From the sequence record OZ413487.1: a stretch of DNA of 64,000 nucleotides; one strand, 5' to 3'. This DNA comes from a phage. The notes below the pieces were generated by a model. It was given only the letters and a program-made list of their open reading frames with translations, searched no databases and was not told where the DNA came from. Positions 1-64,000 of the stretch are shown here, piece after piece. Made by a program: the position numbers and the translations under genes. Numbering within the stretch: the stretch's first letter is position 1; every line of letters begins with the position of its first letter.

Positions 1-1
1 C

Positions 2-338
2 ACACTGTGGCGTAAACCTGATTACCGTTTTCATCCTTCTGACTATGGTGGGTATTTACCGGAGGATGATGTAAACCCTTGGTTTCCTGAATTTATAGCT
101 CCACGTGATGCCTATCCAAAAATAACTTGCGGCTGGATAGGTAATGGATTTATAATCCCGCCCACAAAACCTGTCCCGCAAATAGTTGACGCGGTTAGCG
201 GGTATTCCATGCAACACGCCAAGCTGGGTGGAAAGAGTGCAAGAACGAAGATGATTCGAAGCCTCACACCACGTGGCTGGGCAAAAGCCGTATTCTTAGC
301 AAACGAGCCTGTAGTAAGGAGCAGAATTAATGGGAAGT
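2..338 (+). CDS. hypothetical protein, 3' portion of a gene starting upstream of the window
   Basis: Frame open from window edge to TAA at 336-338; overlaps next start by 8 nt. Not in ORF track (no start in window). Confidence 0.35.
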
Positions 339-2408
339 AAATTTATGGCATCTGCATACAACCGTTTCGGTGAGCCAAACCCGAAAGCAACTAAGTATAA
401 AAGTGGGGGAAGTGTGAAACGAGACTATCGTGATGAAAAAGAGATTGAAACTGTAGAGACTGTTTTAGAAAATACTAAAATCGTCCCTGTCCCACAACAA
501 AATATCGGTCTGATGGCTGCACAATATTTTGGTGTGCGATCAGCATTGTCCCAAGAAGACGGTGTGACAGTTACTGCAACATATTTCCCATATTACGACC
601 GCTACGGGAATCTGTCCGGTTTCAAAAAGCGTGACTGGACGATTCCTAAAGAGCAAAGGGGCCATTTCTCCGTTGTTGGCATAGTAAAGGCCAACTCCCA
701 GATGTTTGGTCAAAAGCTGTGTGCATCTTCCAACAACCGTAAGCAGATTAACGTTTGTGAGGGGGAAGGTGATGTTATTGCAGCATGGCAGGCTGCATAT
801 CAGATACAAGTAAAAGGGATTCTCACCAACGCTAAAGCCCCGGCAAAGGTGAAGCAGTGGGCTAAAGAAGTCCAGGACGGGATCGATGCAGTTATCAACG
901 GTGGTGATCTGGCAGGAAAACCATGCCTGCCTTTTGTTGGAATTAACTGTGGATGTGCAAACGCAGTAGATACTTTTGCAAACAATGAGAAGTTTATCCG
1001 TAGCTATGGAACAGTTGTGCTGGCAATGGATAACGATGCAGCTAACGAGGTAGAGAAGCAAAAACACGTCATTAAAGGTGTTGAGGCCACGCACAATATC
1101 GCAGCATTTTTGATGGCTGATAACGTTTACCACGTAGAATACCCTGGTGAAGTAAACGACCCTGACGGTGTAAAAGATATCCGAGACATGCTGAAGGCTA
1201 AAAAGCTGGAAGATATTGTCAACATGTTCCGGCATCCTGTTAAATATGTGCCTGATGCGGTGTCGGATTTAGAAGACTTCTCTATCGAGTCTTTGCGGAA
1301 AAAGACTTCCAACGGGGTAGATATCAGCGCAGAGTTCCCAAAACTGCAAAAAATGCTAAAAGGCTTGCACAAAGGGACACTCGTAATGCTTACAGGTCCA
1401 TCAGGTGGCGGTAAAACAACCGTAGCTAAAAAACTGGAACACTGTATTGCAAGATACCTAATGGACCCGACATGCCCGAAGGCTGATGACTATGAAGAGG
1501 ATGATCGTCTATGTATGATCCATCTTGAGGAGGACCCAGAGGAAGCAATTAACTCCTTGTATGCAAACCAGTTAGGGTTTGATGTTAAAGAGTTTGTTGA
1601 AGATCCTAGCCAGTTTTTAACTGATCAAGAACACGCAGAGATTCACCAATCATGGGCAAAAGCTGGAAAAATCAAAGTGTTCAAACATTTCGGGTCTATT
1701 CCGGTGGATGAGTTGATTACCAAGCTTAAGCAAATGGTTTGCCTGTACCATTGCCGTTATATTGTGCTGGATCACCTGTCCATGGTAATTTCAGGGCTTA
1801 ATGTTAAGGATGAGCGAAAAGAACTGGACATGGCTATGACTCAGCTGGCTGCGTTTTGTAAGCAGTTTAACGTGTTTATCTTGGTGATCGCTCACCTCAA
1901 ACGTACAGAGATTGTGCCTCCTAAGGACAAGGATGGTAACCCGTTACCTTTCTGGTATCCTGTGCGAAAAGAGAATTTGCGAGGATCGGCGGGGCTTGAA
2001 CAGTTGAGTTGGGTAGTCATAGGTGTCGAGGCCGAAGAAATGGTGGATCGTTCTCGTGGACGTGTCCGTCTGGTAGGTCTTAAAAACCGTCCAGCAAAAA
2101 CTCTAGGTATTGCTGACACTTTGGTTATGGACCCGCACACAGGTAAGTTCCATGATGCCAGTAATTGGTACTGGGACAAAGAAATGCAGATGTTTACAGA
2201 CGGAGAAGGTGGGGAGGTTGTTTGGAGACCTCAGGCCATGTTTGAGGACCAAGAGCATGCAGTTGTAGAAACACCTATGGGCAAGGTTGTAGCCGATAAG
2301 GTTGTAACTCCTACTATTAAGCCTGTTGACACGCAGGAAGACCTCCAGTACGATGATCCATCCTCTGATCCGGTCCCCGGTTTTGAGGATGATGAAACAC
2401 CTTTTTAA
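330..2408 (+). CDS. DNA primase/helicase fusion (toprim primase domain + DnaB-like helicase)
   Basis: Toprim motifs VCEGEGDVIAAWQ and VLAMDNDAAN; Walker A GPSGGGKTT; Walker B IVLDHLS; acidic C-terminal tail ending EDDETPF. Confidence 0.8.
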   Translation: MGSKFMASAYNRFGEPNPKATKYKSGGSVKRDYRDEKEIETVETVLENTKIVPVPQQNIGLMAAQYFGVRSALSQEDGVTVTATYFPYYDRYGNLSGFKKRDWTIPKEQRGHFSVVGIVKANSQMFGQKLCASSNNRKQINVCEGEGDVIAAWQAAYQIQVKGILTNAKAPAKVKQWAKEVQDGIDAVINGGDLAGKPCLPFVGINCGCANAVDTFANNEKFIRSYGTVVLAMDNDAANEVEKQKHVIKGVEATHNIAAFLMADNVYHVEYPGEVNDPDGVKDIRDMLKAKKLEDIVNMFRHPVKYVPDAVSDLEDFSIESLRKKTSNGVDISAEFPKLQKMLKGLHKGTLVMLTGPSGGGKTTVAKKLEHCIARYLMDPTCPKADDYEEDDRLCMIHLEEDPEEAINSLYANQLGFDVKEFVEDPSQFLTDQEHAEIHQSWAKAGKIKVFKHFGSIPVDELITKLKQMVCLYHCRYIVLDHLSMVISGLNVKDERKELDMAMTQLAAFCKQFNVFILVIAHLKRTEIVPPKDKDGNPLPFWYPVRKENLRGSAGLEQLSWVVIGVEAEEMVDRSRGRVRLVGLKNRPAKTLGIADTLVMDPHTGKFHDASNWYWDKEMQMFTDGEGGEVVWRPQAMFEDQEHAVVETPMGKVVADKVVTPTIKPVDTQEDLQYDDPSSDPVPGFEDDETPF

Positions 2409-2466
2409 TGTTTAACAAAGAGTGGGAGGGGTAGTACAACCGCCTCCCCTTTAAGGAGAACTGTAT

Positions 2467-4890
2467 ATGAGCATGTGGTCGTTCGACTTTGAGTCATCCG
2501 GTTTGCTGGAAGACCCAGATCTTTATTATCACTGCGGCCTGTTTAAAGAGCTGAATAAGAACCGTTTTATGCTGTTCCTTCCTCTAAATGACCGCACACA
2601 CTACTCCGAGGAGGATATAGAAAAGGCTAAGAACTTCATTCTGGCAAAGAAAACTCTTTATAAAGATTTTGAAGTTCGCATAGCAGATTTTTCAGAGTTG
2701 GAAGGTTGGCTTACAGGAAATTCTGACTGGTCACCAACAGCTTTGAACTGCCATAACTGCTACAGTTATGACTTTATGCTGATGGAAAGATTATCTGGTA
2801 TTCATTTTGATATGTTCCGTGATCCTAAATGTATGGGGACTATCAACGATCACCAGGTTAACCTGTTTGATACGTTGGCGATGAGCCGAATCTTGTGGCC
2901 TGATCGCCCTTTACCAAAAGGTTGTCCGGACTCTGTATTCAACCCGGTTACTAAGAAAATGCAGCCTGTTGGTCCTCACGGCCTTATGGCATGGGGCTAC
3001 GCCCTTGGTAACCAGAAAGTTCAAATTGATGACTGGCGCGATCTTCCGTTGTGGAAGTATGTGGATCGTGTATTCGAGGACGTTATCATCCAGGAGCTGC
3101 TCTGGAAAGAGCTGGTAGCGGAATCAAAAGGTGTATTCTACGGCAAATCTGACATGCAGAACTTTATGTACGATCCGGCCAAAGAGAAGCCGAAAGGGTT
3201 CAAGAAGATCACCTGGAAGAACGCATTACGTCGAGGCATGCTGCAGCACTTCCTGATGGAGCTGCAGGCCCGTCAGGGTGTATACTTCGACATAGATGGA
3301 GCTATTGCTTTACGTGACCGTTGCGATGCGTGGATGAAAGAAATCGCTGATCGTGTTGAACCACAACTACCTTTAAAAGAGCTGTCAATGTCTCAGCGGC
3401 CCAAGTTCCCTGAAAAGCCGTTTAACCAAGACGGGACAATCTCTAATAATGGTTGGAAATGGTTAAAAGATAAGCTTGGCTATCCTGTAGACATGAGTGC
3501 TTTAGAGTTCAAAGCCCTGCCTAAGCGAGCATTTACCTCTACAGGAGATGTCAGCAAGATGGGGATAAAATGGTGTGAAGAGATGGGCTGCAAAGACCCC
3601 GATAAGATGGCTGATTTCTTGAGAGGCTATATTAAGGGCACCTCCACACCACAACCCTTACCTAAAGAGCTGATGGATCAGGCAATAAGTGATCTGCAGC
3701 AGAAGCGAATGCCTGACTGCAAGATACCTATGAAAATCAGCAATCAGGACGACATCAAGCGATACCTAATCAGTGCTGGTTGGCTCCCAACAATGTGGAG
3801 AACTAAAGATGTAACTAAAGACAGCAAGAAGAAAGCTTTACCTGATGCAGATGTTGATGCACGAGTATATGCATATATGGACGAGCTTTTGGAGTCAGAG
3901 TATTGTGACCTAATTATCAACTTCTGGAACAAAACTGATGCTAAGTTCCAGACAACCGTGCACAAGTTCCGAAGCTTTCCTAACTCCGAAAGGATTAAAA
4001 AGGAAGTATTCGGGAAAATACGTAGAAAAGCCAGGGCACTTATTACTTCTCCGCAACTGAAAGATACGTTTGGACACCTATGCCCAAATCTTGAAAAATT
4101 GAACGGAGAGATGGCTAAAGATATCGTCTTGTGGTTATCATTGCGAAACCGCAGATCGGTCCTTGATCCAATCAAGGAGGATAAGGTTGATACTGGTCTT
4201 CTTAATCACCCACGTTTGAAGATTGACCATAAGCTTCCTGCTAAAAGCTCTGGATTAACAAACACTTCCAGACAGAAACACAGTATTTGTGCAAACATGC
4301 CTAAACCATCTCCTAAAGTAGTTATGGGTAAAGAGATGCGTAGTCTGTGGGGTGTTCCTCCAGGATACTTTGAGATCGGTATTGACGGGTCCAACTTAGA
4401 GCAGCTCATCGGGGCTTGGGGTGCCTTTGAGTTCGACAACGGCTTGTATTATGATGTTGTAAGTAACGGAGACGCACACCAAAACAATGCTGAGGCATAT
4501 ACAAAAGTGGCAGGCAGAGAGGTGTCCCGTAACGACGGTAAACCTATCACGTATGGGGTTATGTACGGGGCACAAAAAGATAAAGTTGCAGATATGCTGG
4601 ACATCTCCCCAGAGTTGGGACAAAGGGTAATCGATGCACTCTGGGATGCCAACCCAGGTCTTAAGGGGCGCAAAGAGGATCTGGAGAAATTCTGGGAAGC
4701 AACAGGTAAGAAGTTTATCTACTCTTTTGATGGTCATGCTATCTGGACCCGATCTAAACACTCTTTACTTAATGCATACCAACAAAATGGCGGTGCATCG
4801 TTGTGTGACTTAGTTGGAATACTCATGCACCACCAGATGGTGAAGCGTGGGTGGTACGATGAAGGTGTTCGTCGTATTATTTATTACCAT
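2467..4890 (+). CDS. DNA polymerase, family A, exon 1 (3'-5' exo + polymerase motifs A and B, up to His of motif C)
   Basis: N-terminal exo I motif FDFESSGL; motif A GIDGSNLEQ; motif B RNDGKPITYGVMYGAQ; ORF ends ...RRIIYYH-K-stop where family A polymerases have VHDE. Confidence 0.8.
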
Positions 4891-5166
4891 AAATAACATT
4901 GTGGCTTCATAGAGTAATCTATGTCGAATAACCTCTTTAACTGCGGGAAGCCTAAACCTTATGGCAAGGTAATCCGCAACGAAGCGCTCAAAAGAGCGAA
5001 CGCTCAGAGGCCATTCCGAAAGGAAGTAGACCAGCAAGTGCGGTCGAAATGGGAGGATTCCTGTGGTTGCTTATCATAGGAATATGAGATGGTCCGATCC
5101 TACGTGAAAACGTATGGCTATGCACGTAATGGTGCGGGGTAGCTTAACGACCTACCTGAACTATTG
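4891..5166. other. putative group I self-splicing intron in DNA polymerase gene
   Basis: Exon 1 ends in U (4890); intron ends in G (5166); internal guide CAUUGUGG (4897-4904) can pair with exon-1 end CCAU (P1, U.G at splice site) and exon-2 start GAUG (P10); four in-frame stops; splicing restores YYH-DEYQLQV. Confidence 0.55.
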
Positions 5167-5520
5167 GATGAGTACCAACTTCAAGTGCCTGACACACCGA
5201 AGTATAAGACTGTGTACACCTTCGACACAATTGAAGAACTGGAAGCATTTAAGGCAGAGCAGGAAGCCAAACTTCATGTGTTCGACGGTCATAAGTACAA
5301 AAAGGCACGCAAGGATGAGGACGGAAACGAAGTGGTTGACAGAGACGGAAACACGGTGTACGATCCTATCCTGAACGATGACGGAAAGCTTGAACTTATC
5401 TGGAGCCCTGTGGGTGAAATGGTGGTACATTGCTTCTGGCAAGCTTCTAAAATGATGGGAGTCCCGTTCCAGATCACAGGTGAATACTTGTGTGGTCGTA
5501 ATTGGGGTGATTGTCACTAA
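5167..5520 (+). CDS. DNA polymerase, family A, exon 2 (motif C Asp-Glu and C-terminal end)
   Basis: Same frame as exon 1; begins DEYQLQV (T7 pol has HDEIQVG); ends GRNWGDCH, like T7 pol C-terminus GPNWAICH; ORF-track start 5164 is the TTG ending the intron. Confidence 0.6.
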   Translation, partial: DEYQLQVPDTPKYKTVYTFDTIEELEAFKAEQEAKLHVFDGHKYKKARKDEDGNEVVDRDGNTVYDPILNDDGKLELIWSPVGEMVVHCFWQASKMMGVPFQITGEYLCGRNWGDCH

Positions 5521-5569
5521 TGTAAACTATCAACACATGGAAGTGTTGTTGAGCAAAGAGGAGACTTTT

Positions 5570-5854
5570 ATGGTAGTAGAACCAACAAAAACATTTACAT
5601 CCATGACTATCCCTGTTATTATGCAGGTGGAGTGTGTTCAGGTATCTCAAGTGTGGCCTGGCACCAAAATCCCAACAGGGCCTGATTTCTTTCAGGTTGG
5701 GAAAGTGTACAATGTCTGGAAGGCACCAGATTGTTACCCTTTCATTAAAGATGACCGTGGGATGCTGTGGTACCTTGGAAATGACTTGACACTGCACCTT
5801 GGGAATACTATTATTGCAGTATTCAGACTTAACAAGAAGGAGACCGATCAATGA
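5570..5854 (+). CDS. hypothetical protein
   Basis: ORF track 5480..5854; start moved to ATG with GAGGAG RBS. Confidence 0.4.
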   Translation: MVVEPTKTFTSMTIPVIMQVECVQVSQVWPGTKIPTGPDFFQVGKVYNVWKAPDCYPFIKDDRGMLWYLGNDLTLHLGNTIIAVFRLNKKETDQ

Positions 5855-6078
5855 CGACTTTGGTTAAAGCTACCTTTGTAGAAGAAAAGATGACAGACCT
5901 GTCATTCTTTAAAGAAGGAAAGACCTACGAGGTTTATTACGATAAAGCTCGTGCAAACAAAATGATTAAAGACGAGGAAGGGGTTGCCTGGTATATCTCT
6001 CACCTGGCAAACGGTGAGTATCATATCTACGGAACCACTTTGCTTGCCAAGTTTGTAGTTGTTGAAGAGGACCTATGA
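5851..6078 (+). CDS. hypothetical protein
   Basis: ATG with AAGGAG RBS; 4-nt overlap with upstream gene. Confidence 0.45.
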   Translation: MTTLVKATFVEEKMTDLSFFKEGKTYEVYYDKARANKMIKDEEGVAWYISHLANGEYHIYGTTLLAKFVVVEEDL

Positions 6079-6269
6079 AAGTAAAGTATCTTGCTGAAGG
6101 TATGAATAGGTATTTTACCCTTGGTGAAGAATATTGGCCCTTTACAAACAACGGCGATGTCTACGTGAAAGATAATTTCGGCACGCCGTGGTTTCTGCAC
6201 TCTAATGGGCTGGGATACTCCATTTACTGCGGTGCAGTGAACAACACAACTCTTGCAGAGTTCGTTTAG
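6075..6269 (+). CDS. hypothetical protein
   Basis: ORF track; operon-like 4-nt overlap. Confidence 0.4.
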   Translation: MKVKYLAEGMNRYFTLGEEYWPFTNNGDVYVKDNFGTPWFLHSNGLGYSIYCGAVNNTTLAEFV

Positions 6270-6279
6270 AGGAGGTAGG

Positions 6280-6651
6280 ATGTTAGTAAAAGGTACCCAC
6301 ACAGTCAAACAACGTATTGAAGTTGAGATTGATGATTGTGAGCTGAAGCATATTTTACGGTCATGCTCCAACGTTTTGCTCCTTAGTATTCTTCAGGAGC
6401 GAGCGGAGAACGAGTTCTTAAATGCATTGGCAGGCCGTCCCGGTGACTTCTGTGTGCGTAAGCGTGGTGACAACAAGTCGTGGTTGTGGGAGATCGATGC
6501 CGACTGGGATTACCACAAAAATGAGGGTATAGATGAGCCTATTCGTGAACTGACGGACAAAGAGATTCAGATGTACAATGAAGTTTGTCATTGGGCAACA
6601 CGCCAACAAATTTACCTAGACCCTGTGTGGCTGATTGAAAATAGTCGTTGA
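6280..6651 (+). CDS. hypothetical protein
   Basis: ORF track 6253..6651; start moved to ATG after AGGAGG RBS; stop TGA lies inside the -35 of the next promoter. Confidence 0.45.
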   Translation: MLVKGTHTVKQRIEVEIDDCELKHILRSCSNVLLLSILQERAENEFLNALAGRPGDFCVRKRGDNKSWLWEIDADWDYHKNEGIDEPIRELTDKEIQMYNEVCHWATRQQIYLDPVWLIENSR

Positions 6652-6676
6652 CAAGAAGTAAGGCTAGATGTAAGAT
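6648..6676 (+). promoter_or_regulatory. sigma70-like promoter (TTGACA-17-TAAGAT)
   Basis: Consensus -35, 17-nt spacer; precedes gene at 6728. Confidence 0.55.
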
Positions 6677-6727
6677 ACTCCCCACAAACAGAGTATTGAT
6701 TGTTAAATAATTAAGGAGACCTCTAAG

Positions 6728-6982
6728 ATGAAAATCATGTTGAAACCAGAATGCGTTGCAAACGACCGAGCTTTTAAAGATTGCACACTTGGCGCTACTT
6801 ATGAAGCAGAGTTTTGTGAGAACCCTTTGGTAAAAGCCCTTTTGGAAGAAGGGGCCCCTCTATCACAAGAAGAGCTTGATGAGCTGGAAAACTCAGCACA
6901 GTGCCTTACCTTTAAAGATGATGAAGGAGACTCTGTCTGGTGCACTGTTAATGAAGTAGTTTTTGTAAAACCTGAACATTAA
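6728..6982 (+). CDS. hypothetical protein (paralog of 7046..7306)
   Basis: Shares DRAFKDCT / DSVWCT motifs with next gene; GGAGA RBS. Confidence 0.5.
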   Translation: MKIMLKPECVANDRAFKDCTLGATYEAEFCENPLVKALLEEGAPLSQEELDELENSAQCLTFKDDEGDSVWCTVNEVVFVKPEH

Positions 6983-6985
6983 TAC

Positions 6986-7014
6986 TTGACAACAGTGATG
7001 GGGCCTAATATAAT
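6986..7014 (+). promoter_or_regulatory. sigma70-like promoter (TTGACA-17-TATAAT)
   Basis: Perfect -35 and -10 hexamers with 17-nt spacer. Confidence 0.65.
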
Positions 7015-7045
7015 GGCCCTATCAAAACGAAAGGGGACCACAGCA

Positions 7046-7306
7046 ATGACCAAACAATATCAACGAATTAAAGCCAAGGTTAAGCCAGACTATCTGGAGA
7101 AAGACTCTGCTTTTCGGGACTGCACAGCCGACAAAGTTTACACAGGGGCTGTCCTGTTGAACGATAAACTTGAAGTAGATGTGCTGGGTAAAGAGGCCGT
7201 TATCGAGGATGACAACGGTGACTGGGTTTTCTGCACCACACGAGAGCTAGAAGTCTTAGAATATTTCGGTGAAATCTTCAACTCCTTAGACGACGAGGAA
7301 GCGTGA
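7046..7306 (+). CDS. hypothetical protein (paralog of 6728..6982)
   Basis: ORF track 6986..7306 starts at a TTG inside the promoter; real start likely ATG 7046 after AAAGGGGA. Confidence 0.5.
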   Translation: MTKQYQRIKAKVKPDYLEKDSAFRDCTADKVYTGAVLLNDKLEVDVLGKEAVIEDDNGDWVFCTTRELEVLEYFGEIFNSLDDEEA

Positions 7307-7695
7307 TGAAAAATATTTGGGATATCGATATCTTTGAAGCCTCTAAGCTTGACGGTGCTGATGGAGTGATTATGGTGTCTGATGGCAAGGCAACACTAAC
7401 TTCCGGAGATATCATCTATGCCTTGGACGAGCTGGCGCTTCTGAAATCTACCGGTAACACTTTGGAGGAGCGTCTTCAAGGATTCGCTTTCAAAGAAGGT
7501 ACAAATACAGCCATGATGTGCACCACACGGACAGTTCAGGTTGGTAACGGTGTCTATATGATTATTGCTGTGTGTCCTAAATTCAGCAACGTCAACAAAG
7601 ATGATGCTGACGCGGTCAACGATGTGGTTGTTCTCTTCGTGGGTGACGCTATGGCAGATCTGATGAATGCAGGAGAAGCAGCAAATGAAGACTGA
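7303..7695 (+). CDS. hypothetical protein
   Basis: ORF track; 4-nt overlap with upstream gene. Confidence 0.45.
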   Translation: MMKNIWDIDIFEASKLDGADGVIMVSDGKATLTSGDIIYALDELALLKSTGNTLEERLQGFAFKEGTNTAMMCTTRTVQVGNGVYMIIAVCPKFSNVNKDDADAVNDVVVLFVGDAMADLMNAGEAANED

Positions 7696-7987
7696 AAACA
7701 TCACCCCAGCAGGGTTCTTAAAAGTATACCGTGAACTGCTATATACTACAGAGGACAGTGTTCTAGAGTATCCAGAATATCTTTTGCTGTATAAGTATCT
7801 GCAGGAGGCTGGTGAAAATCTGCCAGTTAGTGCAGAAGGTGGTCCAAACTGGATATACAGCGCATGGAGAAAGGTTGACATTCTCCCAGACCCAGGTAAA
7901 GATATGGTAGTTTGGCAGCTTATCAACAACATCGGGATTCCAATCTTTGATGAAGCTGTTAAAATCTATTTTGAACTTGACGATTAA
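7686..7987 (+). CDS. hypothetical protein
   Basis: ORF track 7667..7987; ATG 7686 has AGGAG RBS. Confidence 0.4.
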
Positions 7988-8004
7988 TATCAGGAGACCT
8001 TAAG

Positions 8005-8250
8005 ATGACTGAAGCAGTTGCTCGCGCAGGACAGAAAGTACGTTGTGTTGAAGTAGGTTTTGGTGGCAAAGGGTGTCAAAACTTGACTCAAGGTAAGGAA
8101 TACGCTGTTATCTCTGGGGGTGGAGACGAAAGTATTGTGTTCGAGGGCCACATCCTGGATGCTGAAAACTTTGAAATCTTTGACGACGATGGGGACCCGA
8201 TCACCTGCCTGCTGGACGGGAATTGGGGAACTTTCGAAGTGATTGGCTAA
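8005..8250 (+). CDS. hypothetical protein
   Basis: ORF track; GGAGA RBS. Confidence 0.45.
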   Translation: MTEAVARAGQKVRCVEVGFGGKGCQNLTQGKEYAVISGGGDESIVFEGHILDAENFEIFDDDGDPITCLLDGNWGTFEVIG

Positions 8251-8260
8251 CAAATACCTA

Positions 8261-8289
8261 TTGTAATTTACAGAAGGGGATGCTAAAAT
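8261..8289 (+). promoter_or_regulatory. sigma70-like promoter (TTGTAA-17-TAAAAT)
   Basis: Hexamers with 17-nt spacer upstream of gene at 8334. Confidence 0.4.
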
Positions 8290-8333
8290 AGTGTCTCCTT
8301 CTATGTTGTTCAAATAAAATCGGAGATTCCATA

Positions 8334-8699
8334 ATGGAACAAATGAACGATCAAGCGTCGGTTGCGATGAACGAGCAAGAACAACCTCAAGAATTTTTCT
8401 TAGGGTTAAGTAAAGATCAAGTGTCTCTTCTGCTAGTGCTTTCTTCTTTCATGGGAAGACTTCAGGAGCTTACACAACAGCCAGAGGCTGAACAATTATT
8501 CCAGGCTCTGCGTGAAGAAGAAAAATATCGTCGTTTGGACTATGCCTTAGGTTGGGTAGCTCAACAACGAGATATGCTGATGGCCCTCTCTGGGACCACA
8601 AGTTTTGCAATGGGCCTGTTGGCTCAAGTTCAGGACAAATTAATTCAAGCAGGGTTTGCACACACGGCAAACACTAACGAAGAACAAGGAGATAAATAA
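8334..8699 (+). CDS. hypothetical protein
   Basis: ORF track; GGAGA RBS. Confidence 0.45.
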   Translation: MEQMNDQASVAMNEQEQPQEFFLGLSKDQVSLLLVLSSFMGRLQELTQQPEAEQLFQALREEEKYRRLDYALGWVAQQRDMLMALSGTTSFAMGLLAQVQDKLIQAGFAHTANTNEEQGDK

Positions 8700-9925
8700 T
8701 GAGCGTTATTCAACAATTCGCTAACCCGATGAATCCGCGTGAAACTGTTTTACTAGCTCACGGCATGATTAAACGTGTCAGCATCAAGCCTATCAAAGGT
8801 GCTGATCCTACAACAGGTATTAAAACCACTGTGTGGCAAGGTAAGAAAATTGAATCCAGCCACACCATCTCTTTACTGATTTCTGAACTGGATTCCTCTG
8901 ATAACCTACTTCAAGGTGGTGAAGAAGTTTGGATCAGTATGGGCGATAAGCTGCTTAAACCAGGTCATCAAGACTCTGTCTCTGTTAAAATTGATGACAA
9001 GTGGGAAACCGTAACGCCAGGATGGATCGTAAATATCCCTTTGAAGGCAAACGAGCATAACGGTAAGACCTACTACAAAGGCTCACTGGCTAAGATGGTT
9101 AAGCTGGGTGCAGGAGAGGCTCCAGCAGCGACTCAGCAGCAAAAACAGCAACAAGGTGCACAATCACAAGGCCAGAAGCAGAAACCTCAGCAGAATGCCA
9201 ATCAGGACGTTTTACGCATCTATGGTGATGTGACTCAGATTGTTGGCAACGTGGTTACTGTTAATGACCACAAGATTGGCGAAGGTGCTATGGTTGTCAC
9301 TGATGAGCAGCTTAAAGACCTGGTGGTAGGTGGTCGTGTTGCAGCCATTGTTGACAAAGACACCGGAAACATTATCAGTGGCTTCAAGGCCTATCCTCCT
9401 AAGGCAGAGAACGGCACTCAAGGCTCTGGTGGCAAGCGTAAATCCTCTTACGACCCTATCGGTGTGGAGACGGGACATAGCATCAATGCGTTGCAGATCA
9501 TCCTGGATCGCGGGTTTAAGGTGGACGACCCACTAGGCGTGGCTAAAACACTGCACGTAGTCACCATTGAGCTTAAGAAAGAGTATGCTCAAGCCACCAA
9601 CCGAACTGAAGATGAAGTAGGTGCCAGTGTCGGCAATGCGGTGTTGAACGCTTGTCGCCGTATTGACAAGAAAACGAAAGTTGATGATTTTGCAGCGGCA
9701 ATTACTGCAGAAGCAAAAGATGTCTTGACTAATCTGGCTGAGCCGTTGTACGATTGGATCAAGAACGGTGCTGGGTCCACTGACCATCAAGAACCTCAAG
9801 CTGCCAAACAGGAAGCAGCTCCACAGCAAAACACTGTAGACGCTCCTCCTGTAAATGACGAGGAAGATGACCCGATGGATCAGAATCCAGCACAGTATGA
9901 GTTCGATGACTCGATCCCTTTCTGA
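8699..9925 (+). CDS. putative ssDNA-binding protein
   Basis: C-terminus QYEFDDSIPF resembles the acidic DDDIPF tail of bacterial SSB; Gln/Pro-rich linker; sits in the replication module. N-terminal fold not verified. Confidence 0.45.
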   Translation: MSVIQQFANPMNPRETVLLAHGMIKRVSIKPIKGADPTTGIKTTVWQGKKIESSHTISLLISELDSSDNLLQGGEEVWISMGDKLLKPGHQDSVSVKIDDKWETVTPGWIVNIPLKANEHNGKTYYKGSLAKMVKLGAGEAPAATQQQKQQQGAQSQGQKQKPQQNANQDVLRIYGDVTQIVGNVVTVNDHKIGEGAMVVTDEQLKDLVVGGRVAAIVDKDTGNIISGFKAYPPKAENGTQGSGGKRKSSYDPIGVETGHSINALQIILDRGFKVDDPLGVAKTLHVVTIELKKEYAQATNRTEDEVGASVGNAVLNACRRIDKKTKVDDFAAAITAEAKDVLTNLAEPLYDWIKNGAGSTDHQEPQAAKQEAAPQQNTVDAPPVNDEEDDPMDQNPAQYEFDDSIPF

Positions 9926-9933
9926 GGTCAGTT

Positions 9934-10512
9934 ATGAAATGCAAACGTTGTGGAGAGGACAAGGAGGCCTCCGACTTCTACACCAGTAACAAATCAACGT
10001 GCAAAGAGTGTTGCAAGAAGGCCAGCAGGGAGGCTGACCAATTTGCTAAAGACTCTTCAGAAAAAGGTGTAATACGTGTGTTGTACAAGGCTCAAAAGTG
10101 CAACAGCAAGCAAAGAGGTCACCCTCCTCCGACTTACACCAAAAAAGAGTTTAAGGAGTGGCTATACCTTAACGGTTACAAAGAGTTGTATGATCAGTGG
10201 GTAGCCAGCGGATACGACAAAAGGAAAAAGCCTTCTTGTGACAGGATAGATGATTTCAAAGGGTACTCTTTTGATAATATCCGTTTAACGACTTGGGGAG
10301 AAAATAAAGACAAGCAGACAGAGGATATTCTGTTACATAGAAGCACCAGCGGTAGACGGTGCAAAAATGTAAGGAGGTTGGACATGAATGGTAACGTTCT
10401 TAAAGAATGGGTATCTCACAACTCTTGTAGCAGAGAAACCGGAATATATATTGGTTACTACATTCATGAAAAAATTCCAGCTCCAGATGGATACTTATAC
10501 GAATACTTTTAA
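9934..10512 (+). CDS. putative HNH-family homing endonuclease
   Basis: N-terminal Cys cluster CKRCGEDK...CKECCKK; SCDRIDDFKGYSFDNIRLTTWGEN resembles degenerate HNH_3 motif. Confidence 0.45.
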   Translation: MKCKRCGEDKEASDFYTSNKSTCKECCKKASREADQFAKDSSEKGVIRVLYKAQKCNSKQRGHPPPTYTKKEFKEWLYLNGYKELYDQWVASGYDKRKKPSCDRIDDFKGYSFDNIRLTTWGENKDKQTEDILLHRSTSGRRCKNVRRLDMNGNVLKEWVSHNSCSRETGIYIGYYIHEKIPAPDGYLYEYF

Positions 10513-10527
10513 CACATAACTAACATA

Positions 10528-10555
10528 GCCCTGCCCGAAAGGGTGGGGCATTTTT
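10528..10555 (+). terminator. intrinsic terminator
   Basis: GCCCTGCCC-GAAA-GGGTGGGGC hairpin followed by TTTTT. Confidence 0.6.
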
Positions 10556-10574
10556 GTATAAGGAGATCTGAAAA

Positions 10575-10991
10575 ATGACATTAGAAGATATCATTGTTAA
10601 ACCTGAGAACTATGACCAATACAACCTGTCAACTCAATCTGTAGACCTTGGATGCGCCACAGTTAGTGCGTGGCTGGTTAATGGAAAAGAGCTGGACAAG
10701 TGCTTAGAAGCTCACATGTCTGTTAACAAGTTTCTGGATGAAAATACTCACTGGCTTGAGGGTGCTGGAGTATATGCTTCATGGTTGGAGAGCATGGGCT
10801 TTGACTATCAATCTGATGAAGGGTGGTGGAGCTATCTGGCTATCTGTCCAGAAACACTGCAATGCTTCATGAAATACTCTGAAGATCTTGAGTACCGAGC
10901 GGTGGTTGATAGTGCTATTGCCCGTTATAGCCGTAAACCTTTTTCCCATGACATTAAAACTGTGGAAGAATTTGTTGAAGTTTTCTGTTGA
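10575..10991 (+). CDS. hypothetical protein
   Basis: ORF track; GGAGA RBS; stop TGA embedded in downstream TTGACA. Confidence 0.45.
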   Translation: MTLEDIIVKPENYDQYNLSTQSVDLGCATVSAWLVNGKELDKCLEAHMSVNKFLDENTHWLEGAGVYASWLESMGFDYQSDEGWWSYLAICPETLQCFMKYSEDLEYRAVVDSAIARYSRKPFSHDIKTVEEFVEVFC

Positions 10992-11087
10992 CACAGGTTG
11001 AAAGGTGTGCAATTATAACTTCATAAAACGGGAGGACGCGATGAACGAAGAAAACTGGGATGTATAACTAACAGGAGACCACTGCCC

Positions 11088-11285
11088 ATGATTTATCGAA
11101 TCCGTGTAAGAGAAGATGCACCAGGCTGTTACTTTGACTGGCGTGGGTGGTGGTTTCTCCACCCGATGGATGGACTCACAGATAGAATGCTGGATGCTGC
11201 CCTTTATACAGATACCGACATAGAATATAATCTTTATCTGAAGGACGGTATAGATAACGGCCTATTTGAAGCAATTCCTGTGTAA
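11088..11285 (+). CDS. hypothetical protein
   Basis: ORF track; AGGAGA RBS. Confidence 0.4.
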   Translation: MIYRIRVREDAPGCYFDWRGWWFLHPMDGLTDRMLDAALYTDTDIEYNLYLKDGIDNGLFEAIPV

Positions 11286-11353
11286 GAGACTGCGATAGCC
11301 ATGTTTTATGATCTTCCTGTAGCACCACCACCTATTGAACCCGGAGAACCAAG

Positions 11354-11773
11354 ATGATCTATGAAATGCCAAAATTGATCCGTGACGATGCCCAAAACCA
11401 CACCATTATTATGGGTAAACGCATGAATATCCTTTGCCGTAACGATTTCTGTGGTGGAGAATACGTTGCAGACTACTTCGGTGAGAATGGTAAACACCCT
11501 GTTCAGTTCTTCCTTGACCATGAGGATAACATTATCTGGGAGTTTGAAACTGAAGATATCCGCAACCTCTTCATCTTCCTCGGTGTCAAGGTTAAGGCCA
11601 ATTTCGCAGAAGGTGAGTGCGACGATTGTGGATTTTATGAGGTGACAGACTTTTATCTCCCGAGTGGCAAGAACCTTTACTATGAGAGTCACTTCGGAAA
11701 CACCAACATGCCTCAAAGCTGGGAAGAATTTTTCAGTATCGTAGAAGAGGAGCTGGCATACCGTGATTATTGA
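11354..11773 (+). CDS. hypothetical protein
   Basis: ORF track; GGAGAA RBS. Confidence 0.45.
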   Translation: MIYEMPKLIRDDAQNHTIIMGKRMNILCRNDFCGGEYVADYFGENGKHPVQFFLDHEDNIIWEFETEDIRNLFIFLGVKVKANFAEGECDDCGFYEVTDFYLPSGKNLYYESHFGNTNMPQSWEEFFSIVEEELAYRDY

Positions 11774-12221
11774 TACTGTAAAGGGAGATTTAATCTCCCT
11801 TTTTAAGAGCGGTGCTGGTCACCTGATCCACGGTTGTAACTGCTTCCACACAATGGGTAAAGGTATAGCAAAACAGATTGCCCGTGAGTTCCCTCAAGCA
11901 TTGGCAGCCGACAAAGAGACGAGACACGGTTGCCTAAGTAAACTGGGTGCGTTCTCCCGATGGGAGCACTTATCTCCGATAGGTATTGTCTACGGAATCA
12001 ATCTGTATACTCAGTTCTACCCAGGGCCTAATGCTGAATATTTCTCAATCCTGAAAGGCTTTGAGCTAGTCAATGAGGTATTCAAGGGATCGACTTTACC
12101 ATTCTACATCCCTAAGATCGGGTGCGGCATAGGCGGTTTGAAGTGGGAGCACGTAGAGGACGTTATTAACCTCGCCACTTTTGATATAGATATTATCGTG
12201 GTGGAGTACAAAGAGTGTTGA
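11763..12221 (+). CDS. macro domain protein (putative ADP-ribose binding / hydrolase)
   Basis: GDLISLF...[22 protein letters not shown] aligns with macro GDIT...[31 protein letters not shown] aligns with ISTGVYGY. Confidence 0.6.
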   Translation: [152 protein letters not shown]

Positions 12222-12246
12222 CAGCTGGCTTTTGAGATGGTATAGT
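12218..12246 (+). promoter_or_regulatory. sigma70-like promoter (TTGACA-17-TATAGT)
   Basis: -35 overlaps stop codon of the macro gene. Confidence 0.55.
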
Positions 12247-12274
12247 CACCACAACGATTGAGAGAGGGAGCACT

Positions 12275-12475
12275 ATGGAGACTAAAATCTTAATTCTGGC
12301 TGTGATAGATACGACCGAAGGGGCCGTGTTCGAATCTGCAGGAGGGTATTTCTACCTGCCCTACGGAAAAAGAACTTCCGAACCGAGTAAAGATTCAATC
12401 CTTAAAGTGTTCCCTTGTGCTTTCTGGCTGGAGATTCTGGTAGAAGATTGCAGAGGATTGGGGAGAGAATTATGA
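12275..12475 (+). CDS. hypothetical protein
   Basis: ORF track; GAGAGGGAG RBS. Confidence 0.35.
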   Translation: METKILILAVIDTTEGAVFESAGGYFYLPYGKRTSEPSKDSILKVFPCAFWLEILVEDCRGLGREL

Positions 12476-12666
12476 GAAACAAGAAAGAGCTTTACTCTGG
12501 CGAGTGGATCAACGATCAACAGGTCGGAGAGGTAACCTGCTTCCGATGTTTTACCAGGTACAATCTTAAAACTGCACCAAAAAGTGTTCCAAAGACTGAT
12601 GGTTATTATATAAAAGAACCTCATTGCCCAAAATGTAAATGCCGATTGTACTGGAGCAATCTGTAA
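12472..12666 (+). CDS. hypothetical zinc-ribbon protein
   Basis: ORF track 12415..12666; ATG 12472 overlaps upstream stop; CFRC...CPKCKC motifs. Confidence 0.4.
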   Translation: MRNKKELYSGEWINDQQVGEVTCFRCFTRYNLKTAPKSVPKTDGYYIKEPHCPKCKCRLYWSNL

Positions 12667-12670
12667 GAGG

Positions 12671-12698
12671 TTGACATCTGAAAACTGCAGTGTATAAT
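12671..12698 (+). promoter_or_regulatory. sigma70-like promoter (TTGACA-16-TGnTATAAT)
   Basis: Consensus hexamers plus extended -10 TG. Confidence 0.65.
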
Positions 12699-12729
12699 AT
12701 ACGCATAAACTAACAGAGAGCGATGTATT

Positions 12730-12921
12730 ATGGTAATTTTTAACCGGGATGGTATCATAGTTAGACAGCACCCGTTCCTTGAATACTATCAAATTGAGCA
12801 ATGGTGCTACGGGGATTGCAGTCACTCCTATGGGCAAAGTTGGGGATACCGTACAGTTTTTGAATCCACAGACCTTGACAAAGTAAGACAGAAAGTTTTA
12901 GAACTTATTAACAACAAGTGA
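12730..12921 (+). CDS. hypothetical protein
   Basis: ORF track. Confidence 0.35.
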   Translation: MVIFNRDGIIVRQHPFLEYYQIEQWCYGDCSHSYGQSWGYRTVFESTDLDKVRQKVLELINNK

Positions 12922-12928
12922 GTATGAT

Positions 12929-13261
12929 ATGGTAACATTAGAAAGACGTAAAGCTATTGCCGCCACACTGGCAGACATCTTTTGGGATTGTAATTTAAAA
13001 TCTACCCGAAATTGTGGCGCATCTGTAGATGTATTATTCCCACGGCCTACTATTGTTGCAATGGGCAACCTTCTTGATGTGGTATATGGAGCATGGGACA
13101 AGGAAGGTGGATTCTATATCTGGCAACCTGACTACGGGACTTGGAAAGAGGTTAGTGGTTCTACGGACTTCACTCCTGCAGTGGCTAAAATGGATGGCTG
13201 GAAAATCTATGTCGGTAACGACATGGAACTGAAAGGCGAAATTGTTTACTGGTTACCTTAA
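12929..13261 (+). CDS. hypothetical protein
   Basis: ORF track. Confidence 0.45.
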   Translation: MVTLERRKAIAATLADIFWDCNLKSTRNCGASVDVLFPRPTIVAMGNLLDVVYGAWDKEGGFYIWQPDYGTWKEVSGSTDFTPAVAKMDGWKIYVGNDMELKGEIVYWLP

Positions 13262-13282
13262 GAGAATGCAGGAGATAAAGTT

Positions 13283-13528
13283 ATGAACAAAGGGTGGACA
13301 TTTGTAGACGGCGTTAAAAACATGCCTCTAGGAAAGTATATTGTAGCCATGGCTGATGAGGATGGCAATGTGGATTTCGGAGCTTGCGAGGTTGTTCTTG
13401 CAGGATCTGGTAACTATGTGGACAAAACCGGGATAATTAACGGTCAGTTCTACTTTGATCACAACCCTGTTGTAGCGTATATGGCTATGCCAGAGTTTAA
13501 GTTCCCAAAGGATGGTGCTGATGTTTAA
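13283..13528 (+). CDS. hypothetical protein
   Basis: ORF track; GGAGA RBS. Confidence 0.45.
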   Translation: MNKGWTFVDGVKNMPLGKYIVAMADEDGNVDFGACEVVLAGSGNYVDKTGIINGQFYFDHNPVVAYMAMPEFKFPKDGADV

Positions 13529-13718
13529 GCTTAAATCCGCATGGAGCATTGCTGTGGGTGATGAGATCCGTATCCCCGGTGGGAAGACCATTATGAAGAT
13601 ATCTCGTATTGAGTACGAAGGTGACCGTGTATTCCACATCTTCGCAGAAGATGGTCGAGAAATTTATATACAGGCAGGTTCTCACATTTATATCCGTAAG
13701 AAAGGGGACGACAAATGA
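13512..13718 (+). CDS. hypothetical protein
   Basis: ORF track; overlaps neighbours in operon fashion. Confidence 0.4.
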   Translation: MVLMFKLKSAWSIAVGDEIRIPGGKTIMKISRIEYEGDRVFHIFAEDGREIYIQAGSHIYIRKKGDDK

Positions 13719-14044
13719 CAGAAATCATCATTTCAACTGCAGGGTATGTGTTCCTGACAATCATTGCACTGACTATTTTGGTGACAGTGTATGGGTTTGT
13801 TATCCTTCCTATCCTTGAGACATTTAGTTTGTGTCGGTGTTGGAGAAAAGCTTACGGTCCACAACCATGGAAGGACTGGCCCCACCTGGTGCGCTTAGCG
13901 TTCTCTTATGCTTACGATCACTCCAGTAGTGCATGCATAACCGGATACCACGCCCACAACTGGAGCTGGGAAGGGTTGAGGAAATGGAATGTTACAAAGA
14001 CCATACCTCTGCGCATGTACAAACCTAAAAACAAAGACAACTGA
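13715..14044 (+). CDS. hypothetical membrane protein
   Basis: N-terminal hydrophobic segment YVFLTIIALTILVTVYGFVILPIL. Confidence 0.4.
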   Translation: MTEIIISTAGYVFLTIIALTILVTVYGFVILPILETFSLCRCWRKAYGPQPWKDWPHLVRLAFSYAYDHSSSACITGYHAHNWSWEGLRKWNVTKTIPLRMYKPKNKDN

Positions 14045-14640
14045 TACTTGAAAATTCTTGGCATATCAAGTATAAGGGGGATTTCTAAAATGGATTTCCT
14101 CCTTTTGATATTTCACCGGGCCGGATATTTTAAAATTCTTAGAAAATCAGAAAATGGATCGAAAACTAAAATGGATTTTTCAGAGTAGGCGCGACAAGCT
14201 GAATAACTCATCCTATCGTTTGCACCATATTCCAGGCCACCATTATAGATTTCCCACACATGCTAACCTCCCTCTACTAGAACTTCCTCCACTTACCCTT
14301 GACCTTCTATGGTAACAATCTAACCGCTATCTTGAAGTTGCTGTGCAGCTTTCCAGGTACTCGATCTACTTTTCATTTCAGGGCTTGGATTTTCTGAAAA
14401 TTTTTCTCGATAAATTTCTCAGTACTCGATCTGTTTTTCGTTTTCTGAATCGGATTTTCTGGAAATCGTTCCGGCTCTCGACCTGAAATTTTTGGGGACG
14501 AAATCGATTTTTCGTTTTCAGAAATGGATTTTTAAAATTTCTATATGGGAATATTTTATGGGATACTGTTTTATAGGAAATTGTTACGGAGGGTAATTAG
14601 CGTGCTAATTAAATTTATTAAATGCGAGGAGTTCTCATTT
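14045..14640. repeat. AT-rich iteron array (AAATGGATTT, GGATTTTCTG, TACTCGATCT units; 64-bp tandem at 14351-14478)
   Basis: Direct read: repeated decamers and two ~64-bp tandem units; no credible ORF. Confidence 0.6.
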
Positions 14641-14680
14641 AGAATTTTGAATGATAATCATTCTCGTTTGCAGAATAACG

Positions 14681-14703
14681 GGCAGGCCCGGTGATTGTCT
14701 CCC
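14681..14703 (+). repeat. conserved 23-nt motif GGCAGGCCCGGTGATTGTCTCCC, copy 1
   Basis: Near-identical copy in inverted orientation at 22121-22143; related copy at 14822-14837. Confidence 0.6.
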
Positions 14704-14821
14704 GGCCCCTACTGCCCCGGCTTGTTATTATAGTATCACACAGGACAAAGAAAGCAAGGATTTTTTGCATAAATTTTTAAATGATAATGATAACCGTTCT
14801 CATTTTATGCAGCGCCCATCC

Positions 14822-14837
14822 CCGGTGGTTGTCTCCC
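14822..14837 (+). repeat. conserved motif CCGGTGGTTGTCTCCC, copy 2
   Basis: Second copy of a ~65-nt unit (begins TTAAATGATAAT... like copy 1). Confidence 0.5.
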
Positions 14838-14880
14838 CCGTCACCGGTGCCTGCCGTCCTTTCGATAGGTATATCGTGCC

Positions 14881-15195
14881 ACCTGGCGGGGCCGCTGTCA
14901 ACACTTTTCAAAAAATTTTTCTAACCTGATGCGCTAACCGCTGCAACCTGGCGGGGTCAGCCTGGCAGGACCTAACTGACCGGGTAGGAGAGAATGAAGG
15001 CTTGTAAACCTGGTGGGCCTATGCTACAGGATAGGTAACAATTGAAGAGGAGGTACAAAAATGAAAGGTAATATGATCCCCCTAGAAAATGTAGCTATTA
15101 ATGACGCTGAGGCTATCGCCCTGGTTGAAAAGGCTATGGCGGGAGCGTTGGAACATAAAGAAGAGTACGAAAAATGGTGGTTAACCTGGCGGGGG
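14881..15195 (+). repeat. four copies of ACCTGGCGGGG-like motif
   Basis: Copies at 14881, 14946, 15007 (ACCTGGTGGG) and 15184; first three spaced ~62-65 bp. Confidence 0.5.
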
Positions 15196-15228
15196 CGGCA
15201 GGTGGATTCTATCATAAAAATAATTTAA
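15061..15228 (+). CDS. hypothetical small protein (55 aa)
   Basis: ATG with strong GAGGAGG RBS; below ORF-track length cut-off. Confidence 0.35.
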   Translation: MKGNMIPLENVAINDAEAIALVEKAMAGALEHKEEYEKWWLTWRGRQVDSIIKII

Positions 15229-15236
15229 AATAGTCG

Positions 15237-15265
15237 TTGACAACAAGGTTAATCATGGTATTATT
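15237..15265 (+). promoter_or_regulatory. sigma70-like promoter (TTGACA, extended -10 TGgTATTAT)
   Basis: Shares AAAATAGTCGTTGACA context with promoter at 6648. Confidence 0.5.
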
Positions 15266-15315
15266 ACCCTACAAGGTGAACAACACCGCACTAACCAGTA
15301 AAGAGGATAAATTTA

Positions 15316-15512
15316 TGAACGCATACGGGATCAAAGTACGTCGCAACACTCGCCAGGTGGTCACCAATCAAGTGATTTGCCGGGTGGATGTAACCATCAA
15401 CAACGGGCAAGGCCTTTATAAATTTCGTCGCGGTCATAGCTATACCCTGCAACAGCTTAATCGTTGCGCCCTGACAAAAGGTCAGATCAACCATTGGTTT
15501 AATAAAAAATAA
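15316..15512 (+). CDS. hypothetical basic protein
   Basis: ORF track 15237..15512; start moved to ATG after AGAGGA RBS. Confidence 0.4.
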
Positions 15513-15515
15513 GTA

Positions 15516-15544
15516 TTGACATACAGTCCGACACCAAATACACT
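15516..15544 (+). promoter_or_regulatory. sigma70-like promoter (TTGACA-17-TACACT)
   Basis: Precedes gene at 15577. Confidence 0.5.
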
Positions 15545-15576
15545 AAAAGCACAAAAGACACTAAGAGGATAAAATC

Positions 15577-15975
15577 ATGAAAACCACTACCTTTAATTTT
15601 GATAATGCAGACTTTTCTTTTTCTGATGTCAAGAACTGCCGCCGTGATCGTGGATTTTACAAGGCTTATAATCTGGTGGGCCTGGACGATGACAATAATT
15701 TGCACGAAGTAGCTGAGATCCGGTATTATGCCGCCGCCAGCGGTAACACTAACTACTGCGTTTTTTGGATACACGACAACAAGAACAATAAGTACGGTTA
15801 TACTGGTGGCAAGGCTAGCGGTCACGGTTATGATAAAGCCAACGCTGCACTTGAAAGCGCATTAAATGCCATGGGAATCACTGCCGACGGCTGGATCTAT
15901 GAAGAAGAGTTTTTGGCGGCACTTGCTGCCCACCTGGGCTATAAAAAGCACATTGTAACATGCGCCCACGAATAA
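15577..15975 (+). CDS. hypothetical protein
   Basis: ORF track; AGAGGA RBS. Confidence 0.5.
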   Translation: MKTTTFNFDNADFSFSDVKNCRRDRGFYKAYNLVGLDDDNNLHEVAEIRYYAAASGNTNYCVFWIHDNKNNKYGYTGGKASGHGYDKANAALESALNAMGITADGWIYEEEFLAALAAHLGYKKHIVTCAHE

Positions 15976-15986
15976 AAAAAAAATTA

Positions 15987-16014
15987 TTGACACGCTGCAA
16001 AATTCAAGTAAACT
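15987..16014 (+). promoter_or_regulatory. sigma70-like promoter (TTGACA-16-TAAACT)
   Basis: Precedes gene at 16063. Confidence 0.5.
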
Positions 16015-16062
16015 AGGCACAAAAGGCGGGAATGTTTCCCGCCAACACGAAGGAAAAAGATC

Positions 16063-16458
16063 ATGAATAAAAACGTACGCCGCATCATGAACGAACTGGC
16101 AAACGATGAAAAAATTATTGATATGCATTTGGTCAACATTTGCCGCCGTTGTGTAACATATAACAACCGCGCCGCAAAAGCGCGTGAGATGAACGCAAAA
16201 GGCACCTTAAAGCCCTTTCAGGTGGTTGTAAAATCTATGACCAGTGCAGCAGGCCAGGCGCATGACCACAACAACGGGAGCACTAATATTGATCCATCTT
16301 ACGTAATGAAACGGATCCGGACTTGCAAGAATAAAGAGCAGGTGTATAACGTCATAGATTGGCTGGACTCCCTGGGTGACGTGGTTTACAATAGGTTTTC
16401 TGCAGCTATTGAAATTCAGTTAGACAGGTTGGACGGGAAAGTACTGAAAACTTACTGA
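16063..16458 (+). CDS. hypothetical protein
   Basis: ORF track; AAGGAAAAAGA RBS region. Confidence 0.5.
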   Translation: MNKNVRRIMNELANDEKIIDMHLVNICRRCVTYNNRAAKAREMNAKGTLKPFQVVVKSMTSAAGQAHDHNNGSTNIDPSYVMKRIRTCKNKEQVYNVIDWLDSLGDVVYNRFSAAIEIQLDRLDGKVLKTY

Positions 16459-16460
16459 GT

Positions 16461-16506
16461 TTATTTTTAGATGGCCTTGACTCCAGGGCCATCAATAAAG
16501 TAAACT
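16461..16506 (+). promoter_or_regulatory. repeated hairpin/promoter element, copy 1
   Basis: GATGGCC-TTGACTCCAG-GGCCATC inverted repeat enclosing TTGACT, then TAAACT 18 nt downstream; sits directly after a stop codon. Confidence 0.55.
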
Positions 16507-16538
16507 AATCCCAGTTAAGCGAAAAAGGAGGCTTGAAG

Positions 16539-16658
16539 ATGAGCACTACACGCCAGCACACAAAGGTAACTATTATCGTTTGCATCATTGGTTATATCCT
16601 GGCGCAAATGTTGATGGGTAGCGCTAACGGTGTCGCAAAATTTTTCTTAAACTTTTAA
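16539..16658 (+). CDS. hypothetical small hydrophobic peptide (39 aa)
   Basis: ATG after AAAAAGGAGG RBS; hydrophobic core IIVCIIGYILAQMLMG. Confidence 0.3.
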   Translation: MSTTRQHTKVTIIVCIIGYILAQMLMGSANGVAKFFLNF

Positions 16659-16659
16659 T

Positions 16660-16687
16660 TGACAAGCTAACTTAGATCAGTATACTA
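16660..16687 (+). promoter_or_regulatory. sigma70-like promoter (TTGACA-16-TATACT)
   Basis: Precedes gene at 16736. Confidence 0.55.
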
Positions 16688-16735
16688 AACACATAAACGG
16701 GAAAACTTCCCAGAACACCAAAAGGAGAAAACATT

Positions 16736-17086
16736 ATGAATACTTCCATCACTATGACCGCCGAAGAAAAAGCCCTGCAGATCGCCGCTCTGAAAAAACA
16801 GATTGCAGAACTTGAAGACAAGATCGACAATTTTGAAATCGACGAAGACAAATACGACGATAAATATGATGAATGGTTGGACGAGATCTACGGCGAAATT
16901 ATGATCGGAAACATTTCTTTTCTTCCGTCGCGTATCCTCAAGGAGCTAGATCCTATCGCTTACCGCTGCGGATTTAGCGACTACATCGACAGCCTGGATA
17001 TTGAGGACGATGAAGAATACCAGGAATTGCAGACAGAGCTTGAAGAAGTGAAAGAAGAGCTTGCAGAACTGGAAGAAAACGAGTAA
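16736..17086 (+). CDS. hypothetical acidic coiled-coil protein
   Basis: ORF track; AAAGGAGA RBS; Glu/Asp-rich. Confidence 0.5.
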   Translation: MNTSITMTAEEKALQIAALKKQIAELEDKIDNFEIDEDKYDDKYDEWLDEIYGEIMIGNISFLPSRILKELDPIAYRCGFSDYIDSLDIEDDEEYQELQTELEEVKEELAELEENE

Positions 17087-17088
17087 GA

Positions 17089-17134
17089 TTATTTTTAGAT
17101 GGCCTTGACTCCAGGGCCATCAATAAAGTAAACT
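17089..17134 (+). promoter_or_regulatory. repeated hairpin/promoter element, copy 2
   Basis: Identical to copy 1 over ~45 nt. Confidence 0.55.
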
Positions 17135-17175
17135 TTATACTGTTAACACTGAACTAATGCATAGGAGTTAAAACC

Positions 17176-17421
17176 ATGGCAGCACTAATCACCAAATATT
17201 ATGCCCCTACCAACACCAAAAGCGCCCGTATCATGGTAAAAGGCTTCGGACGTAAAAAGGTTTACACTTGGGATTATTCCCTAGACATGGAAGACAACTA
17301 CACCAACGCGATGACCGATTTTATTAATGAACTAAATAAGCAGATCTTAACCAATTATAAGGTGACCGACATCGCCTATGTTGGGGAAGGTGGGATCTGT
17401 TTTGTCGGTATTGTCAAATAA
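17176..17421 (+). CDS. hypothetical protein
   Basis: ORF track; AGGAG RBS. Confidence 0.5.
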   Translation: MAALITKYYAPTNTKSARIMVKGFGRKKVYTWDYSLDMEDNYTNAMTDFINELNKQILTNYKVTDIAYVGEGGICFVGIVK

Positions 17422-17430
17422 GCTGTTTTT

Positions 17431-17470
17431 TCGGTGGTCCTGGTGGCAGGGCCATCTATAAAGATAGTTT
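17431..17470 (+). promoter_or_regulatory. repeated element, degenerate copy
   Basis: Shares CAGGGCCATC-nATAAAG 3' half with copies 1-3; 5' half diverged. Confidence 0.35.
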
Positions 17471-17496
17471 ATTAACACCATGAAAGGAGAAAGTAC

Positions 17497-17850
17497 ATGA
17501 TCAGCGGGGCTAGTTTTATTATTGGCGCTATTGCTACAGCTTTAATTGTAAACAAGATCCAGGATAAAAAGGAAAGAGGAAGTACCGCCCTTGCAGAATA
17601 TCCATTTTGGACATTCAACGATAACGAAGATTATATTATAAAGTATAAAAATAAAGAAGGTGACCAAGTAACACCGCGACCGATCCCGGCTTACAAGATG
17701 CAGGAAACACTATACCGCTTGGAGGCAGGGGGCGCAAAAATTGTGGACTTTTGGGGATACGATCACACAGATCAGGAAGTTATAAAGCGCCGTATCCGGG
17801 CTATTCAGGCCAATATTGAAGTTAGCAAGGGGGGAATATATGAAGATTAA
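17497..17850 (+). CDS. hypothetical protein with N-terminal hydrophobic segment
   Basis: ORF track; AAAGGAGA RBS. Confidence 0.5.
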   Translation: MISGASFIIGAIATALIVNKIQDKKERGSTALAEYPFWTFNDNEDYIIKYKNKEGDQVTPRPIPAYKMQETLYRLEAGGAKIVDFWGYDHTDQEVIKRRIRAIQANIEVSKGGIYED

Positions 17851-18037
17851 TTTTGAGAAAATTGTAAAGCGATCTCATGATTCCGAAGAGCTGCCGGAAC
17901 GCCGCCAGCGTAACAATAAACTGAATAAGCCAAAAAGATTTGGGAAGATCTGGCGGAATCATTATGATCGTAAATTGCCGGGCCTCCTTTTGGAACGTGA
18001 ACGGCAGGCGGAACGATACCGCCACAAAGGCAACTAA
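17840..18037 (+). CDS. hypothetical basic protein
   Basis: ORF track 17816..18037; start moved to ATG after AAGGGGGGA. Confidence 0.4.
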   Translation: MKINFEKIVKRSHDSEELPERRQRNNKLNKPKRFGKIWRNHYDRKLPGLLLERERQAERYRHKGN

Positions 18038-18045
18038 CAACCAAC

Positions 18046-18074
18046 GCCCCGCCATCGTGCGGGGCTTTTTATTT
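18046..18074 (+). terminator. intrinsic terminator
   Basis: GCCCCGC-CATCGT-GCGGGGC followed by TTTTTATTT. Confidence 0.7.
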
Positions 18075-18195
18075 CTACCCTACGAATAGCGCCCCTGGTT
18101 GGCCCCACAACGCCCTAAAAGCCCCCTACCCATGCAATCCCATTTCTTAACCTGAAAACATCGTCAAAGGCTGTTTTAAAGCGTTAAAAATATTG

Positions 18196-18223
18196 TTGAC
18201 ATCTAAAATATTCTAGATATACT
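18196..18223 (+). promoter_or_regulatory. sigma70-like promoter (TTGACA-16-TATACT)
   Basis: Precedes gene at 18259. Confidence 0.55.
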
Positions 18224-18258
18224 AATCACATCAAAGCGAGAAGTAAGGAGTAAACGCC

Positions 18259-18519
18259 ATGCGTAAATTAAAAAATTTTGATAAAGTTGATATTGTCCTG
18301 AATAATTTTTACTACTGCAATAACAAGGCCGTTTGGTGGCGTGATAGTTCCACCGATAAAGTCAAGGCGCGCTTTCTCCAGGGGCACTGGCAAGGCCGCC
18401 CAGTGATTAAAATCATGGGGCAATTGGTAGCGTTTAAAAATTGCCGCCGTGTTGATGACGTTGAAGAGATTTTAAACATTTTGCGCCACAATAATTTAAA
18501 AAATAGTGTTGACAAGTAA
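18259..18519 (+). CDS. hypothetical protein
   Basis: ORF track; AAGGAG RBS. Confidence 0.5.
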   Translation: MRKLKNFDKVDIVLNNFYYCNNKAVWWRDSSTDKVKARFLQGHWQGRPVIKIMGQLVAFKNCRRVDDVEEILNILRHNNLKNSVDK

Positions 18520-18536
18520 ATCTCAATAAGTATAAT
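18509..18536 (+). promoter_or_regulatory. sigma70-like promoter (TTGACA-16-TATAAT)
   Basis: Consensus hexamers; precedes gene at 18594. Confidence 0.6.
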
Positions 18537-18593
18537 TAAAAACACAGGCGGGAAAACTTCCCGCCACTAACAAAGAAAACAGGAGAAAATATC

Positions 18594-19217
18594 ATGACCA
18601 CCGTTAACATTACCACAGGTTACAATTTATCTTTCGACGTGCTGACCGACGAACAAAAAGAAAAAGCCGTGGAAATGGTCCGCGAAAGAGAAGAACACAG
18701 CGGGGATAACTTTTTTGCAGAAAGTGTAATTGAGTACTATAAAGAATATGTTTTTCCAGAGTACGGCCTTGAAGATACCGATGTACATTGGTCAGGCTTT
18801 TGGTGCCAGGGTGACGGCGCGTCAATCAGTGCGGAAAACGTGGATTTAGAAAAATTCTTGCGTAAAGTCAAGTCTCTGACTAAATTCCGCTCAATTCGTC
18901 ACTTGTTCGGCACAATGCACGATGGCGAGTTATCCGCAAGTGTTGAGCGTGATCCATATAGCCGCTATAGTCACGAAAACACTGTAAACGGATACATCGA
19001 TACTACATGGCTAGACCTGACCACCAAACAAGAAAACAAAGTGGAAGATCTGGAAGAGCTGATCACCGAGACGGTACGGGAGTTATCCCGCAAGGTTTAC
19101 GTAGACCTGGAGGAGGCCTATCTTGAACAATTCACCGCCGAAAACTTGATCGGCCTTATCGAGGCCAATGATTGGCGGTTTGATGTCGATGAACACGGTA
19201 AGATGACTTTTTCATAA
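18594..19217 (+). CDS. hypothetical protein
   Basis: ORF track; CAGGAGAAAA RBS. Confidence 0.5.
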   Translation: MTTVNITTGYNLSFDVLTDEQKEKAVEMVREREEHSGDNFFAESVIEYYKEYVFPEYGLEDTDVHWSGFWCQGDGASISAENVDLEKFLRKVKSLTKFRSIRHLFGTMHDGELSASVERDPYSRYSHENTVNGYIDTTWLDLTTKQENKVEDLEELITETVRELSRKVYVDLEEAYLEQFTAENLIGLIEANDWRFDVDEHGKMTFS

Positions 19218-19225
19218 ATAAAGTG

Positions 19226-19253
19226 TTGCAATAACCTAAAAACCTGCTATATT
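19226..19253 (+). promoter_or_regulatory. sigma70-like promoter (TTGCAA-16-TATATT)
   Basis: Precedes gene at 19306. Confidence 0.45.
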
Positions 19254-19305
19254 AAAACTCAAGGGGCAAGACGTTTGCCCCACACAAAACAAAGAGGTAA
19301 ACATT

Positions 19306-19686
19306 ATGAAAAACACTACTAAAGCTATTGACACCGTTATGTTTAACCTGGTTACATTCCGTGAAGATATGAAAGATCTTCCACGTGAAACAGTGTGCGA
19401 TCACATTGAAAACTATCGCAAACTAATCAAAGAGTTGCCTTTAAAACGTGACCAGTATGCGGCTAACGCTATGCTTAACGCCATGATCAAAAAGATGATT
19501 CAGTGTGATTTAACTCTGGCCTATGATTATGCAGGTGGTCGTTTTGCAGTATACAATCAGCCCGTGCCTGGTATGAGCACCACCGAAGAATTGCACGCGT
19601 TAAATCTGAAACAAGATGTATGGGATAACATGCCCCGCGTGGTGGTGTGGGCAGAAAGCGGAAAGATTTACGGCGATAATTTTTAA
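19306..19686 (+). CDS. hypothetical protein
   Basis: ORF track; AAAGAGG RBS. Confidence 0.5.
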   Translation: MKNTTKAIDTVMFNLVTFREDMKDLPRETVCDHIENYRKLIKELPLKRDQYAANAMLNAMIKKMIQCDLTLAYDYAGGRFAVYNQPVPGMSTTEELHALNLKQDVWDNMPRVVVWAESGKIYGDNF

Positions 19687-19696
19687 TCAGGTAACA

Positions 19697-19722
19697 GGCG
19701 GCATATTTGCCGCCTTATTGTT
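19697..19722 (+). terminator. intrinsic terminator
   Basis: GGCGGCA-TATT-TGCCGCC followed by TTATTGTT. Confidence 0.6.
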
Positions 19723-19750
19723 AAACAGAACTGCAAAAGAGGTACATAGA

Positions 19751-20122
19751 ATGGAATTTATTATTTTGGCTGTAGTAGTTGCCTTGTTCAACGCCTGGAT
19801 CGCTGGCAAGATAGGTAGATCCGCTTTTCTATGGTTTGTTATATCTATTTTCCTGGGAGTGGTTGCAACTATTGTATTGGTTATCCTTGCAATTGTTGAC
19901 AAGGGCGATAATAGAAAGGGTAAAGTGTTTTCCGACCTGTATGACGCACAAACGTTTGTCAACGCCTATTATAGTGATCTTCCAGTCTCCCTACGCTGCA
20001 GCCTGGCACAACAGGTTTTTGATGAGGCTAAAACCAGAGACCAAGCCCATGAGATATGTTTAACTGAAGCGGATCGCCTATTTGAGAGGAATAGAAAATA
20101 TGTGGACCAGCCGTTTAAATAA
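19751..20122 (+). CDS. hypothetical membrane protein
   Basis: ORF track 19616..20122; ATG 19751 after AAAGAGG; two hydrophobic helices. Confidence 0.45.
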   Translation: MEFIILAVVVALFNAWIAGKIGRSAFLWFVISIFLGVVATIVLVILAIVDKGDNRKGKVFSDLYDAQTFVNAYYSDLPVSLRCSLAQQVFDEAKTRDQAHEICLTEADRLFERNRKYVDQPFK

Positions 20123-20465
20123 CGCCACGTTAATTAATCCCTTTAGTGAAGATTTGAAGCCAGCCGCCTGGCGTGACGGATTCAATAACGAACGCTTTAT
20201 TTTCAGGCCTGATCTTGAGGAATTTTATAACAATGGATCGAACAACAGCGGAGATAATTTTTCTTGTGGTGTGCGTGGTGATAGGACTCCTGGGGGCCAT
20301 TGTAAACCACGTCACTACTAACAGGAGGGAAGGGGGAGACGATGACAACCAAAGATAAGCCATGCGCTGATAAGGTGCGCCGTGTTATGGTATGGCTTGA
20401 GATTATCGCCCTTGAAATATTGTTAGGCGTAGGGATGTACTTTATCGCTGTAAGTAACTAAGAGC

Positions 20466-20494
20466 GGCCCCCGATCATGGGGGCCTATCTTTTA
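20466..20494 (+). terminator. intrinsic terminator
   Basis: GGCCCCC-GATCAT-GGGGGCC followed by TATCTTTT. Confidence 0.65.
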
Positions 20495-20515
20495 AAAAAT
20501 TTTTCTTCCGGGGTG

Positions 20516-20544
20516 TTGCAATCCGGTCCGGAATGTGGATAATA
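20516..20544 (+). promoter_or_regulatory. sigma70-like promoter (TTGCAA-17-ATAATA)
   Basis: Precedes gene at 20600. Confidence 0.45.
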
Positions 20545-20599
20545 ACAATCAACGGGGAGCTAATCCCCACCACCACAAAAACCAGAAAGGAGAAACAAA

Positions 20600-20800
20600 A
20601 TGAGCAACAATATCCGCGTTATTAACTTCAAAAAAGAAGAAAAAATTGCCGTGCTGATTGACGGTCAAGAAATCTTCAAGGGCGACTATGAAGATCATCA
20701 AACGGCGATTAGTATCACTCGCGTGATTGGTTATCATAATTTCTACCCCCAAGGCGCTGAGGCAGCAGTTAAACGAATCAAAGAGATTGTAGGCCTGTAA
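20600..20800 (+). CDS. hypothetical protein
   Basis: ORF track; AAAGGAGAAA RBS. Confidence 0.5.
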   Translation: MSNNIRVINFKKEEKIAVLIDGQEIFKGDYEDHQTAISITRVIGYHNFYPQGAEAAVKRIKEIVGL

Positions 20801-20803
20801 AAT

Positions 20804-20848
20804 TTATTTTTAGATGGCCTTGACTTCAGGGCCATCGATAAAGTAAAT
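20804..20848 (+). promoter_or_regulatory. repeated hairpin/promoter element, copy 3
   Basis: Same element as 16461 and 17089 with 2 substitutions (TTGACTTCAG loop, GATAAAG). Confidence 0.55.
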
Positions 20849-20893
20849 TTAAACCCTGTTAAAATACCACGCAGTTAACAAGGAGTGATAGAC

Positions 20894-21193
20894 ATGTTTA
20901 TCCAGGCTAATAATCTTTATTTCTTTGATGGTCAGATCGTAGATGGTGTGGAAGTGGAGATCACCGGGTGCCCTGGCGGTCAGGCTATGACTTTTCGGAA
21001 TAATGCCTTTGATGATTCTCATATCGTTATAAGAATGGAAGTTACGAAGCTGGACGACAAGAAAACACTTATTGACTATTCTGTGAAAGATCATCCAGAC
21101 TACCGCATGATCCATGGTGATTTGTGCATTGTTGACCGTGACAAGGTGGGCGGCATTGTGATCGCTATTGTGAACGATGTTTTCTCAAACTAA
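20894..21193 (+). CDS. hypothetical protein
   Basis: ORF track 20885..21193; ATG 20894 after AAGGAG. Confidence 0.5.
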   Translation: MFIQANNLYFFDGQIVDGVEVEITGCPGGQAMTFRNNAFDDSHIVIRMEVTKLDDKKTLIDYSVKDHPDYRMIHGDLCIVDRDKVGGIVIAIVNDVFSN

Positions 21194-21210
21194 TTTCAGC
21201 AGGCGATTTT

Positions 21211-21561
21211 ATGAAAGTCAAACTATATTACCTTAATGAGCTTAACCCCCTTGCCCAGGTCCGCGCCCTAGCTAATACCTTGATTTGTGAGAAATCTGTA
21301 TATTGTGTTGAGCTTAACGCCATGCGTGAACGTCTCAAAGGTGGTTACTTTGACATCCATGCTGCAATCAACGGCCTGAATATGGAATTTATACGCTTAC
21401 GTAACAGCCGCCGGAATCTGGCAAGAATGGAACAAGATCCGGCCCACCTTCGTAAACTGGTTATTGAAAATCATCTGATGTTTAATGCCGAGGGGGATTA
21501 TTACCATTTTCACCGCAAACGCTGGTACCGTGGCGGCAATACAGGCAAGAATGCAAAATAA
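21211..21561 (+). CDS. hypothetical protein
   Basis: ORF track. Confidence 0.5.
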   Translation: MKVKLYYLNELNPLAQVRALANTLICEKSVYCVELNAMRERLKGGYFDIHAAINGLNMEFIRLRNSRRNLARMEQDPAHLRKLVIENHLMFNAEGDYYHFHRKRWYRGGNTGKNAK

Positions 21562-21598
21562 GGCCCCTAGCAGGGCCTGCAGCAATATAATCACATAA

Positions 21599-21630
21599 AG
21601 GCCATGCGGTTGCATGGCCTTTATTATTTT
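21599..21630 (+). terminator. intrinsic terminator
   Basis: AGGCCATGC-GGTT-GCATGGCCT followed by TTATTATTTT. Confidence 0.7.
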
Positions 21631-21678
21631 GGCGTTACAACGGCATACGGGGCGCTTAAAAAATTTTTAAAGAAGTAC

Positions 21679-21707
21679 TTGCATCATTCCCGACAATATG
21701 GATAATA
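21679..21707 (+). promoter_or_regulatory. sigma70-like promoter (TTGCAT-17-ATAATA) driving a region with no convincing ORF
   Basis: Downstream 21714-22100 has only a 22-codon ORF with RBS and a distant 11-bp inverted repeat. Confidence 0.45.
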
Positions 21708-22120
21708 AGAGTTGTCGAGGGGGAGGCCCCCAATCGTTGACCAGATAGATAGGAGTTAAAATCATGGCTATTGTTACCGCTGGCTATCTTCAAAGATGCG
21801 GAAGCAAAACAACGCCGGATCTCAATACATGAGATCATCAACCTTAACGCTGGAGGCACACCATACCGCCCAGGACCTGGCCGTGAGATGGACAATACGC
21901 TAGCGATCCTGAAGATACGCCGTAAACGGTCCTCCCTTACTCTGGACTCATTACACACAATGCAGCCTCCGTTCCAGGTGACCGGGAAACGGATCGCCAG
22001 GTCCTGGACAAAGGCCAATGATCGGACCGTATAAATAAAAGTGTTTTGGTACTGATTTTGGGGTTGACTTGTTCGGCCCCTTTTGCTATTCTTATTAAAC
22101 GGGCGGCACTTGGGAACAGG

Positions 22121-22143
22121 GGGAGACAATCACCGGGCCTGCC
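22121..22143 (-). repeat. conserved 23-nt motif, copy 3 (inverted orientation)
   Basis: Reverse complement GGCAGGCCCGGTGATTGTCTCCC matches copy at 14681 at about 21/23 positions. Confidence 0.6.
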
Positions 22144-22167
22144 TGTCATATAAGAACTATAAAAACC

Positions 22168-22196
22168 GTTGACATCTGCCATGGGGTGGGGTAACA
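22168..22196 (+). promoter_or_regulatory. sigma70-like promoter (TTGACA-17-TAACAT)
   Basis: Precedes gene at 22252. Confidence 0.5.
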
Positions 22197-22251
22197 TTTA
22201 TCTTGAAGGGGCAAAAGTGCCCACACAACAACCAAGAGAGAGGAAAACACT

Positions 22252-22524
22252 ATGTCAAACTGGATTAATCAAGAAGTCGAATCACGTTTTAATGCTATTT
22301 GGGATCTCATCGAAAAAGAAGACGGCACATCAAGCCCCTACCTCAACAATTTGGAATTCCATTTTGTGGAAGCGATGAACGCAGAACATGATCACGAAGG
22401 TGGCGCGGATGAGTTCGCTAAAGGTTATGGCTTTAACAATGCCAACGAAATGATCGAGGCGGTAGTACTCCAGGCTGAGGAAGATTATCAACTAAAAACG
22501 CTTGAATTCTGCCGCCGCAAGTAA
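22252..22524 (+). CDS. hypothetical protein
   Basis: ORF track; GAGAGGAAAA RBS. Confidence 0.5.
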   Translation: MSNWINQEVESRFNAIWDLIEKEDGTSSPYLNNLEFHFVEAMNAEHDHEGGADEFAKGYGFNNANEMIEAVVLQAEEDYQLKTLEFCRRK

Positions 22525-22584
22525 TAAGATAATGACACGGGCCAAAAGGCCCACTAATCAGAACCGCACAAAGAGGTAAACATC

Positions 22585-22848
22585 ATGAAACGTCTTGATC
22601 AGCTCAAATTAGTTCAATATATGGCTTATCGTGTTCTTGAAGTCCAGAAAGGTAGCAAAAAAGAGGTTTGCGAGAAAGCTTATAAGATCTTCACTCGCAA
22701 AAAAGATGACTGGATGCTACGCCAGACTAAAAAGGCTGACATCTTGGGGTACCTGGAAGAAGAGATCCGCCTTGAAGAGCAAGAAGAGATCCGCCGTAGT
22801 GAGGCAGATTATCAGGCAGCTTGGGAAAACTGGATGAGCAACAAATAA
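22585..22848 (+). CDS. hypothetical protein
   Basis: ORF track; AAAGAGG RBS; last + strand gene before the noncoding zone. Confidence 0.5.
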   Translation: MKRLDQLKLVQYMAYRVLEVQKGSKKEVCEKAYKIFTRKKDDWMLRQTKKADILGYLEEEIRLEEQEEIRRSEADYQAAWENWMSNK

Positions 22849-22867
22849 TACAACAAGGTGCACGGTC

Positions 22868-22893
22868 AGGGGCTTAAAGCCCCTTTCTTTTTG
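22868..22893 (+). terminator. intrinsic terminator ending the + strand gene block
   Basis: AGGGGC-TTAAA-GCCCCT followed by TTCTTTTTG. Confidence 0.7.
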
Positions 22894-23502
22894 TCTCCTC
22901 TTTTCCTACCACAAATGGCCCCGCCTGGCAAATGGAATAATCAACAAGCCAGCAATTAACCCCACTGTACAAACATACATATAAAATAACTATTGCATAA
23001 TTTTTCATTGTGTGGTAGCAGTGCCATTTTTACACGTTTTTCCTTCCAAAATTGCACGTAATGCAGCATTTGCACAAAATTTAACCTGATGCATATCTTC
23101 AATAGCTTGTCAACAACTAAAAATCTTTATAAGTCATACACTTACATAACTACAAAAACGTTTTCTACGTGAAAAATCGAGTATAACTATAGCCGCCAGA
23201 TCTCAGAATTTACGTACGCTCGCCATTCTATAGCCTGCTAAGCATTTATTCCAACCATAGAATAACGGAATAGTCAATACCTGCATAAAATAATTATTCG
23301 TGTAAACTGCATAACATAAATCGGCCCAGGTGTCAACATTTTTCGTAAACAGTCTGGAATTGTCACGTTAGGTTACCATAAGCAGAGAAATCTTTAGTCG
23401 TCTAATGTTTACTGTACATTACTATACTGACTGGAATCATTAGATGACTAAGAGAAAGATAAGAAATAATTAATAATGTAATTATTTTACCTGTAACAAT
23501 AA

Positions 23503-23760
23503 GGCAACTATGCAAACGAATGGCATGGCGCGACGGAGTCGCGACATAATATAAAAGCAGTAACCATCACCCCCGTGATAGTTTGTCTGCAAACTATTAA
23601 TCAGATCATAGTTGCCTTGTATTTAGTTAATCATGACATGACAAGCAAGGCAACTATAGATCTGCTAATAGTTGCCCTGCTTTTATATTATGTCATGCTA
23701 ATTATAATCAGTGCGATTATTGTCATGTATAATTATTGTCATGCAAACGAATGGCATGGC
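23503..23760. repeat. GGCAACTAT motif x4 (two inverted pairs) bracketed by 19-nt direct repeat TGCAAACGAATGGCATGGC
   Basis: Direct repeats at 23511-23529 and 23742-23760; 12-bp inverted repeat ATAGTTGCCTTG / CAAGGCAACTAT at 23608-23619 and 23646-23657. Confidence 0.6.
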
Positions 23761-23767
23761 TGATTAT

Positions 23768-23862
23768 CGGTGTGTAAACAGTCAATCATGTAAATGGTTA
23801 GCATGTGAACAATCAGGAATGTAAACAATCCAGTGTGTAAACTAATAGGTGTGTAAAAGTGT
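23768..23862. repeat. TGTAAAC iteron cluster (5 copies in ~95 bp)
   Basis: GTGTGTAAAC x2-3, ATGTAAA, AATGTAAAC at 11-25 nt spacing. Confidence 0.55.
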
Positions 23863-24134
23863 CATGTTGTGTCAGTTAGGTCACATTATGTCAGACAAGT
23901 TTTTCTCCTCTTTGTCAAGTGCTGCATGAAAAATTTACAAGCTTGTATGGTAGCATTTTTGCGGCCCTGTTTACATTCAGTAATGTATGTATAATCCTTG
24001 TTGTGTGGGCGTTTAGACGTCTAGACGGTTGGAAGTCCACAGGTCAATATCTAATCTATCGGCTGCTAACTATATCCCACACAAATAGTAAGAAATATGA
24101 TTGTTATATGCGTAAACTGTAACTCATGTTATCA

Positions 24135-24505
24135 ATCCCTGTATGGATCGCCAGTGGTGCGCATAATAGGTATTATGTTAAATTGCCCGTAATGATAACA
24201 GTTCTCACAATGATAGGTATTCTCATTCATCCACACAAAATAGGTTGCAAATGTTGTGCCACTGTGTGAACGGCCTGGCCTATTAATTTCTCTCACTGCC
24301 TCGATATTTGAGAATTGTTATCCCTGTATGGATCGCCAGTGGTGCGCATAATAGGTATTATGTTAAATTGCCCGTAATGATAACAGTTCTCACAATGATA
24401 GGTATTCTCATTCATCCACACAAAATAGGTTGCAAATGTTGTGCCACTGTGTGAACGGCCTGGCCTATTAATTTCTCTCACTGCCTCGATATTTGAGAAT
24501 TGTTA
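24135..24505. repeat. tandem duplication, two ~185-bp units
   Basis: Unit beginning ATCCCTGTATGGATCGCCAGTGGTGCGCATAATAGG... occurs twice head-to-tail, essentially identical. Confidence 0.85.
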
Positions 24506-25564
24506 TAAGAATGAGAAGTATTCCCATTCCGTCCGCCTGGCAGCACTCCTGTAGGTCCTGCAAGGACTCTAGCTGAAAGCTAGACCCTTCGGGCCTCCCT
24601 GTAGGTCAGGTCAAAATCGTGGTAGAATTGGGCCTGTTCAGATATTTCTGGCTGACTCTTCAGGTCTGTGTGGGAAAAGCCAACCTCTCCGGCGGGGCAG
24701 GGGGTCATGACGGGAAAATTGCAGGTCAATTAAAAAATTTACGTGGTGTATGAAGCGCTCTTCAGGTAAGGCATGTATTATGGGATGAAACCCTCTTCAG
24801 GCAATGATATTTGTGGGTGTGATATTTGCTGGAAAGCCAGATATGACGGGACTCCCGGCGGGGATGGGGTAGTACAGACAGGGAAAATATGAGAATGTAG
24901 TTGGGGAAATTGATCAGACAGGTAGAGTATGGAATATGTTACAAGTATGTTAAATATGGAGGTTGAATATCTGTAGGATTTGTGTGTAAAATCAAAGACT
25001 TAAGGGGTGTTGTGGTATTTTCTATAAATAATTCAAGTTTAATAGGCAATATTTGTCTCTATCCGCTTTGTGTGGTAAACAGATTCAGATTAGATTGGTT
25101 TACAAGTGTATACATAATATACAAATTAAAGATACAAGAAACCCCCCTCCCCCTTCGGCTACCATTCACCTTTTCCTCTGACTGGTACTTAAACACTTAT
25201 TCAGACTCTTCAGGTTATCACCCATATATCATATGGCAGTGACTGGTGTCCTCCGGCCCCTCTTTCGTCACCCGTCCGCTTCGCCATGCTAATGCCATAG
25301 CCAATGGTTCGGTTGTTCACTCTGTTCACTCAGGTGTATCTCCATACCCCTTCAAACCGAAGAGAACAGAAAACCCGAATTACTCGGTAAAAGAAAAGAG
25401 AAGAACTTAATTTTATCAGGATAGGCAAGAATGTCAAGGCATGACTGCTCACTAAACAAGCAAACAGTCATGTGTGGAAGGTAAGTGATTGTGGTGGTGG
25501 GAAATTTAGTTGAAAGATGTGTTATAGGTGCTCCCAGCACTTTAGCCGGGTAGCTAATTGTGTG

Positions 25565-25846
25565 TCAGTCCAGTGGTTCATCACCTACTTCACTGAAATC
25601 AATGTTCATGGTCTCCTCCCAACCATCAATCTCAGCACCAGAGTAGAGATCTTTAGGACTTACTCCCAAAGCATCAGCAACAGAGTCCATATTTAACACC
25701 TCTGGCAGGTATGATTCATCGAATTCAAGGTAAATCAGGCCACGAGTGTTGTCAGCTCCACCAAATATTTCTATCTTCATGAAATCTCCTCTGGGAATGA
25801 GAGTGTGAACAGGGTTTATACGTTCCAATGCGCTGGAATTATGCAC
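25565..25846 (-). CDS. hypothetical acidic protein
   Basis: ORF track; last gene of the - strand block. Confidence 0.4.
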   Translation of the reverse strand: MHNSSALERINPVHTLIPRGDFMKIEIFGGADNTRGLIYLEFDESYLPEVLNMDSVADALGVSPKDLYSGAEIDGWEETMNIDFSEVGDEPLD

Positions 25847-26473
25847 GTTTGCCTCTTCAGGCCATGCTTCAGCATGAGGAACCTGTGTGGGCTCGGTGCT
25901 TCATAGTCTACCACCCCTGAACTCTTCGTGCTCAGGCATAATAGAGAACCAGATATCTACGATGTCTTCCCACGTCAGGTCATCAGCCTCAGGATCTACC
26001 TGGAGCGAAGATGAAGAATCTTCAGAATCGAAGTTTTCCTCTTGCACTGGCTCAGTCAAGGGACATATAGTCACTCCTTTGGATGTCTCTTCAGATGCAT
26101 GTGTGTTTATCATGTTCCACCCGTGAGTATTCCGGCAACAGCTGCTATGGACGTAATGATCATCAGGATCACCACTAAAACTTCGGACAATGTTCTCATT
26201 GTGTACTCCATATTCTACAAACTATGTGTGGATACTATCACTGGATCGGTAATGTGTCAACAGAAACGCCGCGAGGGTTTGGTTAAAATCCGAGCGTATG
26301 GTGATTTGGGTCAAAACGGACGTGCGTTCTCGCTACGCTCGAAATATGGAGTTGTTTGTAGGGAGCTCTTAAACGCTCTGTAATGAAATTAACTACCCAA
26401 GGTATGCAATCGTGCACCAGACAAAGAAAAGGACGCCACAGAGCGTCCTAGGTGTCTTAAATTTGATATTTTG

Positions 26474-26785
26474 CTATACCCACGAGGGCTTATCAAGGTT
26501 GGAGTAGCTGAAAGGTGTCAAAAGGTGACTGTCAAAATCTCTCAAACTATCCAAATCTTTTTCCTCGTCCTGACACCATCTGTGCCTACATTTGTTGTTG
26601 TAGTGCATGGAATGCATAGCGTTCTGCAACTTAACAGGCACAAGTGATTCAGGAGTAGATAGTATTGTTGGGTATGCCAGAACCACCTCAAACAGTGGAA
26701 ACACATCGAAACTAAAGTCTACCTCTGCAGAGGTTGATGGCATATAGGAGTATTTAGCCGCCTTTGTAGACATAATCCACCTCAC
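26474..26785 (-). CDS. hypothetical protein
   Basis: ORF track. Confidence 0.4.
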   Translation of the reverse strand: MRWIMSTKAAKYSYMPSTSAEVDFSFDVFPLFEVVLAYPTILSTPESLVPVKLQNAMHSMHYNNKCRHRWCQDEEKDLDSLRDFDSHLLTPFSYSNLDKPSWV

Positions 26786-27114
26786 ACAGGTTTGATAATA
26801 CCTTCACCGAATAGCTCTTCGTATCTAATCTTGTCCGGATCCCACTCCTGTATAATTTCGAAGACAATATCCAACCCAGGAACAATCACTTCTCCAGTGT
26901 CAAGCTTAGCAAGAACAAAACCGGAAGGTTGAATGGTTTCCCAGTTACGGCGATCAGAATAAAATACTTCGAAAATATCACCAACCTCAATCCGTTTCTG
27001 TTGCTCAAGATGCTGAAGGTTCTCTTTCATACGGATGCAGCGTATTTTTCGTGCAGGCCATAGACCACCTGCATCACGTTCATTCAATTCTTTTACAGTG
27101 ATCGGTATACCCAT
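26782..27114 (-). CDS. hypothetical protein
   Basis: ORF track; 4-nt overlap with downstream gene. Confidence 0.45.
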   Translation of the reverse strand: MGIPITVKELNERDAGGLWPARKIRCIRMKENLQHLEQQKRIEVGDIFEVFYSDRRNWETIQPSGFVLAKLDTGEVIVPGLDIVFEIIQEWDPDKIRYEELFGEGIIKPV

Positions 27115-27169
27115 CTCAAGTCTCCTTCATGGATAGTAAAAAGAGGGGCCTAAGCCCCCCTCTTTGTCA

Positions 27170-27475
27170 TTATTCTACAGAGCGTTTGAACAGAATGTCT
27201 GCCTCAGACATGTGCTCAACCTCTTCTTCGATTTTAGCTCGACGTTTTTCAGCCTCATATCGAATATCGAACTCGGTAGCCACCAGAGATTTGATGAATT
27301 TAGGAGAATACAGATGATCCTGCTTCTCAACAAGAATGATATCCTTGATGGCATCTTTCAAATCTTTAATCTGAAGCTGGAGTTCCACCAGTTCTTCAAT
27401 TGTTTTGCGAAGGCGATCACGTTCTGCAGTGTCAGAAGGAAGAGAGGTGAACAGTTCAACTTTAGATTTAGCCAT
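27170..27475 (-). CDS. hypothetical coiled-coil protein
   Basis: ORF track. Confidence 0.45.
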   Translation of the reverse strand: MAKSKVELFTSLPSDTAERDRLRKTIEELVELQLQIKDLKDAIKDIILVEKQDHLYSPKFIKSLVATEFDIRYEAEKRRAKIEEEVEHMSEADILFKRSVE

Positions 27476-27503
27476 AGTAAGAGTCTCCTTATGTTGTTTT
27501 AAA

Positions 27504-27821
27504 TTAACGTTCTACAAAAATACCGTTCAGTTCAATAACCAGGAATTTCTGGTCTTCACTATCGTCTCGTGCCAGCACCTCACAGACGTATCGGTCATCC
27601 CCATCATCATCGCAGTCAAATACAAGACTGAGGACTTTATCATGGTAAACCTTCGCCACTACCGCCTCGTAAGTATTGCCGATTGTGAATCCAAGATAAT
27701 CTCCGATGCATTTGACAACAACATGGTCTCCAGCATTTAAGTCAATCTTCGTCATTACTGCGCTCCTTGGGTAATAATACTGTATGTAAAACTTTAACCA
27801 GAGATGTGAATAACGCCCCAA
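27504..27821 (-). CDS. hypothetical protein
   Basis: ORF track; true start may be the internal Met (MTKIDLNAG). Confidence 0.4.
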   Translation of the reverse strand: MGRYSHLWLKFYIQYYYPRSAVMTKIDLNAGDHVVVKCIGDYLGFTIGNTYEAVVAKVYHDKVLSLVFDCDDDGDDRYVCEVLARDDSEDQKFLVIELNGIFVER

Positions 27822-27910
27822 AACACACCGATAGCGCTAAAACAGACAAGGCCATCATTAAAGCTTCAGTAAAATCCGTCATTCCTCACCTCTTGTTAGT
27901 CACTATACTA

Positions 27911-28174
27911 TCATTTATCCTTGTCGTCAAGAACTTTTTTAAATCTTTCAGGGATATCTCCCGTTCTTAGATAGTTCATGACCTCGCAAGGTTCCCACTT
28001 GAATTTCTTACAGAGCAGGGCGGCTGAGATTGTTTCATTGCGAAAAGAAAGGATATTAATATCCCACTCTGAGAACCCCAACTTCCGAAGGGTAGCTACA
28101 GAAATCCTCACCGCAACCCAGCAGCAAAAACATGCAACAAACGCCACTGCTACAACCCACATCAGGATGTTCAT
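27911..28174 (-). CDS. hypothetical membrane protein
   Basis: N-terminal TM segment ILMWVVAVAFVACFCCWVAV. Confidence 0.4.
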   Translation of the reverse strand: MNILMWVVAVAFVACFCCWVAVRISVATLRKLGFSEWDINILSFRNETISAALLCKKFKWEPCEVMNYLRTGDIPERFKKVLDDKDK

Positions 28175-28263
28175 ATAAGCACCTTACTGAAATACAAGAC
28201 ACAGTGTTAAGGTTACTGACCAGCAAATAATTAACAGTGCCGTTGCAACCTTGGCAAGATTTA

Positions 28264-28551
28264 TCATAGTGCCTCTAAGATTTCATATCCTTCGGGTCGG
28301 AATACAAGCCACTCCGTGGCTCCGTTTGGTCGATACGCTTTATACAGAACAACCTGATCTCGGCACATGCACATGGCTACATAGTTTTCATCCACACCTG
28401 CAGCCTGCATTGCATCTTCTTCTCCGGCAACCGCTTTGCTTACAACTTCCTTGGTAGGCAGGTGTGCGATCAGCTCGTCACCATCATTAATTCCAAAATG
28501 GCTGAGTTCTCCATTGGTATCTTTGATCTTAATCTTAACCAGATCTTTCAT
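28264..28551 (-). CDS. hypothetical small protein (MKI/MKV paralog group)
   Basis: ORF track; abutting neighbours. Confidence 0.45.
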   Translation of the reverse strand: MKDLVKIKIKDTNGELSHFGINDGDELIAHLPTKEVVSKAVAGEEDAMQAAGVDENYVAMCMCRDQVVLYKAYRPNGATEWLVFRPEGYEILEAL

Positions 28552-28880
28552 TAGTCTTTCTCCAGGTTCAAAGGTCCTAAGATTTCATATGCCAGATTAG
28601 AAGTTACAAGAGGGTCTTCTGCGTCTTTAGTATTATACCACCCGTGAATAACCAGAGTCCCACTTTGTTTCATGTCCAACTGTAACTCTTCTGCCGTTTC
28701 CTCATCCAGCTCCAAGATTTCCATAAGGTATTTGATGTTAGGGAGGTATGCAGCTGTTACAGTCCCCTCTACCAGACCTTCAGGCCAACCTACATCTGGA
28801 TGACAAGTAGGAACCAGGTTGGTCAGCTTAATGGTGTACGCTTTTTCTGCACGAGCCTTCAGTAACGGGTCAATCTTCAT
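28551..28880 (-). CDS. hypothetical small protein (MKI/MKV paralog group)
   Basis: ORF track; start codon overlaps upstream stop. Confidence 0.45.
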   Translation of the reverse strand: MKIDPLLKARAEKAYTIKLTNLVPTCHPDVGWPEGLVEGTVTAAYLPNIKYLMEILELDEETAEELQLDMKQSGTLVIHGWYNTKDAEDPLVTSNLAYEILGPLNLEKD

Positions 28881-29230
28881 TATTCGTCCTCCTCTTCGGT
28901 ACCTGCTTCCAGTAATAAGTTAAGAATATCTTCTGCACAAGGCTCATAGAACTCTTGGCCTTCATTATCGATGATTTTATAGTCATCTCCACGAATAATC
29001 AGGGGATCACTCTCAAAATTATCGAGACCTTTAACAACGACAACACGATCGATTGCCATCATTGTAAGAACTTTATCGACATCTTCCTCTGCTACACCAT
29101 ACTGCAGCAGAATGTCTTTGGTAGGAGGAACAGCATCCACCACAACGCCGTTACCAAAACCTTCTGGAAGTTTAGCTAAAATATCTTCCGGAACCACATT
29201 CACATCAAAACCGGTAATTTCTACTTTCAT
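28880..29230 (-). CDS. hypothetical small acidic protein (MKI/MKV paralog group)
   Basis: ORF track. Confidence 0.45.
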   Translation of the reverse strand: MKVEITGFDVNVVPEDILAKLPEGFGNGVVVDAVPPTKDILLQYGVAEEDVDKVLTMMAIDRVVVVKGLDNFESDPLIIRGDDYKIIDNEGQEFYEPCAEDILNLLLEAGTEEEDE

Positions 29231-29491
29231 TTACAGCACCTCTTCGTCAACTACTTCATAAAAATGGCCTGGGATTGCAATAGCGTTCTCACCTTCACCT
29301 ACAAACACAGTTCCGTCAAGAATCAACATCATAAGAATTTCTGTAATATCCTCTTCCGGAACGTTGCCAAAACCTTTAATCAGCTCGTAGGTTGGAATAT
29401 TTACCTCTAAGATGTCACCATCTTTAGAACGGAAATCAACACCGTCCTGAATCTCTGCCGTTTCAAGGTTTTTCAATTTAATCTTCATCAA
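29231..29491 (-). CDS. hypothetical small protein (MKI/MKV paralog group)
   Basis: ORF track. Confidence 0.45.
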   Translation of the reverse strand: MMKIKLKNLETAEIQDGVDFRSKDGDILEVNIPTYELIKGFGNVPEEDITEILMMLILDGTVFVGEGENAIAIPGHFYEVVDEEVL

Positions 29492-29567
29492 TCGGTCTCC
29501 TGTCTTGTTAAGATGAAGGTATTATTTCACACAGGGTTGGCGTTGTCAACACCTGTGTGCAAGAAAA

Positions 29568-29963
29568 TTACTGAAACAGTGCGGATAAATTACCTTCTGG
29601 TGGGAACTTATCTGCCAAAAACGGTGTTAGCACAGTAGCCCTCTGAAGATCTGGGGTCCACTCGTTGTTCAGAACATCCCAGTAGTACGCAATGTTGCTG
29701 TGTGGGTGCCGCATTACGAACTTTTTCCCTTCGTAGTCATCTGAAACCTCTACAGAAGAAATAACAACAGAATCTTCAAGGGTTTCTTCATAGAAAGATC
29801 CACCTTCAAATTTCCAACGAGATGCAAGAGCCCCTGCCTTGAACGCTGCAGATAACGGACTGTCGGCAAGAACATACATTTCTTGCACTCTGTCGCTGCG
29901 ATCTTTGCTTCTTACGTTGTATACAGTATCTGAGCTATACTCAACACGGTATAGGCTTACCAT
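29568..29963 (-). CDS. hypothetical protein, paralog of 31770..32168
   Basis: Shared block HPHSNIAYYWDVLNNEWTP vs HPDSRVKHYWNARTKTWTP. Confidence 0.5.
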   Translation of the reverse strand: MVSLYRVEYSSDTVYNVRSKDRSDRVQEMYVLADSPLSAAFKAGALASRWKFEGGSFYEETLEDSVVISSVEVSDDYEGKKFVMRHPHSNIAYYWDVLNNEWTPDLQRATVLTPFLADKFPPEGNLSALFQ

Positions 29964-30322
29964 TACCGAACCTCCTCAATAACTTCCACATCTGAACCTA
30001 CCACAAATGCAAAAGGACAGGTTTCATGAAAGATATCCGGATCGCCGCCAAGCTTGCTAACAATTTCTCCACCACTAATAAACACAAGCTCACCGATATT
30101 CATCAGATTGCTGAAATAGTACCCATAATGATTAAAGAATGCAGCAGGGTCAGGTAGACTAGTAGCCTCAAGCACTACATCGGTTGAGGTTACTTTCTTA
30201 TCATAACCTCTCGCCTTTTGAGATGCAAGATCTGCAGAATCCTCAGGCGACCGGAGATGCACAGGAATTGTTTCACCAATAAAGCGTACTTTCATATTAT
30301 CACCCAACAACCATAGCTTCAA
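29963..30322 (-). CDS. hypothetical protein (family A-like, MKVRFIGE...)
   Basis: ORF track; internal Met start plausible. Confidence 0.45.
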   Translation of the reverse strand: MKLWLLGDNMKVRFIGETIPVHLRSPEDSADLASQKARGYDKKVTSTDVVLEATSLPDPAAFFNHYGYYFSNLMNIGELVFISGGEIVSKLGGDPDIFHETCPFAFVVGSDVEVIEEVR

Positions 30323-30563
30323 AAGGAGTCATGAACGAATAAACGGCATCATCATCTGCTTCAGGGAATGCTCCCAAAGACTTCATATCTGAGCCCTTGA
30401 CAAATACAAGGTTTTGATCAAAGGCTTCTTGGGGGTCAATCCGATACATATTTCGTAAAATATCGCTTACCTCCTCATCAAGAGGTGAGTATGCTGTGCA
30501 CGTTTTTCCGATCAAGCTTTGAGAATCAGGGTATCCACCTGAAGTTTTAAAATAAACAATCAT
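30300..30563 (-). CDS. hypothetical protein
   Basis: ORF track. Confidence 0.4.
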   Translation of the reverse strand: MIVYFKTSGGYPDSQSLIGKTCTAYSPLDEEVSDILRNMYRIDPQEAFDQNLVFVKGSDMKSLGAFPEADDDAVYSFMTPFEAMVVG

Positions 30564-30654
30564 ATAGTATCACCTCTGGTAAGAGATTGGGACTCCTTTC
30601 CCACAAATAATTACAAATCTTCCTTAGCGAGGAAGTATGCTAATCCAAGCAGGA

Positions 30655-30924
30655 TTATTCCTCTACAATCTCATACACATCAGGAGTTACAATCAACTCT
30701 TCTCCGTTACCCGGTGCAACAAACACCACCAAACCTTCAGGTGTGTGCTTTTTAGCCATCTCGATAACATCTTCTCGCAGAGCTGGCTCCATCAGATCAA
30801 AACCTTCACCTAGGGCATCACGAACCACCTTCATATAGTCCACTGGTTGTGCTTCAACAATCATGCCTTCAACCAGTCCACAATTTTTGTCTGCCAGCTC
30901 AGTTTGGAATAATTTAATTTTCAT
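30655..30924 (-). CDS. hypothetical small protein (MKIK paralog group)
   Basis: ORF track. Confidence 0.45.
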   Translation of the reverse strand: MKIKLFQTELADKNCGLVEGMIVEAQPVDYMKVVRDALGEGFDLMEPALREDVIEMAKKHTPEGLVVFVAPGNGEELIVTPDVYEIVEE

Positions 30925-31061
30925 TTAGAGGTCTCCTCAATTATTTGATATTAATAGCCGTAACCTAACACATTAACTACAACTGCGATTGCAAACATAA
31001 TTTCAAAGCATGCAATCTCTACATTTGGGACTAATTTCTTAATCACACCCATTGTAGCACC

Positions 31062-31379
31062 TCATTCTCCAAAGTCAATCTTTACTTTGCCTTTCCCCTT
31101 ACCTTTCTTTCCACCGCATTTAGCCAGCTGACGTGCTGCAACATCTACCATACGGTCAGTTGCCTCGTAAGCATCACTGCCTTTAGCCTTGGCAATAACT
31201 TCTTTTCCAGAATTGTCAAAAATGAACGCCATAACTTCCTGGTGATCATTTTCAACTTTTACACTCACACGTGCATAGTTGGCAGAGGGATGCAAACGCT
31301 CCAACTTAGACATTTTGTGGGAAATGAAAGACACCATACCTTCAGTGATTTCTACGTTGCCAGTGATTTCAATTTGCAT
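31062..31379 (-). CDS. hpf: ribosome hibernation promoting factor / RaiA (YfiA) family homolog
   Basis: MQIEITGNVEITEGM...KLERL...DAYEATDRMVDVAARQLAK aligns with E. coli HPF MQLNITGNNVEIT...KFAKLEQ...DMYAAIDGLIDKLARQLTK; Lys/Gly-rich C-tail. Confidence 0.65.
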   Translation of the reverse strand: MQIEITGNVEITEGMVSFISHKMSKLERLHPSANYARVSVKVENDHQEVMAFIFDNSGKEVIAKAKGSDAYEATDRMVDVAARQLAKCGGKKGKGKGKVKIDFGE

Positions 31380-31427
31380 AACGTGTTCCTTTTAAAGAAG
31401 AGGGAACCGAACCCTCTTTGAAAACAA

Positions 31428-31455
31428 TGATACTAAATCTGAAGCGTTGTGTCAA
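31428..31455 (-). promoter_or_regulatory. sigma70-like promoter for hpf-like gene (TTGACA-17-TATCAT on - strand)
   Basis: Followed in the 5' UTR by hairpin AAGAGGG-TTCGGTT-CCCTCTT (31389-31409) and RBS AAAAGGAA. Confidence 0.5.
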
Positions 31456-31461
31456 CAGTTT

Positions 31462-31752
31462 TTACAGATTGTTGTCGATAGTTTTTAAAATATCCACAGC
31501 AAGATCTGCCATTTTTCGAACATACTCTGCAAACTCAACAGGATCCTTGATCAAAGAATTCACAGGGTCGTACCCTAGAGCGTTCAAAATGGCTGCAGCA
31601 TCTACAACCTTCTCATCATTTGCGAAGATCTCTCCATCAAACTTGTAGGTCCATTTTGAGTCAATCTTGGCAGGGAATGATTGGTCAACGCTTGTTACAC
31701 CATCCTTTTTAAACGCTCCGGTGTTATCAGTGTCTAGAACTAAATCCATCAT
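31462..31752 (-). CDS. hypothetical protein
   Basis: ORF track. Confidence 0.45.
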   Translation of the reverse strand: MMDLVLDTDNTGAFKKDGVTSVDQSFPAKIDSKWTYKFDGEIFANDEKVVDAAAILNALGYDPVNSLIKDPVEFAEYVRKMADLAVDILKTIDNNL

Positions 31753-31769
31753 GTTAGTACCTCACCGTT

Positions 31770-32168
31770 TCAGTTTAGCTTTTCTTCAACAACCCCATAG
31801 CTCGGGACAGAGTCAAGAGCTTTCTGGTTTAAAAGTGGTGTAGCAGAATCTGCAAACGGTGTCCAAGTTTTTGTTCTGGCGTTCCAGTAATGCTTCACTC
31901 TGGAATCTGGATGCACTATAACAAAAACTTTTTCACTTGTCAACACATTAATTTCTTCCACACCCCTGCTGATAATTTCTCCGTCATATCCCCCGGTCTG
32001 GTATCCTTCGTACCAGGTTCTTGCATAGGCATAGCCAGCCTGCCAGCATGCAGCCTCCTCCGAGGTGGAGACTACGTAGAAGTCTTTCTCAAATTCTGGG
32101 ATACGCCCTTGCTTTACGCTCCAAGCTCCGCGAATTTTCATTGTAACTTTGAATAGTTTATTTTTCAC
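31770..32168 (-). CDS. hypothetical protein, paralog of 29568..29963
   Basis: Shared conserved block (see 29568). Confidence 0.5.
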   Translation of the reverse strand: MKNKLFKVTMKIRGAWSVKQGRIPEFEKDFYVVSTSEEAACWQAGYAYARTWYEGYQTGGYDGEIISRGVEEINVLTSEKVFVIVHPDSRVKHYWNARTKTWTPFADSATPLLNQKALDSVPSYGVVEEKLN

Positions 32169-32180
32169 AACGGTTACCCA

Positions 32181-32435
32181 TCACAGTTCTACAATATCTG
32201 CATCTGACCCTGCCCCAAAGGCATAATAGGACTCTTCCCCGAAATAATATTCCGGTGCACCAGCAGCGATCAGGTCTGATCCCAAAATGAATACCACGTT
32301 GTGGCCTACATAGCTGTGATTTTGCCGCACAGGATCATCCCACGGCAACCCTTCGAAGTATACCGCAGGGACGACCTTTCCTTTCAGGAAGGATTGCCCC
32401 AAGTAGACGTTAGAATCAAGAATTTTAACCTTCAT
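32181..32435 (-). CDS. hypothetical small protein, MKVKxLD family
   Basis: MKVKILD N-terminus and GSDLIAAGA motif shared with 32425..32652 and 36065..36298. Confidence 0.5.
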   Translation of the reverse strand: MKVKILDSNVYLGQSFLKGKVVPAVYFEGLPWDDPVRQNHSYVGHNVVFILGSDLIAAGAPEYYFGEESYYAFGAGSDADIVEL

Positions 32436-32652
32436 GATCGTCCTCCACTATCTCTACATCCTCACCTAGGGCAAAGTTGTAGGTCCACTGACTGTCAAAG
32501 CATTCCTGAGATGCACCAGCGGCAATAAGATCTGCCCCTTTTATTTTTAAAAGGTCAGGGTAATCTTCGTTAGGGACAGCAGTAAACACTTTCCCTACTA
32601 AAGGCTCCTGACCAATATAGAAGCTTGAATCTAAAACTTTAACTTTCATCAA
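32425..32652 (-). CDS. hypothetical small protein, MKVKxLD family
   Basis: MMKVKVLD...GADLIAAGA. Confidence 0.5.
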   Translation of the reverse strand: MMKVKVLDSSFYIGQEPLVGKVFTAVPNEDYPDLLKIKGADLIAAGASQECFDSQWTYNFALGEDVEIVEDDHEG

Positions 32653-32936
32653 CGGTCTCCATCAGGTGGTTGTGGGACGTAAACACTGTTACGAATATCG
32701 TCCGCAGTATAGTAATAAGTGTCTCCAACCCTATCTCTGGCTGCAATGTACTCTGCTATACCAATAAGTGCCATTGATTTGGTGGCGTATCTTCCCCACT
32801 CGTTAGCTCCCCAGTAGAATTTAGACCAGTAGGGAATAATACCGAACAAATATACCTTTTGACGAACTTCCCAGTAAGTGCCTTTTCCGACAAGTTTAAA
32901 CTCTACTTCACTACTGTTAATCTTTTTCATTATCAA
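32649..32936 (-). CDS. hypothetical protein
   Basis: ORF track. Confidence 0.45.
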   Translation of the reverse strand: MIMKKINSSEVEFKLVGKGTYWEVRQKVYLFGIIPYWSKFYWGANEWGRYATKSMALIGIAEYIAARDRVGDTYYYTADDIRNSVYVPQPPDGDR

Positions 32937-33229
32937 TCTCCCTCTACCGTGGTCGGATTGTCAGTAAGAAATTGAGCATTGGCTGGAGGCACGCCTGACA
33001 TTTTCCACACAACCATAAGTTTGTAACCAGGAACTCTATTAAGTGCAGATCGAGTAGAGTTTGTGCACGTATACTTTCGCTTTCCAAACCCGTTCTCCAT
33101 CATAATCCAGTACCCAGTATCTTTGTCACCAGGTATCGGTAGACCACCTTCATCAACCCACTGAATGGACCACGGCACGATGGCTACAGCTTTATATTTA
33201 AACTTTTTAAACCACTCAAAAAGTTTCAT
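32933..33229 (-). CDS. hypothetical protein
   Basis: ORF track. Confidence 0.45.
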   Translation of the reverse strand: MKLFEWFKKFKYKAVAIVPWSIQWVDEGGLPIPGDKDTGYWIMMENGFGKRKYTCTNSTRSALNRVPGYKLMVVWKMSGVPPANAQFLTDNPTTVEGD

Positions 33230-33324
33230 AATTCAGCCTCGCATAGACATAATCACTATAAACAGGCAAACAATGAATCCGAATGCCACGCCACCCATAA
33301 ACGTTAATATTGATGCAATCATAG

Positions 33325-33510
33325 TCAATCAGCCTCGCTTGGCAACTCTTCTACCTTAACATGCCGAAAAGTGTTACCGTAATGGTTGATCCATGACATC
33401 AGCTCGCTTTCTTGCTCTTCCTCTGGGATGAACTCTCGAATGCTGACAAGTTTTAAGAAAACCCAATCACAATCTGCACCCATTCTACCAGACAGGCAAT
33501 AGTGCTTCAT
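33325..33510 (-). CDS. hypothetical protein
   Basis: ORF track. Confidence 0.35.
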   Translation of the reverse strand: MKHYCLSGRMGADCDWVFLKLVSIREFIPEEEQESELMSWINHYGNTFRHVKVEELPSEAD

Positions 33511-33528
33511 AAAAACCCCCCGCCTGGT

Positions 33529-33723
33529 TTAGAATATTGCTTCTTCCATTGCACCTGAGAGCAACAAAGAGGTGATCTGGCTAACATTCATCTCAGACTC
33601 TACTTCCTCCCCTTTGAAAGGTTCGCGGCAGAATAGGACTGTTTCAGGACTTTTACTTCGAACAATATAATACAAATCATTCAATGTGTTGTAGTAATAA
33701 GTGTTAAAACGTAAGTTTTTCAT
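33529..33723 (-). CDS. hypothetical protein
   Basis: ORF track. Confidence 0.4.
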   Translation of the reverse strand: MKNLRFNTYYYNTLNDLYYIVRSKSPETVLFCREPFKGEEVESEMNVSQITSLLLSGAMEEAIF

Positions 33724-34007
33724 TTTCTAGTCCCCTTCTTAGATTTTTGTGTAGAAACGCTTTCTGCAATACGAGACAAACGTTCTTCTGAAGCCTTGCC
33801 TATTCCAGGTTTTTTGAGTGGGTTATCTTTATGACCACAATCCAATTGGATATTGGATACCTCTCCAACCTTGTAAGTCAATTCTAGCAAAAGGTTGTCG
33901 TCCTTGTCAAATGTTCTTACGATAAATTTTTTATCGTTCTCCTGAACTTCGTATCGGGTACCCGCAGTATACAGCATGGTGCCATCCGCATAGGATATCC
34001 AGATCAT
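33720..34007 (-). CDS. hypothetical protein
   Basis: ORF track. Confidence 0.4.
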   Translation of the reverse strand: MIWISYADGTMLYTAGTRYEVQENDKKFIVRTFDKDDNLLLELTYKVGEVSNIQLDCGHKDNPLKKPGIGKASEERLSRIAESVSTQKSKKGTRK

Positions 34008-34351
34008 TGAACCTCCTTCTGCTGCAACAGCATTAACTCTTTGTTGGAGATTTTTACTGCTGTTTTTATTGTTCCATCTTCACGAAACCACGACCAGAAC
34101 TCTACAGTGTCCCCACTGTCAAGCAAAGCATACCCGTGGTAGAAGTCTTTGTCCTTAGACAGTTTCTCATCTATGTCTGCATCGACACATTCGTGATCCA
34201 TAGCATTTTGCCTGAATGCATCGGTTATACCAATGCACGCCTTGCTCTCAAGACTGGTATATCCGATATCTTTTAATTCAGTTTCCCAAGTCCAGTACCC
34301 TATAAAAGCTAAAACAGCTACCCACATTAATAACGTTTTAATCTTTGGCAT
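34004..34351 (-). CDS. hypothetical protein with N-terminal signal/TM segment
   Basis: LLMWVAVLAFIGYWTW hydrophobic N-terminus. Confidence 0.4.
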   Translation of the reverse strand: MPKIKTLLMWVAVLAFIGYWTWETELKDIGYTSLESKACIGITDAFRQNAMDHECVDADIDEKLSKDKDFYHGYALLDSGDTVEFWSWFREDGTIKTAVKISNKELMLLQQKEVQ

Positions 34352-34413
34352 TCTCTCTACCTCTTTCTTAGTTTATTTCACTATGGCACATCCTTTGTGC
34401 CATATCTCAACCA

Positions 34414-34875
34414 CTACTTAAATAGTAGTCCAAAATAGTGCAAAATTAACAGAAGTTGAACTACACCTAGTGCAACGGCGAGTATGTTAATCTTAGAATC
34501 GAAAAACTTCTTAACTTTTACTCTAAAAGGTTCCTTAATGTCCTTTACGATCCTATTTATAGATGATTTCATATCCCTGATTACCATCCTAAACATTAGA
34601 GACGGATCTTCCTTCTCTGTAATAGAATCGAAAACATACTCTCTTCGGTCATAAGGACCTCCAGATCTGCGTATTAACCTCTCCACAGAGACCTCGTACG
34701 ACACACCTGTAACGTAATCATCTATGATAAGTAGTGACGGGTCTTTATCGTCCAAGGGTATTAAAGTTATCTTTCCAGATTTTGTTAAAATTTCTCCTTT
34801 TTCAAGCAAGGTGTACCAATGCTCTCTACCAAGATTGTTGAGGCACGTTTTTACATATTTAACAAACATCGTCAC
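34414..34875 (-). CDS. hypothetical protein with C-terminal TM anchor
   Basis: C-terminal ILAVALGVVQLLLILHYFGLLF. Confidence 0.4.
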   Translation of the reverse strand: MTMFVKYVKTCLNNLGREHWYTLLEKGEILTKSGKITLIPLDDKDPSLLIIDDYVTGVSYEVSVERLIRRSGGPYDRREYVFDSITEKEDPSLMFRMVIRDMKSSINRIVKDIKEPFRVKVKKFFDSKINILAVALGVVQLLLILHYFGLLFK

Positions 34876-35075
34876 CCCTCATCGCACGTCTGATATAACC
34901 ACTCTATGAAATCTTGATACCATTCGCCCTCTGAGCGCTCCGTAGGCCAATAATCTTCACCCTCTCGTGCATTAAAATCTGAGTATTCAACTTTCCACTC
35001 CTTTACCAGCTCGTGGAGAAGGTTTTCAGCCTGCTCTAAAGATTTATTTTTTGCCATTGCTGTCTCCTTTTTCAA
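34872..35075 (-). CDS. hypothetical protein
   Basis: ORF track. Confidence 0.4.
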   Translation of the reverse strand: MKKETAMAKNKSLEQAENLLHELVKEWKVEYSDFNAREGEDYWPTERSEGEWYQDFIEWLYQTCDEG

Positions 35076-35276
35076 GATAGTTATACATCAGAACTGCACC
35101 ACCTAAGATGGCTACCAGTAACAATATCCCAGATAGCATCTCAATAAACATGGCTTGAAACACTGGAAGGTCTCCCTAAATTAACGCACCATTTTAAATA
35201 CATGCTCTTTTCCCATAAAGGTGCCTGGCTAAGATCTGCGTAGAACGCAATCTCTTTAAGAACAGTATAGATAGTT

Positions 35277-35504
35277 TTAGGTGCGGTCTCCATCCCTACT
35301 CTCCTTCCTGATATTCTTGTAGTAATCAACTAGGCACATTGTTACGATGAAGATAACAACAGGCCAAAAAGGTGCAGCAGTGATGATGGTGATAAAATCA
35401 TCAAACTTCACCCTTCGTCTGGACACGATGCATACACCTGTCAAGAATGCCGCTGTTATAACGGACATTACCAGGTAACCTATTAGCACAACATTTATAC
35501 TCAT
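35277..35504 (-). CDS. hypothetical membrane protein
   Basis: Two hydrophobic segments. Confidence 0.4.
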   Translation of the reverse strand: MSINVVLIGYLVMSVITAAFLTGVCIVSRRRVKFDDFITIITAAPFWPVVIFIVTMCLVDYYKNIRKESRDGDRT

Positions 35505-35534
35505 TGGTCCTCCCTTTGTAGGTTAAATTGTATA

Positions 35535-36068
35535 CTACAAATGGTCGCTGAGGGTGTCAAGAAAATTATCCCGTTCTTTCTCAGAGTTTTCATGTGTGTA
35601 GCTGAAAAACATATCGAGAATAACCTTATTGATATATTCCAGCTCCTCTGTGTTCAGATGCTTAGCAGGATCTACAATGACATCCCAAATATCATACAGA
35701 CCACACTCATGATACCCATAACGCCACTCAATTGTCAAGCTGAGCGGCAAATCTTTACCTTCACAAACAACCTTCCATCTACATATGTTGGTATCTGGTC
35801 GTACCTGTGCACGGTACACCTGCACAAAATCCAATTTGAATTTGAGGTACTCGTCATACAATTTAAGCACAAAGCTCTCGATTTGTGGAGACACTTTTGC
35901 AGCAAACTGTGCGTATTTGTACTTGCACTGGATGATCTTTCTACGTTTTGCAGTTAAATTTTTTGCCGCCAGTTGTTCTTCAGTGTATCTCCACCTACGA
36001 TCAACAAACGCAACAGGGTCTTTGTCCCCATAGAGGTCTTCCCAGTTAATCAGAAGCATACCTGTCAC
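35535..36068 (-). CDS. hypothetical protein
   Basis: ORF track. Confidence 0.45.
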   Translation of the reverse strand: MTGMLLINWEDLYGDKDPVAFVDRRWRYTEEQLAAKNLTAKRRKIIQCKYKYAQFAAKVSPQIESFVLKLYDEYLKFKLDFVQVYRAQVRPDTNICRWKVVCEGKDLPLSLTIEWRYGYHECGLYDIWDVIVDPAKHLNTEELEYINKVILDMFFSYTHENSEKERDNFLDTLSDHL

Positions 36069-36298
36069 TCCTCCACAACTTCAAGGCCTTTACCGCCTCG
36101 CTCTGGCAGATTACTTAAAGATAGGTAATACATATAATCAGGAGAGATCCTGCCAGACTCTGCACCTGCAGCTAGTAAATCCTTCCCTTTAACCAGGACA
36201 ACATTCTCGTTTGCAGATAGCCGTTTTGCTTCCACAATTTTACCAACACAGTCAACCAAGGAAGGGTACCCTAAATCTGTAAGAAATTTAACTTTCAT
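36065..36298 (-). CDS. hypothetical small protein, MKVKxLD family
   Basis: MKVKFLTD...GKDLLAAGA. Confidence 0.5.
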   Translation of the reverse strand: MKVKFLTDLGYPSLVDCVGKIVEAKRLSANENVVLVKGKDLLAAGAESGRISPDYMYYLSLSNLPERGGKGLEVVEE

Positions 36299-36335
36299 GC
36301 TACCTCCTACCTACCGTCCCTGGTAAGATAAATTA

Positions 36336-36734
36336 TTACTGAACAGAGCGCGGTGCTGGGAAGGATAACTCCTCTAAAGAGAAGATTTCATTTCCTACCA
36401 CCCAAGTTGCTGGGTCATCTGGATCAACAGGTTGGATAATCATTACCTCATCCGCCTCGCACACACGTTTCCCACCCATAGTAGCGTCAGCCACTAACAT
36501 ACGCGGCTCTTCAGAAATGCACAGGTAGCCACCTCGGCCCACTGTTCCTTCCACGGGATCCTGCCCTTTGACCACAATGAATACCTTCTCTCCTGTGGAG
36601 ATATTACTTTTCACACTAACAGTTTGACCAACTTTAGATGTACCGATCTTGGTGGCTTCAAACATTAAATCCCGAATTACTGTTGCATAGTTGCCGGACA
36701 CTTTCTTACCTTCTTTAGTAATCTCAATCTTCAT
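36336..36734 (-). CDS. hypothetical protein
   Basis: ORF track. Confidence 0.45.
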   Translation of the reverse strand: MKIEITKEGKKVSGNYATVIRDLMFEATKIGTSKVGQTVSVKSNISTGEKVFIVVKGQDPVEGTVGRGGYLCISEEPRMLVADATMGGKRVCEADEVMIIQPVDPDDPATWVVGNEIFSLEELSFPAPRSVQ

Positions 36735-37006
36735 AATCTAGGCTCCTTAAATGAATCTATGTAATCAATTAAATCCCAAGCATCGCGATGGGCTGTCAGA
36801 GGGTATACTTCTCCGAGAGGGATCATAGCAATAAGTCTATCAAAAACCCAGTCTGGACGCAACATTTTATGGTGATATTCCCACTCACCTTCCACAGATT
36901 TTTTCTGAGTTATCAGGATCTCTGTGTAGTGTTTCTCCTGTCTTGAGTAGATTGAAAATGACTTGTACATAAATGACCCCCTCTTGTTGAAAACAACAAT
37001 ACACAA
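36731..37006 (-). CDS. hypothetical protein
   Basis: ORF track. Confidence 0.4.
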   Translation of the reverse strand: MCIVVFNKRGSFMYKSFSIYSRQEKHYTEILITQKKSVEGEWEYHHKMLRPDWVFDRLIAMIPLGEVYPLTAHRDAWDLIDYIDSFKEPRL

Positions 37007-37321
37007 CTACCAGGTTACTGTCAAGTAGGCAACCGTATTATTTTTCTCTGGGGAGATGCCAACAACATCTACCTGCAGACCTCCTGCCCTTAAATCTCCA
37101 ACAATGTGAGGGAAGTAATCTGAGAGATGCGAGGGTAGATTTATCGAAAATCCGCACCCCAGAAAGCCTGCTAACGCTTTATTTTGTATCTCCCCCACAA
37201 TCGCATCATAAATGGAGTTAAGCTCGTCAGGGAGCGTTACAGGACGTTTTAGCGCTAACTGGTGTAATTTGTCCTTAGCACTCATTTTCATTTCAGGTCT
37301 ACCTCTGGAGGTGCCAACCAC
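37007..37321 (-). CDS. hypothetical protein
   Basis: ORF track. Confidence 0.4.
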   Translation of the reverse strand: MVGTSRGRPEMKMSAKDKLHQLALKRPVTLPDELNSIYDAIVGEIQNKALAGFLGCGFSINLPSHLSDYFPHIVGDLRAGGLQVDVVGISPEKNNTVAYLTVTW

Positions 37322-37821
37322 ATAAACGGCGGCAAGTCTAAACGGTTTTTCTTATCCCACACAAAATATGCATATGCTTGCCCGTCAGTTCTGCCGTTTG
37401 ATTGAAATGATGGACGCTTAGATATTGTGATCACAGTAGTAGGTGCATTATCAAGCCACCATTCAAATCTGGCTTTGCTTTCCAGAAAATTAAGACGCAA
37501 AAGCATAATAACTACGTCAGCATCTTTCAACGCCTTGTCTACAAACTCACGAGCCAGGCTGTATGGTGGGTTGGTGATAATACAGTCAACATGGTTGTAT
37601 TCTGTATTCAGATAGTCAACACCTTCTTGTATTTCTCCCCATGCAGATCCTAACGGCATACGGGAGTAGAACACACCTGAGGCACTATTCCTGCAAGGCT
37701 CTAAGTAGGTCCAGTCTTCTGGGAACGGAATAAGGTCATACAGCCCTTCTGCACACCACTCCGGTGTCACATACTCATCGTAGGCGTTACGTTGTTCATC
37801 AGGTTTTCGAGCACAAGTCAT
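37288..37821 (-). CDS. small phage-type N6-adenine DNA methyltransferase
   Basis: Catalytic motif IITNPPY preceded by motif-I-like LEPCRNSASGVF; ~177 aa. Confidence 0.65.
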   Translation of the reverse strand: MTCARKPDEQRNAYDEYVTPEWCAEGLYDLIPFPEDWTYLEPCRNSASGVFYSRMPLGSAWGEIQEGVDYLNTEYNHVDCIITNPPYSLAREFVDKALKDADVVIMLLRLNFLESKARFEWWLDNAPTTVITISKRPSFQSNGRTDGQAYAYFVWDKKNRLDLPPFMWLAPPEVDLK

Positions 37822-37872
37822 GCAAATCTCCAGATCATAAAAGCCCTCCGAAGAGGGCTTTAGAATTAATGT

Positions 37873-38922
37873 TTAAGCTTCTTCGACAATTCCTGCACCC
37901 AGGATTTTTTCATTGAGCTCTTTTGCTGTTTTAATAATATTGTCCACCAGACGCTTGCGAGTCTTATCTTTTACCTTAACCTCTTCACCGCCGTTTAGGG
38001 TTGTCTTCAATTGGGACAAAATGTCTTGAAGTTCAACGACAGAGAATCGCTGCAGATCTTCTGAGGTAATCTCACCTAAGGCAATCTTAACGGTCTCACC
38101 ACTTTCCATCTGCAGGTTCAGGAACACAGTGTGAACATCCCCTTTCGAACCACCCGCTTTTGCAGATTCAACAGCATGAACTAACTCATCTAAAGATGTG
38201 CACTGGTGAATCTCCGGAAGACCTGCTTCACCTAACACGCCTTCTTCATCACCTTTTGCCAGAAGCTTTTTCGGTTTTTGTCCGTTCTGGATGCGTTGTA
38301 TGTTGCCTTCATCCAGAATAATAGCTCCAGTGCGTGCTGCCAGCTCTTCTCCGTCCAACCACACTTCGCCACCAGCTGTGATGGATGCGATCTCATCTTC
38401 TGTCAGCACCCCACCGTAGTATTTTTCGATCAGGCGTTCAAAACGTTTTTTCCAGTAGCTGACCTGAGTATTCATGTTCACACCGTTACCATAAGTGCCA
38501 CCTTGATAGTAGTGGAACATAAACTCTGTGTCCGGAGCCACAGTACGTTCTTTGCAACCCAGCCATAAGATTGTTCCCGCAGAGCAGCACATCCCTTCCG
38601 CATGTGCAACAACGCTTGCCTGAGACTCGCGGAATGCCTGCAGATAAGCCATCGCAATGTGCACGCAACCACCAGGGCTGTTAATGATCACTCGAATGCT
38701 TTCTTCAGGCTGAGCCATACGGATCGTCTGCAGGCGAGACATATGATCCTGCAGGTCTTCCAAATCGTCGATATAAAGAACGTGGTCAACAACAGGTGTT
38801 GGGTAGCTGTATGTTTCCATGATACCGCCCGGCATACCAAACATTTTATTACTCATAGGTTCGAAACCGTTCTGTTTCTCTTTCATGCCGTGTACCATGG
38901 TGCTGCGAGGTGTTAAATTCAT
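37873..38922 (-). CDS. ClpP-family (S14) serine peptidase-like protein
   Basis: INSPGG...EGMCCSAGT...FMFH matches ClpP INSPGG / AASMGA / MIHQP pattern; C-terminal coiled-coil extension. Confidence 0.6.
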   Translation of the reverse strand: MNLTPRSTMVHGMKEKQNGFEPMSNKMFGMPGGIMETYSYPTPVVDHVLYIDDLEDLQDHMSRLQTIRMAQPEESIRVIINSPGGCVHIAMAYLQAFRESQASVVAHAEGMCCSAGTILWLGCKERTVAPDTEFMFHYYQGGTYGNGVNMNTQVSYWKKRFERLIEKYYGGVLTEDEIASITAGGEVWLDGEELAARTGAIILDEGNIQRIQNGQKPKKLLAKGDEEGVLGEAGLPEIHQCTSLDELVHAVESAKAGGSKGDVHTVFLNLQMESGETVKIALGEITSEDLQRFSVVELQDILSQLKTTLNGGEEVKVKDKTRKRLVDNIIKTAKELNEKILGAGIVEEA

Positions 38923-38982
38923 GAGAAATCCTTAATATTGGAAGTTGAAAGCTATTTATTTAAACCTGATTCACATTTACCT

Positions 38983-39294
38983 TTATTTAGCAATCACTAT
39001 GGAATACTTACGATTGTCAGAAGCATCACAGCTCAATGATTGCCAGTCTACCACATACCACGTATCATTGTCAACAATTACTTTATCGCCTGTTCTGTAG
39101 CAAGTGCTGCTTTCAATAATTCGAGACTCGATAAAGAATCTGTGTCGGCGCTCACGTAGCAACGCTAAGTTAATTATATTACCACCGCTGTCCTTGGTCC
39201 ACACATTCTTGGATCCCTTATTTGCCAAAATTGTCTCGCCGTTATAGACAAACAGGCAGTATATTTTATTCAGTTTCTCTTGTATTGTAGCCAT
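38983..39294 (-). CDS. hypothetical protein
   Basis: ORF track. Confidence 0.4.
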   Translation of the reverse strand: MATIQEKLNKIYCLFVYNGETILANKGSKNVWTKDSGGNIINLALLRERRHRFFIESRIIESSTCYRTGDKVIVDNDTWYVVDWQSLSCDASDNRKYSIVIAK

Positions 39295-39395
39295 ACTGTC
39301 CTTCTCTCTGTTTTGTCCGATAATAATATCTAAAGCTTACCTATTTGTCAACAACTGTTTTAGATATTTAAGGGTGGAATAACCACCCTTCTGTA

Positions 39396-40184
39396 TTACT
39401 CGGAAACAGGGGTCCAAATATGATTTGCACGATCCTCAATAAGATTGAGTGCGATCTGACGACCCAACCCAGAACGAACGACATCGTCTGGACTATCAAA
39501 GCTGATCATTCCAACCTCAGGATCTGGATGACGAGTAAAGAAATCCGTCACCCATGCAAGGCCAGATTTACCAGGGATGTCACGTTGGCTATTATCACCC
39601 ATAATTACAAGGGTGGCTTGATCAGAGATCCTTGTGATAATTGACAACATTTCTTCAGGGTTAGTTTGCTGTGCCTCGTCAATCAGGACAAAGCATCGCT
39701 CATCGAAACTACGACCACGAATGCTTTCAACTTCACAAATCTCGATACGACTGTTCTGACCGTCTCCCAGCATTGCGGCAAAAGCACCTTTGCCAACACG
39801 ACGACAAATCGTGTCCATCATGCTTCGAAGATAGGGCCACAGTTTCTGCATTGCATTTCCGGGTTTAAATCCTGAAGTCTTTCCTGTCTGGACGTAAGGA
39901 CGTGCAACAATGATCTTATCAATCTCATTCTTACGCAGAAGATCACCTGCATATGCAGATGCCATGAATGTCTTACCGGATCCAAACACACCGTTTACAA
40001 TAATAATCTTACGTGACCCTAGATAATCAAGATACTTTTGCTGCTTTTTATTCATTGGTCGGAGAGCTGGAGCGGTGTGCTCTCGTTCGTCAGCAAATTT
40101 CTCAGCAGCCTTACGCAGGCGATCAGATTTGCGAGCCTCTCTAGCTTCATCACGCATGCGTTTTGTTTCTTTAGCTCGACCCAT
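39396..40184 (-). CDS. phoH: PhoH-like ATPase
   Basis: Walker A GVFGSGKTF; Walker B VLIDEAQQ; PhoH-type length. Confidence 0.85.
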   Translation of the reverse strand: MGRAKETKRMRDEAREARKSDRLRKAAEKFADEREHTAPALRPMNKKQQKYLDYLGSRKIIIVNGVFGSGKTFMASAYAGDLLRKNEIDKIIVARPYVQTGKTSGFKPGNAMQKLWPYLRSMMDTICRRVGKGAFAAMLGDGQNSRIEICEVESIRGRSFDERCFVLIDEAQQTNPEEMLSIITRISDQATLVIMGDNSQRDIPGKSGLAWVTDFFTRHPDPEVGMISFDSPDDVVRSGLGRQIALNLIEDRANHIWTPVSE

Positions 40185-40222
40185 GTTGGGACTCCTTTCA
40201 GATTGAGATGTGCCAAGTACTT

Positions 40223-40573
40223 TTACTGCAACAGTTTTTCAATAGCCGCTTCCATGCTGCTTGCAACAGCCTGAACTCGGATATTCATCTCTTCTTGGTG
40301 GATCAGCTCCTTAAGCTCTTTAATGGTAAATTCTTTAGAGAAACCTTCCACCATAATCTTGTGCAAGGCTTCTTGCGTGTCTACTTGCAAGAACTTTTCC
40401 AGTTTGTTGGCAGAGGCTTCTAAATCAGCCCGAATACGAGGGTCATCTGTGCGATTCAGCATTAGGCGTAAGCCATCAAGATTAGTAGAAATAGCGTCTG
40501 CATGTTGAGTAACTAACCGTGGCAAAATGAGATCTACAAACTTATTAGCCAAATCGATACGTTCTTGTGTCAC
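40223..40573 (-). CDS. hypothetical protein
   Basis: ORF track. Confidence 0.4.
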   Translation of the reverse strand: MTQERIDLANKFVDLILPRLVTQHADAISTNLDGLRLMLNRTDDPRIRADLEASANKLEKFLQVDTQEALHKIMVEGFSKEFTIKELKELIHQEEMNIRVQAVASSMEAAIEKLLQ

Positions 40574-40745
40574 TGTTGCACCCCCTCTTCATCCTCATGA
40601 TATTTCTTTTCACGCTTGTGTTTTTTCTTAAGCTCAAGCGCAATCTCTTTTTTGTACGCCTTCTTCAAGGCTTTTTTAGCCATTTGGCACCTCCTCTGCT
40701 CTCATTACGCTAATTATAACCAACTTAACAAAGCTTTGTCAACGA

Positions 40746-41219
40746 TTAGTCAACCTGAACCCAACCATCTGCTACCTTTTTAAACATTCTTTGGTTATCA
40801 CTACCTCTGAATGGTTTTTTGGTGGGGTTATCTTTTTCGTACTTACCATCCATAATGTAATCGACACTATCTTTAATATAATCTGGGACTTCTTCAAACA
40901 AATACCCTGTGTACACCCAGATAGTTTTTGTGTTGCCGAAGCGTTCACGGATAGCGAGAATGATCGAGTACATACCATCGATATTGTAAGGCGCTAAAGG
41001 TTCGCCACCACACAATGTAACTCCGGTAATATGTTTCGGCTCTATAGAGTGAAGTATACTCTCAATTGTGTCATTTGTTAACGGTTCCCCTTTAGCGGGT
41101 GACCAAACACTTTTGTTTTGGCAACCAACACAGTGATGTGGACAACCAGAACAGAACACCGTTGTCCTAATGCCTGGGCCGTCAACCATGCTACACTCTA
41201 TAATATTAACAACATTCAT
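40746..41219 (-). CDS. nrdG: anaerobic ribonucleotide reductase activating protein (radical SAM)
   Basis: Cys cluster CSGCPHHCVGC; size and position next to nrdD. Confidence 0.8.
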   Translation of the reverse strand: MNVVNIIECSMVDGPGIRTTVFCSGCPHHCVGCQNKSVWSPAKGEPLTNDTIESILHSIEPKHITGVTLCGGEPLAPYNIDGMYSIILAIRERFGNTKTIWVYTGYLFEEVPDYIKDSVDYIMDGKYEKDNPTKKPFRGSDNQRMFKKVADGWVQVD

Positions 41220-41452
41220 TCCTTACCCTCTTTGAGGTAGGGATATTCAGGCCCACAATAAGCTCTATCTAAGAAAACAGCTTCTTCCCCTCTGGAATCA
41301 GTAGATCTATAATACCCATCACCCTGGTAACTAACGAACCAGTAGCACCCATCATCGCTTTCTACTGTTGTGGCTCTGTCCGAATGAAAGATAATTTCGT
41401 AATCCTTGCCGAATGTAAACCATCTGTTAGCTTTTACACAGACACCTACCAT
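41216..41452 (-). CDS. hypothetical protein
   Basis: ORF track; 4-nt overlap with nrdG. Confidence 0.4.
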   Translation of the reverse strand: MVGVCVKANRWFTFGKDYEIIFHSDRATTVESDDGCYWFVSYQGDGYYRSTDSRGEEAVFLDRAYCGPEYPYLKEGKE

Positions 41453-41783
41453 AAGGAACCTCTCTTCTGTGGTGTGCTTCTATTCAAGATAAACTTATAA
41501 AAGTCCATTTGATGAAGCCGTATAACTTTTTATACTTACGCTTCAGTGCTAACAATTTTATCTTGAGTTTCTTGATAGATTTCCGCATTTCGACCCCTTA
41601 TGCTTATAAGTACTCTGCATCGCATTCAGGACAATGCCAAATAAAATCGTCCAGTGCCTTGCACCAACGAAGATTGCAACGACAACCACACTTGCAAATT
41701 TTATAAATACCTTTAGACATACTGTACCTCCTAGCTCACTGTGTGTCAATAATATGCCACATCCTTGTGGCTTTTGTCAAGTA

Positions 41784-43907
41784 TCAGCAAATACAACTTC
41801 CATAGTGCTTAACTCGCTCGATAACTTCCGCTTGCTTACCTTTATTGTAAGGACGGGAGTTAGGACTGGAAAGGTATCCAGACACACGTCGAATTACACT
41901 GATCGTTCCCTCTTCATGGTTTCCACACTCTGGGCATACAAAGCCTTTAGCTGTTGCACTGAACTCACCAGAGAAACCACACTTGAGACATTTATCCACA
42001 GGTTGGTTAATACCAAAATACATAATATGTTTATATCCGAAATCAACAAGAGTTTCCAAAGCATCTAAGTTGTTTTTCAGATTTGGTGTCTCTACGTATC
42101 CGATGTTGCCACCAGAGGAGATCATAGCAAAACCTTCCTCATACTCCCACTTATCAAAAGGAGAGCTACTGATCCATACTGGCTGATGGAAACTGTTGGT
42201 GAGATATTCATGCTCGTGCTTCAACACTTCCGGATATTCACGATCCAGACAGGTTGCAGCTTTATAGCATAGACTTTCAGAAGGGGTGCCGTACAAGCTA
42301 AATGCTAGTCTACTTTCCTTCTTGTATCTCTCACAAGCATCTCTCATGTGCTGAAGGATTCCAAGAGCTAAAGCCTTGTCACCCTCTCTGCCCAAAATCT
42401 TACAGGTTTCATACACACCAATATACCCAATACTGATGGAAGCGTACCCGTCATAGAAGAGTTTATCAATACTCTCTTCAGGATCCAGGCGAGCAAGAGC
42501 GCCTTCACACCACATGATAGGGTTCTGCCCTGCCTTGGTGCCTTTCAGACGGTTAACCCTTACAAGGTGAGCTTCATATGCCAAATCCAGATACTCGTCA
42601 AGAACGGCAAAGAAATCAACACCTTCCGTCTTAGCTTTTGCCGCAATCATTGGTAGGTTAAGGCTAACAACACCCAAGTTGAATCTGCCGAGGTATTTCT
42701 CCTCACCTGTTTCCAAGTCATTGTATTTGCTAAGAAAACTCCGGCAACCCATACTCGTTACTTTGCCATCTGTCGAGCCTGTCACTTTACGATTTAGTGG
42801 AACAGAAACAAAGTCAGGATAAATCCGCTCTGCAGAGCATTCCAGAGCTAATCGTTTCAAATCATAGTTGGGATCTCCAGGGTTCATGTTGACACCCTCT
42901 TCTAGGAAGAACAGCACTTTAGGGAACACAGGTGTGATACGTTCTTCACCAAGACCCATTTTGTGGACTTTCAAGTAGTTTTTGGTAATCATTCTACCAA
43001 AGACTGAGGTGTCCAAACCTAAACTCAATGTGATGAATGGAGTTTGCCCGTTGACAGAAGTTAACGTATTGATTTGATAGAGCAAAGTCTGCATGCTGTC
43101 AAATACGTCTTTATCTGTCATTTGCATTGCAACAGTCTCAGCATCTGGCAACCAATGTTCCTGGCAAAATTTAAGGTTCTTCTCATAAGTCGCCTCAACA
43201 TACTGTGCCAAATAATGGTCAATATGGCTCATAGTCTGACCCCCATATTGAGCACTAGCTACTGCACTAGAGATTTGGCTAAGGATTGTTGTTGCAACCC
43301 CTATTGACTTCGGCTTACTGACATGGGCGTTACCAATGTTGAATCCGTTTTCCAACATATCTGGATAATTTACCAAACAACAGTTTGTTAACGGACTGAT
43401 CAAGTAGTCAAGATCATGCACATGGATGAAGCCTTTATTGTGCTCTTCTGAGACACGGTCTGGCAGGATCTGTGTTGATGCAAGGTGTTTGCTAAGGATG
43501 CCTGCAAGCAGGTCACGATGAGTGTGTACATGATTGGTAGGCTTATTTGCGTTTTCTTTTGTAAATTCATCACAAGTTCGATCCAAGAAGCCACTAATAT
43601 CTGCAAGCAGTTTTCCACCTGCCTCTCTGTTATTATCTCTTGTCTGTCTATACTGGATGTATTCTCTGGCTGCACATTTTAAACCCATATCCATAAGAGC
43701 ATCTTCAACAAGGATATGGATATTTTTTACAGAGATCGTGCACTGGTCGGTTGGTAGATTGTTAGCAACAACTTCATTAACCGCACAAGCGATCCGGTAA
43801 GCTTCTTCTTCAGTATGTCCAGACTCAAGTAAGGCGGACTCTGCCGCCTTGATCACCTTAATTCCGTTATAGACCTCTTCTCTACCGTCCCGTTTTACAA
43901 CTTTCAC
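41784..43907 (-). CDS. nrdD: anaerobic ribonucleoside-triphosphate reductase
   Basis: N-terminal ATP-cone; C-terminal glycyl-radical motif RVSGYL; zinc ribbon CLKC...CPEC. Confidence 0.9.
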   Translation of the reverse strand: MKVVKRDGREEVYNGIKVIKAAESALLESGHTEEEAYRIACAVNEVVANNLPTDQCTISVKNIHILVEDALMDMGLKCAAREYIQYRQTRDNNREAGGKLLADISGFLDRTCDEFTKENANKPTNHVHTHRDLLAGILSKHLASTQILPDRVSEEHNKGFIHVHDLDYLISPLTNCCLVNYPDMLENGFNIGNAHVSKPKSIGVATTILSQISSAVASAQYGGQTMSHIDHYLAQYVEATYEKNLKFCQEHWLPDAETVAMQMTDKDVFDSMQTLLYQINTLTSVNGQTPFITLSLGLDTSVFGRMITKNYLKVHKMGLGEERITPVFPKVLFFLEEGVNMNPGDPNYDLKRLALECSAERIYPDFVSVPLNRKVTGSTDGKVTSMGCRSFLSKYNDLETGEEKYLGRFNLGVVSLNLPMIAAKAKTEGVDFFAVLDEYLDLAYEAHLVRVNRLKGTKAGQNPIMWCEGALARLDPEESIDKLFYDGYASISIGYIGVYETCKILGREGDKALALGILQHMRDACERYKKESRLAFSLYGTPSESLCYKAATCLDREYPEVLKHEHEYLTNSFHQPVWISSSPFDKWEYEEGFAMISSGGNIGYVETPNLKNNLDALETLVDFGYKHIMYFGINQPVDKCLKCGFSGEFSATAKGFVCPECGNHEEGTISVIRRVSGYLSSPNSRPYNKGKQAEVIERVKHYGSCIC

Positions 43908-44182
43908 TTTTTCTCTCCAAAACCATTCTTAACAAAAGAGATGAAATCGTCGGCACCGCCTATATGGACACTTTCAAGATTGCTTTCTAAGAAGATCTGC
44001 GGCAACGTTCTGGGTACGATTGGACTGCACTTCTCAATAAGCTCTTCTTTTGTGTAACCCTCGCCAAGTGTCTTATATACAAAAGGCAGACCTTTACTGA
44101 CTGCAAATTCTTTTGCTCTTACACAATGTGGGCAGTTATCTTTACCGTAAATAATAAAGAAAAAAGATTTTTCACAGCTCAT
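43904..44182 (-). CDS. glutaredoxin-like protein
   Basis: Active-site CPHC; ~92 aa; between nrdB and nrdD. Confidence 0.7.
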   Translation of the reverse strand: MSCEKSFFFIIYGKDNCPHCVRAKEFAVSKGLPFVYKTLGEGYTKEELIEKCSPIVPRTLPQIFLESNLESVHIGGADDFISFVKNGFGEKK

Positions 44183-44185
44183 GTA

Positions 44186-45274
44186 TTAAAACTCCCAAAT
44201 TTCTTCTTCAGCGTCATTAACAGTTGTGTTGACGCGGTAGTCAGTGTTCGACATTTCTTGGTTCGCCGTCTGTTGCAATGAAGGTTTCATCCACACCTGC
44301 ATAAACGGTAGAGGGTCCTTTGTTGGCGGCACAAAGTCTTTGTCGATGCCGTAGTAATCATAAATCGGTGAGCAGTTATAGTCAACCCATTCTTTAAGCA
44401 ACGGTGAGTTAAGACCTATAATCGCTCTTCCTTCGCTGAAAATATAGTCACTCCAACCGTACTCTTTGGTTCGTACTTCATCAAGAATCTCTTTTAACTC
44501 CCCTTTTATCTCAAGGAAGCTTTTCTCCCATGCCGGATCATTAAGCAGGATATCAATGATGGCAAAATCACCTTTCGAGTGTAGCATTTCGTCAAGCATG
44601 ATTTTTTGAACAAGCTGCGCCACCTGAACAAAAATACCCTGTTCAGCTACTGCGAAAGTGCATGCAAAACTTGCAATAAACTCAATACTTTCCAGGGCTA
44701 AAAGTGCAAAAAGCGCTCTAAGAATGCATTTCCGCACAATATCTTCTTCAACACTAGAAGGATCCAGTCGGTATTTTGCACCAATAACCTCAAGCTCTTG
44801 CATGTATTTGACAATAACGCCAGATCTGCTCAGAACGTTTTGGTTTTCCTGAATCTCTTCTATAATCTCACGGGCATTGGGGAGGCATTGTCTAACAATC
44901 TCTGAGTAAGTTAGTGCGTGAAGAACTTCAATCTCTGACTGTTTCATCAATAGAGTGAAAAGCTCACTATTAGTGATGAATGGTGAAAAGAGGCAGATGA
45001 TCGATCTTGCCGCAACGCTATCAGCCTCCCATTGCCACATCAAGGTCTGCACCATCACGTCATAAGTTGACTTGGAGCATGTTACAAAATCTGAAATAGA
45101 TTGCGACAAATCCACTTCATCCTCTGCCCAATCTTGCTCTTTTTGTTTTTTGTATAGTTCAAACAGTTGTGGATATTTTTTGTTGATAGAGTCATACATA
45201 CCCATTTGCTGTCCTAGAAACAGCGGATAGTCACCAGTTTTATGAGCGGTGTTCTCAGCATTAAATACAGCCAT
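44186..45274 (-). CDS. nrdB: ribonucleotide reductase class Ia beta subunit
   Basis: Ferritin-like helices; 362 aa; directly downstream of nrdA. Confidence 0.85.
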   Translation of the reverse strand: MAVFNAENTAHKTGDYPLFLGQQMGMYDSINKKYPQLFELYKKQKEQDWAEDEVDLSQSISDFVTCSKSTYDVMVQTLMWQWEADSVAARSIICLFSPFITNSELFTLLMKQSEIEVLHALTYSEIVRQCLPNAREIIEEIQENQNVLSRSGVIVKYMQELEVIGAKYRLDPSSVEEDIVRKCILRALFALLALESIEFIASFACTFAVAEQGIFVQVAQLVQKIMLDEMLHSKGDFAIIDILLNDPAWEKSFLEIKGELKEILDEVRTKEYGWSDYIFSEGRAIIGLNSPLLKEWVDYNCSPIYDYYGIDKDFVPPTKDPLPFMQVWMKPSLQQTANQEMSNTDYRVNTTVNDAEEEIWEF

Positions 45275-45313
45275 TATTCTAACCTCTAAAATGGGGCCGA
45301 AGCCCCTTTAAAA

Positions 45314-47629
45314 TTATAGTGCACAACTTTCGCAATACGGATCTTCAACCGAACTATCTGCAATCAAAGGGTAGTTCTTTCTGGTTTCATCTTCAGCCTG
45401 TTTCTTGGCATGAAGTTCCTCTGCCAATGAGTCACCAGCACCAACCCTGGAGTTTAAATAATACCATGTCTTCATCCCGAATTTAGTGGCACGGATAAGG
45501 TACCCTAGCTGCTCCTTCATTGAAATTTTACCATCTTTCAACTTGGTGTAGTCTATGTATAAATCCGCGCTGATTGCCTGACCTGTAAATTTTTGAATCA
45601 CAGCATACATATCGATCATGTCGTTAGTATCAACGTCCCAAGCCGAGGTGTAATACTCTTTCAACTCATCATAGTCAGGAACGATAAACAGCACCTGCCC
45701 TTGTGGCGACTTTTTAAAGATAATGTGCTCACGGACAGGATAAACCCCGTTAGTGGTGTTTGTTGCCAGCGAAGAGCTTTCATTAGGCATATATGCTTCA
45801 AGAACGCTATTACGTAGCCCACCATTTTCAATGATTTCTTTACGTAACCCTTCCCAATCCTGTTTAAGAGAAGGATCTTTCACCACGCTATCGACCTCTT
45901 TGTTATAGGTGTCGATTGGTAACCAACCTTCTGGATATTTTGTTTTATGCATCCACTCGCAGACACCACGCTCTTTTGCCAACCGTAAACTTGCCTTATG
46001 CAAGCTGTAGCTGTGAAGTTCTGCAAGATCGTGAACAAGCTGTTTACTTTCAGGAGATCCGTAAGTAACCTTGTGGCTGGCAATAAAATGTGCAACATTG
46101 GTAAGGCCAACCCCGATGGATCTGCGTTTTTTAACTGTGCTTTCCATATTTTCATACGGATATGTCATGATTTCCATAACATTGTCAATCATAAGCACCG
46201 TGTAGTATGCAACATCCTCATACTCCTCTGGAGTAACCCTTCCAGCTACAAGAGATGACAGGAAGCACAATGCAACCTCTCCATCATCAGCATCGTACTT
46301 GAAGATATTACGCATATCTGAATAGCCTTTTGTAGGGAGGGCTATTTCTGCACACAGGTTACTTGAATAGATCACATCTTTAAAAGGTGTATGTCTATTC
46401 ATCTCATCTGTCCAGTATACATACAGCCTTCCCACCTCAGTACGCTGCGTGATCAGTTCAACAGCAAGATCTCTGGCTCGGATCCATGTTTTAGGAATAC
46501 TGTCATCTTTAGCAATACGATCAACCTCTGCATCAAACTCCTCCATAGACATGGTGAAGATACCCTCATGCAGTTGAGGAGCGTGCTTATAAGAAACAAG
46601 CATCCAATCTAAATTCTTAGCCACACGGTTGATAAACGACCTATTAATACCGATGGAGTAGTCCATGGTGTTGATTCTTTTTGAAGCAACAGTCATAGGG
46701 TTTCTCAAGCGGATTAGCTCATCAATCTGCGGGTCTAGTGCAAGGAATGATACTGTTGCAGAACCGCCACGTGATTGTTGTCTGTTCTCCTTAACACCAG
46801 CATCAATACCTCGATAATATGGAATCTTACCCATGTGTTTAATAGTGTTACCGCGAACACCATCACCTGCAGATCTTGATGATAAATAGTAGCCGATACC
46901 TGCTTGGTTAACCGTCATTGTGTACGCAACTTCACGTGCCACACCAATAGATTTTGCTGTATCGTCAGCTTTTATTACACAACAAGATGCATACCCTGTC
47001 TTACCTGTGCGCAGCCCGTTTAAGTACGGTGTCGGGGCATTGATCTTTAAGTCGGACAGATAAGTGTATAATTTTACAACATCGTTGATACGACGTTCTT
47101 TTGGCATATTCTTCATGACAGCCATTGCTATCCCCATAAACATCATCTGGGGAGATTCAAACAAGGTGTCTTTAAGAGTATCCTTGATCCCGTATTTGTC
47201 GCGAAACTGTTTAAGGACTGCATAGCCATAACCGAGATCTTTACTGTGGTCAATAACAGCGTCTAAAGTGTTTAGCTCGGTAAAGCTATATCCCATATCC
47301 TCCCAATACCCTTTCTCAACCATGTCGTTGTAAAATGATGGTAAGGAAGGGATCTTTGTAAACCCTCCAAAAGCCTCTTTATAAATCTGACCAATAAGAA
47401 CACGACCAGCCATACGGGAATGTGCTTCGTCTTTACGGCTAACACAGGAGTCTATGATAGCTTGGTTAACTTCTTTGGTTGTACATCCATCATACAGTCG
47501 TTTGTATGCATCCAGTGCAATATGTGACCAATTGCCGTTACCGTCGTCACCGAAAATAGCTGCCTTATTTAAACGTTCTGGATCGAATGCCACTTCACAT
47601 CCGTTGCTTTTAATTACCTTGGTGATCAA
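45314..47629 (-). CDS. nrdA: ribonucleotide reductase class Ia alpha subunit
   Basis: ATP-cone N-terminus; active-site SNLCAEIALP; C-terminal redox Cys pair CESCAL. Confidence 0.9.
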   Translation of the reverse strand: MITKVIKSNGCEVAFDPERLNKAAIFGDDGNGNWSHIALDAYKRLYDGCTTKEVNQAIIDSCVSRKDEAHSRMAGRVLIGQIYKEAFGGFTKIPSLPSFYNDMVEKGYWEDMGYSFTELNTLDAVIDHSKDLGYGYAVLKQFRDKYGIKDTLKDTLFESPQMMFMGIAMAVMKNMPKERRINDVVKLYTYLSDLKINAPTPYLNGLRTGKTGYASCCVIKADDTAKSIGVAREVAYTMTVNQAGIGYYLSSRSAGDGVRGNTIKHMGKIPYYRGIDAGVKENRQQSRGGSATVSFLALDPQIDELIRLRNPMTVASKRINTMDYSIGINRSFINRVAKNLDWMLVSYKHAPQLHEGIFTMSMEEFDAEVDRIAKDDSIPKTWIRARDLAVELITQRTEVGRLYVYWTDEMNRHTPFKDVIYSSNLCAEIALPTKGYSDMRNIFKYDADDGEVALCFLSSLVAGRVTPEEYEDVAYYTVLMIDNVMEIMTYPYENMESTVKKRRSIGVGLTNVAHFIASHKVTYGSPESKQLVHDLAELHSYSLHKASLRLAKERGVCEWMHKTKYPEGWLPIDTYNKEVDSVVKDPSLKQDWEGLRKEIIENGGLRNSVLEAYMPNESSSLATNTTNGVYPVREHIIFKKSPQGQVLFIVPDYDELKEYYTSAWDVDTNDMIDMYAVIQKFTGQAISADLYIDYTKLKDGKISMKEQLGYLIRATKFGMKTWYYLNSRVGAGDSLAEELHAKKQAEDETRKNYPLIADSSVEDPYCESCAL

Positions 47630-47934
47630 TTTGCTTCCTCCACTTCATCAACGTATTTATCAAGGCAGGTATCAGTATCTTGCTGGATAAAGGTATCCTC
47701 TTCTACAGAGATATTTATAATTTTGCCTGTATACTCGTCATAATAAACATCATCATACATTTTAATATCGTTTGTCAGGCCGTTGAACCAAAGCCAACCA
47801 ACATACTCTGACCGACTTGCAAAACCAAGATCCTTCCACTTGGAGTTATGACTCATCTTCACCACCTTAGCTTTCAATACCGAATAATTTTTCCAGGCGA
47901 TGCAGATCTTCAAAATTGAAAGGTTCATCAACAA
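47626..47934 (-). CDS. hypothetical protein
   Basis: ORF track; start may be an internal Met. Confidence 0.35.
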   Translation of the reverse strand: MLMNLSILKICIAWKNYSVLKAKVVKMSHNSKWKDLGFASRSEYVGWLWFNGLTNDIKMYDDVYYDEYTGKIINISVEEDTFIQQDTDTCLDKYVDEVEEAN

Positions 47935-48367
47935 TATGAATATCTTCAGCCTTTTCAGATTGTTTTGTATACTTTCTTACATTAACACGATCCTCTACAG
48001 GAATATCATACGGAAGATCTTGAACAAGCATTGCCTCACCAGGTGCTTTATCCACATCTAAAATATCTACACCGTTATACATTTGCGGGTATCTAAAGTC
48101 TGCACGCATGACACCAGCAAATACATCTGCCTTTCGATAATGTGTTGGCTTATTTTTGCATCGAACGTTTTTTCCACGAAGAACATCAATACTTTTTAAA
48201 TCAAACCCTACGGCAAAGAGTGCAGCTCGGAGACCGTTTCGTGTGCGAACGTTAAACCCGGGAACGGTAGATAGGAAATCCAAAGTAACTGAAATAAATG
48301 TCTTTTTAGGAATCATAACATTACTCATATCTGTCTCCATTTCTGGCTCACCAACAAAGTGAGCCAT
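47867..48367 (-). CDS. hypothetical protein
   Basis: ORF track; no confident motif. Confidence 0.4.
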   Translation of the reverse strand: MAHFVGEPEMETDMSNVMIPKKTFISVTLDFLSTVPGFNVRTRNGLRAALFAVGFDLKSIDVLRGKNVRCKNKPTHYRKADVFAGVMRADFRYPQMYNGVDILDVDKAPGEAMLVQDLPYDIPVEDRVNVRKYTKQSEKAEDIHIVDEPFNFEDLHRLEKLFGIES

Positions 48368-48426
48368 TATTATAGATTATCTAATACTATTAGTCAACAC
48401 AAAAGTTACCTATCGCTGTGATAGGA

Positions 48427-49410
48427 TTAACCTTTCACGAAGTGGTTATTAAGCAGTTGTCTGTGCTGAACCCACCCACAAAAGTTGGCAGACCAGAATT
48501 TACCATCACGGTCTTGATGGGTTACACCTTCCTGCCAAGTACTGATGTCTTGTGTGATTTCACATGAAGACAGGTAGTAGTTTAAACGTTCCATTGCGTT
48601 ATCGTGATCCATAGGTGTTGCCTGGTGCTCGTAAGGGCTTGCATGAATACGATCCCCACCAATCAATTTTTTAGCAACACTATCTGCCTTTTCAAACGTG
48701 CTGTCAATATTTCGATAAGATACTTGTGCACAGCAACTAGCACTGATAGACAGAGCTTCTTTAGTATCGAGAATGCAAAGCTTTCCTTCTGTGTCACGTA
48801 CAGCGTAGTTAAACTCTCCGTCCAAATAAACGTGCTCTACATATGGGGTGTGCCATTGACCCGGTTTAAGGATTTCAGGAGTGCTATTCTCAAGAGCCTC
48901 CCACATACAATTAGCTAACATCTGAATCGTAGGATCCGCATCGTGCCAGCAACGGAGGTGGAAAAAATTATTCCACTCGGTGCTTGTTACAACTGTTTTC
49001 ATGCGCTGGAACGGCTCCACTAAGCGGTTACATACTTGCTTATGGTAACCAGCAAGGGCGAACTTCTCTGCATGCCAAGCGGCGTTTTTTGCAGCTTCTT
49101 TCCAAAACTCTTCAGGAGTTAGCTCCATGTCAGTGTACTCTACACGGATCTTTTGATCGTGTTCCCCACCATCTTCCATTCCTCGCTTATTTACACCGAA
49201 GCGAACTGGCATTGCCGGATTCTCCACAATCTGTTGCAGCATCTTTCCGACAGGCACTGCACGGGAAGACATGGCGTTTCGGCTGAACACTCGGTGCGTC
49301 ATAAGCTCTGAGTGAATAATTCGAGGATACTCTAGCTCAAAAGTGGTGATGCGCTTACCTTTCTCGGAAATGCTGTCAGCAATGATCTTTGCAGTGCACA
49401 GTTTTAGCAT
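48427..49410 (-). CDS. thyX: putative flavin-dependent thymidylate synthase (ThyX-like)
   Basis: ELMTHRVFSRNAMSSRAV fits ThyX signature RHR-x7-S with first Arg replaced; within dNTP-synthesis cluster. Confidence 0.5.
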   Translation of the reverse strand: MLKLCTAKIIADSISEKGKRITTFELEYPRIIHSELMTHRVFSRNAMSSRAVPVGKMLQQIVENPAMPVRFGVNKRGMEDGGEHDQKIRVEYTDMELTPEEFWKEAAKNAAWHAEKFALAGYHKQVCNRLVEPFQRMKTVVTSTEWNNFFHLRCWHDADPTIQMLANCMWEALENSTPEILKPGQWHTPYVEHVYLDGEFNYAVRDTEGKLCILDTKEALSISASCCAQVSYRNIDSTFEKADSVAKKLIGGDRIHASPYEHQATPMDHDNAMERLNYYLSSCEITQDISTWQEGVTHQDRDGKFWSANFCGWVQHRQLLNNHFVKG

Positions 49411-49610
49411 TATTTAGCTCTCCTTGTTTTAATTTTGGAAATTTCGTCTGGGTTTATGTTGGCCTTAAATGCAAGGTATCTGTTGAACATATCGGAGCAC
49501 ATGTCTTGGGTGATCCTAGAGGCATACACTAGCTTACCTCCTAGATCATACACCTCTAGCCAGTCACCGTATCTGACTACAGGATCGCCACCTTTAGAAC
49601 ATCTGCCCAT
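49410..49610 (-). CDS. hypothetical protein
   Basis: ORF track. Confidence 0.35.
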   Translation of the reverse strand: MGRCSKGGDPVVRYGDWLEVYDLGGKLVYASRITQDMCSDMFNRYLAFKANINPDEISKIKTRRAK

Positions 49611-49611
49611 T

Positions 49612-50205
49612 TCAAATACCTTCTAAAAATTTTCCTATTTTATACCAGCTATTAGCGGTATAGTCAACACTGACCTTTAACTCCTCGAATTGCTCATAAG
49701 GCGTATCTTTTAGGATTTTAATAACTTCAGGTCGTGAAGCGAATTGGTTCAGGTATTCATGCCTGTCATCAATTATAACATCTACAGCCACATTTCCTTT
49801 GAAATGTGTGGCGTAGAATCCGTGGCCCTGGGTGTGATCGTCCAGATCCATAAAATCACTGGTCCAACGCTTTAAGAACCTTGATTTAGATGCAAGGTGA
49901 CCTTTCTTGCATACCGAGATAAATGCAAGCTTGTGACCACGAGCCACCAAATCTTTCATAACCTCAATAGCCCCCTCTTCAGGCTTAAGGAAGTCGTAGA
50001 GGGACGGATCACTCCAGAAATCAAAAGGTCCTATGATGTTTTCTTTGGGACGATCAGGCCAATACTTTGACAGATCGTAATACATTAGCCCATTAGAAGG
50101 TTTAGCTACTGTCTTACTGGCTGGACCATACAAACGCTCCAACCACTCCCACCATGCTGTTCCTGAATCTACCAGTGTCAGATCTACATCAATTCCGATT
50201 AACAT
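49612..50205 (-). CDS. HAD-superfamily phosphatase, putative 5'(3')-deoxyribonucleotidase
   Basis: N-terminal GIDVDLTLVDS (DxDxT/V) and later VDVIIDD. Confidence 0.5.
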   Translation of the reverse strand: MLIGIDVDLTLVDSGTAWWEWLERLYGPASKTVAKPSNGLMYYDLSKYWPDRPKENIIGPFDFWSDPSLYDFLKPEEGAIEVMKDLVARGHKLAFISVCKKGHLASKSRFLKRWTSDFMDLDDHTQGHGFYATHFKGNVAVDVIIDDRHEYLNQFASRPEVIKILKDTPYEQFEELKVSVDYTANSWYKIGKFLEGI

Positions 50206-50813
50206 TCTTCTTGGGCCTCTTTAGCATCAATATACTTGCACACAATCTCCGATGCACACTCCCAAGGTGCACCTTCAGGGTTTACAACATCAAACTCAAC
50301 CCCTTTTATTCCGTTCTTTTCCAGACTTAGATAGGTTCTGGAATCATTTCCCCAGTCATATCCTACACGGTGAATACGGAACAACAACAGATCTCCACCT
50401 GTGCTGTATGCGTACTCGCTAAGGCATGCCAGCTCCTCTTTGAATCCCCCATCGGAGTAAACAATAACCCCTTTACCTTCAGGGAAATCTTTCTTCAAAG
50501 ATGCGACTGCGGCTTTACCGAAAGCATCTTCACCAAAGATAGGTTTAATCAGATTTTCACTACAATGGATCATCCATTCTCGCGGAGAAACATGCTTGCC
50601 GTCTATCATTAAGAAAGGGCAAGGCTCTTCTTTGTAGTGACGGTCATAAAGTGCATTCCAGAGTTGAGGAGTTACACCAGCTGCCTTAATTGCCACACTG
50701 AAGAGCATTTCCTTAACCTCGCGGTGGTGTGAGTTAGGAATAGCTTCCAACAAGAGATCTGCAATGTGATCCTTACCACTGCTGGGTGGGGCGTTAAGAA
50801 CAATAATATCCAT
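50199..50813 (-). CDS. P-loop nucleotide kinase, putative dNMP kinase
   Basis: N-terminal LNAPPSSGKDHIADLL resembles T4 dNMP kinase P-loop. Confidence 0.5.
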   Translation of the reverse strand: MDIIVLNAPPSSGKDHIADLLLEAIPNSHHREVKEMLFSVAIKAAGVTPQLWNALYDRHYKEEPCPFLMIDGKHVSPREWMIHCSENLIKPIFGEDAFGKAAVASLKKDFPEGKGVIVYSDGGFKEELACLSEYAYSTGGDLLLFRIHRVGYDWGNDSRTYLSLEKNGIKGVEFDVVNPEGAPWECASEIVCKYIDAKEAQEEC

Positions 50814-51016
50814 TAAAAACCTCCGTGGTATTCTTCAACTGCATCAATAATACTTTTACACTTATCTACCAGCTCGTTAGCCACTACAGAATCGTCTTCC
50901 CAAACAGCCTCCTCAATCTGATCAAGCAATGATCGCATCTTACTCATCATTTCTGGGATAAAGTTTTCTGAAAAGTTGTCTGGAATTGTTAACTCTAGTG
51001 TCATTTCGGTCTCCAA
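50813..51016 (-). CDS. hypothetical acidic protein
   Basis: ORF track. Confidence 0.35.
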   Translation of the reverse strand: METEMTLELTIPDNFSENFIPEMMSKMRSLLDQIEEAVWEDDSVVANELVDKCKSIIDAVEEYHGGF

Positions 51017-51031
51017 TCATACTATGCGTTA

Positions 51032-51490
51032 TTAGAAGTTTGTTTTTACACGTCCCTTCTCATCAACCTCGTTGTTAGCTAAAAGCGTTACAAAGTCTGT
51101 GAAACGAACATGAAGAACCCTTTTCTTATCAAGGTATCCTAAAGCCACCCCTGAGAAATTTAGCATCAAAGGGGCTAAAGAAGCTCTGGCACTGAAATGC
51201 TGTTGTTCTACCCTTCCAACACCCTTAGTGTAGGATGGGTTAAGATTGTAAGTTCTGAATCCCAGTTTTGTTGGAGCTTTAGAATTAAAAACGACTTTAT
51301 AGCGTTTCTTACTCAACTTATGCTCCAGGATAAGCATTCCCTTATCACCTTTGATAAGTTGAAAATCTGTAAAGTGCTCTTTTAAGACGAAAGGTAGTGC
51401 CAGTCCCATCGCCTGTCCTCTTTGTACCGCTGTCTCACCAAAAGCTTTTGCATCAGTAAGTTCTTTGGTCAAGTCTATGCTTTTGATCAT
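51032..51490 (-). CDS. hypothetical protein
   Basis: ORF track. Confidence 0.4.
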   Translation of the reverse strand: MIKSIDLTKELTDAKAFGETAVQRGQAMGLALPFVLKEHFTDFQLIKGDKGMLILEHKLSKKRYKVVFNSKAPTKLGFRTYNLNPSYTKGVGRVEQQHFSARASLAPLMLNFSGVALGYLDKKRVLHVRFTDFVTLLANNEVDEKGRVKTNF

Positions 51491-52301
51491 ACCTGGTCTC
51501 CAAAATGTATTGTAGTTCTTTCTTACCTATACTCTTCATTCCAGCAGTCTTACCTGCTTCTTCTTGAAAAGAAGAATAGCATTCAGCAAACACTCTGTCA
51601 ACACCGTTAACTAAAGATTTTATGAAATATGTTGATTCTTCAGATTTTGGGTCATCATCCCCCAATACTTTTCCAGCATTATACCCAACACGTCTTACAC
51701 AGAAGTCGTAGTCATCTGGTGTGCTAAAAGAAAATAACTTATTCTCTCCAATCTCTACAGGATCCCTATTGCACGCCTTTTTCTCCCAAATTTGGAAAAC
51801 ACATGGCACGTCATAAGGTTTGCCATTAAGTAAAAACGAATTCTTAGGGCACCTTTCGCTGTAGACAAGGTGCATCGACATGTCCAGTTTGTTTGCAAAA
51901 AATATTTTTTCAAATGTCCGTGGCAAGATGAAGGCTATAGCCCCTCCAAGCTCTAGCAATGATGCACAATGGTTAAAGAATTTGCAAGCTAAGGATGAAT
52001 TCTTGCCAAATGGTGGGTTACCTATGAAGACATCTGCCTTGGGATGCACCTCCAAGAAGTTTGCCTGAATGCACGGTGTTGGTCCTTCAAATTCAGGATC
52101 TGGTACTAAATCGTACGACAGTATCTCTGAAAATAGTTTTGAAAAAGAACCCCTTCCAGCAGAAGGCTCAACGTATGCACAATTCCCATACTTATCTTTT
52201 ACTTTACCAACAAGATATTCTGCATACTCAGGGTTTGTGTAGTATTTGTCGTTGGACTCTTTCTTGCTCAAAGTGCCTCCAAAAGGAAAAGGGAGGCGCA
52301 A
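51453..52301 (-). CDS. N6-adenine DNA methyltransferase (motif I before motif IV)
   Basis: YYTNPEYAEYL, motif I VEPSAGRGSF, motif IV IGNPPFG. Confidence 0.75.
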   Translation of the reverse strand: MRLPFPFGGTLSKKESNDKYYTNPEYAEYLVGKVKDKYGNCAYVEPSAGRGSFSKLFSEILSYDLVPDPEFEGPTPCIQANFLEVHPKADVFIGNPPFGKNSSLACKFFNHCASLLELGGAIAFILPRTFEKIFFANKLDMSMHLVYSERCPKNSFLLNGKPYDVPCVFQIWEKKACNRDPVEIGENKLFSFSTPDDYDFCVRRVGYNAGKVLGDDDPKSEESTYFIKSLVNGVDRVFAECYSSFQEEAGKTAGMKSIGKKELQYILETRYDQKHRLDQRTY

Positions 52302-52316
52302 GCCTCCCTATAATTG

Positions 52317-53300
52317 TTAGATTATCTGAATCAGGGTATTTTTCATTTCTTCTCTGGTTCGGATGTTGTTACGGTCACGAACAACAGATCCACAACCTTC
52401 GCAGCGGTATGTTTTAAATGCACTCAGTTGAGTATACGCCAAAGCTTCTTCCTCGTGAAGGTGTTCTCCACCACAGCGTGGGCAACGAACTTTTGGCTCC
52501 TCATCCTGGTAGTACAATGACATGTTGGGGTGCTGCTTAGCAAACGGGCGAGCCAGCAAATACAGGCCTTCCAGAGATAGGATATCGCCAACATTGTACT
52601 CCCGCATCTGTTTAAACGCCTCAAGATCACCGTGAACACACTTGATCCACATTTCAAATGTGTGGTCAATCAGTTTCTGTCGGGCAAGTTGGAAGTATTT
52701 GCATGCATACTCCAAAGTGTTTGCATTCAAACGGAATGCCTTCTTGATCATTTTAAGGGTGTCAACCTCTTTGTAGGGGCTTGTTGGAGGCAATCCGTGA
52801 AATGCAAATCGTTGGTTGGCCCACCCACAGTCAAAACCTGAATTGTGGGCTACTGCGACATCACATTTATCCAGATAATACCACAAATCCTGAATCAATT
52901 CGAGATCATTGTGAATATCCTCATCCCACATTTTGTAATCAGGAAGAGCGCAGTCAACCACACTAGGACTGTCTAACCACTTACCTGCGAAAGTTAGCAT
53001 GTAGGGCATAATTTCAATACCACAGGTTTGAATGTTGGTCTTATAGTGCCCAAAGAACCAGCCGTTTGTTGGGGATGTCTCTGTATCATACACCCAAACT
53101 TTAGCACCTTTGTGCTCCTCAAGGAAGCGCTCCGTTGCCTCTCCTACAATCTCTGACATATTCTCTTGTGCACGTTTAAGCTGTAGTCGGATCCAGCTCT
53201 CACGTGACTCACGGCCTAAAAATTCACGAGCAATTTGTCTATTAGTGTATCCCTGTTGCTTTAGTGTTAAAATTTGCTCAAGAGTTAACTTTGTCATCAT
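52317..53300 (-). CDS. DnaQ-like 3'-5' exonuclease with N-terminal HTH and C-terminal zinc ribbon
   Basis: Exo I VYDTETS; Exo II VAHNSGFDCGW; C-terminal CPRCGG...CEGCG. Confidence 0.55.
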   Translation of the reverse strand: MMTKLTLEQILTLKQQGYTNRQIAREFLGRESRESWIRLQLKRAQENMSEIVGEATERFLEEHKGAKVWVYDTETSPTNGWFFGHYKTNIQTCGIEIMPYMLTFAGKWLDSPSVVDCALPDYKMWDEDIHNDLELIQDLWYYLDKCDVAVAHNSGFDCGWANQRFAFHGLPPTSPYKEVDTLKMIKKAFRLNANTLEYACKYFQLARQKLIDHTFEMWIKCVHGDLEAFKQMREYNVGDILSLEGLYLLARPFAKQHPNMSLYYQDEEPKVRCPRCGGEHLHEEEALAYTQLSAFKTYRCEGCGSVVRDRNNIRTREEMKNTLIQII

Positions 53301-53312
53301 CGTTAAGATTCC

Positions 53313-53534
53313 TTAGTAAAACTGAAGAATGTCTTTTAAAGCGAAGTCACGATATTCGCCCTTGTCTACATCGAAGGCACGCATCAACCACTGCTCTTCT
53401 TTATGATACTCTGTAGAGCCAAACCATAAATTAGGCTCAGTAACGCAGCGATCTGCAACAACACCTTTCCAGTTACGGTATTTCATCCTGATCAGGACTG
53501 AGTCGCAAGGATTGAATACCTTTTTCATCCCCAT
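53313..53534 (-). CDS. hypothetical protein
   Basis: ORF track. Confidence 0.35.
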   Translation of the reverse strand: MGMKKVFNPCDSVLIRMKYRNWKGVVADRCVTEPNLWFGSTEYHKEEQWLMRAFDVDKGEYRDFALKDILQFY

Positions 53535-54078
53535 AGAAATCTCTCTCCTCAGTTTTCTTTATAAACTCTTGCATGTAGGACTCAATAGCCTCATGCTTGG
53601 TGCACTCCGGATCAATGACAAGATTGAGATCTGATTCTGCTCGTGCAATAATCGTAGCTTTAGAGCATCTCCTCAAGAACTTTGTCATATCATCTCTGTA
53701 GTTTTTGTGGAGCGGGAAGTCGCTGTAGTCTTTCTCCAAATAGTCAGCCATCCGGCGCAACGCCTCTGATAAACTGCAATCTGTATACTCGTTACAGTAT
53801 TTCATCCAGTATTTAAGCACATACCCCTCAAAGGTATTAGTGCATTGAGACAAAACACCCCTGCAACGACCAGTCAGATGATCATGATCTAAACAAGGCT
53901 TACGAAGTGGCTCGCACAAGATCGGATCAAGACCATCCTGCTCCTCTGACAATTCTTTTCGAAAGTTGGCTATGTCCTTAGAATCTTTTAACCACCCGTT
54001 ATGAACTGGGGCTTTGACAGCTTTCTTTCTTATTTTACGCTTTGCGATAATCCCTCCAGATGAGCCCTGCCTATCCAA
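53473..54078 (-). CDS. endonuclease VII-like (His-Me finger) junction-resolving nuclease
   Basis: CLDHDHLTGRCRGVLSQCTNTFEG matches T4 endo VII LDHDHELNG...VRGLLCNLCNAAEG. Confidence 0.6.
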   Translation of the reverse strand: MDRQGSSGGIIAKRKIRKKAVKAPVHNGWLKDSKDIANFRKELSEEQDGLDPILCEPLRKPCLDHDHLTGRCRGVLSQCTNTFEGYVLKYWMKYCNEYTDCSLSEALRRMADYLEKDYSDFPLHKNYRDDMTKFLRRCSKATIIARAESDLNLVIDPECTKHEAIESYMQEFIKKTEERDFYGDEKGIQSLRLSPDQDEIP

Positions 54079-54659
54079 TAAGCATCTGCGAGATCGGCCT
54101 TACCTTGTACCAAATTGATCCCGTCTAGGAACCCAGGTTCAGATACTTCGCAGGCCTTAACCATCAACTTTTTATCCATTGTAACAGGTTTCTTCACAGT
54201 ATGCTCTTTACCTGTCTTTTTGTCAAGCTTTTTCTTCTCCTCAAAAGCAAGTTCTTCAGGAAGATGACTACGAGCAAACTTTTTGGCAGTTGTTGGTGTC
54301 ACTGTGTGGACCTTAAACAGGCCGTCATTTTCACAATCAGCTAAGGCATCCCAAAGCATAATTTCAAGACCGTAAAACAACCCAGCCAGTTCACGTGTGG
54401 CATCCCCGCGTGATCCAAAGGAAAGCCCTTCCATAACCACGGTGTCAACGTGATGCGTGTGGATATAATATCTGACCTGTTTGCAGATCCAGTCAATACG
54501 CTCAGCAGCTGTTGCAAAAGAAACCGTCCCTGGTTTCTTCTCTTTTGCAGATGAGCTTTGAGTTCGTAACACAACCTTATGAACAGGCTTTCCATCGTCC
54601 CATACAACGCAAGCTGTGTGTGTCAACGACTGGTCTATGGATAATAGACGCTCTCTCAT
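54030..54659 (-). CDS. RuvC-like Holliday junction resolvase
   Basis: N-terminal LSIDQSLTHTACVVWD, VVMEGLSF, C-terminal DLADAYWIGRAHL resemble RuvC catalytic motifs. Confidence 0.5.
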   Translation of the reverse strand: MRERLLSIDQSLTHTACVVWDDGKPVHKVVLRTQSSSAKEKKPGTVSFATAAERIDWICKQVRYYIHTHHVDTVVMEGLSFGSRGDATRELAGLFYGLEIMLWDALADCENDGLFKVHTVTPTTAKKFARSHLPEELAFEEKKKLDKKTGKEHTVKKPVTMDKKLMVKACEVSEPGFLDGINLVQGKADLADAYWIGRAHLEGLSQSVK

Positions 54660-54991
54660 ACTTCCTCATCCTCCTCTCCTTCATCAGGAGCATAAGCCTT
54701 ATCTTTGAACAAGACGAGAGAGCAAAGCTTAACATCTGTTTCCACACTGGTGAACATGCATAACCGCTCGCCCTCAATCAGTTCACAATCCTCTTTTAAA
54801 ACAGCAGACCATACACGGTCATCTGCGTAATCATCAGTGTACAGGATGTATGAAATGGTGTCATCTTCATACAACCGCCACATACCTGTGGCAACAACGA
54901 ATGTATTTTTTGTTTTAAGTGTCCCTGTTGTATGATCATCCTCAAAAACAGCTTCCATAATTGCACTATCTACAGAATTTTTAGTCATCAA
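54656..54991 (-). CDS. hypothetical acidic protein
   Basis: ORF track. Confidence 0.4.
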   Translation of the reverse strand: MMTKNSVDSAIMEAVFEDDHTTGTLKTKNTFVVATGMWRLYEDDTISYILYTDDYADDRVWSAVLKEDCELIEGERLCMFTSVETDVKLCSLVLFKDKAYAPDEGEEDEEV

Positions 54992-56127
54992 ATTGCTCCA
55001 ACATTTCTAAGAACGTTAACAAGTTTTGTTTGATCATTGAATGTTCGCTTCATATACAAACAGTCAAAAATTATACTCATCCATTGACCTACGGAAATTC
55101 TACGATCAACACCATTGAAGTCAGTATACTTAACAACACCTTTCGGGAACCACTTCTTGTACTGATCAATAATAGCCACCCACATCTCCTTTGGAGTGCT
55201 GCACTGAGACAGTAGGTAGAATGCTGAGGCATCTCCGAACTTACCCTTACCGATAAGTCCCTGATACGGCTTGATGTTGTCAGCAGAGTCACCACACAGC
55301 ATTTGGTATCCGAAGAACAGCATTCCGTAACCACCAACCTCTCCATTAGGCTTCATGAAGATGTTCCCCATACCGTTATCGATCAGCATAGGGGTTTCTC
55401 TTACAAAATCTCCCTTATCGTTTCGCATGGGATCGAACACAAGCCCCGGTAGTGTTCTTTGGTCCTTATCAATAGAGATAATAAACTTGTTGAACTTACC
55501 TGTTTTTTGGTAGTGGTTCCAACCTTCAAATTGCTGGATAGCTAACCAGTCGTCAGCCTCGATACCGTTGATCACTTGAGCATTATACTGCTTTTGGAGA
55601 TACTGTCTTGCATCTCCAAGCAGCAGTGGTCGAAGAGTATTGTTACGGTTGGCTTTATATCTTTCCGGCATGGGAAGATCTAGTCTGAAATTACCTGTGC
55701 CTCCAAGTACCCCCACGCACCGATCTTCCGGAATACCGAGATAATTAAGGACTGCATTAGCTTTACACTTAATTGTGTGCAAGCAGTTCTCTACAGGATC
55801 AGGGGTTTGGATATCCAAGACATCGAAATCTTCTCGTGTCCACGGAATAAACTCCTTGCCAGCCTTTTTACATGCAGCTTCACGGTTGGTATTCTCAGCT
55901 TTTAACCAACCACCAACGGTGTTCTTCTGCCGCCCCCAGAACTCTGTTCGTGTTTTAAACATCTTCTTACGTCCGGAGGCTTTGTGTGTTACCTCAATTG
56001 TCCTTTTTTCACAACTTGCTGCAGCTTGATATGCAACCTGATCGAAGTCATAATAAACTATAGCGTCAGGTTCAAGAAGATCAGCCAGACAATCTATGGA
56101 CTCAATAAGTGGATATTCTCTACTCAA
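54988..56127 (-). CDS. 5'-3' exonuclease / flap endonuclease (FEN family)
   Basis: VINGIEADDWLA and H3TH-like CGDSADNIKPYQGLIGKGKFGDA match T5 D15-type GVEADD / GDLGDNIRGVEGIGAKRG. Confidence 0.6.
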   Translation of the reverse strand: MSREYPLIESIDCLADLLEPDAIVYYDFDQVAYQAAASCEKRTIEVTHKASGRKKMFKTRTEFWGRQKNTVGGWLKAENTNREAACKKAGKEFIPWTREDFDVLDIQTPDPVENCLHTIKCKANAVLNYLGIPEDRCVGVLGGTGNFRLDLPMPERYKANRNNTLRPLLLGDARQYLQKQYNAQVINGIEADDWLAIQQFEGWNHYQKTGKFNKFIISIDKDQRTLPGLVFDPMRNDKGDFVRETPMLIDNGMGNIFMKPNGEVGGYGMLFFGYQMLCGDSADNIKPYQGLIGKGKFGDASAFYLLSQCSTPKEMWVAIIDQYKKWFPKGVVKYTDFNGVDRRISVGQWMSIIFDCLYMKRTFNDQTKLVNVLRNVGAI

Positions 56128-56428
56128 AGACCCTCCTGTTAGTTATTCTGCAAGATGGTTGGATGCTGTAATGGAAGGCATCATCACTCTCTGCAATAAG
56201 TGACTCAACATCCCAATACTTTTCAAAAAGGAACGGATTAGACCCCCAGTGGTGGGTTATTTTCATCAAGGAGTCTGGTATCATATAACCACAGATCTTA
56301 ATTACATCGCCAGGTTGAATTGTGTTTTCATGAAGGTTGCTTGCCTTCTTCAGAATCATACCTTTATGATTCTCGTTTGCATACAACTGGACAATATCTT
56401 TATCTTCAACAATAAAAATTTTAAGCAT
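56120..56428 (-). CDS. hypothetical protein
   Basis: ORF track. Confidence 0.4.
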   Translation of the reverse strand: MLKIFIVEDKDIVQLYANENHKGMILKKASNLHENTIQPGDVIKICGYMIPDSLMKITHHWGSNPFLFEKYWDVESLIAESDDAFHYSIQPSCRITNRRVFE

Positions 56429-56487
56429 ATCTAGTTCTCCTAGTTTATAGATATCTTACCGATAATATCAGATTAATAACACTTTTG

Positions 56488-56781
56488 TCAAGACTTTTTA
56501 GTCTTTCTTGGAGAGCTTTTTGTTGATCTTTTCCTTTTGTGGTAGATTCCAAGTGCAGCGTTTTCTTGGGCGCACGTTTTAACAGTTCTCAGACAAGAAC
56601 TTTCAGCTTTAGGCAGGTTTAACTCCCACCAACCAAGCCAGTAAAGTTCTGATTCAGACAACTGCTCAGATTCAGCCTTCCGATACAAGGCTTGCATACC
56701 TCTGATGATATCGTCCAGAGGTGTATCGAATACAAAAGCTGTCTTATCGAATTTCTCTTTTACAGGTTTCTTAGCCATCAA
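56488..56781 (-). CDS. hypothetical basic protein
   Basis: ORF track. Confidence 0.4.
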   Translation of the reverse strand: MMAKKPVKEKFDKTAFVFDTPLDDIIRGMQALYRKAESEQLSESELYWLGWWELNLPKAESSCLRTVKTCAQENAALGIYHKRKRSTKSSPRKTKKS

Positions 56782-57235
56782 GGTAACCCTCTATCCACGA
56801 AAAGTCAGTCTTCCACTCTGGAACTTTACTAAGCTCACGCCACTCTGCAAAGCAGTCTCGGTAATACTCCTCTGCCATACCTTTGGTGATCTTATTCACC
56901 TTAGCCAACTGATTAACTGCCTGAGCATACTTTCCACGGATATTTGCTAACCCAGGGTGCACCGATGTGTGACAATCCGGGCACAACGCTATCAGTCCGA
57001 CAAGCCGGATCACTCCCTCTTCGAAAGTGTAAAGTTCATGACACTCCACTGGGTGTTTGCTGCCTTTACCGCCGCACACCTCACAGGTGTAGTTGGCTTC
57101 TCTATAGCACTTCTTGCGGATCTTATCCCACTCACTCTTCTTTACAGCGTTTCGGAGGTTATTATACCAAGCTGTTTCTGGGATCAGTTGCACAATAAGC
57201 CTGCGTTCAGACTTCATTAAACGTCCGTCTTCCAC
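56771..57235 (-). CDS. hypothetical Cys/His-rich (zinc-binding) protein
   Basis: CEVCGG...H...CPDCH pattern. Confidence 0.4.
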   Translation of the reverse strand: MEDGRLMKSERRLIVQLIPETAWYNNLRNAVKKSEWDKIRKKCYREANYTCEVCGGKGSKHPVECHELYTFEEGVIRLVGLIALCPDCHTSVHPGLANIRGKYAQAVNQLAKVNKITKGMAEEYYRDCFAEWRELSKVPEWKTDFSWIEGYLDG

Positions 57236-57244
57236 GTATCCTCC

Positions 57245-57451
57245 TCATTCAAAGAAATGGGTACGAGGGCAGGAACCTGCCTCTCCTTGTTTCACAAGTT
57301 CGTAGAGCTCACCTTGGCTTGTCTCATAAAGGCAAATACGTTTACCATTGTCCCGATATACATCGACAAGATACGCTGTTTCACCTGCAAACACTACACC
57401 ACAGGCCAGACATGCCGCCATGAACAAAATTGCCAACAGAAAATCTTTCAT
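57245..57451 (-). CDS. putative secreted small lipoprotein
   Basis: Signal-like MKDFLLAILFMAACLAC; two Cys in short mature part. Confidence 0.4.
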   Translation of the reverse strand: MKDFLLAILFMAACLACGVVFAGETAYLVDVYRDNGKRICLYETSQGELYELVKQGEAGSCPRTHFFE

Positions 57452-57519
57452 GGTTAAACCCTCTCAAACATTTTATGAGGTGACAATACCACGTCCGTGT
57501 GGTTATGTCAATGATACTG

Positions 57520-58218
57520 TTACAAGCTTTCAGTAAGAGCCTTTGCGTAACACGCTTCAGCAGACTCTTTGGTGTCAAACCTGCCTAACGTTTTTCCTCT
57601 GAAAGTTACTTTCCATTTGCCCCTGTCTGCTTCAAATCTGACACCTCTAGATTTATCCCTCCCTAAAGGCTGTCCACGATATTCCCTGACAAACGTGCCA
57701 CTTTCAAAAGACTTTTGAGCAGCAATGGCCTCTTCTAAGGTATCGTATTCTCCTAAATCTTTCTTATAGTAATGACCTACCTTACCAAAAGCAGCATACC
57801 TTCCAGATCTAGCATGAAAATATACACCCAAATGTCCAGTATTGGATTTAGGTATCTTGCGTGCCAGGCATCCGTCATCTGCCGCCTTTTTTGCATTTTC
57901 TTCTGGTGTTAACAGTTGTAGGTTTTCTACCCTATCATCCGCAACACCATCGGAATAGAAAAGTGGCTTTATGTGATCAACTTCGTACCCTTCTGGGATT
58001 GGTCCATAGTGCATCTCCCACACCAATCTATGCCTGTAGTAATGCACGCCACAATAGACTATATCCCTGTACCCGTCCATGTTAGTACATCCAGCCTCCT
58101 TTCCCAGTAGTTGAGGTTTGTTTTTTGGCGGGGACTTCCAAAACAACCTTCCAGTTCCTGTATCGTATCTAAAGACACTCCACCAGTTAATCCCGTTACT
58201 CATCTGTAACAACTCCAC
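57520..58218 (-). CDS. HNH homing endonuclease with AP2 DNA-binding repeats
   Basis: HNH core HRLVWEMHYGPIPEGYEVDHI...NLQLLTPEEN; two AP2-like repeats (GRYAAFGKVGHY...EAIAAQKS; GKWKVTFRGKTLGRF...AEACYAKA). Confidence 0.75.
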   Translation of the reverse strand: MELLQMSNGINWWSVFRYDTGTGRLFWKSPPKNKPQLLGKEAGCTNMDGYRDIVYCGVHYYRHRLVWEMHYGPIPEGYEVDHIKPLFYSDGVADDRVENLQLLTPEENAKKAADDGCLARKIPKSNTGHLGVYFHARSGRYAAFGKVGHYYKKDLGEYDTLEEAIAAQKSFESGTFVREYRGQPLGRDKSRGVRFEADRGKWKVTFRGKTLGRFDTKESAEACYAKALTESL

Positions 58219-58684
58219 CTGCCTTCTTAAAGATATCCAGCATCTTGTCTATACTTTCTGCTCGCTGATTGTACAGCTTTCCAGCTCCTGGCGGTGGTGG
58301 GAAGCTTGCCCAGCGGCTGCGGCATTTATAAATGGCCTGATGAATACGCCCTTCGTCAATGTCAGCGAGAGCCTTGCACTCACGGATCAGTTGCAACGCA
58401 ATCTTGTCCTGACTGGCAGGGCCAAAATCTGGTAATCCTAACTGTTTCATGTAGTGTTTAGCAAACTTCTCCAAAACCTGGTAACGACCAGCAGCGGAGG
58501 AGGTAAGTTTAGCATTTAGCTTAACGTAAACACCTGGATGCTTGCTGTAATCGCTGAACAGCTTGCCGCCGACTATGACATCGTACCCCCGATCCTTGGT
58601 AGGTTGTCTACCATTATCTGTTCCTTCCGAATATGCGATCATATCCAAGAAAGCTTTTCGTTGAACATTTTTATCAAGTTTCAT
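58196..58684 (-). CDS. lysozyme, lambda R-type lytic transglycosylase
   Basis: NVQRKAFLDMIAYSEGTDNGRQPTKDRGYDVIVGG near-collinear with lambda R NNQRKAFLDMLAWSEGTDNGRQKTRNHGYDVIVGG. Confidence 0.85.
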   Translation of the reverse strand: MKLDKNVQRKAFLDMIAYSEGTDNGRQPTKDRGYDVIVGGKLFSDYSKHPGVYVKLNAKLTSSAAGRYQVLEKFAKHYMKQLGLPDFGPASQDKIALQLIRECKALADIDEGRIHQAIYKCRSRWASFPPPPGAGKLYNQRAESIDKMLDIFKKAGGVVTDE

Positions 58685-58808
58685 TTTTCATACTCTCCAG
58701 TTTGCTCATAACTAACCCGATCAACAACACTGCATAGTGTGGTTATGTAGGTGCCAATTGAAAAACCATCATTCAATTGGCTACCGTTACCTACTAAACC
58801 ATCCTACA

Positions 58809-60092
58809 TCATTCCAGAACCTCCCAAGTGTCTGGGTCAACATTTCGGACGCAGATACCGACAGGGAATTGGTAGTTGTTGTCTTCTGTCCTTGATTGAT
58901 ATTTGAAGGTGACAAACTTGCCGATCATTTCCTGCATCCTGTCATAGCTACGCTCCTCGTGCGTGCCTTTCATCTTCATTTTAACAATAACACCTTCCTT
59001 GTCAACACAGATAAGAACACCTTCATCATTCTTATCTTTCTCAACGTCAATAACTTTCACCTCTGCGTCGTTGAACTTTTTCCATTTCAATGCTTCAGAT
59101 GTTCGCTGACCGTACTCGTATTTACCGCAGAAATTACGCATGATAGTACCTTCATATCCTTCGGACATGAATATACCAACAGATTCTTCGCAATGATCAA
59201 CTGTGTACGCAAGCTCTGCGTCAACAACCTTGATATGGTCAAGCATCAGAGTGGTAACGGTATCCTCTGCATCCATAAGATCCTTGCAGCGTCCAGACTC
59301 TGTTTCTGGATCCCACCACACCTTGTCGCTAGGAATATCAAAAATGTGATACTCCAGATCGTAGCTACAGTACCCACCGTAACGCAAATCATCACGAACA
59401 GGCTCAACATCGACAGGAATATCTACCTTGTTGAAGTTTTTGTATGTTGATAAGCCTGCCTTAATTGCTGCATGACGGCGTTTTTTATCTGCCTCATAGT
59501 CTTTATCGATCTCGGCCTGAATTTCTTCCTGTGTGCGCCACCGTTTAGCAAGAGACACTATTTTCTGCAGAGGAAGACCATGAATATAGAGCTCTCCGTC
59601 GAGCTGTTTAATCCCGGTGGTTAGGTGGAAAGAGCGAAGTTGCTCCAGAAGCTTTCCTTGAATAGGGTAGGACTTATTACCACGGGAAATAAATTTAGGC
59701 TCACCATTTTGGAAAACAACAAGCAGACGAAGGCCATCTAACTTACGCAAGATCCAGCAAGGTAATTTAAGTGCCTTGCCACGCTTCAGGTAGTCATGCA
59801 CCAGCATGGGTAAAAGATCAACACCCTGCTCGCAATCTTCCATGTTTTCAACATACCCCAGACGGACTTGTTTTTCCCACTTGCTGATAGCCTCAAGCTC
59901 GGCCTGTTGCTCAGCTGTAGTCTCGTTGGCACGACCTACGTTCTTAGGTGTGCATACCGTCTCTTTGTACTGCAGTTTACCATCAAGCTTGCCAAACTCT
60001 ACGATAACCTTATCACCATCCGTGAATACTTTCCACTGTTGGTAGCTGCCATCTTTATTCAGTGCGTACAGTGTTGTTTTGATCTGATGCAT
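58809..60092 (-). CDS. ATP-dependent DNA ligase
   Basis: Motif I KLDGLR (KxDGxR); motif IV EGYEGTIMRN; motif V LKWKKF. Confidence 0.7.
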   Translation of the reverse strand: MHQIKTTLYALNKDGSYQQWKVFTDGDKVIVEFGKLDGKLQYKETVCTPKNVGRANETTAEQQAELEAISKWEKQVRLGYVENMEDCEQGVDLLPMLVHDYLKRGKALKLPCWILRKLDGLRLLVVFQNGEPKFISRGNKSYPIQGKLLEQLRSFHLTTGIKQLDGELYIHGLPLQKIVSLAKRWRTQEEIQAEIDKDYEADKKRRHAAIKAGLSTYKNFNKVDIPVDVEPVRDDLRYGGYCSYDLEYHIFDIPSDKVWWDPETESGRCKDLMDAEDTVTTLMLDHIKVVDAELAYTVDHCEESVGIFMSEGYEGTIMRNFCGKYEYGQRTSEALKWKKFNDAEVKVIDVEKDKNDEGVLICVDKEGVIVKMKMKGTHEERSYDRMQEMIGKFVTFKYQSRTEDNNYQFPVGICVRNVDPDTWEVLE

Positions 60093-60361
60093 TACTCGGC
60101 CTCTTCCTTAAAAATTTTAAACATCTCTTCTTTACTCATTACCAACCAGTCTCCCATAAAGTCAACTAGCCAATCTCCCTGGTACAAGACAAGGTTACCA
60201 AAAGGCTCGACAAGCTCACACATGCGACGAAGATCTCTGGTCCGAACAGGTGACGATGTAAACACACCTGTATCAATCCACCGTTGCAGATCAGATACTG
60301 ATGAAGAGCTTCCGTCAAACTGATGTGCTTCTACAGGTTTAGCAAGATTAAATAACGGCAT
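60092..60361 (-). CDS. hypothetical protein
   Basis: ORF track. Confidence 0.4.
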   Translation of the reverse strand: MPLFNLAKPVEAHQFDGSSSSVSDLQRWIDTGVFTSSPVRTRDLRRMCELVEPFGNLVLYQGDWLVDFMGDWLVMSKEEMFKIFKEEAE

Positions 60362-60686
60362 TGCAGTCCTCCTTCTGTAGTAGGTCTTTTATAGGATAAA
60401 CAAGTAAGTGTGGGTCGTAATAACGTATAGTCCTATTCTGCCACACTATGAACTTTATTACAACCAAATTTACAATATCTTTATCACCATGTAGCCCAAC
60501 ACACACATTTGTCCATATTTTGTGGTTGAAGACCTTGCTATCGATGTAGATTTTAGTGTCAAACTTATCCTCCATTCTACCAATAAGTTTAACCAACTCT
60601 TTCATCTGATCCCCAAACACAGCATCGTTTTCAAGATCTCTAGAGTGCTTGTACATAACTATCTGCCTCACTTGCATACTTTCCAC
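60348..60686 (-). CDS. hypothetical protein
   Basis: ORF track. Confidence 0.4.
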   Translation of the reverse strand: MESMQVRQIVMYKHSRDLENDAVFGDQMKELVKLIGRMEDKFDTKIYIDSKVFNHKIWTNVCVGLHGDKDIVNLVVIKFIVWQNRTIRYYDPHLLVYPIKDLLQKEDCNAVI

Positions 60687-60719
60687 AACAAGTAAAGCCG
60701 GGTAATCCCGGCTATGTTG

Positions 60720-61433
60720 TTAAATATACTCTGTTACATCCTTGAAGCTCGAAGGCTTCATGATCTTACCTTTACTGTCAAGGAATATGATAACTTTATT
60801 ACCGTTGTAGAATTCTTCCTTAGCAACAAAACCTTCATATCGACCATCAAAGCGTCGTTCAAGATCTTTAATCTCCAACTCGATGAGTTGTTCAGCAGGC
60901 ATATCTGCACTGGCACCGTGTGAATACCGTAGATGGTTGACCCGTGCAAACTTGCTGTCATTCGATTTGAGAACCTTACGCATCATCCCGCACACATCGC
61001 CGCGAAGCTGGAACAGCAAAGCTGTTGACAACTCTGCTAAGCGGTAAGCGGATGCTCTTTGCTTAGAGGTGTTTTTCGCAGCGATCAGTGTATCATAGAA
61101 CTCACCGATCTTGAACTTAAGACCTCGTGGATTATCAAACAGGTTTGACCACTTTTCGTGATTGTCATTAACAAGATAAGCGGCATAACTTGTGACAACG
61201 TGAAGATCGCAGGCCTCTTTTAGCAGGTGATCTCCACCATCCCCTTTCTCCAGCTCTTCCAAAACTTCATTGAACTCTTCCTCAATGAAGCTAAGCTGTA
61301 ATTCGAACGGTATGTATGATTTTTTCACTTTAGCTGCCACACGGTTCCAGTTTTCCACCCAGTTGGCAGACCAAAGGTAGTTTTCAGGTTGGGACAGTTT
61401 TTCCAGGTTGTCAATTAATTTGGTATTCAGCAT
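60720..61433 (-). CDS. hypothetical protein with MazG-like NTP pyrophosphohydrolase N-terminal region
   Basis: EEEFNEVLEELEKGDGGDHLLKEACDLHVV resembles MazG E-x2-E-x-EA...ELGDLL helix pair. Confidence 0.35.
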   Translation of the reverse strand: MLNTKLIDNLEKLSQPENYLWSANWVENWNRVAAKVKKSYIPFELQLSFIEEEFNEVLEELEKGDGGDHLLKEACDLHVVTSYAAYLVNDNHEKWSNLFDNPRGLKFKIGEFYDTLIAAKNTSKQRASAYRLAELSTALLFQLRGDVCGMMRKVLKSNDSKFARVNHLRYSHGASADMPAEQLIELEIKDLERRFDGRYEGFVAKEEFYNGNKVIIFLDSKGKIMKPSSFKDVTEYI

Positions 61434-61446
61434 TAAAGGTCTCCTT

Positions 61447-62208
61447 TTAAAGTTCCATAAAGTTTTCTACGGTCTCAATGAATGTTTTATCAGAGAAGGC
61501 ATCAACCGCACCGTTAAACCAAACTGGGATGCCGCGATCCTCATACTGGTAAATATCACTACGTGAAATGCCATTCTCCTCTAGATGCTGTGAGTCGTAT
61601 TTATTAACGATCAGTAGTTTGGTTCCCTTATTGCAGGCAGGGAATAGCTCCCAGTTAAAATTGATAACTGTGTTGGAACACCCTACAAGGATAACCATAT
61701 CATTGCTTGTAAGAGAAGTCAACAGGTCATACATGTCTGTATACTTCGGAGCTACTTCTCCGAAGAACACCACATTAGGTTTAACCCAGGTATACTTTCC
61801 TGCATCTACCTCAGAGTATCCAATGTCCTTAATGACGTCACTTCCTTCATCGTCCTCATAGACTATTTCTGGCAAATACCCGTGAACATGTAAAATATCT
61901 TCATGTTTTACACCAGCACGCTCCAGCAAATCATCTACATTGGTGGTAAGGTTGATCACACGACCAGACCAGCGGGAATACCACTCAGCGATCCGAAGAT
62001 GTGCAAGGTTAGGCTCAACACCGCCTAGAGCTACACGACGTGCATTGTAAAAGTCATGCACCTTGTAGTAGTTCTTGGCAAAGGTGTGGATGTTGCACAC
62101 CTCATCGATGCTGAAATTCTCCCACATTGCAGTGCTACCAGATCGGAAAGTGGGAATACCAGATTCAGCGCTCAAACCAGCACCGGAGATAATAATCAGT
62201 CGTCGCAT
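61447..62208 (-). CDS. Sir2-family protein (sirtuin-like NAD+-dependent enzyme)
   Basis: GAGLSAESGIPTFR; catalytic HG in DILHVHGYL; FGE and VGCSNTV motifs; no Zn-ribbon cysteines. Confidence 0.75.
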   Translation of the reverse strand: MRRLIIISGAGLSAESGIPTFRSGSTAMWENFSIDEVCNIHTFAKNYYKVHDFYNARRVALGGVEPNLAHLRIAEWYSRWSGRVINLTTNVDDLLERAGVKHEDILHVHGYLPEIVYEDDEGSDVIKDIGYSEVDAGKYTWVKPNVVFFGEVAPKYTDMYDLLTSLTSNDMVILVGCSNTVINFNWELFPACNKGTKLLIVNKYDSQHLEENGISRSDIYQYEDRGIPVWFNGAVDAFSDKTFIETVENFMEL

Positions 62209-62216
62209 AAGTGTCC

Positions 62217-62567
62217 TCAGTAGATGTTTTGTTTAATCTCTATTCCAAACTTTTTAAACGAGTCAGCTGCAAGCATGAATTTACGAGCCGCTGATGGGTT
62301 AGAAGTATGCACGAAAATCTTCACGTTGTCAACTACAGGGGGCTTACCAAATACAAATTTTTCCTCCAACATAGATAGGCAATCGTACCCTTCGAACACC
62401 TCTCCAAGGTCGTTGTCCATGTGCCACTCAGAAACGCGTCTGTAGAGCTTTCCCCTATCGTTAATAAAATCTATAAACTCGGAGGAATTCTTTAGCCAAA
62501 TAGCGTCTGGGAGCCCATAATTTGACGGATCTCTCAAGTCATCCAGCCACACAATCAACTTCTTCAT
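62217..62567 (-). CDS. hypothetical protein co-operonic with Sir2 and RNA ligase
   Basis: 4-nt overlap with RNA ligase gene; 9-nt gap to Sir2 gene. Confidence 0.4.
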   Translation of the reverse strand: MKKLIVWLDDLRDPSNYGLPDAIWLKNSSEFIDFINDRGKLYRRVSEWHMDNDLGEVFEGYDCLSMLEEKFVFGKPPVVDNVKIFVHTSNPSAARKFMLAADSFKKFGIEIKQNIY

Positions 62568-63499
62568 TGCATATAGTTCTCGTTGTGGAAATAGTAATCA
62601 AGTATCTCACGGCGTTCCTGCTCCAGGAGGCAGTTCCACACATCTTCTGTGTAATTGTTACGAATGAAGTTTACCATGCCGTAAAACTCTTCGTCAACAC
62701 GTTTAAAGATATCATCATCCCAAATCCTCCAAGCTTTACCCCTCATTACGGCCTTCCGTGCCAGGTAGTATGGAGACTTGATCTTCAGCTGCAGGTCATA
62801 AGGGTAGTAAGGCTTACGGATCATATACCCTTCGCCCCTTGTTTCTGCGGCTAATTCTTTTGCATAGCTGAACGGGATTTCACGCACAGTGTGAGGACGT
62901 TTTGCACCAAGGTATTTGGCAATCCCATCTAAAGCTGCTTCTGGTAGCATTATTCCAGAATCATTATATCTGCAACCTATCAAATATGCGCCATGGTCTT
63001 CTTGAACAATATGCGGATCTGAAGGGTGACAAATTTCAAACATGAATGTCATGTTTTCATTGCCCATAACCTTCTTGATAAGATCTAAATTACCACATTG
63101 CTCTTGGATGGTTTCCTTTGCAAGGTTACAATATGGAGAATCAAGAGACCCGGTTGTTGAGAACAATAGGTCACCTTTATGAGATGATACCACACCAAGG
63201 AATCCGTTCTTTTTCTCTACCGCAGTCACAAGCTTATTGTCAGGCAGGTTGGTGGAGTTTTCTCCCAAGTTAAACACTTTTGTGAAGGGCCATGCCACAA
63301 CATTTCCTTCATTACCTACAACAATGCCTCGACACTCCAGTAAACGAGGGGACAAATGCCATAAATTGTTGTAAAATACTTTTCTAGCATATTTATAGAT
63401 CTTTAACCCAAGATCCGGGTAATATCTACTGGTTACAAGACCTTTGTCAACTAGGTCGTCTGCATTAAAATACTTCATCATACGTTCCTCATTTGTCAT
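62564..63499 (-). CDS. putative RNA ligase (nucleotidyltransferase superfamily)
   Basis: Motif I-like VEKKNGF, motif IV EGYMIRK, motif V-like LKIKSPYY; a separate DNA ligase exists at 58809. Confidence 0.5.
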   Translation of the reverse strand: MTNEERMMKYFNADDLVDKGLVTSRYYPDLGLKIYKYARKVFYNNLWHLSPRLLECRGIVVGNEGNVVAWPFTKVFNLGENSTNLPDNKLVTAVEKKNGFLGVVSSHKGDLLFSTTGSLDSPYCNLAKETIQEQCGNLDLIKKVMGNENMTFMFEICHPSDPHIVQEDHGAYLIGCRYNDSGIMLPEAALDGIAKYLGAKRPHTVREIPFSYAKELAAETRGEGYMIRKPYYPYDLQLKIKSPYYLARKAVMRGKAWRIWDDDIFKRVDEEFYGMVNFIRNNYTEDVWNCLLEQERREILDYYFHNENYMQ

Positions 63500-63543
63500 T
63501 TTGTCAGTCTATCCTGCCACACAAATAACCTAGTGTCAACACT

Positions 63544-63572
63544 TGAAATTAACAAAACAGTTAGGTATACTA
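63544..63572 (+). promoter_or_regulatory. sigma70-like promoter (TTGAAA-17-TATACT)
   Basis: In the divergent intergenic region; precedes ATG 63600. Confidence 0.5.
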
Positions 63573-63599
63573 TCGTTGAAATTAAAACGGAGTATTACT

Positions 63600-64000
63600 A
63601 TGTCTAAAATGCTATATATCGTGCGTGGTCTACCAGGGTCTGGCAAATCAACACTGGCAAATGCGCTATCTTTAGAAGGTCTGTATCCACATTTTGAGAA
63701 CGACATGTTCTGGTACGACGATGATGGAAATTACAACTGGGATGCAAGTAAAGTAACACTTGCAGCAAAATGGTGCAAAGATAACGTAGAAGATATGATG
63801 CGTATGGGATACGACCGTATCGTGGTAAGTAATACGTTTACAAAAGAAAAATATGTGCAAGAATATATTGACATGGCGATCAGTCATGGGTATAGTTATA
63901 CCGTGATCGTGGTTGAAAACCGCCATGGTAATAAAAGCATTCATGATGTTCCAGACAGGGTTGTGGATCGTATGGAACGCCAGCTTAAAAACTGCATTAA
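63600..64000 (+). CDS. P-loop kinase, polynucleotide-kinase-like (runs off the window end)
   Basis: MLYIVRGLPGSGKSTLANAL resembles T4 Pnk kinase-domain P-loop GCPGSGKST; RBS ACGGAG. Confidence 0.45.
   Translation, partial: MSKMLYIVRGLPGSGKSTLANALSLEGLYPHFENDMFWYDDDGNYNWDASKVTLAAKWCKDNVEDMMRMGYDRIVVSNTFTKEKYVQEYIDMAISHGYSYTVIVVENRHGNKSIHDVPDRVVDRMERQLKNCI

What the first reader, a model, noticed from the sequence alone, without database searches (positions are those of the whole stretch)
31062..31455. Phage-encoded ribosome hibernation factor (HPF/RaiA) homolog with its own promoter and 5'-UTR hairpin
The 105-aa protein aligns along its length with bacterial HPF/YfiA and adds a Lys/Gly-rich tail. 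It sits inside a cluster of small accessory genes and has a dedicated TTGACA-17-TATCAT promoter followed by a stable hairpin before the RBS. A phage copy could silence or protect host ribosomes during takeover.
Basis: partly seen in the sequence, partly recalled or inferred. Interest (0 to 1): 0.7.

Follow-up and report, generated by a model that had tools for sequence, protein, structure and literature searches.

The report
Known rV5 phage HPF homolog

Summary
Window 31062-31379 (-) encodes a 105-aa protein that passes the curated cut-offs of Pfam Ribosomal_S30AE and TIGR00741. It is 43% identical to E. coli HPF and 25% to RaiA. [quoted passage not shown] The TTGACA-17-TATCAT promoter is also real.

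It is not new. The window is a Vequintavirus (rV5-like) phage, and the protein is 100% identical to rV5 ORF144. GenBank annotates both the gene and promoter P144. Mizuno et al. 2019 (Nat Commun) described this protein and expressed it in E. coli. They found it in crude extract but not in salt-washed 70S/100S ribosomes, and it did not change 100S levels.

New here:
- The gene is under strong purifying selection (dN/dS 0.03-0.09).
- It is syntenic in a 64%-identical sister lineage.
- It keeps three of the four universal rRNA-contacting basic residues, but has lost K80, T53 and H55.
- The 5'-UTR hairpin is energetically unremarkable and is absent from the sister lineage.

Function during infection remains untested. 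Low interest: already known.

The parts
31062..31379 (-). CDS for the 105-aa HPF-family protein, stop codon included. Equals rV5 ORF144 / ABI79209.
   Evidence: ORF. PF02482 48.3 bits and TIGR00741 45.9 bits, both above cut-off. 100% identical to rV5 (H34). dN/dS 0.03-0.09 against close relatives.
31116..31379 (-). [quoted passage not shown]
   Evidence: AF2 mean pLDDT 84; elements E2-7, H13-29, E33-42, E47-55, E60-67, H70-88. Foldseek top hits are V. cholerae HPF 4hei (TM 0.91, rmsd 1.0) and ribosome-bound E. coli HPF 6h4n_x.
31062..31115 (-). Residues 89-105 (GGKKGKGKGKVKIDFGE) plus stop: basic Lys/Gly-rich tail, predicted disordered.
   Evidence: pLDDT below 50 for residues 90-105. Net charge +4. 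Within the rV5 clade the tail shows 6 synonymous against 1 non-synonymous difference versus L003. In the sister lineage P0004 it is replaced by a different basic tail. Murica and APECc02 have shorter tails through 1-nt indels.
31427..31455 (-). Sigma-70-type promoter TTGACA-17-TATCAT. Equals rV5 P144.
   Evidence: 11 of 12. Enrichment 33 sites against 2.96 expected. Annotated as P144 in DQ832317 and by PhagePromoter in the Gotham record. The -35 hexamer and 17-nt spacing are kept in the divergent L004, which has TTGACA-17-AATTAT.
31398..31418 (-). 5'-leader hairpin: 7-bp stem AAGAGGG/CCCTCTT with a 7-nt loop, starting about 9 nt after the -10 hexamer.
   Evidence: Fold -9.9 kcal/mol, z -1.03. 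Stem is 9 bp in L003, weakened by an insertion in L002, and absent in L004.
31387..31391 (-). Shine-Dalgarno AAGGA, 7 nt before the ATG.
   Evidence: Read directly from the sequence.

Best explanation
The gene encodes a phage-borne, single-domain member of the HPF/RaiA (S30AE) family. An ancestor of the Vequintavirus lineage acquired it from a gammaproteobacterium, and selection has kept it since. Host RNA polymerase transcribes it from a consensus sigma-70 promoter, together with a block of small early-type accessory genes.

Inferred mechanism:
- Like HPF and RaiA, the core domain occupies the tRNA/mRNA channel between head and body of vacant 30S/70S particles.
- Binding uses the retained alpha-2 basic track (R83, K87, K91/92) plus K25.
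- Binding is weaker or more salt-sensitive than for host HPF, because K80, T53 and H55 are replaced.
- The longer basic tail, like the RaiA tail, reaches toward the RMF site. The protein would therefore give monomeric, reversibly parked 70S ribosomes and would not promote 100S dimers.

The net effect is modulation of host ribosome availability or hibernation during infection.

Shown: gene, family, fold, promoter motif, selection and synteny. Inferred: ribosome binding during infection, the role of the tail and the direction of the effect.
For: Family and fold.

Subtype: closer to HPF (39-45% identity to enterobacterial HPFs) than to RaiA (22-28%).

Residues invariant across the HPF/RaiA/phage alignment include K25, R83, K87 and K92. 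R83, K87 and K91 (aligned to phage K92) are named among the universal rRNA contacts in preprint 10.1101/2025.10.07.680626; K26 (phage K25) is named there only as an enterobacterial HPF contact.

Selection: window versus L003 shows 31 synonymous against 6 non-synonymous differences, dN/dS 0.033. The other close pairs give 0-0.09.

Synteny: the gene sits in the same position in a lineage whose protein is only 64% identical. It is present in 119 phage records.

Promoter.

Expression: the protein is made in E. coli and detected by MS.

Tail: 17 residues, against 7 in HPF and 25 in RaiA.
Against: The one published experiment on this exact protein found no peptides in 70S or 100S fractions after high-salt washing. 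It also found no change in 100S abundance (PMC6375957).

One of the four universally conserved ribosome-contacting basic residues (K80) is V here and T in the sister lineage. The 'invariant' T53 contact is F here and R in the sister lineage. H55 is F, and R17 is V.

The protein scores far below the HPF equivalog cut-off (55.8 against 125) and the RaiA equivalog cut-off (17.6 against 158).

There are no data from infected cells.
Confidence: 0.45

Rival explanations
1. Neofunctionalised HPF fold. The protein no longer binds the ribosomal decoding channel. [quoted passage not shown]
For: Absent from purified 70S/100S although expressed. Loss of K80, T53, H55 and R17. Forms an isolated clade: only two 50%-identity clusters among 1.84 billion representatives, and the next hit has E 2.5e-07. 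Scores below both equivalog cut-offs.
Against: R83, K87, K91/92 and K25 are retained. Overall identity of 43% to host-type HPF along the full domain, with an rmsd of 1.1 A between the model and ribosome-bound E. coli HPF. The high-salt wash in the published experiment could strip a weak binder, as its authors note.
Confidence: 0.25
2. Canonical short HPF. It cooperates with host RMF to convert 70S into 100S dimers, silencing or preserving host ribosomes as E. coli HPF does.
For: Best sequence and structure matches are short HPFs. HPF-like identity of 39-45%.
Against: No discernible effect on 100S when expressed in E. coli. The tail is 10 residues longer than in HPF and differs from the conserved KDKLKQH end. 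Scores below the NF007780 cut-off. Shutting ribosomes down early in a lytic cycle would also hurt the phage (inference).
Confidence: 0.12
3. Anti-hibernation decoy. A weak occupant that is incompatible with RMF competes with host HPF/RMF/RaiA and keeps ribosomes of slow-growing hosts available for phage mRNAs. Mizuno et al. proposed this as a possibility.
For: Suggested in PMC6375957. A remodelled contact surface plus a longer tail is compatible with weak binding that excludes RMF.
Against: No direct data. From my own knowledge, not tested here: rV5-like phages are not reported to replicate on deeply dormant E. coli.
Confidence: 0.15
4. Decaying passenger gene (moron) without function.
For: The last residues of the tail vary through 1-nt indels in a few isolates.
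Against: dN/dS 0.03-0.09. Intact in 119 records. Syntenic in a sister lineage at 64% identity.
Confidence: 0.03

Closest known systems
rV5 ORF144 / ABI79209 ('sigma 54 modulation factor'; the phage HPF of Mizuno et al. 2019, PMC6375957)
   Same: Identical protein, 105 of 105 residues, with the same promoter P144 and the same neighbours.
   Different: Nothing of substance. The window is another Vequintavirus isolate, 99.1% identical to phage WalterGehring over 3 kb.
E. coli short HPF (YhbH; PDB 2rql, 6h4n chain x)
   Same: 43% identity over residues 1-89. Same fold (TM 0.87, rmsd 1.1). Retains K26, R83, K87 and K91 equivalents.
   Different: One-residue deletion at N8/N9 and a one-residue insertion after G58. 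K80 is V, T53 is F, H55 is F and R17 is V. A 17-residue Lys/Gly tail replaces KDKLKQH. pI is 8.7 against 6.5. Below the NF007780 cut-off. No 100S effect reported.
E. coli RaiA / YfiA (protein Y)
   Same: Same domain. The C-terminal extension goes beyond the HPF length. The last residues, IDFGE, weakly resemble RaiA NFVEE.
   Different: Only 25% identity. NF007654 scores 17.6 against 158. The RaiA tail is longer (25 residues) and net acidic (-3), whereas the phage tail is net +4.
Other virus-encoded S30AE proteins (Cronobacter phage GAP32 HPF; phrog_8990)
   Same: Same Pfam family in large myoviruses.
   Different: Too divergent to be found by tblastn at E 1e-5. Mizuno et al. infer independent acquisition. 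The rV5 type has its own family, phrog_12469.
PeSL promoter/stem-loop cassettes of T4-type phages (PMC2839356)
   Same: A strong sigma-70 promoter plus a GC-rich stem-loop in front of small accessory genes.
   Different: In PeSLs the stem-loop mostly lies between or over the promoter hexamers and acts as a terminator. Here it lies downstream of the -10 hexamer, has no T-run and is not flagged as terminator-like.

Membership tests
HPF/RaiA superfamily (Pfam PF02482 Ribosomal_S30AE; TIGR00741) | Profile match above the curated cut-off | tested here: met
   PF02482 48.3 bits against 23.7. TIGR00741 45.9 against 40.9.
HPF/RaiA superfamily (Pfam PF02482 Ribosomal_S30AE; TIGR00741) | [quoted passage not shown] | tested here: met
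   AF2 model with pLDDT 84 and the expected order of elements. The top 35 Foldseek PDB hits are all HPF/RaiA/pY-family hibernation factors.
HPF/RaiA superfamily (Pfam PF02482 Ribosomal_S30AE; TIGR00741) | Conserved basic track on helix alpha-2 that contacts 16S rRNA (K80, R83, K87, K91; preprint 10.1101/2025.10.07.680626) | tested here: inconclusive
   R83, K87 and K91/92 are kept. K80 is V in rV5 and T in P0004.
HPF/RaiA superfamily (Pfam PF02482 Ribosomal_S30AE; TIGR00741) | Binds the 30S decoding channel of vacant ribosomes | not testable with these tools
   Published test: not recovered in salt-washed 70S/100S from E. coli expressing it (PMC6375957).
Short HPF equivalog (NCBIfam NF007780, E. 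coli YhbH type) | Score at or above the equivalog cut-off | tested here: not met
   55.8 bits against a cut-off of 125.
Short HPF equivalog (NCBIfam NF007780, E. coli YhbH type) | About 95 aa with the conserved short C-terminus KHKDKLKQH | tested here: not met
   105 aa with the tail KCGGKKGKGKGKVKIDFGE.
Short HPF equivalog (NCBIfam NF007780, E. coli YhbH type) | Promotes 100S dimers together with RMF | not testable with these tools
   Published: no discernible effect on 100S.
RaiA/YfiA equivalog (NCBIfam NF007654) | Score at or above the equivalog cut-off | tested here: not met
   17.6 bits against a cut-off of 158. 25% identity.
Long HPF (N-terminal S30AE domain plus C-terminal dimerisation domain) | Second, C-terminal dimerisation domain | tested here: not met
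   Only one Pfam family is hit, the protein is 105 aa, and the tail is disordered.
Sigma-70 promoter | -35 and -10 hexamers with a 16-18 nt spacer, in the orientation of the gene, beyond chance | tested here: met
   TTGACA-17-TATCAT. 33 such sites against 2.96 expected. -35 and spacing conserved in L004.
Sigma-70 promoter | Mapped transcription start | not testable with these tools
   No transcript data available.
PeSL cassette (T4-type phages) | Stem-loop between or overlapping the promoter hexamers that acts as a terminator | tested here: not met
   The stem-loop lies downstream of the -10 hexamer, has no T-run, and is not in the terminator-like list.

The most novel reading that the evidence does not exclude
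The rV5-type protein may be an evolved anti-hibernation or ribosome-parking factor and not a plain HPF copy. On this reading, its remodelled contact surface (K80V, T53F, H55F) makes it a weak, quickly reversible occupant of the decoding channel. Its Lys/Gly tail would block RMF. Together these would let the phage dissolve or prevent host 100S/HPF/RaiA hibernation, or shield ribosomes from ribosome-directed defences, so that ribosomes stay available for phage mRNAs.
Probability: 0.15. Interest if true: 0.65.

Novelty: already known. Interest (0 to 1): 0.15.

Why it matters
Phage-encoded ribosome-associated proteins are a recognised class of auxiliary genes. What the HPF copies do during infection is still an open question, and the only experiment on this protein was negative but inconclusive. 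The finding itself adds nothing to the record, because the gene, the promoter and the hypothesis are all published. The residue-level and evolutionary notes made here may help design the next experiment. Those notes are the loss of K80, T53 and H55; the selected basic tail; strong purifying selection; and synteny in a 64%-identical lineage.

Tried and rejected
1. Hairpin as a dedicated regulator. Its energy is not distinguishable from shuffles or from random windows, and it is absent from the sister lineage. Rejected as a conserved feature of this gene.

2. Hairpin as a terminator or PeSL. It has no T-run, is not flagged as terminator-like, and sits in a different position from PeSL stem-loops.

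3. Wider phage diversity. IMG/VR gave only 2 loci. The word-indexed search gave 5 proteins. The exhaustive representative search gave only one further cluster, P0004.

4. P0122, a 1160-aa protein with 8 matching stretches, is a PPC-repeat protein. The match is spurious.

5. Newer functional papers on phage HPF. Four literature searches for phage HPF work found nothing beyond Mizuno 2019 and a 2020 mention (PMC6969025); a search for rV5 with 'sigma 54 modulation' found nothing, and one for the rV5 genome paper returned it (PMC3606486), where one search found promoter counts but no mention of this gene.

6. The label 'sigma-54 modulation factor'. From my own knowledge this is a historical name that comes from the rpoN-operon location of bacterial hpf. 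It is not evidence of a sigma-54 role. No test was made here.

7. tRNA scan of the window: no tRNA genes.

Full report
**What is there**

Window 31062-31379 on the minus strand is an ATG-initiated ORF of 105 aa. An AAGGA Shine-Dalgarno lies 7 nt upstream of the start.

The protein matches Pfam Ribosomal_S30AE (PF02482) at 48.3 bits against a gathering score of 23.7, over residues 3-88. It matches the HPF/YfiA family model TIGR00741 at 45.9 bits against 40.9. Against PDB sequences the best hits are E. coli HPF entries, including 2rql (E 5e-12) and 6h4n chain x (E 2.5e-11), aligned end to end over residues 1-89.

It stays far below the narrower equivalog models. The E. coli HPF model NF007780 gives 55.8 against 125. 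The RaiA model NF007654 gives 17.6 against 158.

A direct alignment gives 43% identity to E. coli HPF and 25% to RaiA. Against a panel of enterobacterial proteins the figures are 39-45% for HPFs and 22-28% for RaiAs.

An AlphaFold2 model built on that alignment has mean pLDDT 84. [quoted passage not shown] Foldseek against the PDB returns V. cholerae HPF 4hei (TM 0.91, rmsd 1.0 A) and ribosome-bound E. coli HPF 6h4n_x, followed by about 30 other hibernation factors.

So is the Lys/Gly-rich tail, GGKKGKGKGKVKIDFGE, which has net charge +4.

**Promoter and hairpin**

TTGACA-17-TATCAT lies at 31455..31427 (-) and matches 11 of 12 consensus positions. It is not an isolated match. The pattern TTGACA-N16-18-TAnnnT occurs 33 times in the window against 2.96 expected, and 0 of 100 shuffles reach 33. 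The sites follow the strand of the local genes. They are on the + strand from 2 to 22 kb and, with two exceptions (1195-1222 on the - strand and 54014-54041 on the + strand), on the - strand from 25 to 59 kb.

The hairpin is AAGAGGG, a 7-nt loop, then CCCTCTT, at 31418..31398 (-). It starts about 9 nt after the -10 hexamer and folds at -9.9 kcal/mol. The z-score against dinucleotide shuffles is only -1.03. Random 47-mers of the window average -6.8 with sd 3.5.

Among close relatives the stem is kept. It is 9 bp in IMG/VR locus L003 and is weakened by an insertion in L002. The syntenic gene of a divergent relative (L004) keeps the promoter as TTGACA-17-AATTAT but has a short leader with no hairpin at all. 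The hairpin is real, but it is not a conserved regulatory feature of this gene.

**Identity of the genome and prior knowledge**

The region is 99.1% identical to Escherichia phage WalterGehring. It is 90-99% identical to 120 of the 121 matching phage records (the remaining one is 80-90%), essentially all rV5-like, genus Vequintavirus.

The protein is 100% identical to rV5 ABI79209 (H34). The rV5 GenBank record annotates it as 'sigma 54 modulation factor', ORF 144, and annotates the promoter as 'Sigma70-type promoter; P144'. Other records call it ribosome hibernation factor, HPF or RaiA.

Mizuno et al. 2019 (Nat Commun, PMC6375957) list rV5 HPF among virus-encoded ribosomal proteins. They place it among gammaproteobacterial HPFs in a phylogeny, and they tested it. 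They expressed it from pBAD24 in E. coli NM522 and detected it by MS in crude extract. They did not detect it in 70S or 100S fractions purified under high-salt conditions, and it had no discernible effect on 100S formation. [quoted passage not shown] They speculate that viral HPF might compete with host factors to prevent dimer formation.

A 2020 paper again notes hpf in rV5 phages (PMC6969025). Further searches found no later functional work. The finding is therefore already known, including its hypothesis.

**What could be added**

1. Selection. Against rV5-clade relatives the gene shows mostly synonymous change. Window versus L003 gives 31 synonymous and 6 non-synonymous differences, dN/dS 0.033. 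Window versus L002 gives 14 and 3, dN/dS 0.050. The tail also shows 6 synonymous and 1 non-synonymous difference versus L003.

2. Depth. An exhaustive HMMER scan of 1.84 billion cluster representatives finds only one other close cluster, P0004, at 65% identity. All other hits have E-values of about 3e-09 or weaker. The phage proteins therefore form a small isolated clade. P0004 lies on contigs of up to about 137 kb. It sits in the same position among the same neighbours, in a phage whose DNA matches Vequintavirus at about 78-82% over roughly 30% of the 6.3-kb locus. The gene thus predates that split.

3. Tail. P0004 has a different but still basic tail, SKSKGIDKRTAKWDY. Two isolates, Murica and APECc02, end early through 1-nt indels in the G/A-rich tract. 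The basic character is what is shared, not the sequence.

4. Contact residues. A 2025 preprint on Gram-negative hibernating ribosomes (10.1101/2025.10.07.680626) names K80, R83, K87 and K91 as the only ribosome-contacting residues identical between HPF and RaiA. It describes T53 as part of an invariant contact with m2G966, and H55/E60 as contacts to the uS9 C-terminus.
   - In the alignment the phage protein keeps R83, K87, K91/92 and K25.
   - It has V at 80 (T in P0004), F at the T53 position (R in P0004), F at the H55 position and V at the R17 position.
   - The binding surface is thus partly retained and partly remodelled.
   - This fits a weaker or altered interaction and offers a possible reason for the negative pull-down. 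That link is an inference.

**Mechanism**

The best-supported reading, with confidence about 0.45 for the whole chain, has four steps:

- Host RNA polymerase transcribes the gene with the block of small accessory genes.
- The domain occupies the decoding channel of vacant 30S/70S as HPF and RaiA do.
- Affinity is lower than for host HPF.
- The longer basic tail behaves more like the RaiA tail, which is incompatible with RMF, than like the HPF C-terminus. The outcome would be parked monomeric ribosomes and not 100S dimers.

The rivals are a neofunctionalised non-ribosomal binder (0.25), an anti-hibernation decoy (0.15), a canonical 100S-promoting HPF (0.12) and a decaying passenger gene (0.03, contradicted by selection).

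None of these can be settled computationally. The decisive experiments are low-salt or crosslinked gradients, cryo-EM from infected cells, in vitro competition with RMF/HPF, and a deletion phage tested on hosts in different growth states.

**Verdict**

The family assignment and the promoter are confirmed. The hairpin is present but unremarkable. The functional interpretation is unproven and partly contradicted by the one published experiment. Novelty: already known. Interest: low (0.15).

Noticed in passing
window 4881-5116 (+): Group I catalytic intron (Rfam RF00028, 64.7 bits, E 4e-14) at the end of ORF 2467-4896. It splits the family-A DNA polymerase gene, and this copy has no homing-endonuclease ORF inside. 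BASEL phage records annotate the polymerase as a two-piece join.
   Followed up: partly
window 16028-16040, 16699-16711, 18550-18562 (+): Three exact GGGAAnnnTTCCC palindromes form GC-rich hairpins (up to GGCGGGAA...TTCCCGCC, -14.6 kcal/mol) 12-14 nt after the -10 hexamers of the consensus promoters at 15987, 16659 and 18509. Together with the HPF leader hairpin and one at 22169, this suggests a recurrent promoter plus 5'-hairpin cassette in front of small early genes. Function unknown.
   Followed up: partly
window 24135-24506 (+), inside the ORF-poor stretch at about 23.1-25.6 kb: A perfect tandem duplication: 185-bp unit, 2.0 copies, 100% identical. It lies in the non-coding region between the convergent gene blocks, which the rV5 paper labels 'non-coding'. 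Other Vequintavirus records align this 851-bp query to about 620-700 bp, which suggests they carry one copy. The duplication therefore seems specific to this isolate or to its assembly.
   Followed up: partly
window 30951-31052 (-): A 33-aa hydrophobic ORF (MGVIKKLVPNVEIACFEIMFAIAVVVNVLGYGY) starts 10 nt after the HPF stop codon. It is annotated as ORF145 in rV5 and is absent from the divergent relative L004. A TTGACT-16-TACAAT promoter-like site (31078..31051) overlaps the HPF 3' end.
   Followed up: partly
window 29568-29963 and 31770-32168 (-); 32181-32435 and 32425-32652 (-): The HPF gene sits between pairs of paralogous small genes. The 131-aa and 132-aa proteins are 28% identical (E 4e-11). 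The 84-aa and 75-aa proteins are 42% identical (E 1e-16). This points to local gene duplication in the accessory block.
   Followed up: partly
public records matching window 31062-31379: Annotation noise. Several records label this ORF 'ATP-dependent protease La type I' (H30, H31, H47, H48). The APECc02 record puts the label 'sigma 54 modulation factor' on the neighbouring 89-aa gene. Eighteen near-identical records are named 'Campylobacter phage' although they are about 98% identical to E. coli rV5-like phages.
   Followed up: no
window 31086-31115 (-), the G/A-rich tract that encodes the tail: Single-base indels in this tract give shorter C-termini in phage Murica (99 aa, ending GKGKAK) and APECc02 (101 aa, ending GERQSKD). 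Some isolates have GNNVEIT, restoring the N8N9 of bacterial HPF. These may be real polymorphism or homopolymer sequencing errors.
   Followed up: partly

Follow-up and report, generated by a model that had tools for sequence, protein, structure and literature searches.

Two putative stand-alone amino-methyltransferases with a probable narrow anti-restriction role in a Vequintavirus

Two genes in the DNA analyzed here (sequence record OZ413487.1; the whole stretch of 64,000 nucleotides is referred to as the window) probably encode stand-alone, functional amino-methyltransferases of the gamma class, most likely directed at the N6 of adenine in DNA and with a narrow role in anti-restriction. We refer to the proteins as ORF1 and ORF2. 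Both genes are already known: they have been annotated since the deposition of the rV5 genome and are nearly identical in more than 100 sequenced phages.

Results

The window is part of the genome of a Vequintavirus (an rV5-like E. coli myovirus). DNA comparison gave 97-98% identity to rV5, APECc02 and the BASEL phage Bas48, and 97.8% to the BASEL phage CarlMeissner. ORF1 corresponds to rV5 gp118 (YP_002003620) and bas48_0176, and ORF2 to rV5 gp096 (YP_002003598) and bas48_0198. The window does not differ in substance from rV5 and Bas48, which have the same genes in the same order with the same neighbours; in their records the two genes are called "DNA methyltransferase" or "putative N6 adenine methyltransferase", a function assigned from sequence only. 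The annotation as putative N6-adenine methyltransferase was found for both genes in more than 100 records, and both are conserved and syntenic across the Vequintavirinae and relatives. Our literature search found no methylome data for any Vequintavirus, and all published statements were at the level of annotation. The features used below are as follows:

37288..37821, minus strand: ORF1, 177 aa, a predicted minimal gamma-class amino-methyltransferase consisting of the catalytic core only
37675..37701, minus strand: ORF1 motif I (SAM binding), EPCRNSASG
37561..37572, minus strand: ORF1 motif IV (catalytic), NPPY, residues 84-87
37841..37860, minus strand: hairpin AAGCCCTC-TTCG-GAGGGCTT, between the stop of the ClpP-like gene (37873) and the ORF1 ribosome-binding site
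51453..52271, minus strand: ORF2 from its corrected start (272 aa), predicted to be a compact, complete, monomeric gamma-class (M.TaqI-like) methyltransferase
52143..52169, minus strand: ORF2 motif I, EPSAGRGSF
52008..52019, minus strand: ORF2 motif IV, NPPF, residues 85-88
51456..51779, minus strand: ORF2 C-terminal domain (approximately residues 165-272), putative target-recognition domain
52290..52309, minus strand: intrinsic terminator that follows the DnaQ-like exonuclease gene and directly precedes the true ORF2 start

A preliminary description of this DNA had proposed two reading frames with a catalytic (N/D)PP(Y/F) motif and motif I upstream. Both were confirmed on the minus strand, the first over 37288..37821 with 177 aa. 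The second had been started at 52301, and this did not hold: the TTG at that position sits in the stem of the terminator (52309..52290, minus strand; stem of 8 bp, 6 of the 8 pairs GC, T-rich tail). The true start codon is a TTG at 52271 that GGAGG precedes by 4 nt; from there the product has the 272 aa annotated in rV5 and Bas48, and homologs of ORF2 also begin at the equivalent position. The hairpin upstream of ORF1, read directly from the sequence, is terminator-like with a weak T tail, and it is absent from the terminator scan list because its T-run is too short.

Only two occurrences of [ND]PP[YFW] were present in the window (six frames, segments of 100 aa or more without a stop, 21,448 residues). 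In both proteins the SAM-binding motifs X and I lie upstream of the catalytic motif IV, in the series YVTPEW, EPCRNSASG, NPPY for ORF1 and YYTNPEY, EPSAGRGSF, NPPF for ORF2, and both follow the order YxTP, EPxxGxG, acidic residue, D/N-F/Y-L, NPP(Y/F), xSF. N84, P85 and P86 of ORF1 are invariant among 64 family members. In the ORF2 family, E35, P36, G39, G41 and F43 (73 sequences) as well as the GNPPFG stretch are invariant. Motif I of ORF1 deviates from its family consensus EPCxGxG by an insertion of two residues and an exchange of the first Gly for Ala, which is TaqI-like (motif I of M.TaqI in the alignment is EPACAHGPF). Profile and fold evidence shows that the (N/D)PP(Y/F) motifs of ORF1 and ORF2 are no chance tetrapeptides.

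ORF1 and ORF2 match two PHROG families over their full length (PHROG 799 at 8.1e-67 and PHROG 5172 at 4.4e-129, respectively). The preliminary description regarded the two methyltransferases as unrelated. This has to be revised, since profile-profile comparison of the two families aligned 142 columns across the whole catalytic core (probability 97.7%, E 2e-12), and the order of motifs is identical. ORF2 also matches the PHROG family of ORF1 at 2.6e-13, and ORF1 likewise matches that of ORF2. Judged from these profiles, the two proteins are distantly homologous, both with the gamma-class motif order.

AlphaFold models (pLDDT 90 for ORF1 and 93.3 for ORF2) have the class I Rossmann methyltransferase fold in both proteins. 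The best fold matches were M.TaqI, M.BseCI, CamA, MmeI and HsdM, together with rRNA m6A enzymes. The assignment of both proteins as SAM-dependent amino-methyltransferases of the adenine-N6 type is supported as a prediction, with rRNA enzymes among the matches. Near the full length of ORF2 (225-253 residues) aligns with TaqI, BseCI, CamA and MmeI, and the PADLOC model MTase_II PDLC03255 covers residues 8-253 end to end (3.3e-34). ORF1 aligns with TaqI over 144 residues; the core takes up all 177 aa, leaving no target-recognition domain, and matches of ORF1 to methyltransferase models derived from restriction-modification (RM) systems were marginal (E ~1e-3). According to the models, ORF2 would be a complete, compact enzyme like M.TaqI, BseCI and CamA, and ORF1 a bare catalytic core. 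When PDB was searched with profiles, ORF1 retrieved M.TaqI and type I M subunits, and the best match of ORF2 was of the METTL5/PH1948/Ta1320 type; direct sequence searches of PDB with the single proteins gave no matches. All Pfam and NCBIfam matches of both proteins were under the curated cut-offs, with nothing significant in NCBIfam. For Pfam N6_Mtase, Eco57I and EcoRI_methylase, the best scores were 20.1 bits for ORF1 (cut-off 26.4) and 15.5 bits for ORF2 (cut-off 25.3). Many ORF2 homologs have a precomputed match, marked weak, to Pfam PF26055 (Mtase_EDM2), a methyltransferase-like domain named after plant EDM2; a literature search for "PF26055" found no paper.

The proposed orphan status of both genes was borne out, as no restriction endonuclease or conserved partner adjoins ORF1, ORF2 or their homologs elsewhere. 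Their neighbours are a ClpP-like protease, a DnaQ-like exonuclease and small conserved hypotheticals, with no Pfam or PADLOC match; no specificity subunit is encoded nearby. Both genes lie within a replication and nucleotide-metabolism block, with the DnaQ-like exonuclease as direct neighbour and an EndoVII-type nuclease close by. In distant phages we found the contexts primase/helicase-methyltransferase-DNA polymerase, RNR-methyltransferase, HNH-methyltransferase by DNA polymerase, and a position beside a C5 DNA methyltransferase and gpA. In Phapecoctavirus, the gene downstream of the ORF2 homolog encodes DNA polymerase. A bacterial ORF2 homolog is located in an RM island, adjoining a type IIG enzyme and a specificity subunit.

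The stop codon of ORF1 and the start codon of a 94-aa gene overlap in the sequence ATGA, and small ORFs directly adjoin the homologs as well. A conserved partner for ORF1, which lacks a recognition domain, was nevertheless rejected because the small proteins beside ORF1 homologs are mutually unrelated. A 152-aa ORF (51032..51490) without family matches overlaps ORF2 by 38 nt; the idea that a conserved partner or a concealed endonuclease follows ORF2 was also rejected, as this ORF has no or marginal similarity to the genes that follow bacterial homologs of ORF2. Domain fusions in the ORF1 family offered no informative clue to the substrate. The ratios of synonymous to non-synonymous changes against relatives (13:0 and 9:1 for ORF1, 14:2 and 13:3 for ORF2) show that both genes are under purifying selection.

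The preliminary description took the two genes to suggest self-protection from restriction at two different target sites. On our analysis, this reading is weakened by the plating of near-identical phages in the BASEL work. There, CarlMeissner plates at 4e-4 to 1e-3 on EcoRI and at 0.02-0.09 on EcoCFT_II and forms no plaques on EcoRV; Bas48, near-identical to the window, and Bas49 show an EOP of ~1e-3 on EcoRI and no plaques on EcoRV. Near-identical phages were moderately restricted by type III systems. The BASEL authors describe phages of this group as "exceptionally susceptible" to RM systems and without effective protection. Compared with the window, the CarlMeissner copies carry no non-synonymous codon changes in ORF1 and two in ORF2.

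With Bas48 plating at ~1e-3 on EcoRI and failing to plate on EcoRV, any protection by ORF1 and ORF2 would be narrow. Blanket adenine methylation of the Hia5/M.EcoGII type is ruled out by this published sensitivity. Since the BASEL panel comprised six RM systems only, a narrow protective role, against specificities outside that panel, is possible. Palindrome avoidance was considered as a guide to the target sites and rejected: GTAC and CTAG are depleted, but nothing links them to either enzyme, and GATC, with 345 sites and an O/E of 1.06, shows no avoidance.

Discussion

In the explanation that we consider probable, ORF2 combines a Rossmann catalytic domain with a C-terminal target-recognition domain of ~100 aa, and would most likely flip the adenine of a short, specific DNA site and convert it to N6-methyladenine on replicating phage DNA. 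ORF1 most likely methylates DNA adenine too, at a short or relaxed site that would be read by loops of the catalytic domain, with the conserved residues R109, R118, R136-P-S-F139, D146 and Y150. Progeny DNA would thereby be shielded from those particular host restriction systems whose sites are covered; general anti-restriction is not the role proposed. The case for DNA as the substrate is strong for ORF2, the one protein for which it is well supported, and moderate for ORF1. The adenine-N6 product, the site specificity and the protective role we infer for both. Against this explanation stand the strong restriction of near-identical phages by EcoRI and EcoRV, the annotation-level nature of all published statements, the sub-threshold Pfam and NCBIfam scores of both proteins, the RNA-methylase labels of some ORF2 homologs, the marginal matches of ORF1 to RM-derived models and its lack of a recognizable DNA-recognition domain, and catalytic cores that are as close to rRNA m6A enzymes (METTL5, PH1948, Ta1320, ErmC', KsgA) as to DNA enzymes.

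It is somewhat unlikely that phage or host DNA is methylated for a purpose other than evading restriction. In that case the methylation could time replication, packaging or transcription, keep host mismatch repair away, or identify phage DNA as self to a phage-encoded nuclease. Such a role would suit genes that are conserved, syntenic and under purifying selection in phages that are nonetheless so susceptible to RM, and that lie in replication and nucleotide-metabolism modules by the DnaQ-like exonuclease and near the EndoVII-type nuclease. Regulatory roles are known for orphan methyltransferases, among them CamA, Dam and CcrM, and the structural matches of ORF2 include CamA. However, neither a nuclease partner nor a regulatory site or enriched motif was identified, GATC and the other palindromes show no telling pattern, and the six RM systems of BASEL leave room for narrow protection. 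We also judge it unlikely that one or both proteins, ORF1 especially, methylate adenine (or another amino group) in host or phage rRNA or tRNA, or act on a protein, and do not act on DNA. METTL5, PH1948 and Ta1320 share the bare Rossmann architecture of ORF1 and are among the top fold matches of both proteins, rRNA adenine methyltransferases of the ErmC' and KsgA type follow close behind, and the phage encodes tRNAs. Some homologs are labelled "predicted RNA methylase" (those of ORF2), "dimethyladenosine transferase" or rRNA methyltransferase, but these are automatic annotations. The C-terminal domain of ORF2 aligns with recognition domains of DNA enzymes and a type II methyltransferase model covers the protein end to end, and genes of the ORF1 type are found beside DNA polymerase, HNH and C5-DNA-methyltransferase genes and also in a 19-kb podovirus, all of which counts against an RNA or protein substrate.

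A catalytically dead or vestigial ORF1 is very unlikely. Its motif I, EPCRNSASG in this lineage, is atypical for a family with the consensus EPCxGxG, and model confidence dips in block 41-50, the motif I region (mean pLDDT 84). M.TaqI itself, however, has Ala at the same position (EPACAHG), the other motif residues are all invariant, the substitution ratios given above point to constraint, and 109 phage records share the protein at 99% identity or more.

We keep to DNA adenine methylation with a narrow protective role as the preferred explanation. The equation of an orphan methyltransferase with anti-restriction is unproven for these phages, because they rank with the most sensitive to restriction of all E. 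coli phages tested. This pair of methyltransferase genes is an ordinary and known feature that matters little as it stands; the modest point of interest is what the enzymes target in phages of such sensitivity. The ORF1 family is very large and not curated in Pfam (1,713 cluster representatives at E<=1e-30) and consists of phage mini-methyltransferases without a recognition domain, almost all of 160-220 aa and stand-alone. It is doubtful, though conceivable, that its members choose their sites entirely by catalytic-domain loops or by self-association, a mode not yet described for DNA methyltransferases, or else leave DNA alone and act on host or phage RNA during takeover. Either would explain why a phage with two "DNA methyltransferases" is still fully restriction-sensitive. 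Once defined, the substrate and specificity of this family would annotate thousands of genes, because it is abundant in phages.

Among known systems, monomeric gamma-class DNA enzymes (M.TaqI, M.BseCI, CamA and the methyltransferase-TRD part of MmeI) share the Rossmann core and motif order of ORF1 and ORF2, with EPxx(G/A)xG as motif I. Their recognition domains align with the C-terminal domain of ORF2, whereas ORF1 has no such domain. They are much larger (421-585 aa, compared with 272 aa for ORF2 and 177 aa for ORF1), identity is 15-21%, and ORF1 and ORF2 have no cognate endonuclease. METTL5, PH1948 and Ta1320 (COG2263) have a similar core fold and act on rRNA. METTL5 needs TRMT112; by comparison with this group, ORF2 has the extra domain resembling that of DNA methyltransferases, and no conserved partner gene lies beside either phage gene. 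T1-type Dam (PF05869, TIGR01712) likewise comprises small orphan adenine methyltransferases of phages, in which a helix like that of ORF1 comes after NPPY. Membership of ORF1 in this family was rejected on its sub-threshold scores (19.2 bits against PF05869, cut-off 28.1; 16.1 bits against TIGR01712, cut-off 97; T1 Dam itself scores 236 bits) and on a profile alignment with T1 Dam of 31 columns only (probability 70.8%). Hia5, Hin1523 and M.EcoGII are non-specific adenine methyltransferases of prophages and, like the genes studied here, phage-borne orphans (PMC3299994). These are Dam-like proteins of ~280 aa with DPPY followed by FxGxG, unlike ORF1 and ORF2, and DNA modified by Hia5-type enzymes resists many adenine-sensitive restriction enzymes, whereas EcoRI and EcoRV act strongly against Vequintavirus phages. 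The Hia5 type is proposed as a model for the possible behaviour of enzymes whose recognition domain is poor.

Gene boundaries and motifs

Both ORFs carry an NPP(Y/F) tetrapeptide with a motif I upstream, as had been reported in the preliminary description. A six-frame scan of all stop-free segments (minimum length 100 aa; 21,448 residues in total) gave no other [ND]PP[YFW] tetrapeptide, so the motif observation is real and specific. The features are as follows:

37007..37291, minus strand: 94-aa gene, equivalent of phage rV5 gp119, starting in an ATGA overlap with the ORF1 stop codon
37288..37821, minus strand: ORF1, 177 aa
37561..37572, minus strand: NPPY of ORF1 (residues 84-87)
Residues 41-49 of ORF1, minus strand: EPCRNSASG
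37860..37841, minus strand: UUCG-loop hairpin upstream of ORF1, similar to the terminator upstream of ORF2
51032..51490, minus strand: 152-aa ORF, equivalent of rV5 gp097, sharing 38 nt with the 3' end of ORF2
51453..52301, minus strand: second ORF as mechanically listed, 282 aa
52008..52019, minus strand: NPPF of ORF2
52143..52169, minus strand: EPSAGRGSF of ORF2
52309..52290, minus strand: intrinsic terminator, AGGGAGGC-TTGC-GCCTCCCT then TTTCCTTTT

The 5' end of ORF2 had been placed at 52301 and has to be moved, since that TTG lies within the terminator stem. The start is the next in-frame TTG, 52271, with GGAGG 4 nt upstream. It yields a 272-aa product, as annotated in rV5 and Bas48 (BASEL phage CarlMeissner), and ORF2 homologs share this N-terminus (MSK...). 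The ATG of ORF1 at 37821 is preceded by GGAG. The terminator is strong (8-bp stem, 6 GC pairs, T-rich tail) and sits 3' of a DnaQ-like exonuclease gene, between that gene and ORF2; expression of ORF2 would therefore rely on read-through or an unrecognised promoter.

The ATGA overlap of the 94-aa gene with ORF1 suggests translational coupling. Other phages also have small ORFs directly next to their ORF1 homologs, but these bear no relation to this gene. The 152-aa ORF gave zero matches in Pfam and PADLOC and is not kept beside ORF2 homologs of other lineages.

Occurrence in related phages

The 16 kb spanning both genes are 97-98% identical to Escherichia phages APECc02, pangalan, rV5 and CarlMeissner and to ~110 others, all of the genus Vequintavirus. 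In the rV5 record, gp118 (ORF1) is a 'DNA methyltransferase' and gp096 (ORF2) a 'putative DNA N6-adenine methyltransferase'; both genes are labelled 'putative N6 adenine methyltransferase' in the Bas48 record. The gene pair is therefore an already-annotated, ordinary feature of a well-studied phage group.

About 20-30 GenBank records titled 'Campylobacter phage' (host Campylobacter jejuni; MG065684, MG065677, MG065647, MG065662 and others) encode both proteins with 98-100% identity to E. coli Vequintavirus and are probably mislabelled or contaminant assemblies. In isim, Phage 203/206, inoa, nomine, phita32, WalterGehring and Mangalyan, 37000..53000 of the window was matched in 2-3 pieces whose span exceeds the query by 0.8-1.8 kb; duplicated nrdD pieces or a 'putative homing endonuclease' are annotated in these relatives. 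The extra DNA represents insertions absent from the window, which are likely homing endonucleases or introns in nrd genes.

Using tblastn, ORF1-type genes were found in 544 phage records (Vequintavirinae, Phapecoctavirus, and phages of Vibrio, Aeromonas, Staphylococcus and Listeria) and ORF2-type genes in 224. An exhaustive profile search for the ORF1 family returned 1,713 cluster representatives at E<=1e-30 and 10,695 at E<=1e-10. Nearly all of the best 150 are stand-alone proteins of 160-220 aa; the few longer ones have no extra domain that is informative. In one 560-aa representative (P0326) the profile matches two stretches, perhaps because two mini-methyltransferases are fused in tandem.

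In Vequintavirinae-like genomes, ORF1-type genes lie 3' of a ClpP-like gene. A P2-like Aeromonas phage has its copy next to gpA and a C5 DNA methylase gene, and in a 19-kb Enterococcus podovirus the gene is flanked by an HNH gene and a large uncharacterised gene, with a DNA polymerase close by. In Phapecoctavirus, the ORF2-type gene separates primase/helicase from DNA polymerase; such genes are also located 3' of ribonucleotide reductase in Pseudomonas phage KIL1 and 3' of the DnaQ-like exonuclease gene in the window. No endonuclease or conserved partner was found beside ORF1 or ORF2, either among their neighbours in the window or among those of homologs, so the description of both genes as 'orphan' is justified.

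In Poseidonibacter ostreae (WFKJ01000010.1, L004 2701..7404), an ORF2 homolog directly follows the genes for a type IIG restriction-methylase (PADLOC 1e-163) and the associated specificity subunit; the protein encoded 3' of it has 199 aa and matches REase_II marginally (6e-4). The locus may represent a defence island with a small type II system.

The two proteins are related

The two enzymes had been called unrelated, which does not stand. In a profile-profile comparison built on alignments of 64 (ORF1) and 73 (ORF2) homologs, the families align over 142 columns, the whole catalytic domain, with 97.7% probability (E 2e-12). ORF2 also matched the ORF1 family, PHROG 799, at 2.6e-13, and ORF1 the ORF2 family, PHROG 5172, at 1.6e-3. 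They share the gamma-class motif order: YxTP (X), EPxx(G/A)xG (I), an acidic residue after strand 2 (E63 in ORF1, D54 in ORF2), D/N-F/Y-L (III), NPP(Y/F) (IV) and (R/K)xSF (VIII-like).

The AlphaFold2 models of ORF1 (pLDDT 89.6, pTM 0.86) and ORF2 (pLDDT 93.3, pTM 0.88) are both confident predictions. As modelled, ORF1 is essentially hardly more than a catalytic core; below the top match, its fold matched METTL5, PH1948, ErmC', type I M subunits, MmeI, PacII, BseCI and CamA. The last ~100 residues of the ORF2 model resemble recognition domains of M.TaqI/BseCI/CamA/MmeI-type enzymes. In agreement with this, residues 8-253 of ORF2 align with profile positions 2-249 of the 269 in the PADLOC 'Type II methyltransferase' model (3.3e-34), an end-to-end match, whereas ORF1 barely registers (about 1e-3). 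No curated Pfam or NCBIfam model scored above threshold for either protein. Assignment of ORF1 as a T1-type Dam was ruled out, as only 31 columns align. ORF2-family proteins (homologs P0129-P0237; locus L016 5001..5804) have weak precomputed matches to PF26055 'Mtase_EDM2', a Pfam family that takes its name from a methyltransferase-like domain in the plant protein EDM2. The matches hint that the phage and bacterial proteins are connected with a domain of a eukaryotic chromatin protein.

Restriction phenotype and function

m6A inside an EcoRI or EcoRV site blocks that enzyme. The one relevant experiment on protection is the BASEL phenotyping of Bas48; Bas49, another BASEL phage, plated similarly.

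EOP of Bas48 (BASEL) and site counts in its genome
EcoRI: 4e-4 to 1e-3; 34 sites
EcoRV: no plaques; 84 sites
EcoCFT_II: 0.02-0.09; 288 sites
EcoP1: 0.09-0.56; 191 sites
Type I systems EcoKI and EcoCFT_I: about 0.4-1

Bas48 is thus restricted by EcoRI and EcoRV despite its methyltransferase genes, so neither enzyme provides blanket m6A or covers GAATTC or GATATC. Palindrome statistics of the whole window gave no clue to either specificity: GATC is plentiful (345 sites, O/E 1.06) rather than avoided, GTAC (O/E 0.63) and CTAG (O/E 0.60) are under-represented, CGATCG occurs once against 10 expected, and there are 8 EcoRI and 22 EcoRV sites. No methylome or enzymatic test of either gene is reported in the literature: the rV5 paper is silent on them, and in later papers on Vequintavirinae methylation is deduced solely from annotation. 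We consider the ClaI digest of Certrevirus CB7 to be confounded by host Dam.

Taken together, the two genes probably encode active orphan gamma-class adenine-N6 DNA methyltransferases with narrow site specificities. ORF2 would be a compact, complete TaqI-like enzyme and ORF1 a minimal, core-only one; the self-protection proposed earlier would be confined to particular RM systems outside those assayed. The plating data are also compatible with a DNA mark that is made in a non-defensive role, which we regard as unlikely. Somewhat less likely still is RNA or another substrate, chiefly for ORF1, whose fold matches include METTL5 and ErmC' alongside MmeI and BseCI. Loss of activity in ORF1 is very improbable: its motif I looks degenerate against its family consensus EPCxGxG, but M.TaqI (EPACAHG) has the same Ala-x-Gly form. 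Both genes are under purifying selection, with synonymous:non-synonymous codon differences of 13:0 (against Bas48) and 9:1 (against rV5) in ORF1, and 14:2 and 13:3, respectively, in ORF2.

With two active, narrowly specific enzymes as the preferred reading, what interest remains lies in the abundant ORF1 family, which lacks a recognition domain, namely in its substrate and its way of recognising a target. Unlike Hia5 and M.EcoGII, which coat the genome with m6A, neither ORF1 nor ORF2 does so.

What the first reader, a model, noticed from the sequence alone, without database searches (positions are those of the whole stretch)
37873..38922. ClpP-like peptidase outside any visible morphogenesis module
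The ClpP-fold protein with a ~150-aa coiled-coil C-terminal extension is flanked by a methyltransferase and PhoH, not portal or capsid genes. It could be a displaced prohead protease-scaffold fusion, or a protease acting on host proteins.
Basis: partly seen in the sequence, partly recalled or inferred. Interest (0 to 1): 0.4.

Follow-up and report, generated by a model that had tools for sequence, protein, structure and literature searches.

The report
Stand-alone ClpP-like protease of rV5-type phage
This is the already-annotated gp122 "ClpP" gene of rV5-like E. coli phages: a real ClpP-fold serine protease that sits far from the head genes (which have their own protease), is probably not a true ATP-dependent ClpP, and still has no known job.

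Summary
The ORF is real (37873-38922, minus strand, 349 aa) and is about 99% identical to rV5 gp122, annotated as a ClpP subunit since 2013. Residues 45-200 are a confident ClpP fold with invariant Ser114 and His137. The "about 150-aa coiled coil" is wrong: the tail is a disordered linker plus a small alpha/beta domain specific to Vequintavirinae.

The "displaced prohead protease-scaffold" reading is unlikely:
- Relatives carry an XkdF/S78-type prohead protease and a scaffold gene between portal and capsid genes, at least 34 kb away even on a circular map.
- The ClpP-like protein is absent from three virion proteomes of the subfamily.
- It lies behind a near-consensus sigma-70 promoter and lacks the late-gene motif.
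- The PhoH / ClpP-like / methyltransferase neighbourhood is conserved. T5 and ICP1 also have both a head-module protease and an unlinked ClpP-like gene.

The "ATP-dependent ClpP" label is also doubtful. The protein scores 33 bits against a 309-bit cutoff on TIGR00493. Glu or Gln replaces the catalytic Asp. Eight of 12 hydrophobic residues of the Clp-ATPase docking pocket are polar.

Best guess: a non-structural protease acting in the infected cytoplasm on unknown substrates. It is a known gene of unknown function, of modest interest.

The parts
37873..38922 (-). ClpP-like protease gene (orthologue of rV5 gp122), 349 aa including stop codon
   Evidence: ORF. PHROG 5410 full length, E=3e-155. 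99% identical DNA in over 100 Vequintavirus records, annotated 'ClpP ATP-dependent protease subunit'. rV5 Table S3 lists gp122.
38791..38922 (-). N-terminal region (residues 1-44), predicted disordered, with a family-conserved N-x-F-G-x-P-G-G ... Y-S-Y-P motif. It is not alignable with the axial loop of ClpP.
   Evidence: pLDDT 30-36. F28, G29, P31, G32 nearly invariant and Y40, P41 invariant.
38323..38790 (-). ClpP-fold catalytic core (residues 45-200). Ser114 codon 38581-38583, His137 codon 38512-38514, Glu186 (position of the ClpP Asp171) codon 38365-38367.
   Evidence: pLDDT about 85-94. Foldseek hits to ClpP structures. Ser and His invariant in 189 sequences; third position is D, E, Q, T or M.
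38194..38322 (-). Linker (residues 201-243): a conserved short helix (LLDExNIxRxQ) followed by a variable, disordered stretch that carries a Vequintavirus-specific insertion
   Evidence: Alignment. pLDDT below 50 for residues 222-239.
37897..38193 (-). C-terminal alpha/beta domain (residues 244-342), specific to PHROG 5410. Invariant F293, E297, R322.
   Evidence: Models (pLDDT about 80-88 over the core of the domain). It matches only PHROG 5410. Shared with the Certrevirus CR8 homologue (hhalign E=3e-5) but not ICP1. No convincing PDB or BFVD fold match.
38983..39294 (-). Small upstream ORF (rV5 gp121, 103 aa, PHROG 5456, unknown function), probably co-transcribed with the protease gene
   Evidence: A gp121-like ORF lies upstream of the ClpP-like gene in 13 of 17 IMG/VR loci by phmmer.
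39323..39351 (-). Sigma-70-type promoter (TTGACA, 17 nt spacer, TATTAT; 11 of 12 matches) in front of gp121 and the protease gene
   Evidence: PhagePromoter prediction at the equivalent place in the phage Gotham record.
37836..37861 (-). Terminator-like hairpin (AAGCCCTC-ttcg-GAGGGCTT followed by TTTAT) 11 nt after the protease stop codon
   Evidence: Sequence. ARNold-predicted terminator at the equivalent place in the Gotham record. The scan tool did not list it.
37288..37821 (-). Downstream N6-adenine methyltransferase-like gene (rV5 gp123, NPPY motif), a conserved downstream neighbour
   Evidence: PHROG 799, E=8e-67; weak Pfam Dam and EcoRI_methylase hits. Downstream of the ClpP-like gene in 17 of 17 loci, often with overlapping stop and start codons.
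39396..40184 (-). PhoH-like ATPase gene (rV5 gp120), a conserved upstream neighbour
   Evidence: Pfam PhoH E=4e-47. Upstream on the same strand in 16 of 17 full-length loci and 2 ICP1-like contigs. Adjacent and overlapping by 8 nt in Pseudomonas phage KIL1. Also nearby in ICP1 and CR8.
40713..40742 (-). Perfect-consensus sigma-70 promoter (TTGACA, 18 nt spacer, TATAAT) upstream of gp118/gp119/PhoH

Best explanation
The gene encodes a non-structural ClpP-fold serine peptidase (Ser114/His137, with Glu or Gln in place of the usual Asp). The host sigma-70 RNA polymerase probably transcribes it together with the small gp121 gene, as part of the nucleotide-metabolism and replication arm of the genome. 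It probably acts in the infected cytoplasm, not inside the prohead.

It belongs to a phage-specific clade: PHROG 5410 in Vequintavirinae, with sister PHROG 1827 in T5-like, ICP1, PAK_P1-like, KIL1 and N4-like phages. This clade is closer to ClpP-related head-maturation proteases than to cellular ClpP. In every context inspected it lies outside the head module, and where the head module was checked (rV5-like, ICP1, T5) it carries its own protease.

The hydrophobic pocket that docks ClpX and ClpA is replaced by invariant polar residues. The protein therefore most likely works without the host Clp unfoldases, either as a self-gated chamber or with another partner. The Vequintavirinae-specific C-terminal domain, held on a flexible linker, most likely recruits substrates or partners.

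Shown here: fold, conserved Ser/His, loss of the pocket, genomic separation from the head module, promoter type, absence from virion proteomes. Inferred: catalytic activity, timing of expression, independence from Clp ATPases, role of the C-terminal domain. Unknown: substrates.
For: - Fold and catalytic residues.
- Separate head protease: an XkdF/S78_2 gene between portal and scaffold/capsid genes in HeinrichReichert. The same protein (phrog_1530) was detected in W70 and CB7 virions, whereas no PHROG 5410 protein was listed. No gp122 peptides appear in the rV5 virion MS data.
- ICP1 likewise has a 'capsid protease' about 45 kb from its ClpP-like gene. T5 has head protease T5.150 beside the capsid and portal genes, plus an early-region T5.042.
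- Promoters: an 11-of-12 sigma-70 promoter precedes gp121-gp122 and a hairpin follows it. The late motif tGGTAAAATA precedes the structural genes but not this gene (motif from PMC3606486).
- Conserved non-structural synteny.
- Not a true ClpP: TIGR00493 33 bits against a cutoff of 308.6. The Asp171 position is Glu or Gln. Eight of 12 IGL-pocket residues (list from bioRxiv 10.1101/820209) are polar, six of them invariant.
Against: - No expression data exist for this gene. Sigma-70-like promoters are spread over the whole rV5 genome (PMC3606486), so promoter type alone does not prove early timing.
- Prohead proteases are often lost from mature virions, so the negative proteomics is weak evidence.
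- The closest outside families are head-maturation proteases.
- A protease with a flexible linker and a small C-terminal domain is also the usual layout of capsid-targeted proteases.
- The T5-type homologue was detected at trace level in purified BF23 virions.
- The pocket mapping rests on a sequence alignment, not a multimer structure.
- Oligomeric state and activity are untested.
Confidence: 0.5

Rival explanations
1. It is an accessory morphogenetic protease. It enters the prohead, with the C-terminal domain acting as a capsid- or scaffold-targeting signal, and processes some head-internal proteins alongside the XkdF-type protease. It would be a displaced or second head-maturation protease.
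For: - The best non-self HMM hits are ClpP-related head-maturation proteases: NF045542 at 60 bits, and PHROG 1684 at E=9e-22 covering residues 70-256.
- The protease / linker / small C-domain architecture fits.
- The homologous 'Clp protease' ORF45 was found in purified BF23 virions.
Against: - NF045542 is scored at half its cutoff of 120.
- A dedicated protease and scaffold gene already sit in the head module.
- The gene is at least 34 kb from the head genes on a circular map, on another transcription arm, and lacks the late motif.
- It is not in the rV5, W70 or CB7 virion proteomes.
- The BF23 signal is trace (3 peptides, about 0.07% of capsid intensity) and was accompanied by dihydrofolate reductase, a likely contaminant.
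- Core-only homologues such as T5.042 have no targeting tail.
Confidence: 0.2
2. It is what the databases call it: an alternative proteolytic core that docks onto host ClpX or ClpA (or mixes with host ClpP) and redirects ATP-dependent proteolysis during infection.
For: - It passes the Pfam CLP_protease gathering threshold.
- The handle region is of normal length and the fold is ClpP-like.
- Ser and His are conserved.
Against: - It fails every NCBIfam ClpP model by a wide margin.
- The IGF/IGL docking pocket is polar and invariant: Q65, R77, E99, H107, E109, T127. The residue at the R192 position is Glu.
- The N-terminal axial loop is not conserved.
- At the position of ClpP Arg170, recalled from memory as the ring-ring sensor, the family has an invariant Gly.
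- Identity to solved ClpPs is only 17-23%.
Confidence: 0.1
3. It works with the neighbouring PhoH-like ATPase (and possibly gp121) as a phage-encoded two-component degradation machine.
For: - PhoH lies upstream on the same strand in 16 of 17 full-length loci and in ICP1-like contigs.
- The two genes overlap by 8 nt in Pseudomonas phage KIL1.
- The linkage is also seen in ICP1 and CR8.
Against: - The phages showing the linkage are distantly related myoviruses with a shared backbone: rV5 used ICP1 as a phylogenetic outgroup. Synteny may therefore simply be inherited.
- Variable genes are inserted between the two in most lineages.
- The T5-like, PAK_P1-like and N4-like homologues have no PhoH nearby.
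- From general knowledge, PhoH-family proteins are RNA-helicase/NTPase-like, not known protein unfoldases.
Confidence: 0.07
4. It is a catalytically dead ClpP mimic that titrates or poisons a host component.
For: The canonical Asp is missing, and the surface that replaces the docking pocket is invariant and therefore functionally constrained.
Against: - Ser114 and His137 are invariant in all 189 sequences examined. The oxyanion and handle Gly residues are also conserved.
- That pattern is hard to explain without catalysis.
- Glu, Gln or Asn can still orient the His.
Confidence: 0.05

Closest known systems
rV5 gp122 / PHROG 5410 ('ATP-dependent protease') of Vequintavirinae
   Same: - The same gene: 97-99.7% protein identity in over 100 Vequintavirus records, and 40-70% in other genera.
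- Same length class, same C-terminal domain, and the same PhoH / gp121 / ClpP-like / methyltransferase neighbourhood.
   Different: Nothing of substance. The function of the family is uncharacterised.
PHROG 1827: T5.042, BF23 ORF45, and the ICP1, KIL1, PAK_P1-like and N4-like 'ATP-dependent/Clp protease' genes
   Same: - Sister family: reciprocal HMM hits at 1e-23 to 1e-40.
- Conserved Ser/His.
- Located among early, nucleotide-metabolism or small non-structural genes, not in the head module.
- Function stated as unknown in PMC10644984.
   Different: - Mostly core-only (180-235 aa), without the Vequintavirinae C-terminal domain. The ICP1 tail is unrelated.
- The third catalytic position is more often Asp.
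- The BF23 protein was seen at trace level in virions.
ClpP-related phage head-maturation proteases (NCBIfam NF045542; PHROGs 1684, 94, 133, 2976)
   Same: - Nearest outside families by HMM.
- ClpP fold with Ser/His.
- Often carry C-terminal scaffold or targeting extensions.
   Different: - Scores half the NF045542 cutoff.
- Not in the head module, no late motif, not found in Vequintavirinae virions.
- The genome has a separate XkdF-type head protease.
Bacterial ClpP (MEROPS S14, TIGR00493), proteolytic core of ClpXP and ClpAP
   Same: Same fold (TM 0.62-0.72), same Ser and His positions, handle region of similar length.
   Different: - 17-23% identity.
- 33 bits against a 309-bit cutoff.
- Asp171 replaced by Glu or Gln.
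- Docking pocket polar.
- N-terminal loops unrelated.
- An extra 150-aa tail.

Membership tests
Bacterial ATP-dependent ClpP (S14; TIGR00493 and NCBIfam ClpP models) | ClpP alpha/beta fold with handle region | tested here: met
   AlphaFold2 core pLDDT about 90. Foldseek top hits are all ClpP, TM 0.62-0.72 normalised to the target.
Bacterial ATP-dependent ClpP (S14; TIGR00493 and NCBIfam ClpP models) | Ser-His-Asp catalytic triad | tested here: not met
   Ser114 and His137 are invariant. The Asp171 position is Glu186 here and Gln in 35 of 40 family members.
Bacterial ATP-dependent ClpP (S14; TIGR00493 and NCBIfam ClpP models) | Reaches the curated family score | tested here: not met
   TIGR00493 33.2 bits (cutoff 308.6); PRK00277 38 (cutoff 249); PRK12553 39 (cutoff 228). 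Only the broad Pfam CLP_protease domain model is passed (47.7 against 20.2).
Bacterial ATP-dependent ClpP (S14; TIGR00493 and NCBIfam ClpP models) | Apical hydrophobic pocket that docks the IGF/IGL loops of ClpX or ClpA | tested here: not met
   Pocket residues are taken from the E. coli ClpAP structure paper. L23, L48, F49, Y60, F82, I90, M92 and F112 become P43, Q65, T66, R77, E99, H107, E109 and T127, six of them invariant. R192 becomes E205. The mapping is alignment-based.
Bacterial ATP-dependent ClpP (S14; TIGR00493 and NCBIfam ClpP models) | Tetradecameric chamber; ATP- and unfoldase-dependent protein degradation | not testable with these tools
   No multimer prediction or biochemistry was available.
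ClpP-related phage head-maturation protease (NF045542) | Reaches the curated family score | tested here: not met
   60.4 bits against a cutoff of 120. It is still the best NCBIfam hit.
ClpP-related phage head-maturation protease (NF045542) | Encoded in the head module next to portal, scaffold or capsid genes | tested here: not met
   The head module lies about 100 kb away on the linear map, or about 34 kb across the ends, in HeinrichReichert. It contains its own S78_2 protease.
ClpP-related phage head-maturation protease (NF045542) | Late expression with the structural genes | tested here: inconclusive
   A sigma-70 -35/-10 promoter lies upstream and the late tGGTAAAATA motif is absent. No transcript data exist.
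ClpP-related phage head-maturation protease (NF045542) | Present in proheads and cleaves head proteins | not testable with these tools
   Indirect evidence only. It is absent from the rV5, W70 and CB7 virion MS data. The PHROG 1827 homologue is present at trace level in BF23 virions.
PHROG 5410 (Vequintavirinae gp122 family) | Full-length profile match including the C-terminal domain | tested here: met
   E=3e-155, residues 24-345 against profile positions 4-322 of 323. The C-domain alone gives E=9e-33.
PHROG 5410 (Vequintavirinae gp122 family) | Conserved neighbourhood: PhoH, gp121-like ORF, ClpP-like gene, methyltransferase | tested here: met
S49 (SppA / lambda gpC-type) and SDH/NfeD ClpP-fold proteases | Profile match above threshold; Ser-Lys dyad | tested here: not met
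   No Peptidase_S49 hit. SDH_protease 15.7 bits (cutoff 31.3) and NfeD1b_N 18.9 bits (cutoff 40). The catalytic His is retained.

The most novel reading that the evidence does not exclude
PHROG 5410 and PHROG 1827 together form a widespread, unrecognised class of phage-encoded chambered proteases. They are found in T5-like, ICP1, N4-like, PAK_P1-like, KIL1 and rV5-like phages. On this reading they have abandoned the Clp-ATPase docking site and act early or mid-infection on host or defence proteins. In the rV5/ICP1/KIL1 lineage they may work together with the linked PhoH-like ATPase, and possibly with gp121 as adaptor or inhibitor.
Probability: 0.12. Interest if true: 0.7.

Novelty: already known. 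Interest (0 to 1): 0.27.

Why it matters
The gene itself is not new. It has been annotated since 2013 in rV5 and in over 100 relatives. The oddity of a "Clp protease" of unknown function beside a genuine prohead protease has been noted in print for the T5-like phage BF23.

This analysis adds three points:
- The label "ATP-dependent Clp protease proteolytic subunit" that is propagated in the databases is probably misleading. The family fails the curated ClpP models and lacks both the unfoldase docking pocket and the catalytic Asp.
- The displaced-prohead-protease idea is unlikely.
- The family and its sister PHROG 1827 sit outside the head module in every context inspected, including several model virulent phages (T5, ICP1, N4-like, PAK_P1-like). 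Its function is therefore a tractable open question in easily manipulated systems.

If it proved to be a host-takeover or counter-defence protease, that would be of real interest. At present this is speculation.

Tried and rejected
- Coiled-coil claim. Rejected from the secondary structure of two independent models.
- Late-promoter test. Neither the rV5 late motif nor T4-type TATAAATA lies upstream of the gene.
- A locus search with a diverse eight-clade alignment failed because it had no conserved stretch. The Vequintavirinae alignment worked.
- Neighbour-family scan of 21 distant IMG/VR clusters. Contexts were mixed: some terminase, portal or head-closure genes, some SSB or endolysin genes, many unknowns. 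This is not decisive and is not used as evidence.
- Literature searches for a functional study of phage ClpP homologues that are not head-linked found none. The only explicit statement found is 'function currently unknown'.
- Recent capture of host clpP is rejected: identity to solved ClpPs is only 17-23%, and the protein is closer to phage head-protease models.

Full report
**What is there.** The window is from an rV5-like E. coli myovirus (Vequintavirus). The 4 kb around the finding is 99% identical to phages APECc02 and rV5_ev168 and to over 100 other records. The ORF at 37873-38922 (-) is intact and 349 aa long. It has an AAGGA ribosome-binding site 7 nt upstream of the ATG. It is the orthologue of rV5 gp122, listed in 2013 as 'ClpP (ATP-dependent) protease subunit', 349 aa, 38.5 kDa (PMC3606486 Table S3). 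It matches Pfam CLP_protease (E=2e-12), PHROG 5410 over its full length (E=3e-155) and solved ClpPs (E about 1e-7).

**Anatomy.** An AlphaFold2 model built on 40 family sequences gives a confident ClpP core (residues 45-200, pLDDT about 85-94). The N-terminus (1-44) is disordered. A short conserved helix (205-212) is followed by a disordered linker (222-239). The tail is a small alpha/beta domain: helix 244-257, beta-hairpin 267-281, and helices 295-309 and 322-342. A separate model of the tail gives the same topology. The tail is therefore not a 150-aa coiled coil.

**Is it a real ClpP?** An exhaustive profile search finds 1,824 cluster representatives at E<=1e-10. Only a handful share the full-length architecture. 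I aligned 189 sequences: the query, 39 full-length relatives, 148 wider representatives and E. coli ClpP.
- Ser114 and His137 are invariant.
- The position of the ClpP Asp171 is Glu186 here. It is Gln in 35 of 40 close relatives and Asp in 106 of 148 wider ones. It is D, E or N across eight phage clades.
- NCBIfam puts the protein nearest to 'head maturation protease, ClpP-related' (NF045542, 60 bits, cutoff 120). It is far from true ClpP (TIGR00493, 33 bits, cutoff 308.6).
- The E. coli ClpAP structure paper lists the IGL-loop pocket as L48, F49, A52 and F82, plus L23, Y60, Y62, I90, M92, F112, L114 and L189, with E26 and R192 (bioRxiv 10.1101/820209). In gp122 eight of the 12 hydrophobic positions are polar or charged. 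Q65, R77, E99, H107, E109 and T127 are invariant in the family. R192 is replaced by Glu.

The canonical docking site for ClpX and ClpA is therefore not conserved, and the 'ATP-dependent' label is unsupported. The invariance of the replacement residues suggests this surface has acquired another function. This mapping is alignment-based. The region is ungapped between NSPGG and the catalytic His, but no multimer model could be made.

**Is it the head protease?** The window contains no head genes. It corresponds to about 66.5-130.5 kb of phage HeinrichReichert. That genome carries a canonical block at 0.7-7.7 kb: terminase, portal, 'prohead protease', scaffold, decoration protein and major capsid protein. 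The 139-aa protease in that block is a genuine Peptidase_S78_2/XkdF member (65 bits against a cutoff of 24).

The distance from the ClpP-like gene is about 100 kb, or about 34 kb across the genome ends.

Virion mass spectrometry gives the following:
- W70 (Septuagintavirus) lists the XkdF-type protease (phrog_1530) and the phrog_2970 'scaffold/capsid' protein, but no PHROG 5410 protein.
- The CB7 (Certrevirus) paper mentions only one protease, the head-module CB7_5, and never 'Clp'.
- The rV5 MS file contains no gp122 peptides and not its mass.

ICP1 also has both genes: a 'capsid protease' of the XkdF type and a ClpP-like gene about 45 kb away. T5 has head protease T5.150 between the capsid and decoration/portal genes, and T5.042 in the early region beside dNMP kinase.

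One caveat. [quoted passage not shown] It was present at trace level (3 peptides, about 0.07% of capsid intensity), together with dihydrofolate reductase (PMC10644984).

**Expression signals and neighbourhood.**
- A TTGACA-17-TATTAT promoter lies at 39351-39323 in front of the 103-aa gp121 ORF. The protease gene follows after a 60-nt gap.
- A GC-rich hairpin with a T-run follows its stop codon. ARNold predicts a terminator at the equivalent place in phage Gotham.
- The rV5 late motif (TggTAaAAtA; PMC3606486) is easily seen upstream of structural genes g12, g17, TF28 and bp32. Variants precede the portal, XkdF protease and short tail fibre genes. It is absent upstream of gp121 and gp122.
- This points to a bicistronic unit transcribed by host polymerase. 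It is not a measurement of timing.

In 17 full-length IMG/VR loci (37-97% identity), PhoH lies upstream on the same strand in 16. A gp121-like ORF is detectable in 13. The NPPY methyltransferase is downstream in all 17, often with overlapping stop and start codons. PhoH linkage recurs in ICP1 and CR8. In Pseudomonas phage KIL1 the two genes overlap by 8 nt. The PAK_P1-like, N4-like and T5-like homologues have no PhoH nearby and sit among early-type small ORFs or nucleotide-metabolism genes. All of these are PHROG 1827, the sister of PHROG 5410. Because several of these myoviruses share a backbone, the synteny may simply be inherited.

**Conclusion.** The most likely reading (about 0.5) is a non-structural ClpP-fold Ser/His peptidase. 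It would be expressed from host-type promoters and act in the cytoplasm without the canonical Clp unfoldases. The lineage-specific C-terminal domain would serve as a tethered recognition module. Substrates are unknown.

The rivals are:
- a second, capsid-associated protease (about 0.2);
- a genuine ClpX/ClpA-dependent core (about 0.1);
- a PhoH-coupled machine (about 0.07);
- a dead mimic (about 0.05).

The gene and its location are already on record, and no functional study was found. The finding is an already-known gene of unknown function and of modest interest. The useful by-products are that its database name is probably wrong and that the head-protease idea can largely be set aside.

Noticed in passing
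window 4881-5116 (+): A group I catalytic intron (Rfam RF00028, 64.7 bits, E=4e-14) lies right after the first DNA-polymerase ORF (2467-4896). This fits the two-piece DNA polymerase with a homing endonuclease annotated in phage HeinrichReichert.
   Followed up: partly
L002:4840-5259 (HeinrichReichert head module); RefSeq records of phages FV3, FFH2 and ESCO5: The XkdF/S78_2 prohead protease of rV5-like phages falls in PHROG 1530, whose label is 'DNA methyltransferase'. Several RefSeq records therefore annotate the head protease as a DNA methyltransferase or DNA-binding protein. This looks like propagated mis-annotation.
   Followed up: partly
GenBank MG065635, MG065653, MG065661, MG065652, MG065689 (hits to window 36500-40500 and to the head protease): About 19-23 records named 'Campylobacter phage' (host C. 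jejuni) are 98-100% identical to E. coli Vequintavirus or Phapecoctavirus sequences. Mislabelling or contamination of those deposits seems likely.
   Followed up: no
window 37821-37873, and loci L016-L028: In other Vequintavirinae genera the ClpP-like stop codon and the methyltransferase start codon overlap, which suggests translational coupling. In Vequintavirus proper a 51-nt spacer with a terminator-like hairpin separates them. The methyltransferase is short (177-227 aa) with an NPPY motif and only weak Pfam Dam and EcoRI_methylase matches.
   Followed up: partly
window about 25700-28200 (junction of the plus-strand and minus-strand arms; GC skew changes sign here): The corresponding 2.5 kb in HeinrichReichert (92153-94648) has no annotated CDS, and the rV5 paper marks a 'non-coding' box. 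In the window only short overlapping ORFs of 113 aa or less on both strands are present. No tRNA or Rfam family was found there.
   Followed up: partly
rV5 virion MS (PMC3606486); same minus-strand arm as the finding, about 11 genes downstream (window roughly 34000-35000): The rV5 paper reports gp133, a protein encoded in this non-structural arm, as 'one of the predominant proteins' in virion MS (15.9% coverage). I did not identify which window ORF this is or what it does.
   Followed up: no
W70 virion proteome (PMC11370258), homologue of L002:5259-6236: The phrog_2970 protein annotated as 'head scaffold protein' in HeinrichReichert is abundant in mature W70 virions (913 spectra). It may therefore be a retained capsid component rather than a classical scaffold that is lost during maturation.
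   Followed up: no
L003:1932-3392 (-) and L003:7044-8228 (+) in HeinrichReichert (outside the window): The genome also encodes a DUF2201 metallopeptidase/VWA-like protein and a MoxR-type AAA ATPase a few kb apart. This is a second candidate protease-ATPase pair unrelated to the ClpP-like gene.
   Followed up: no
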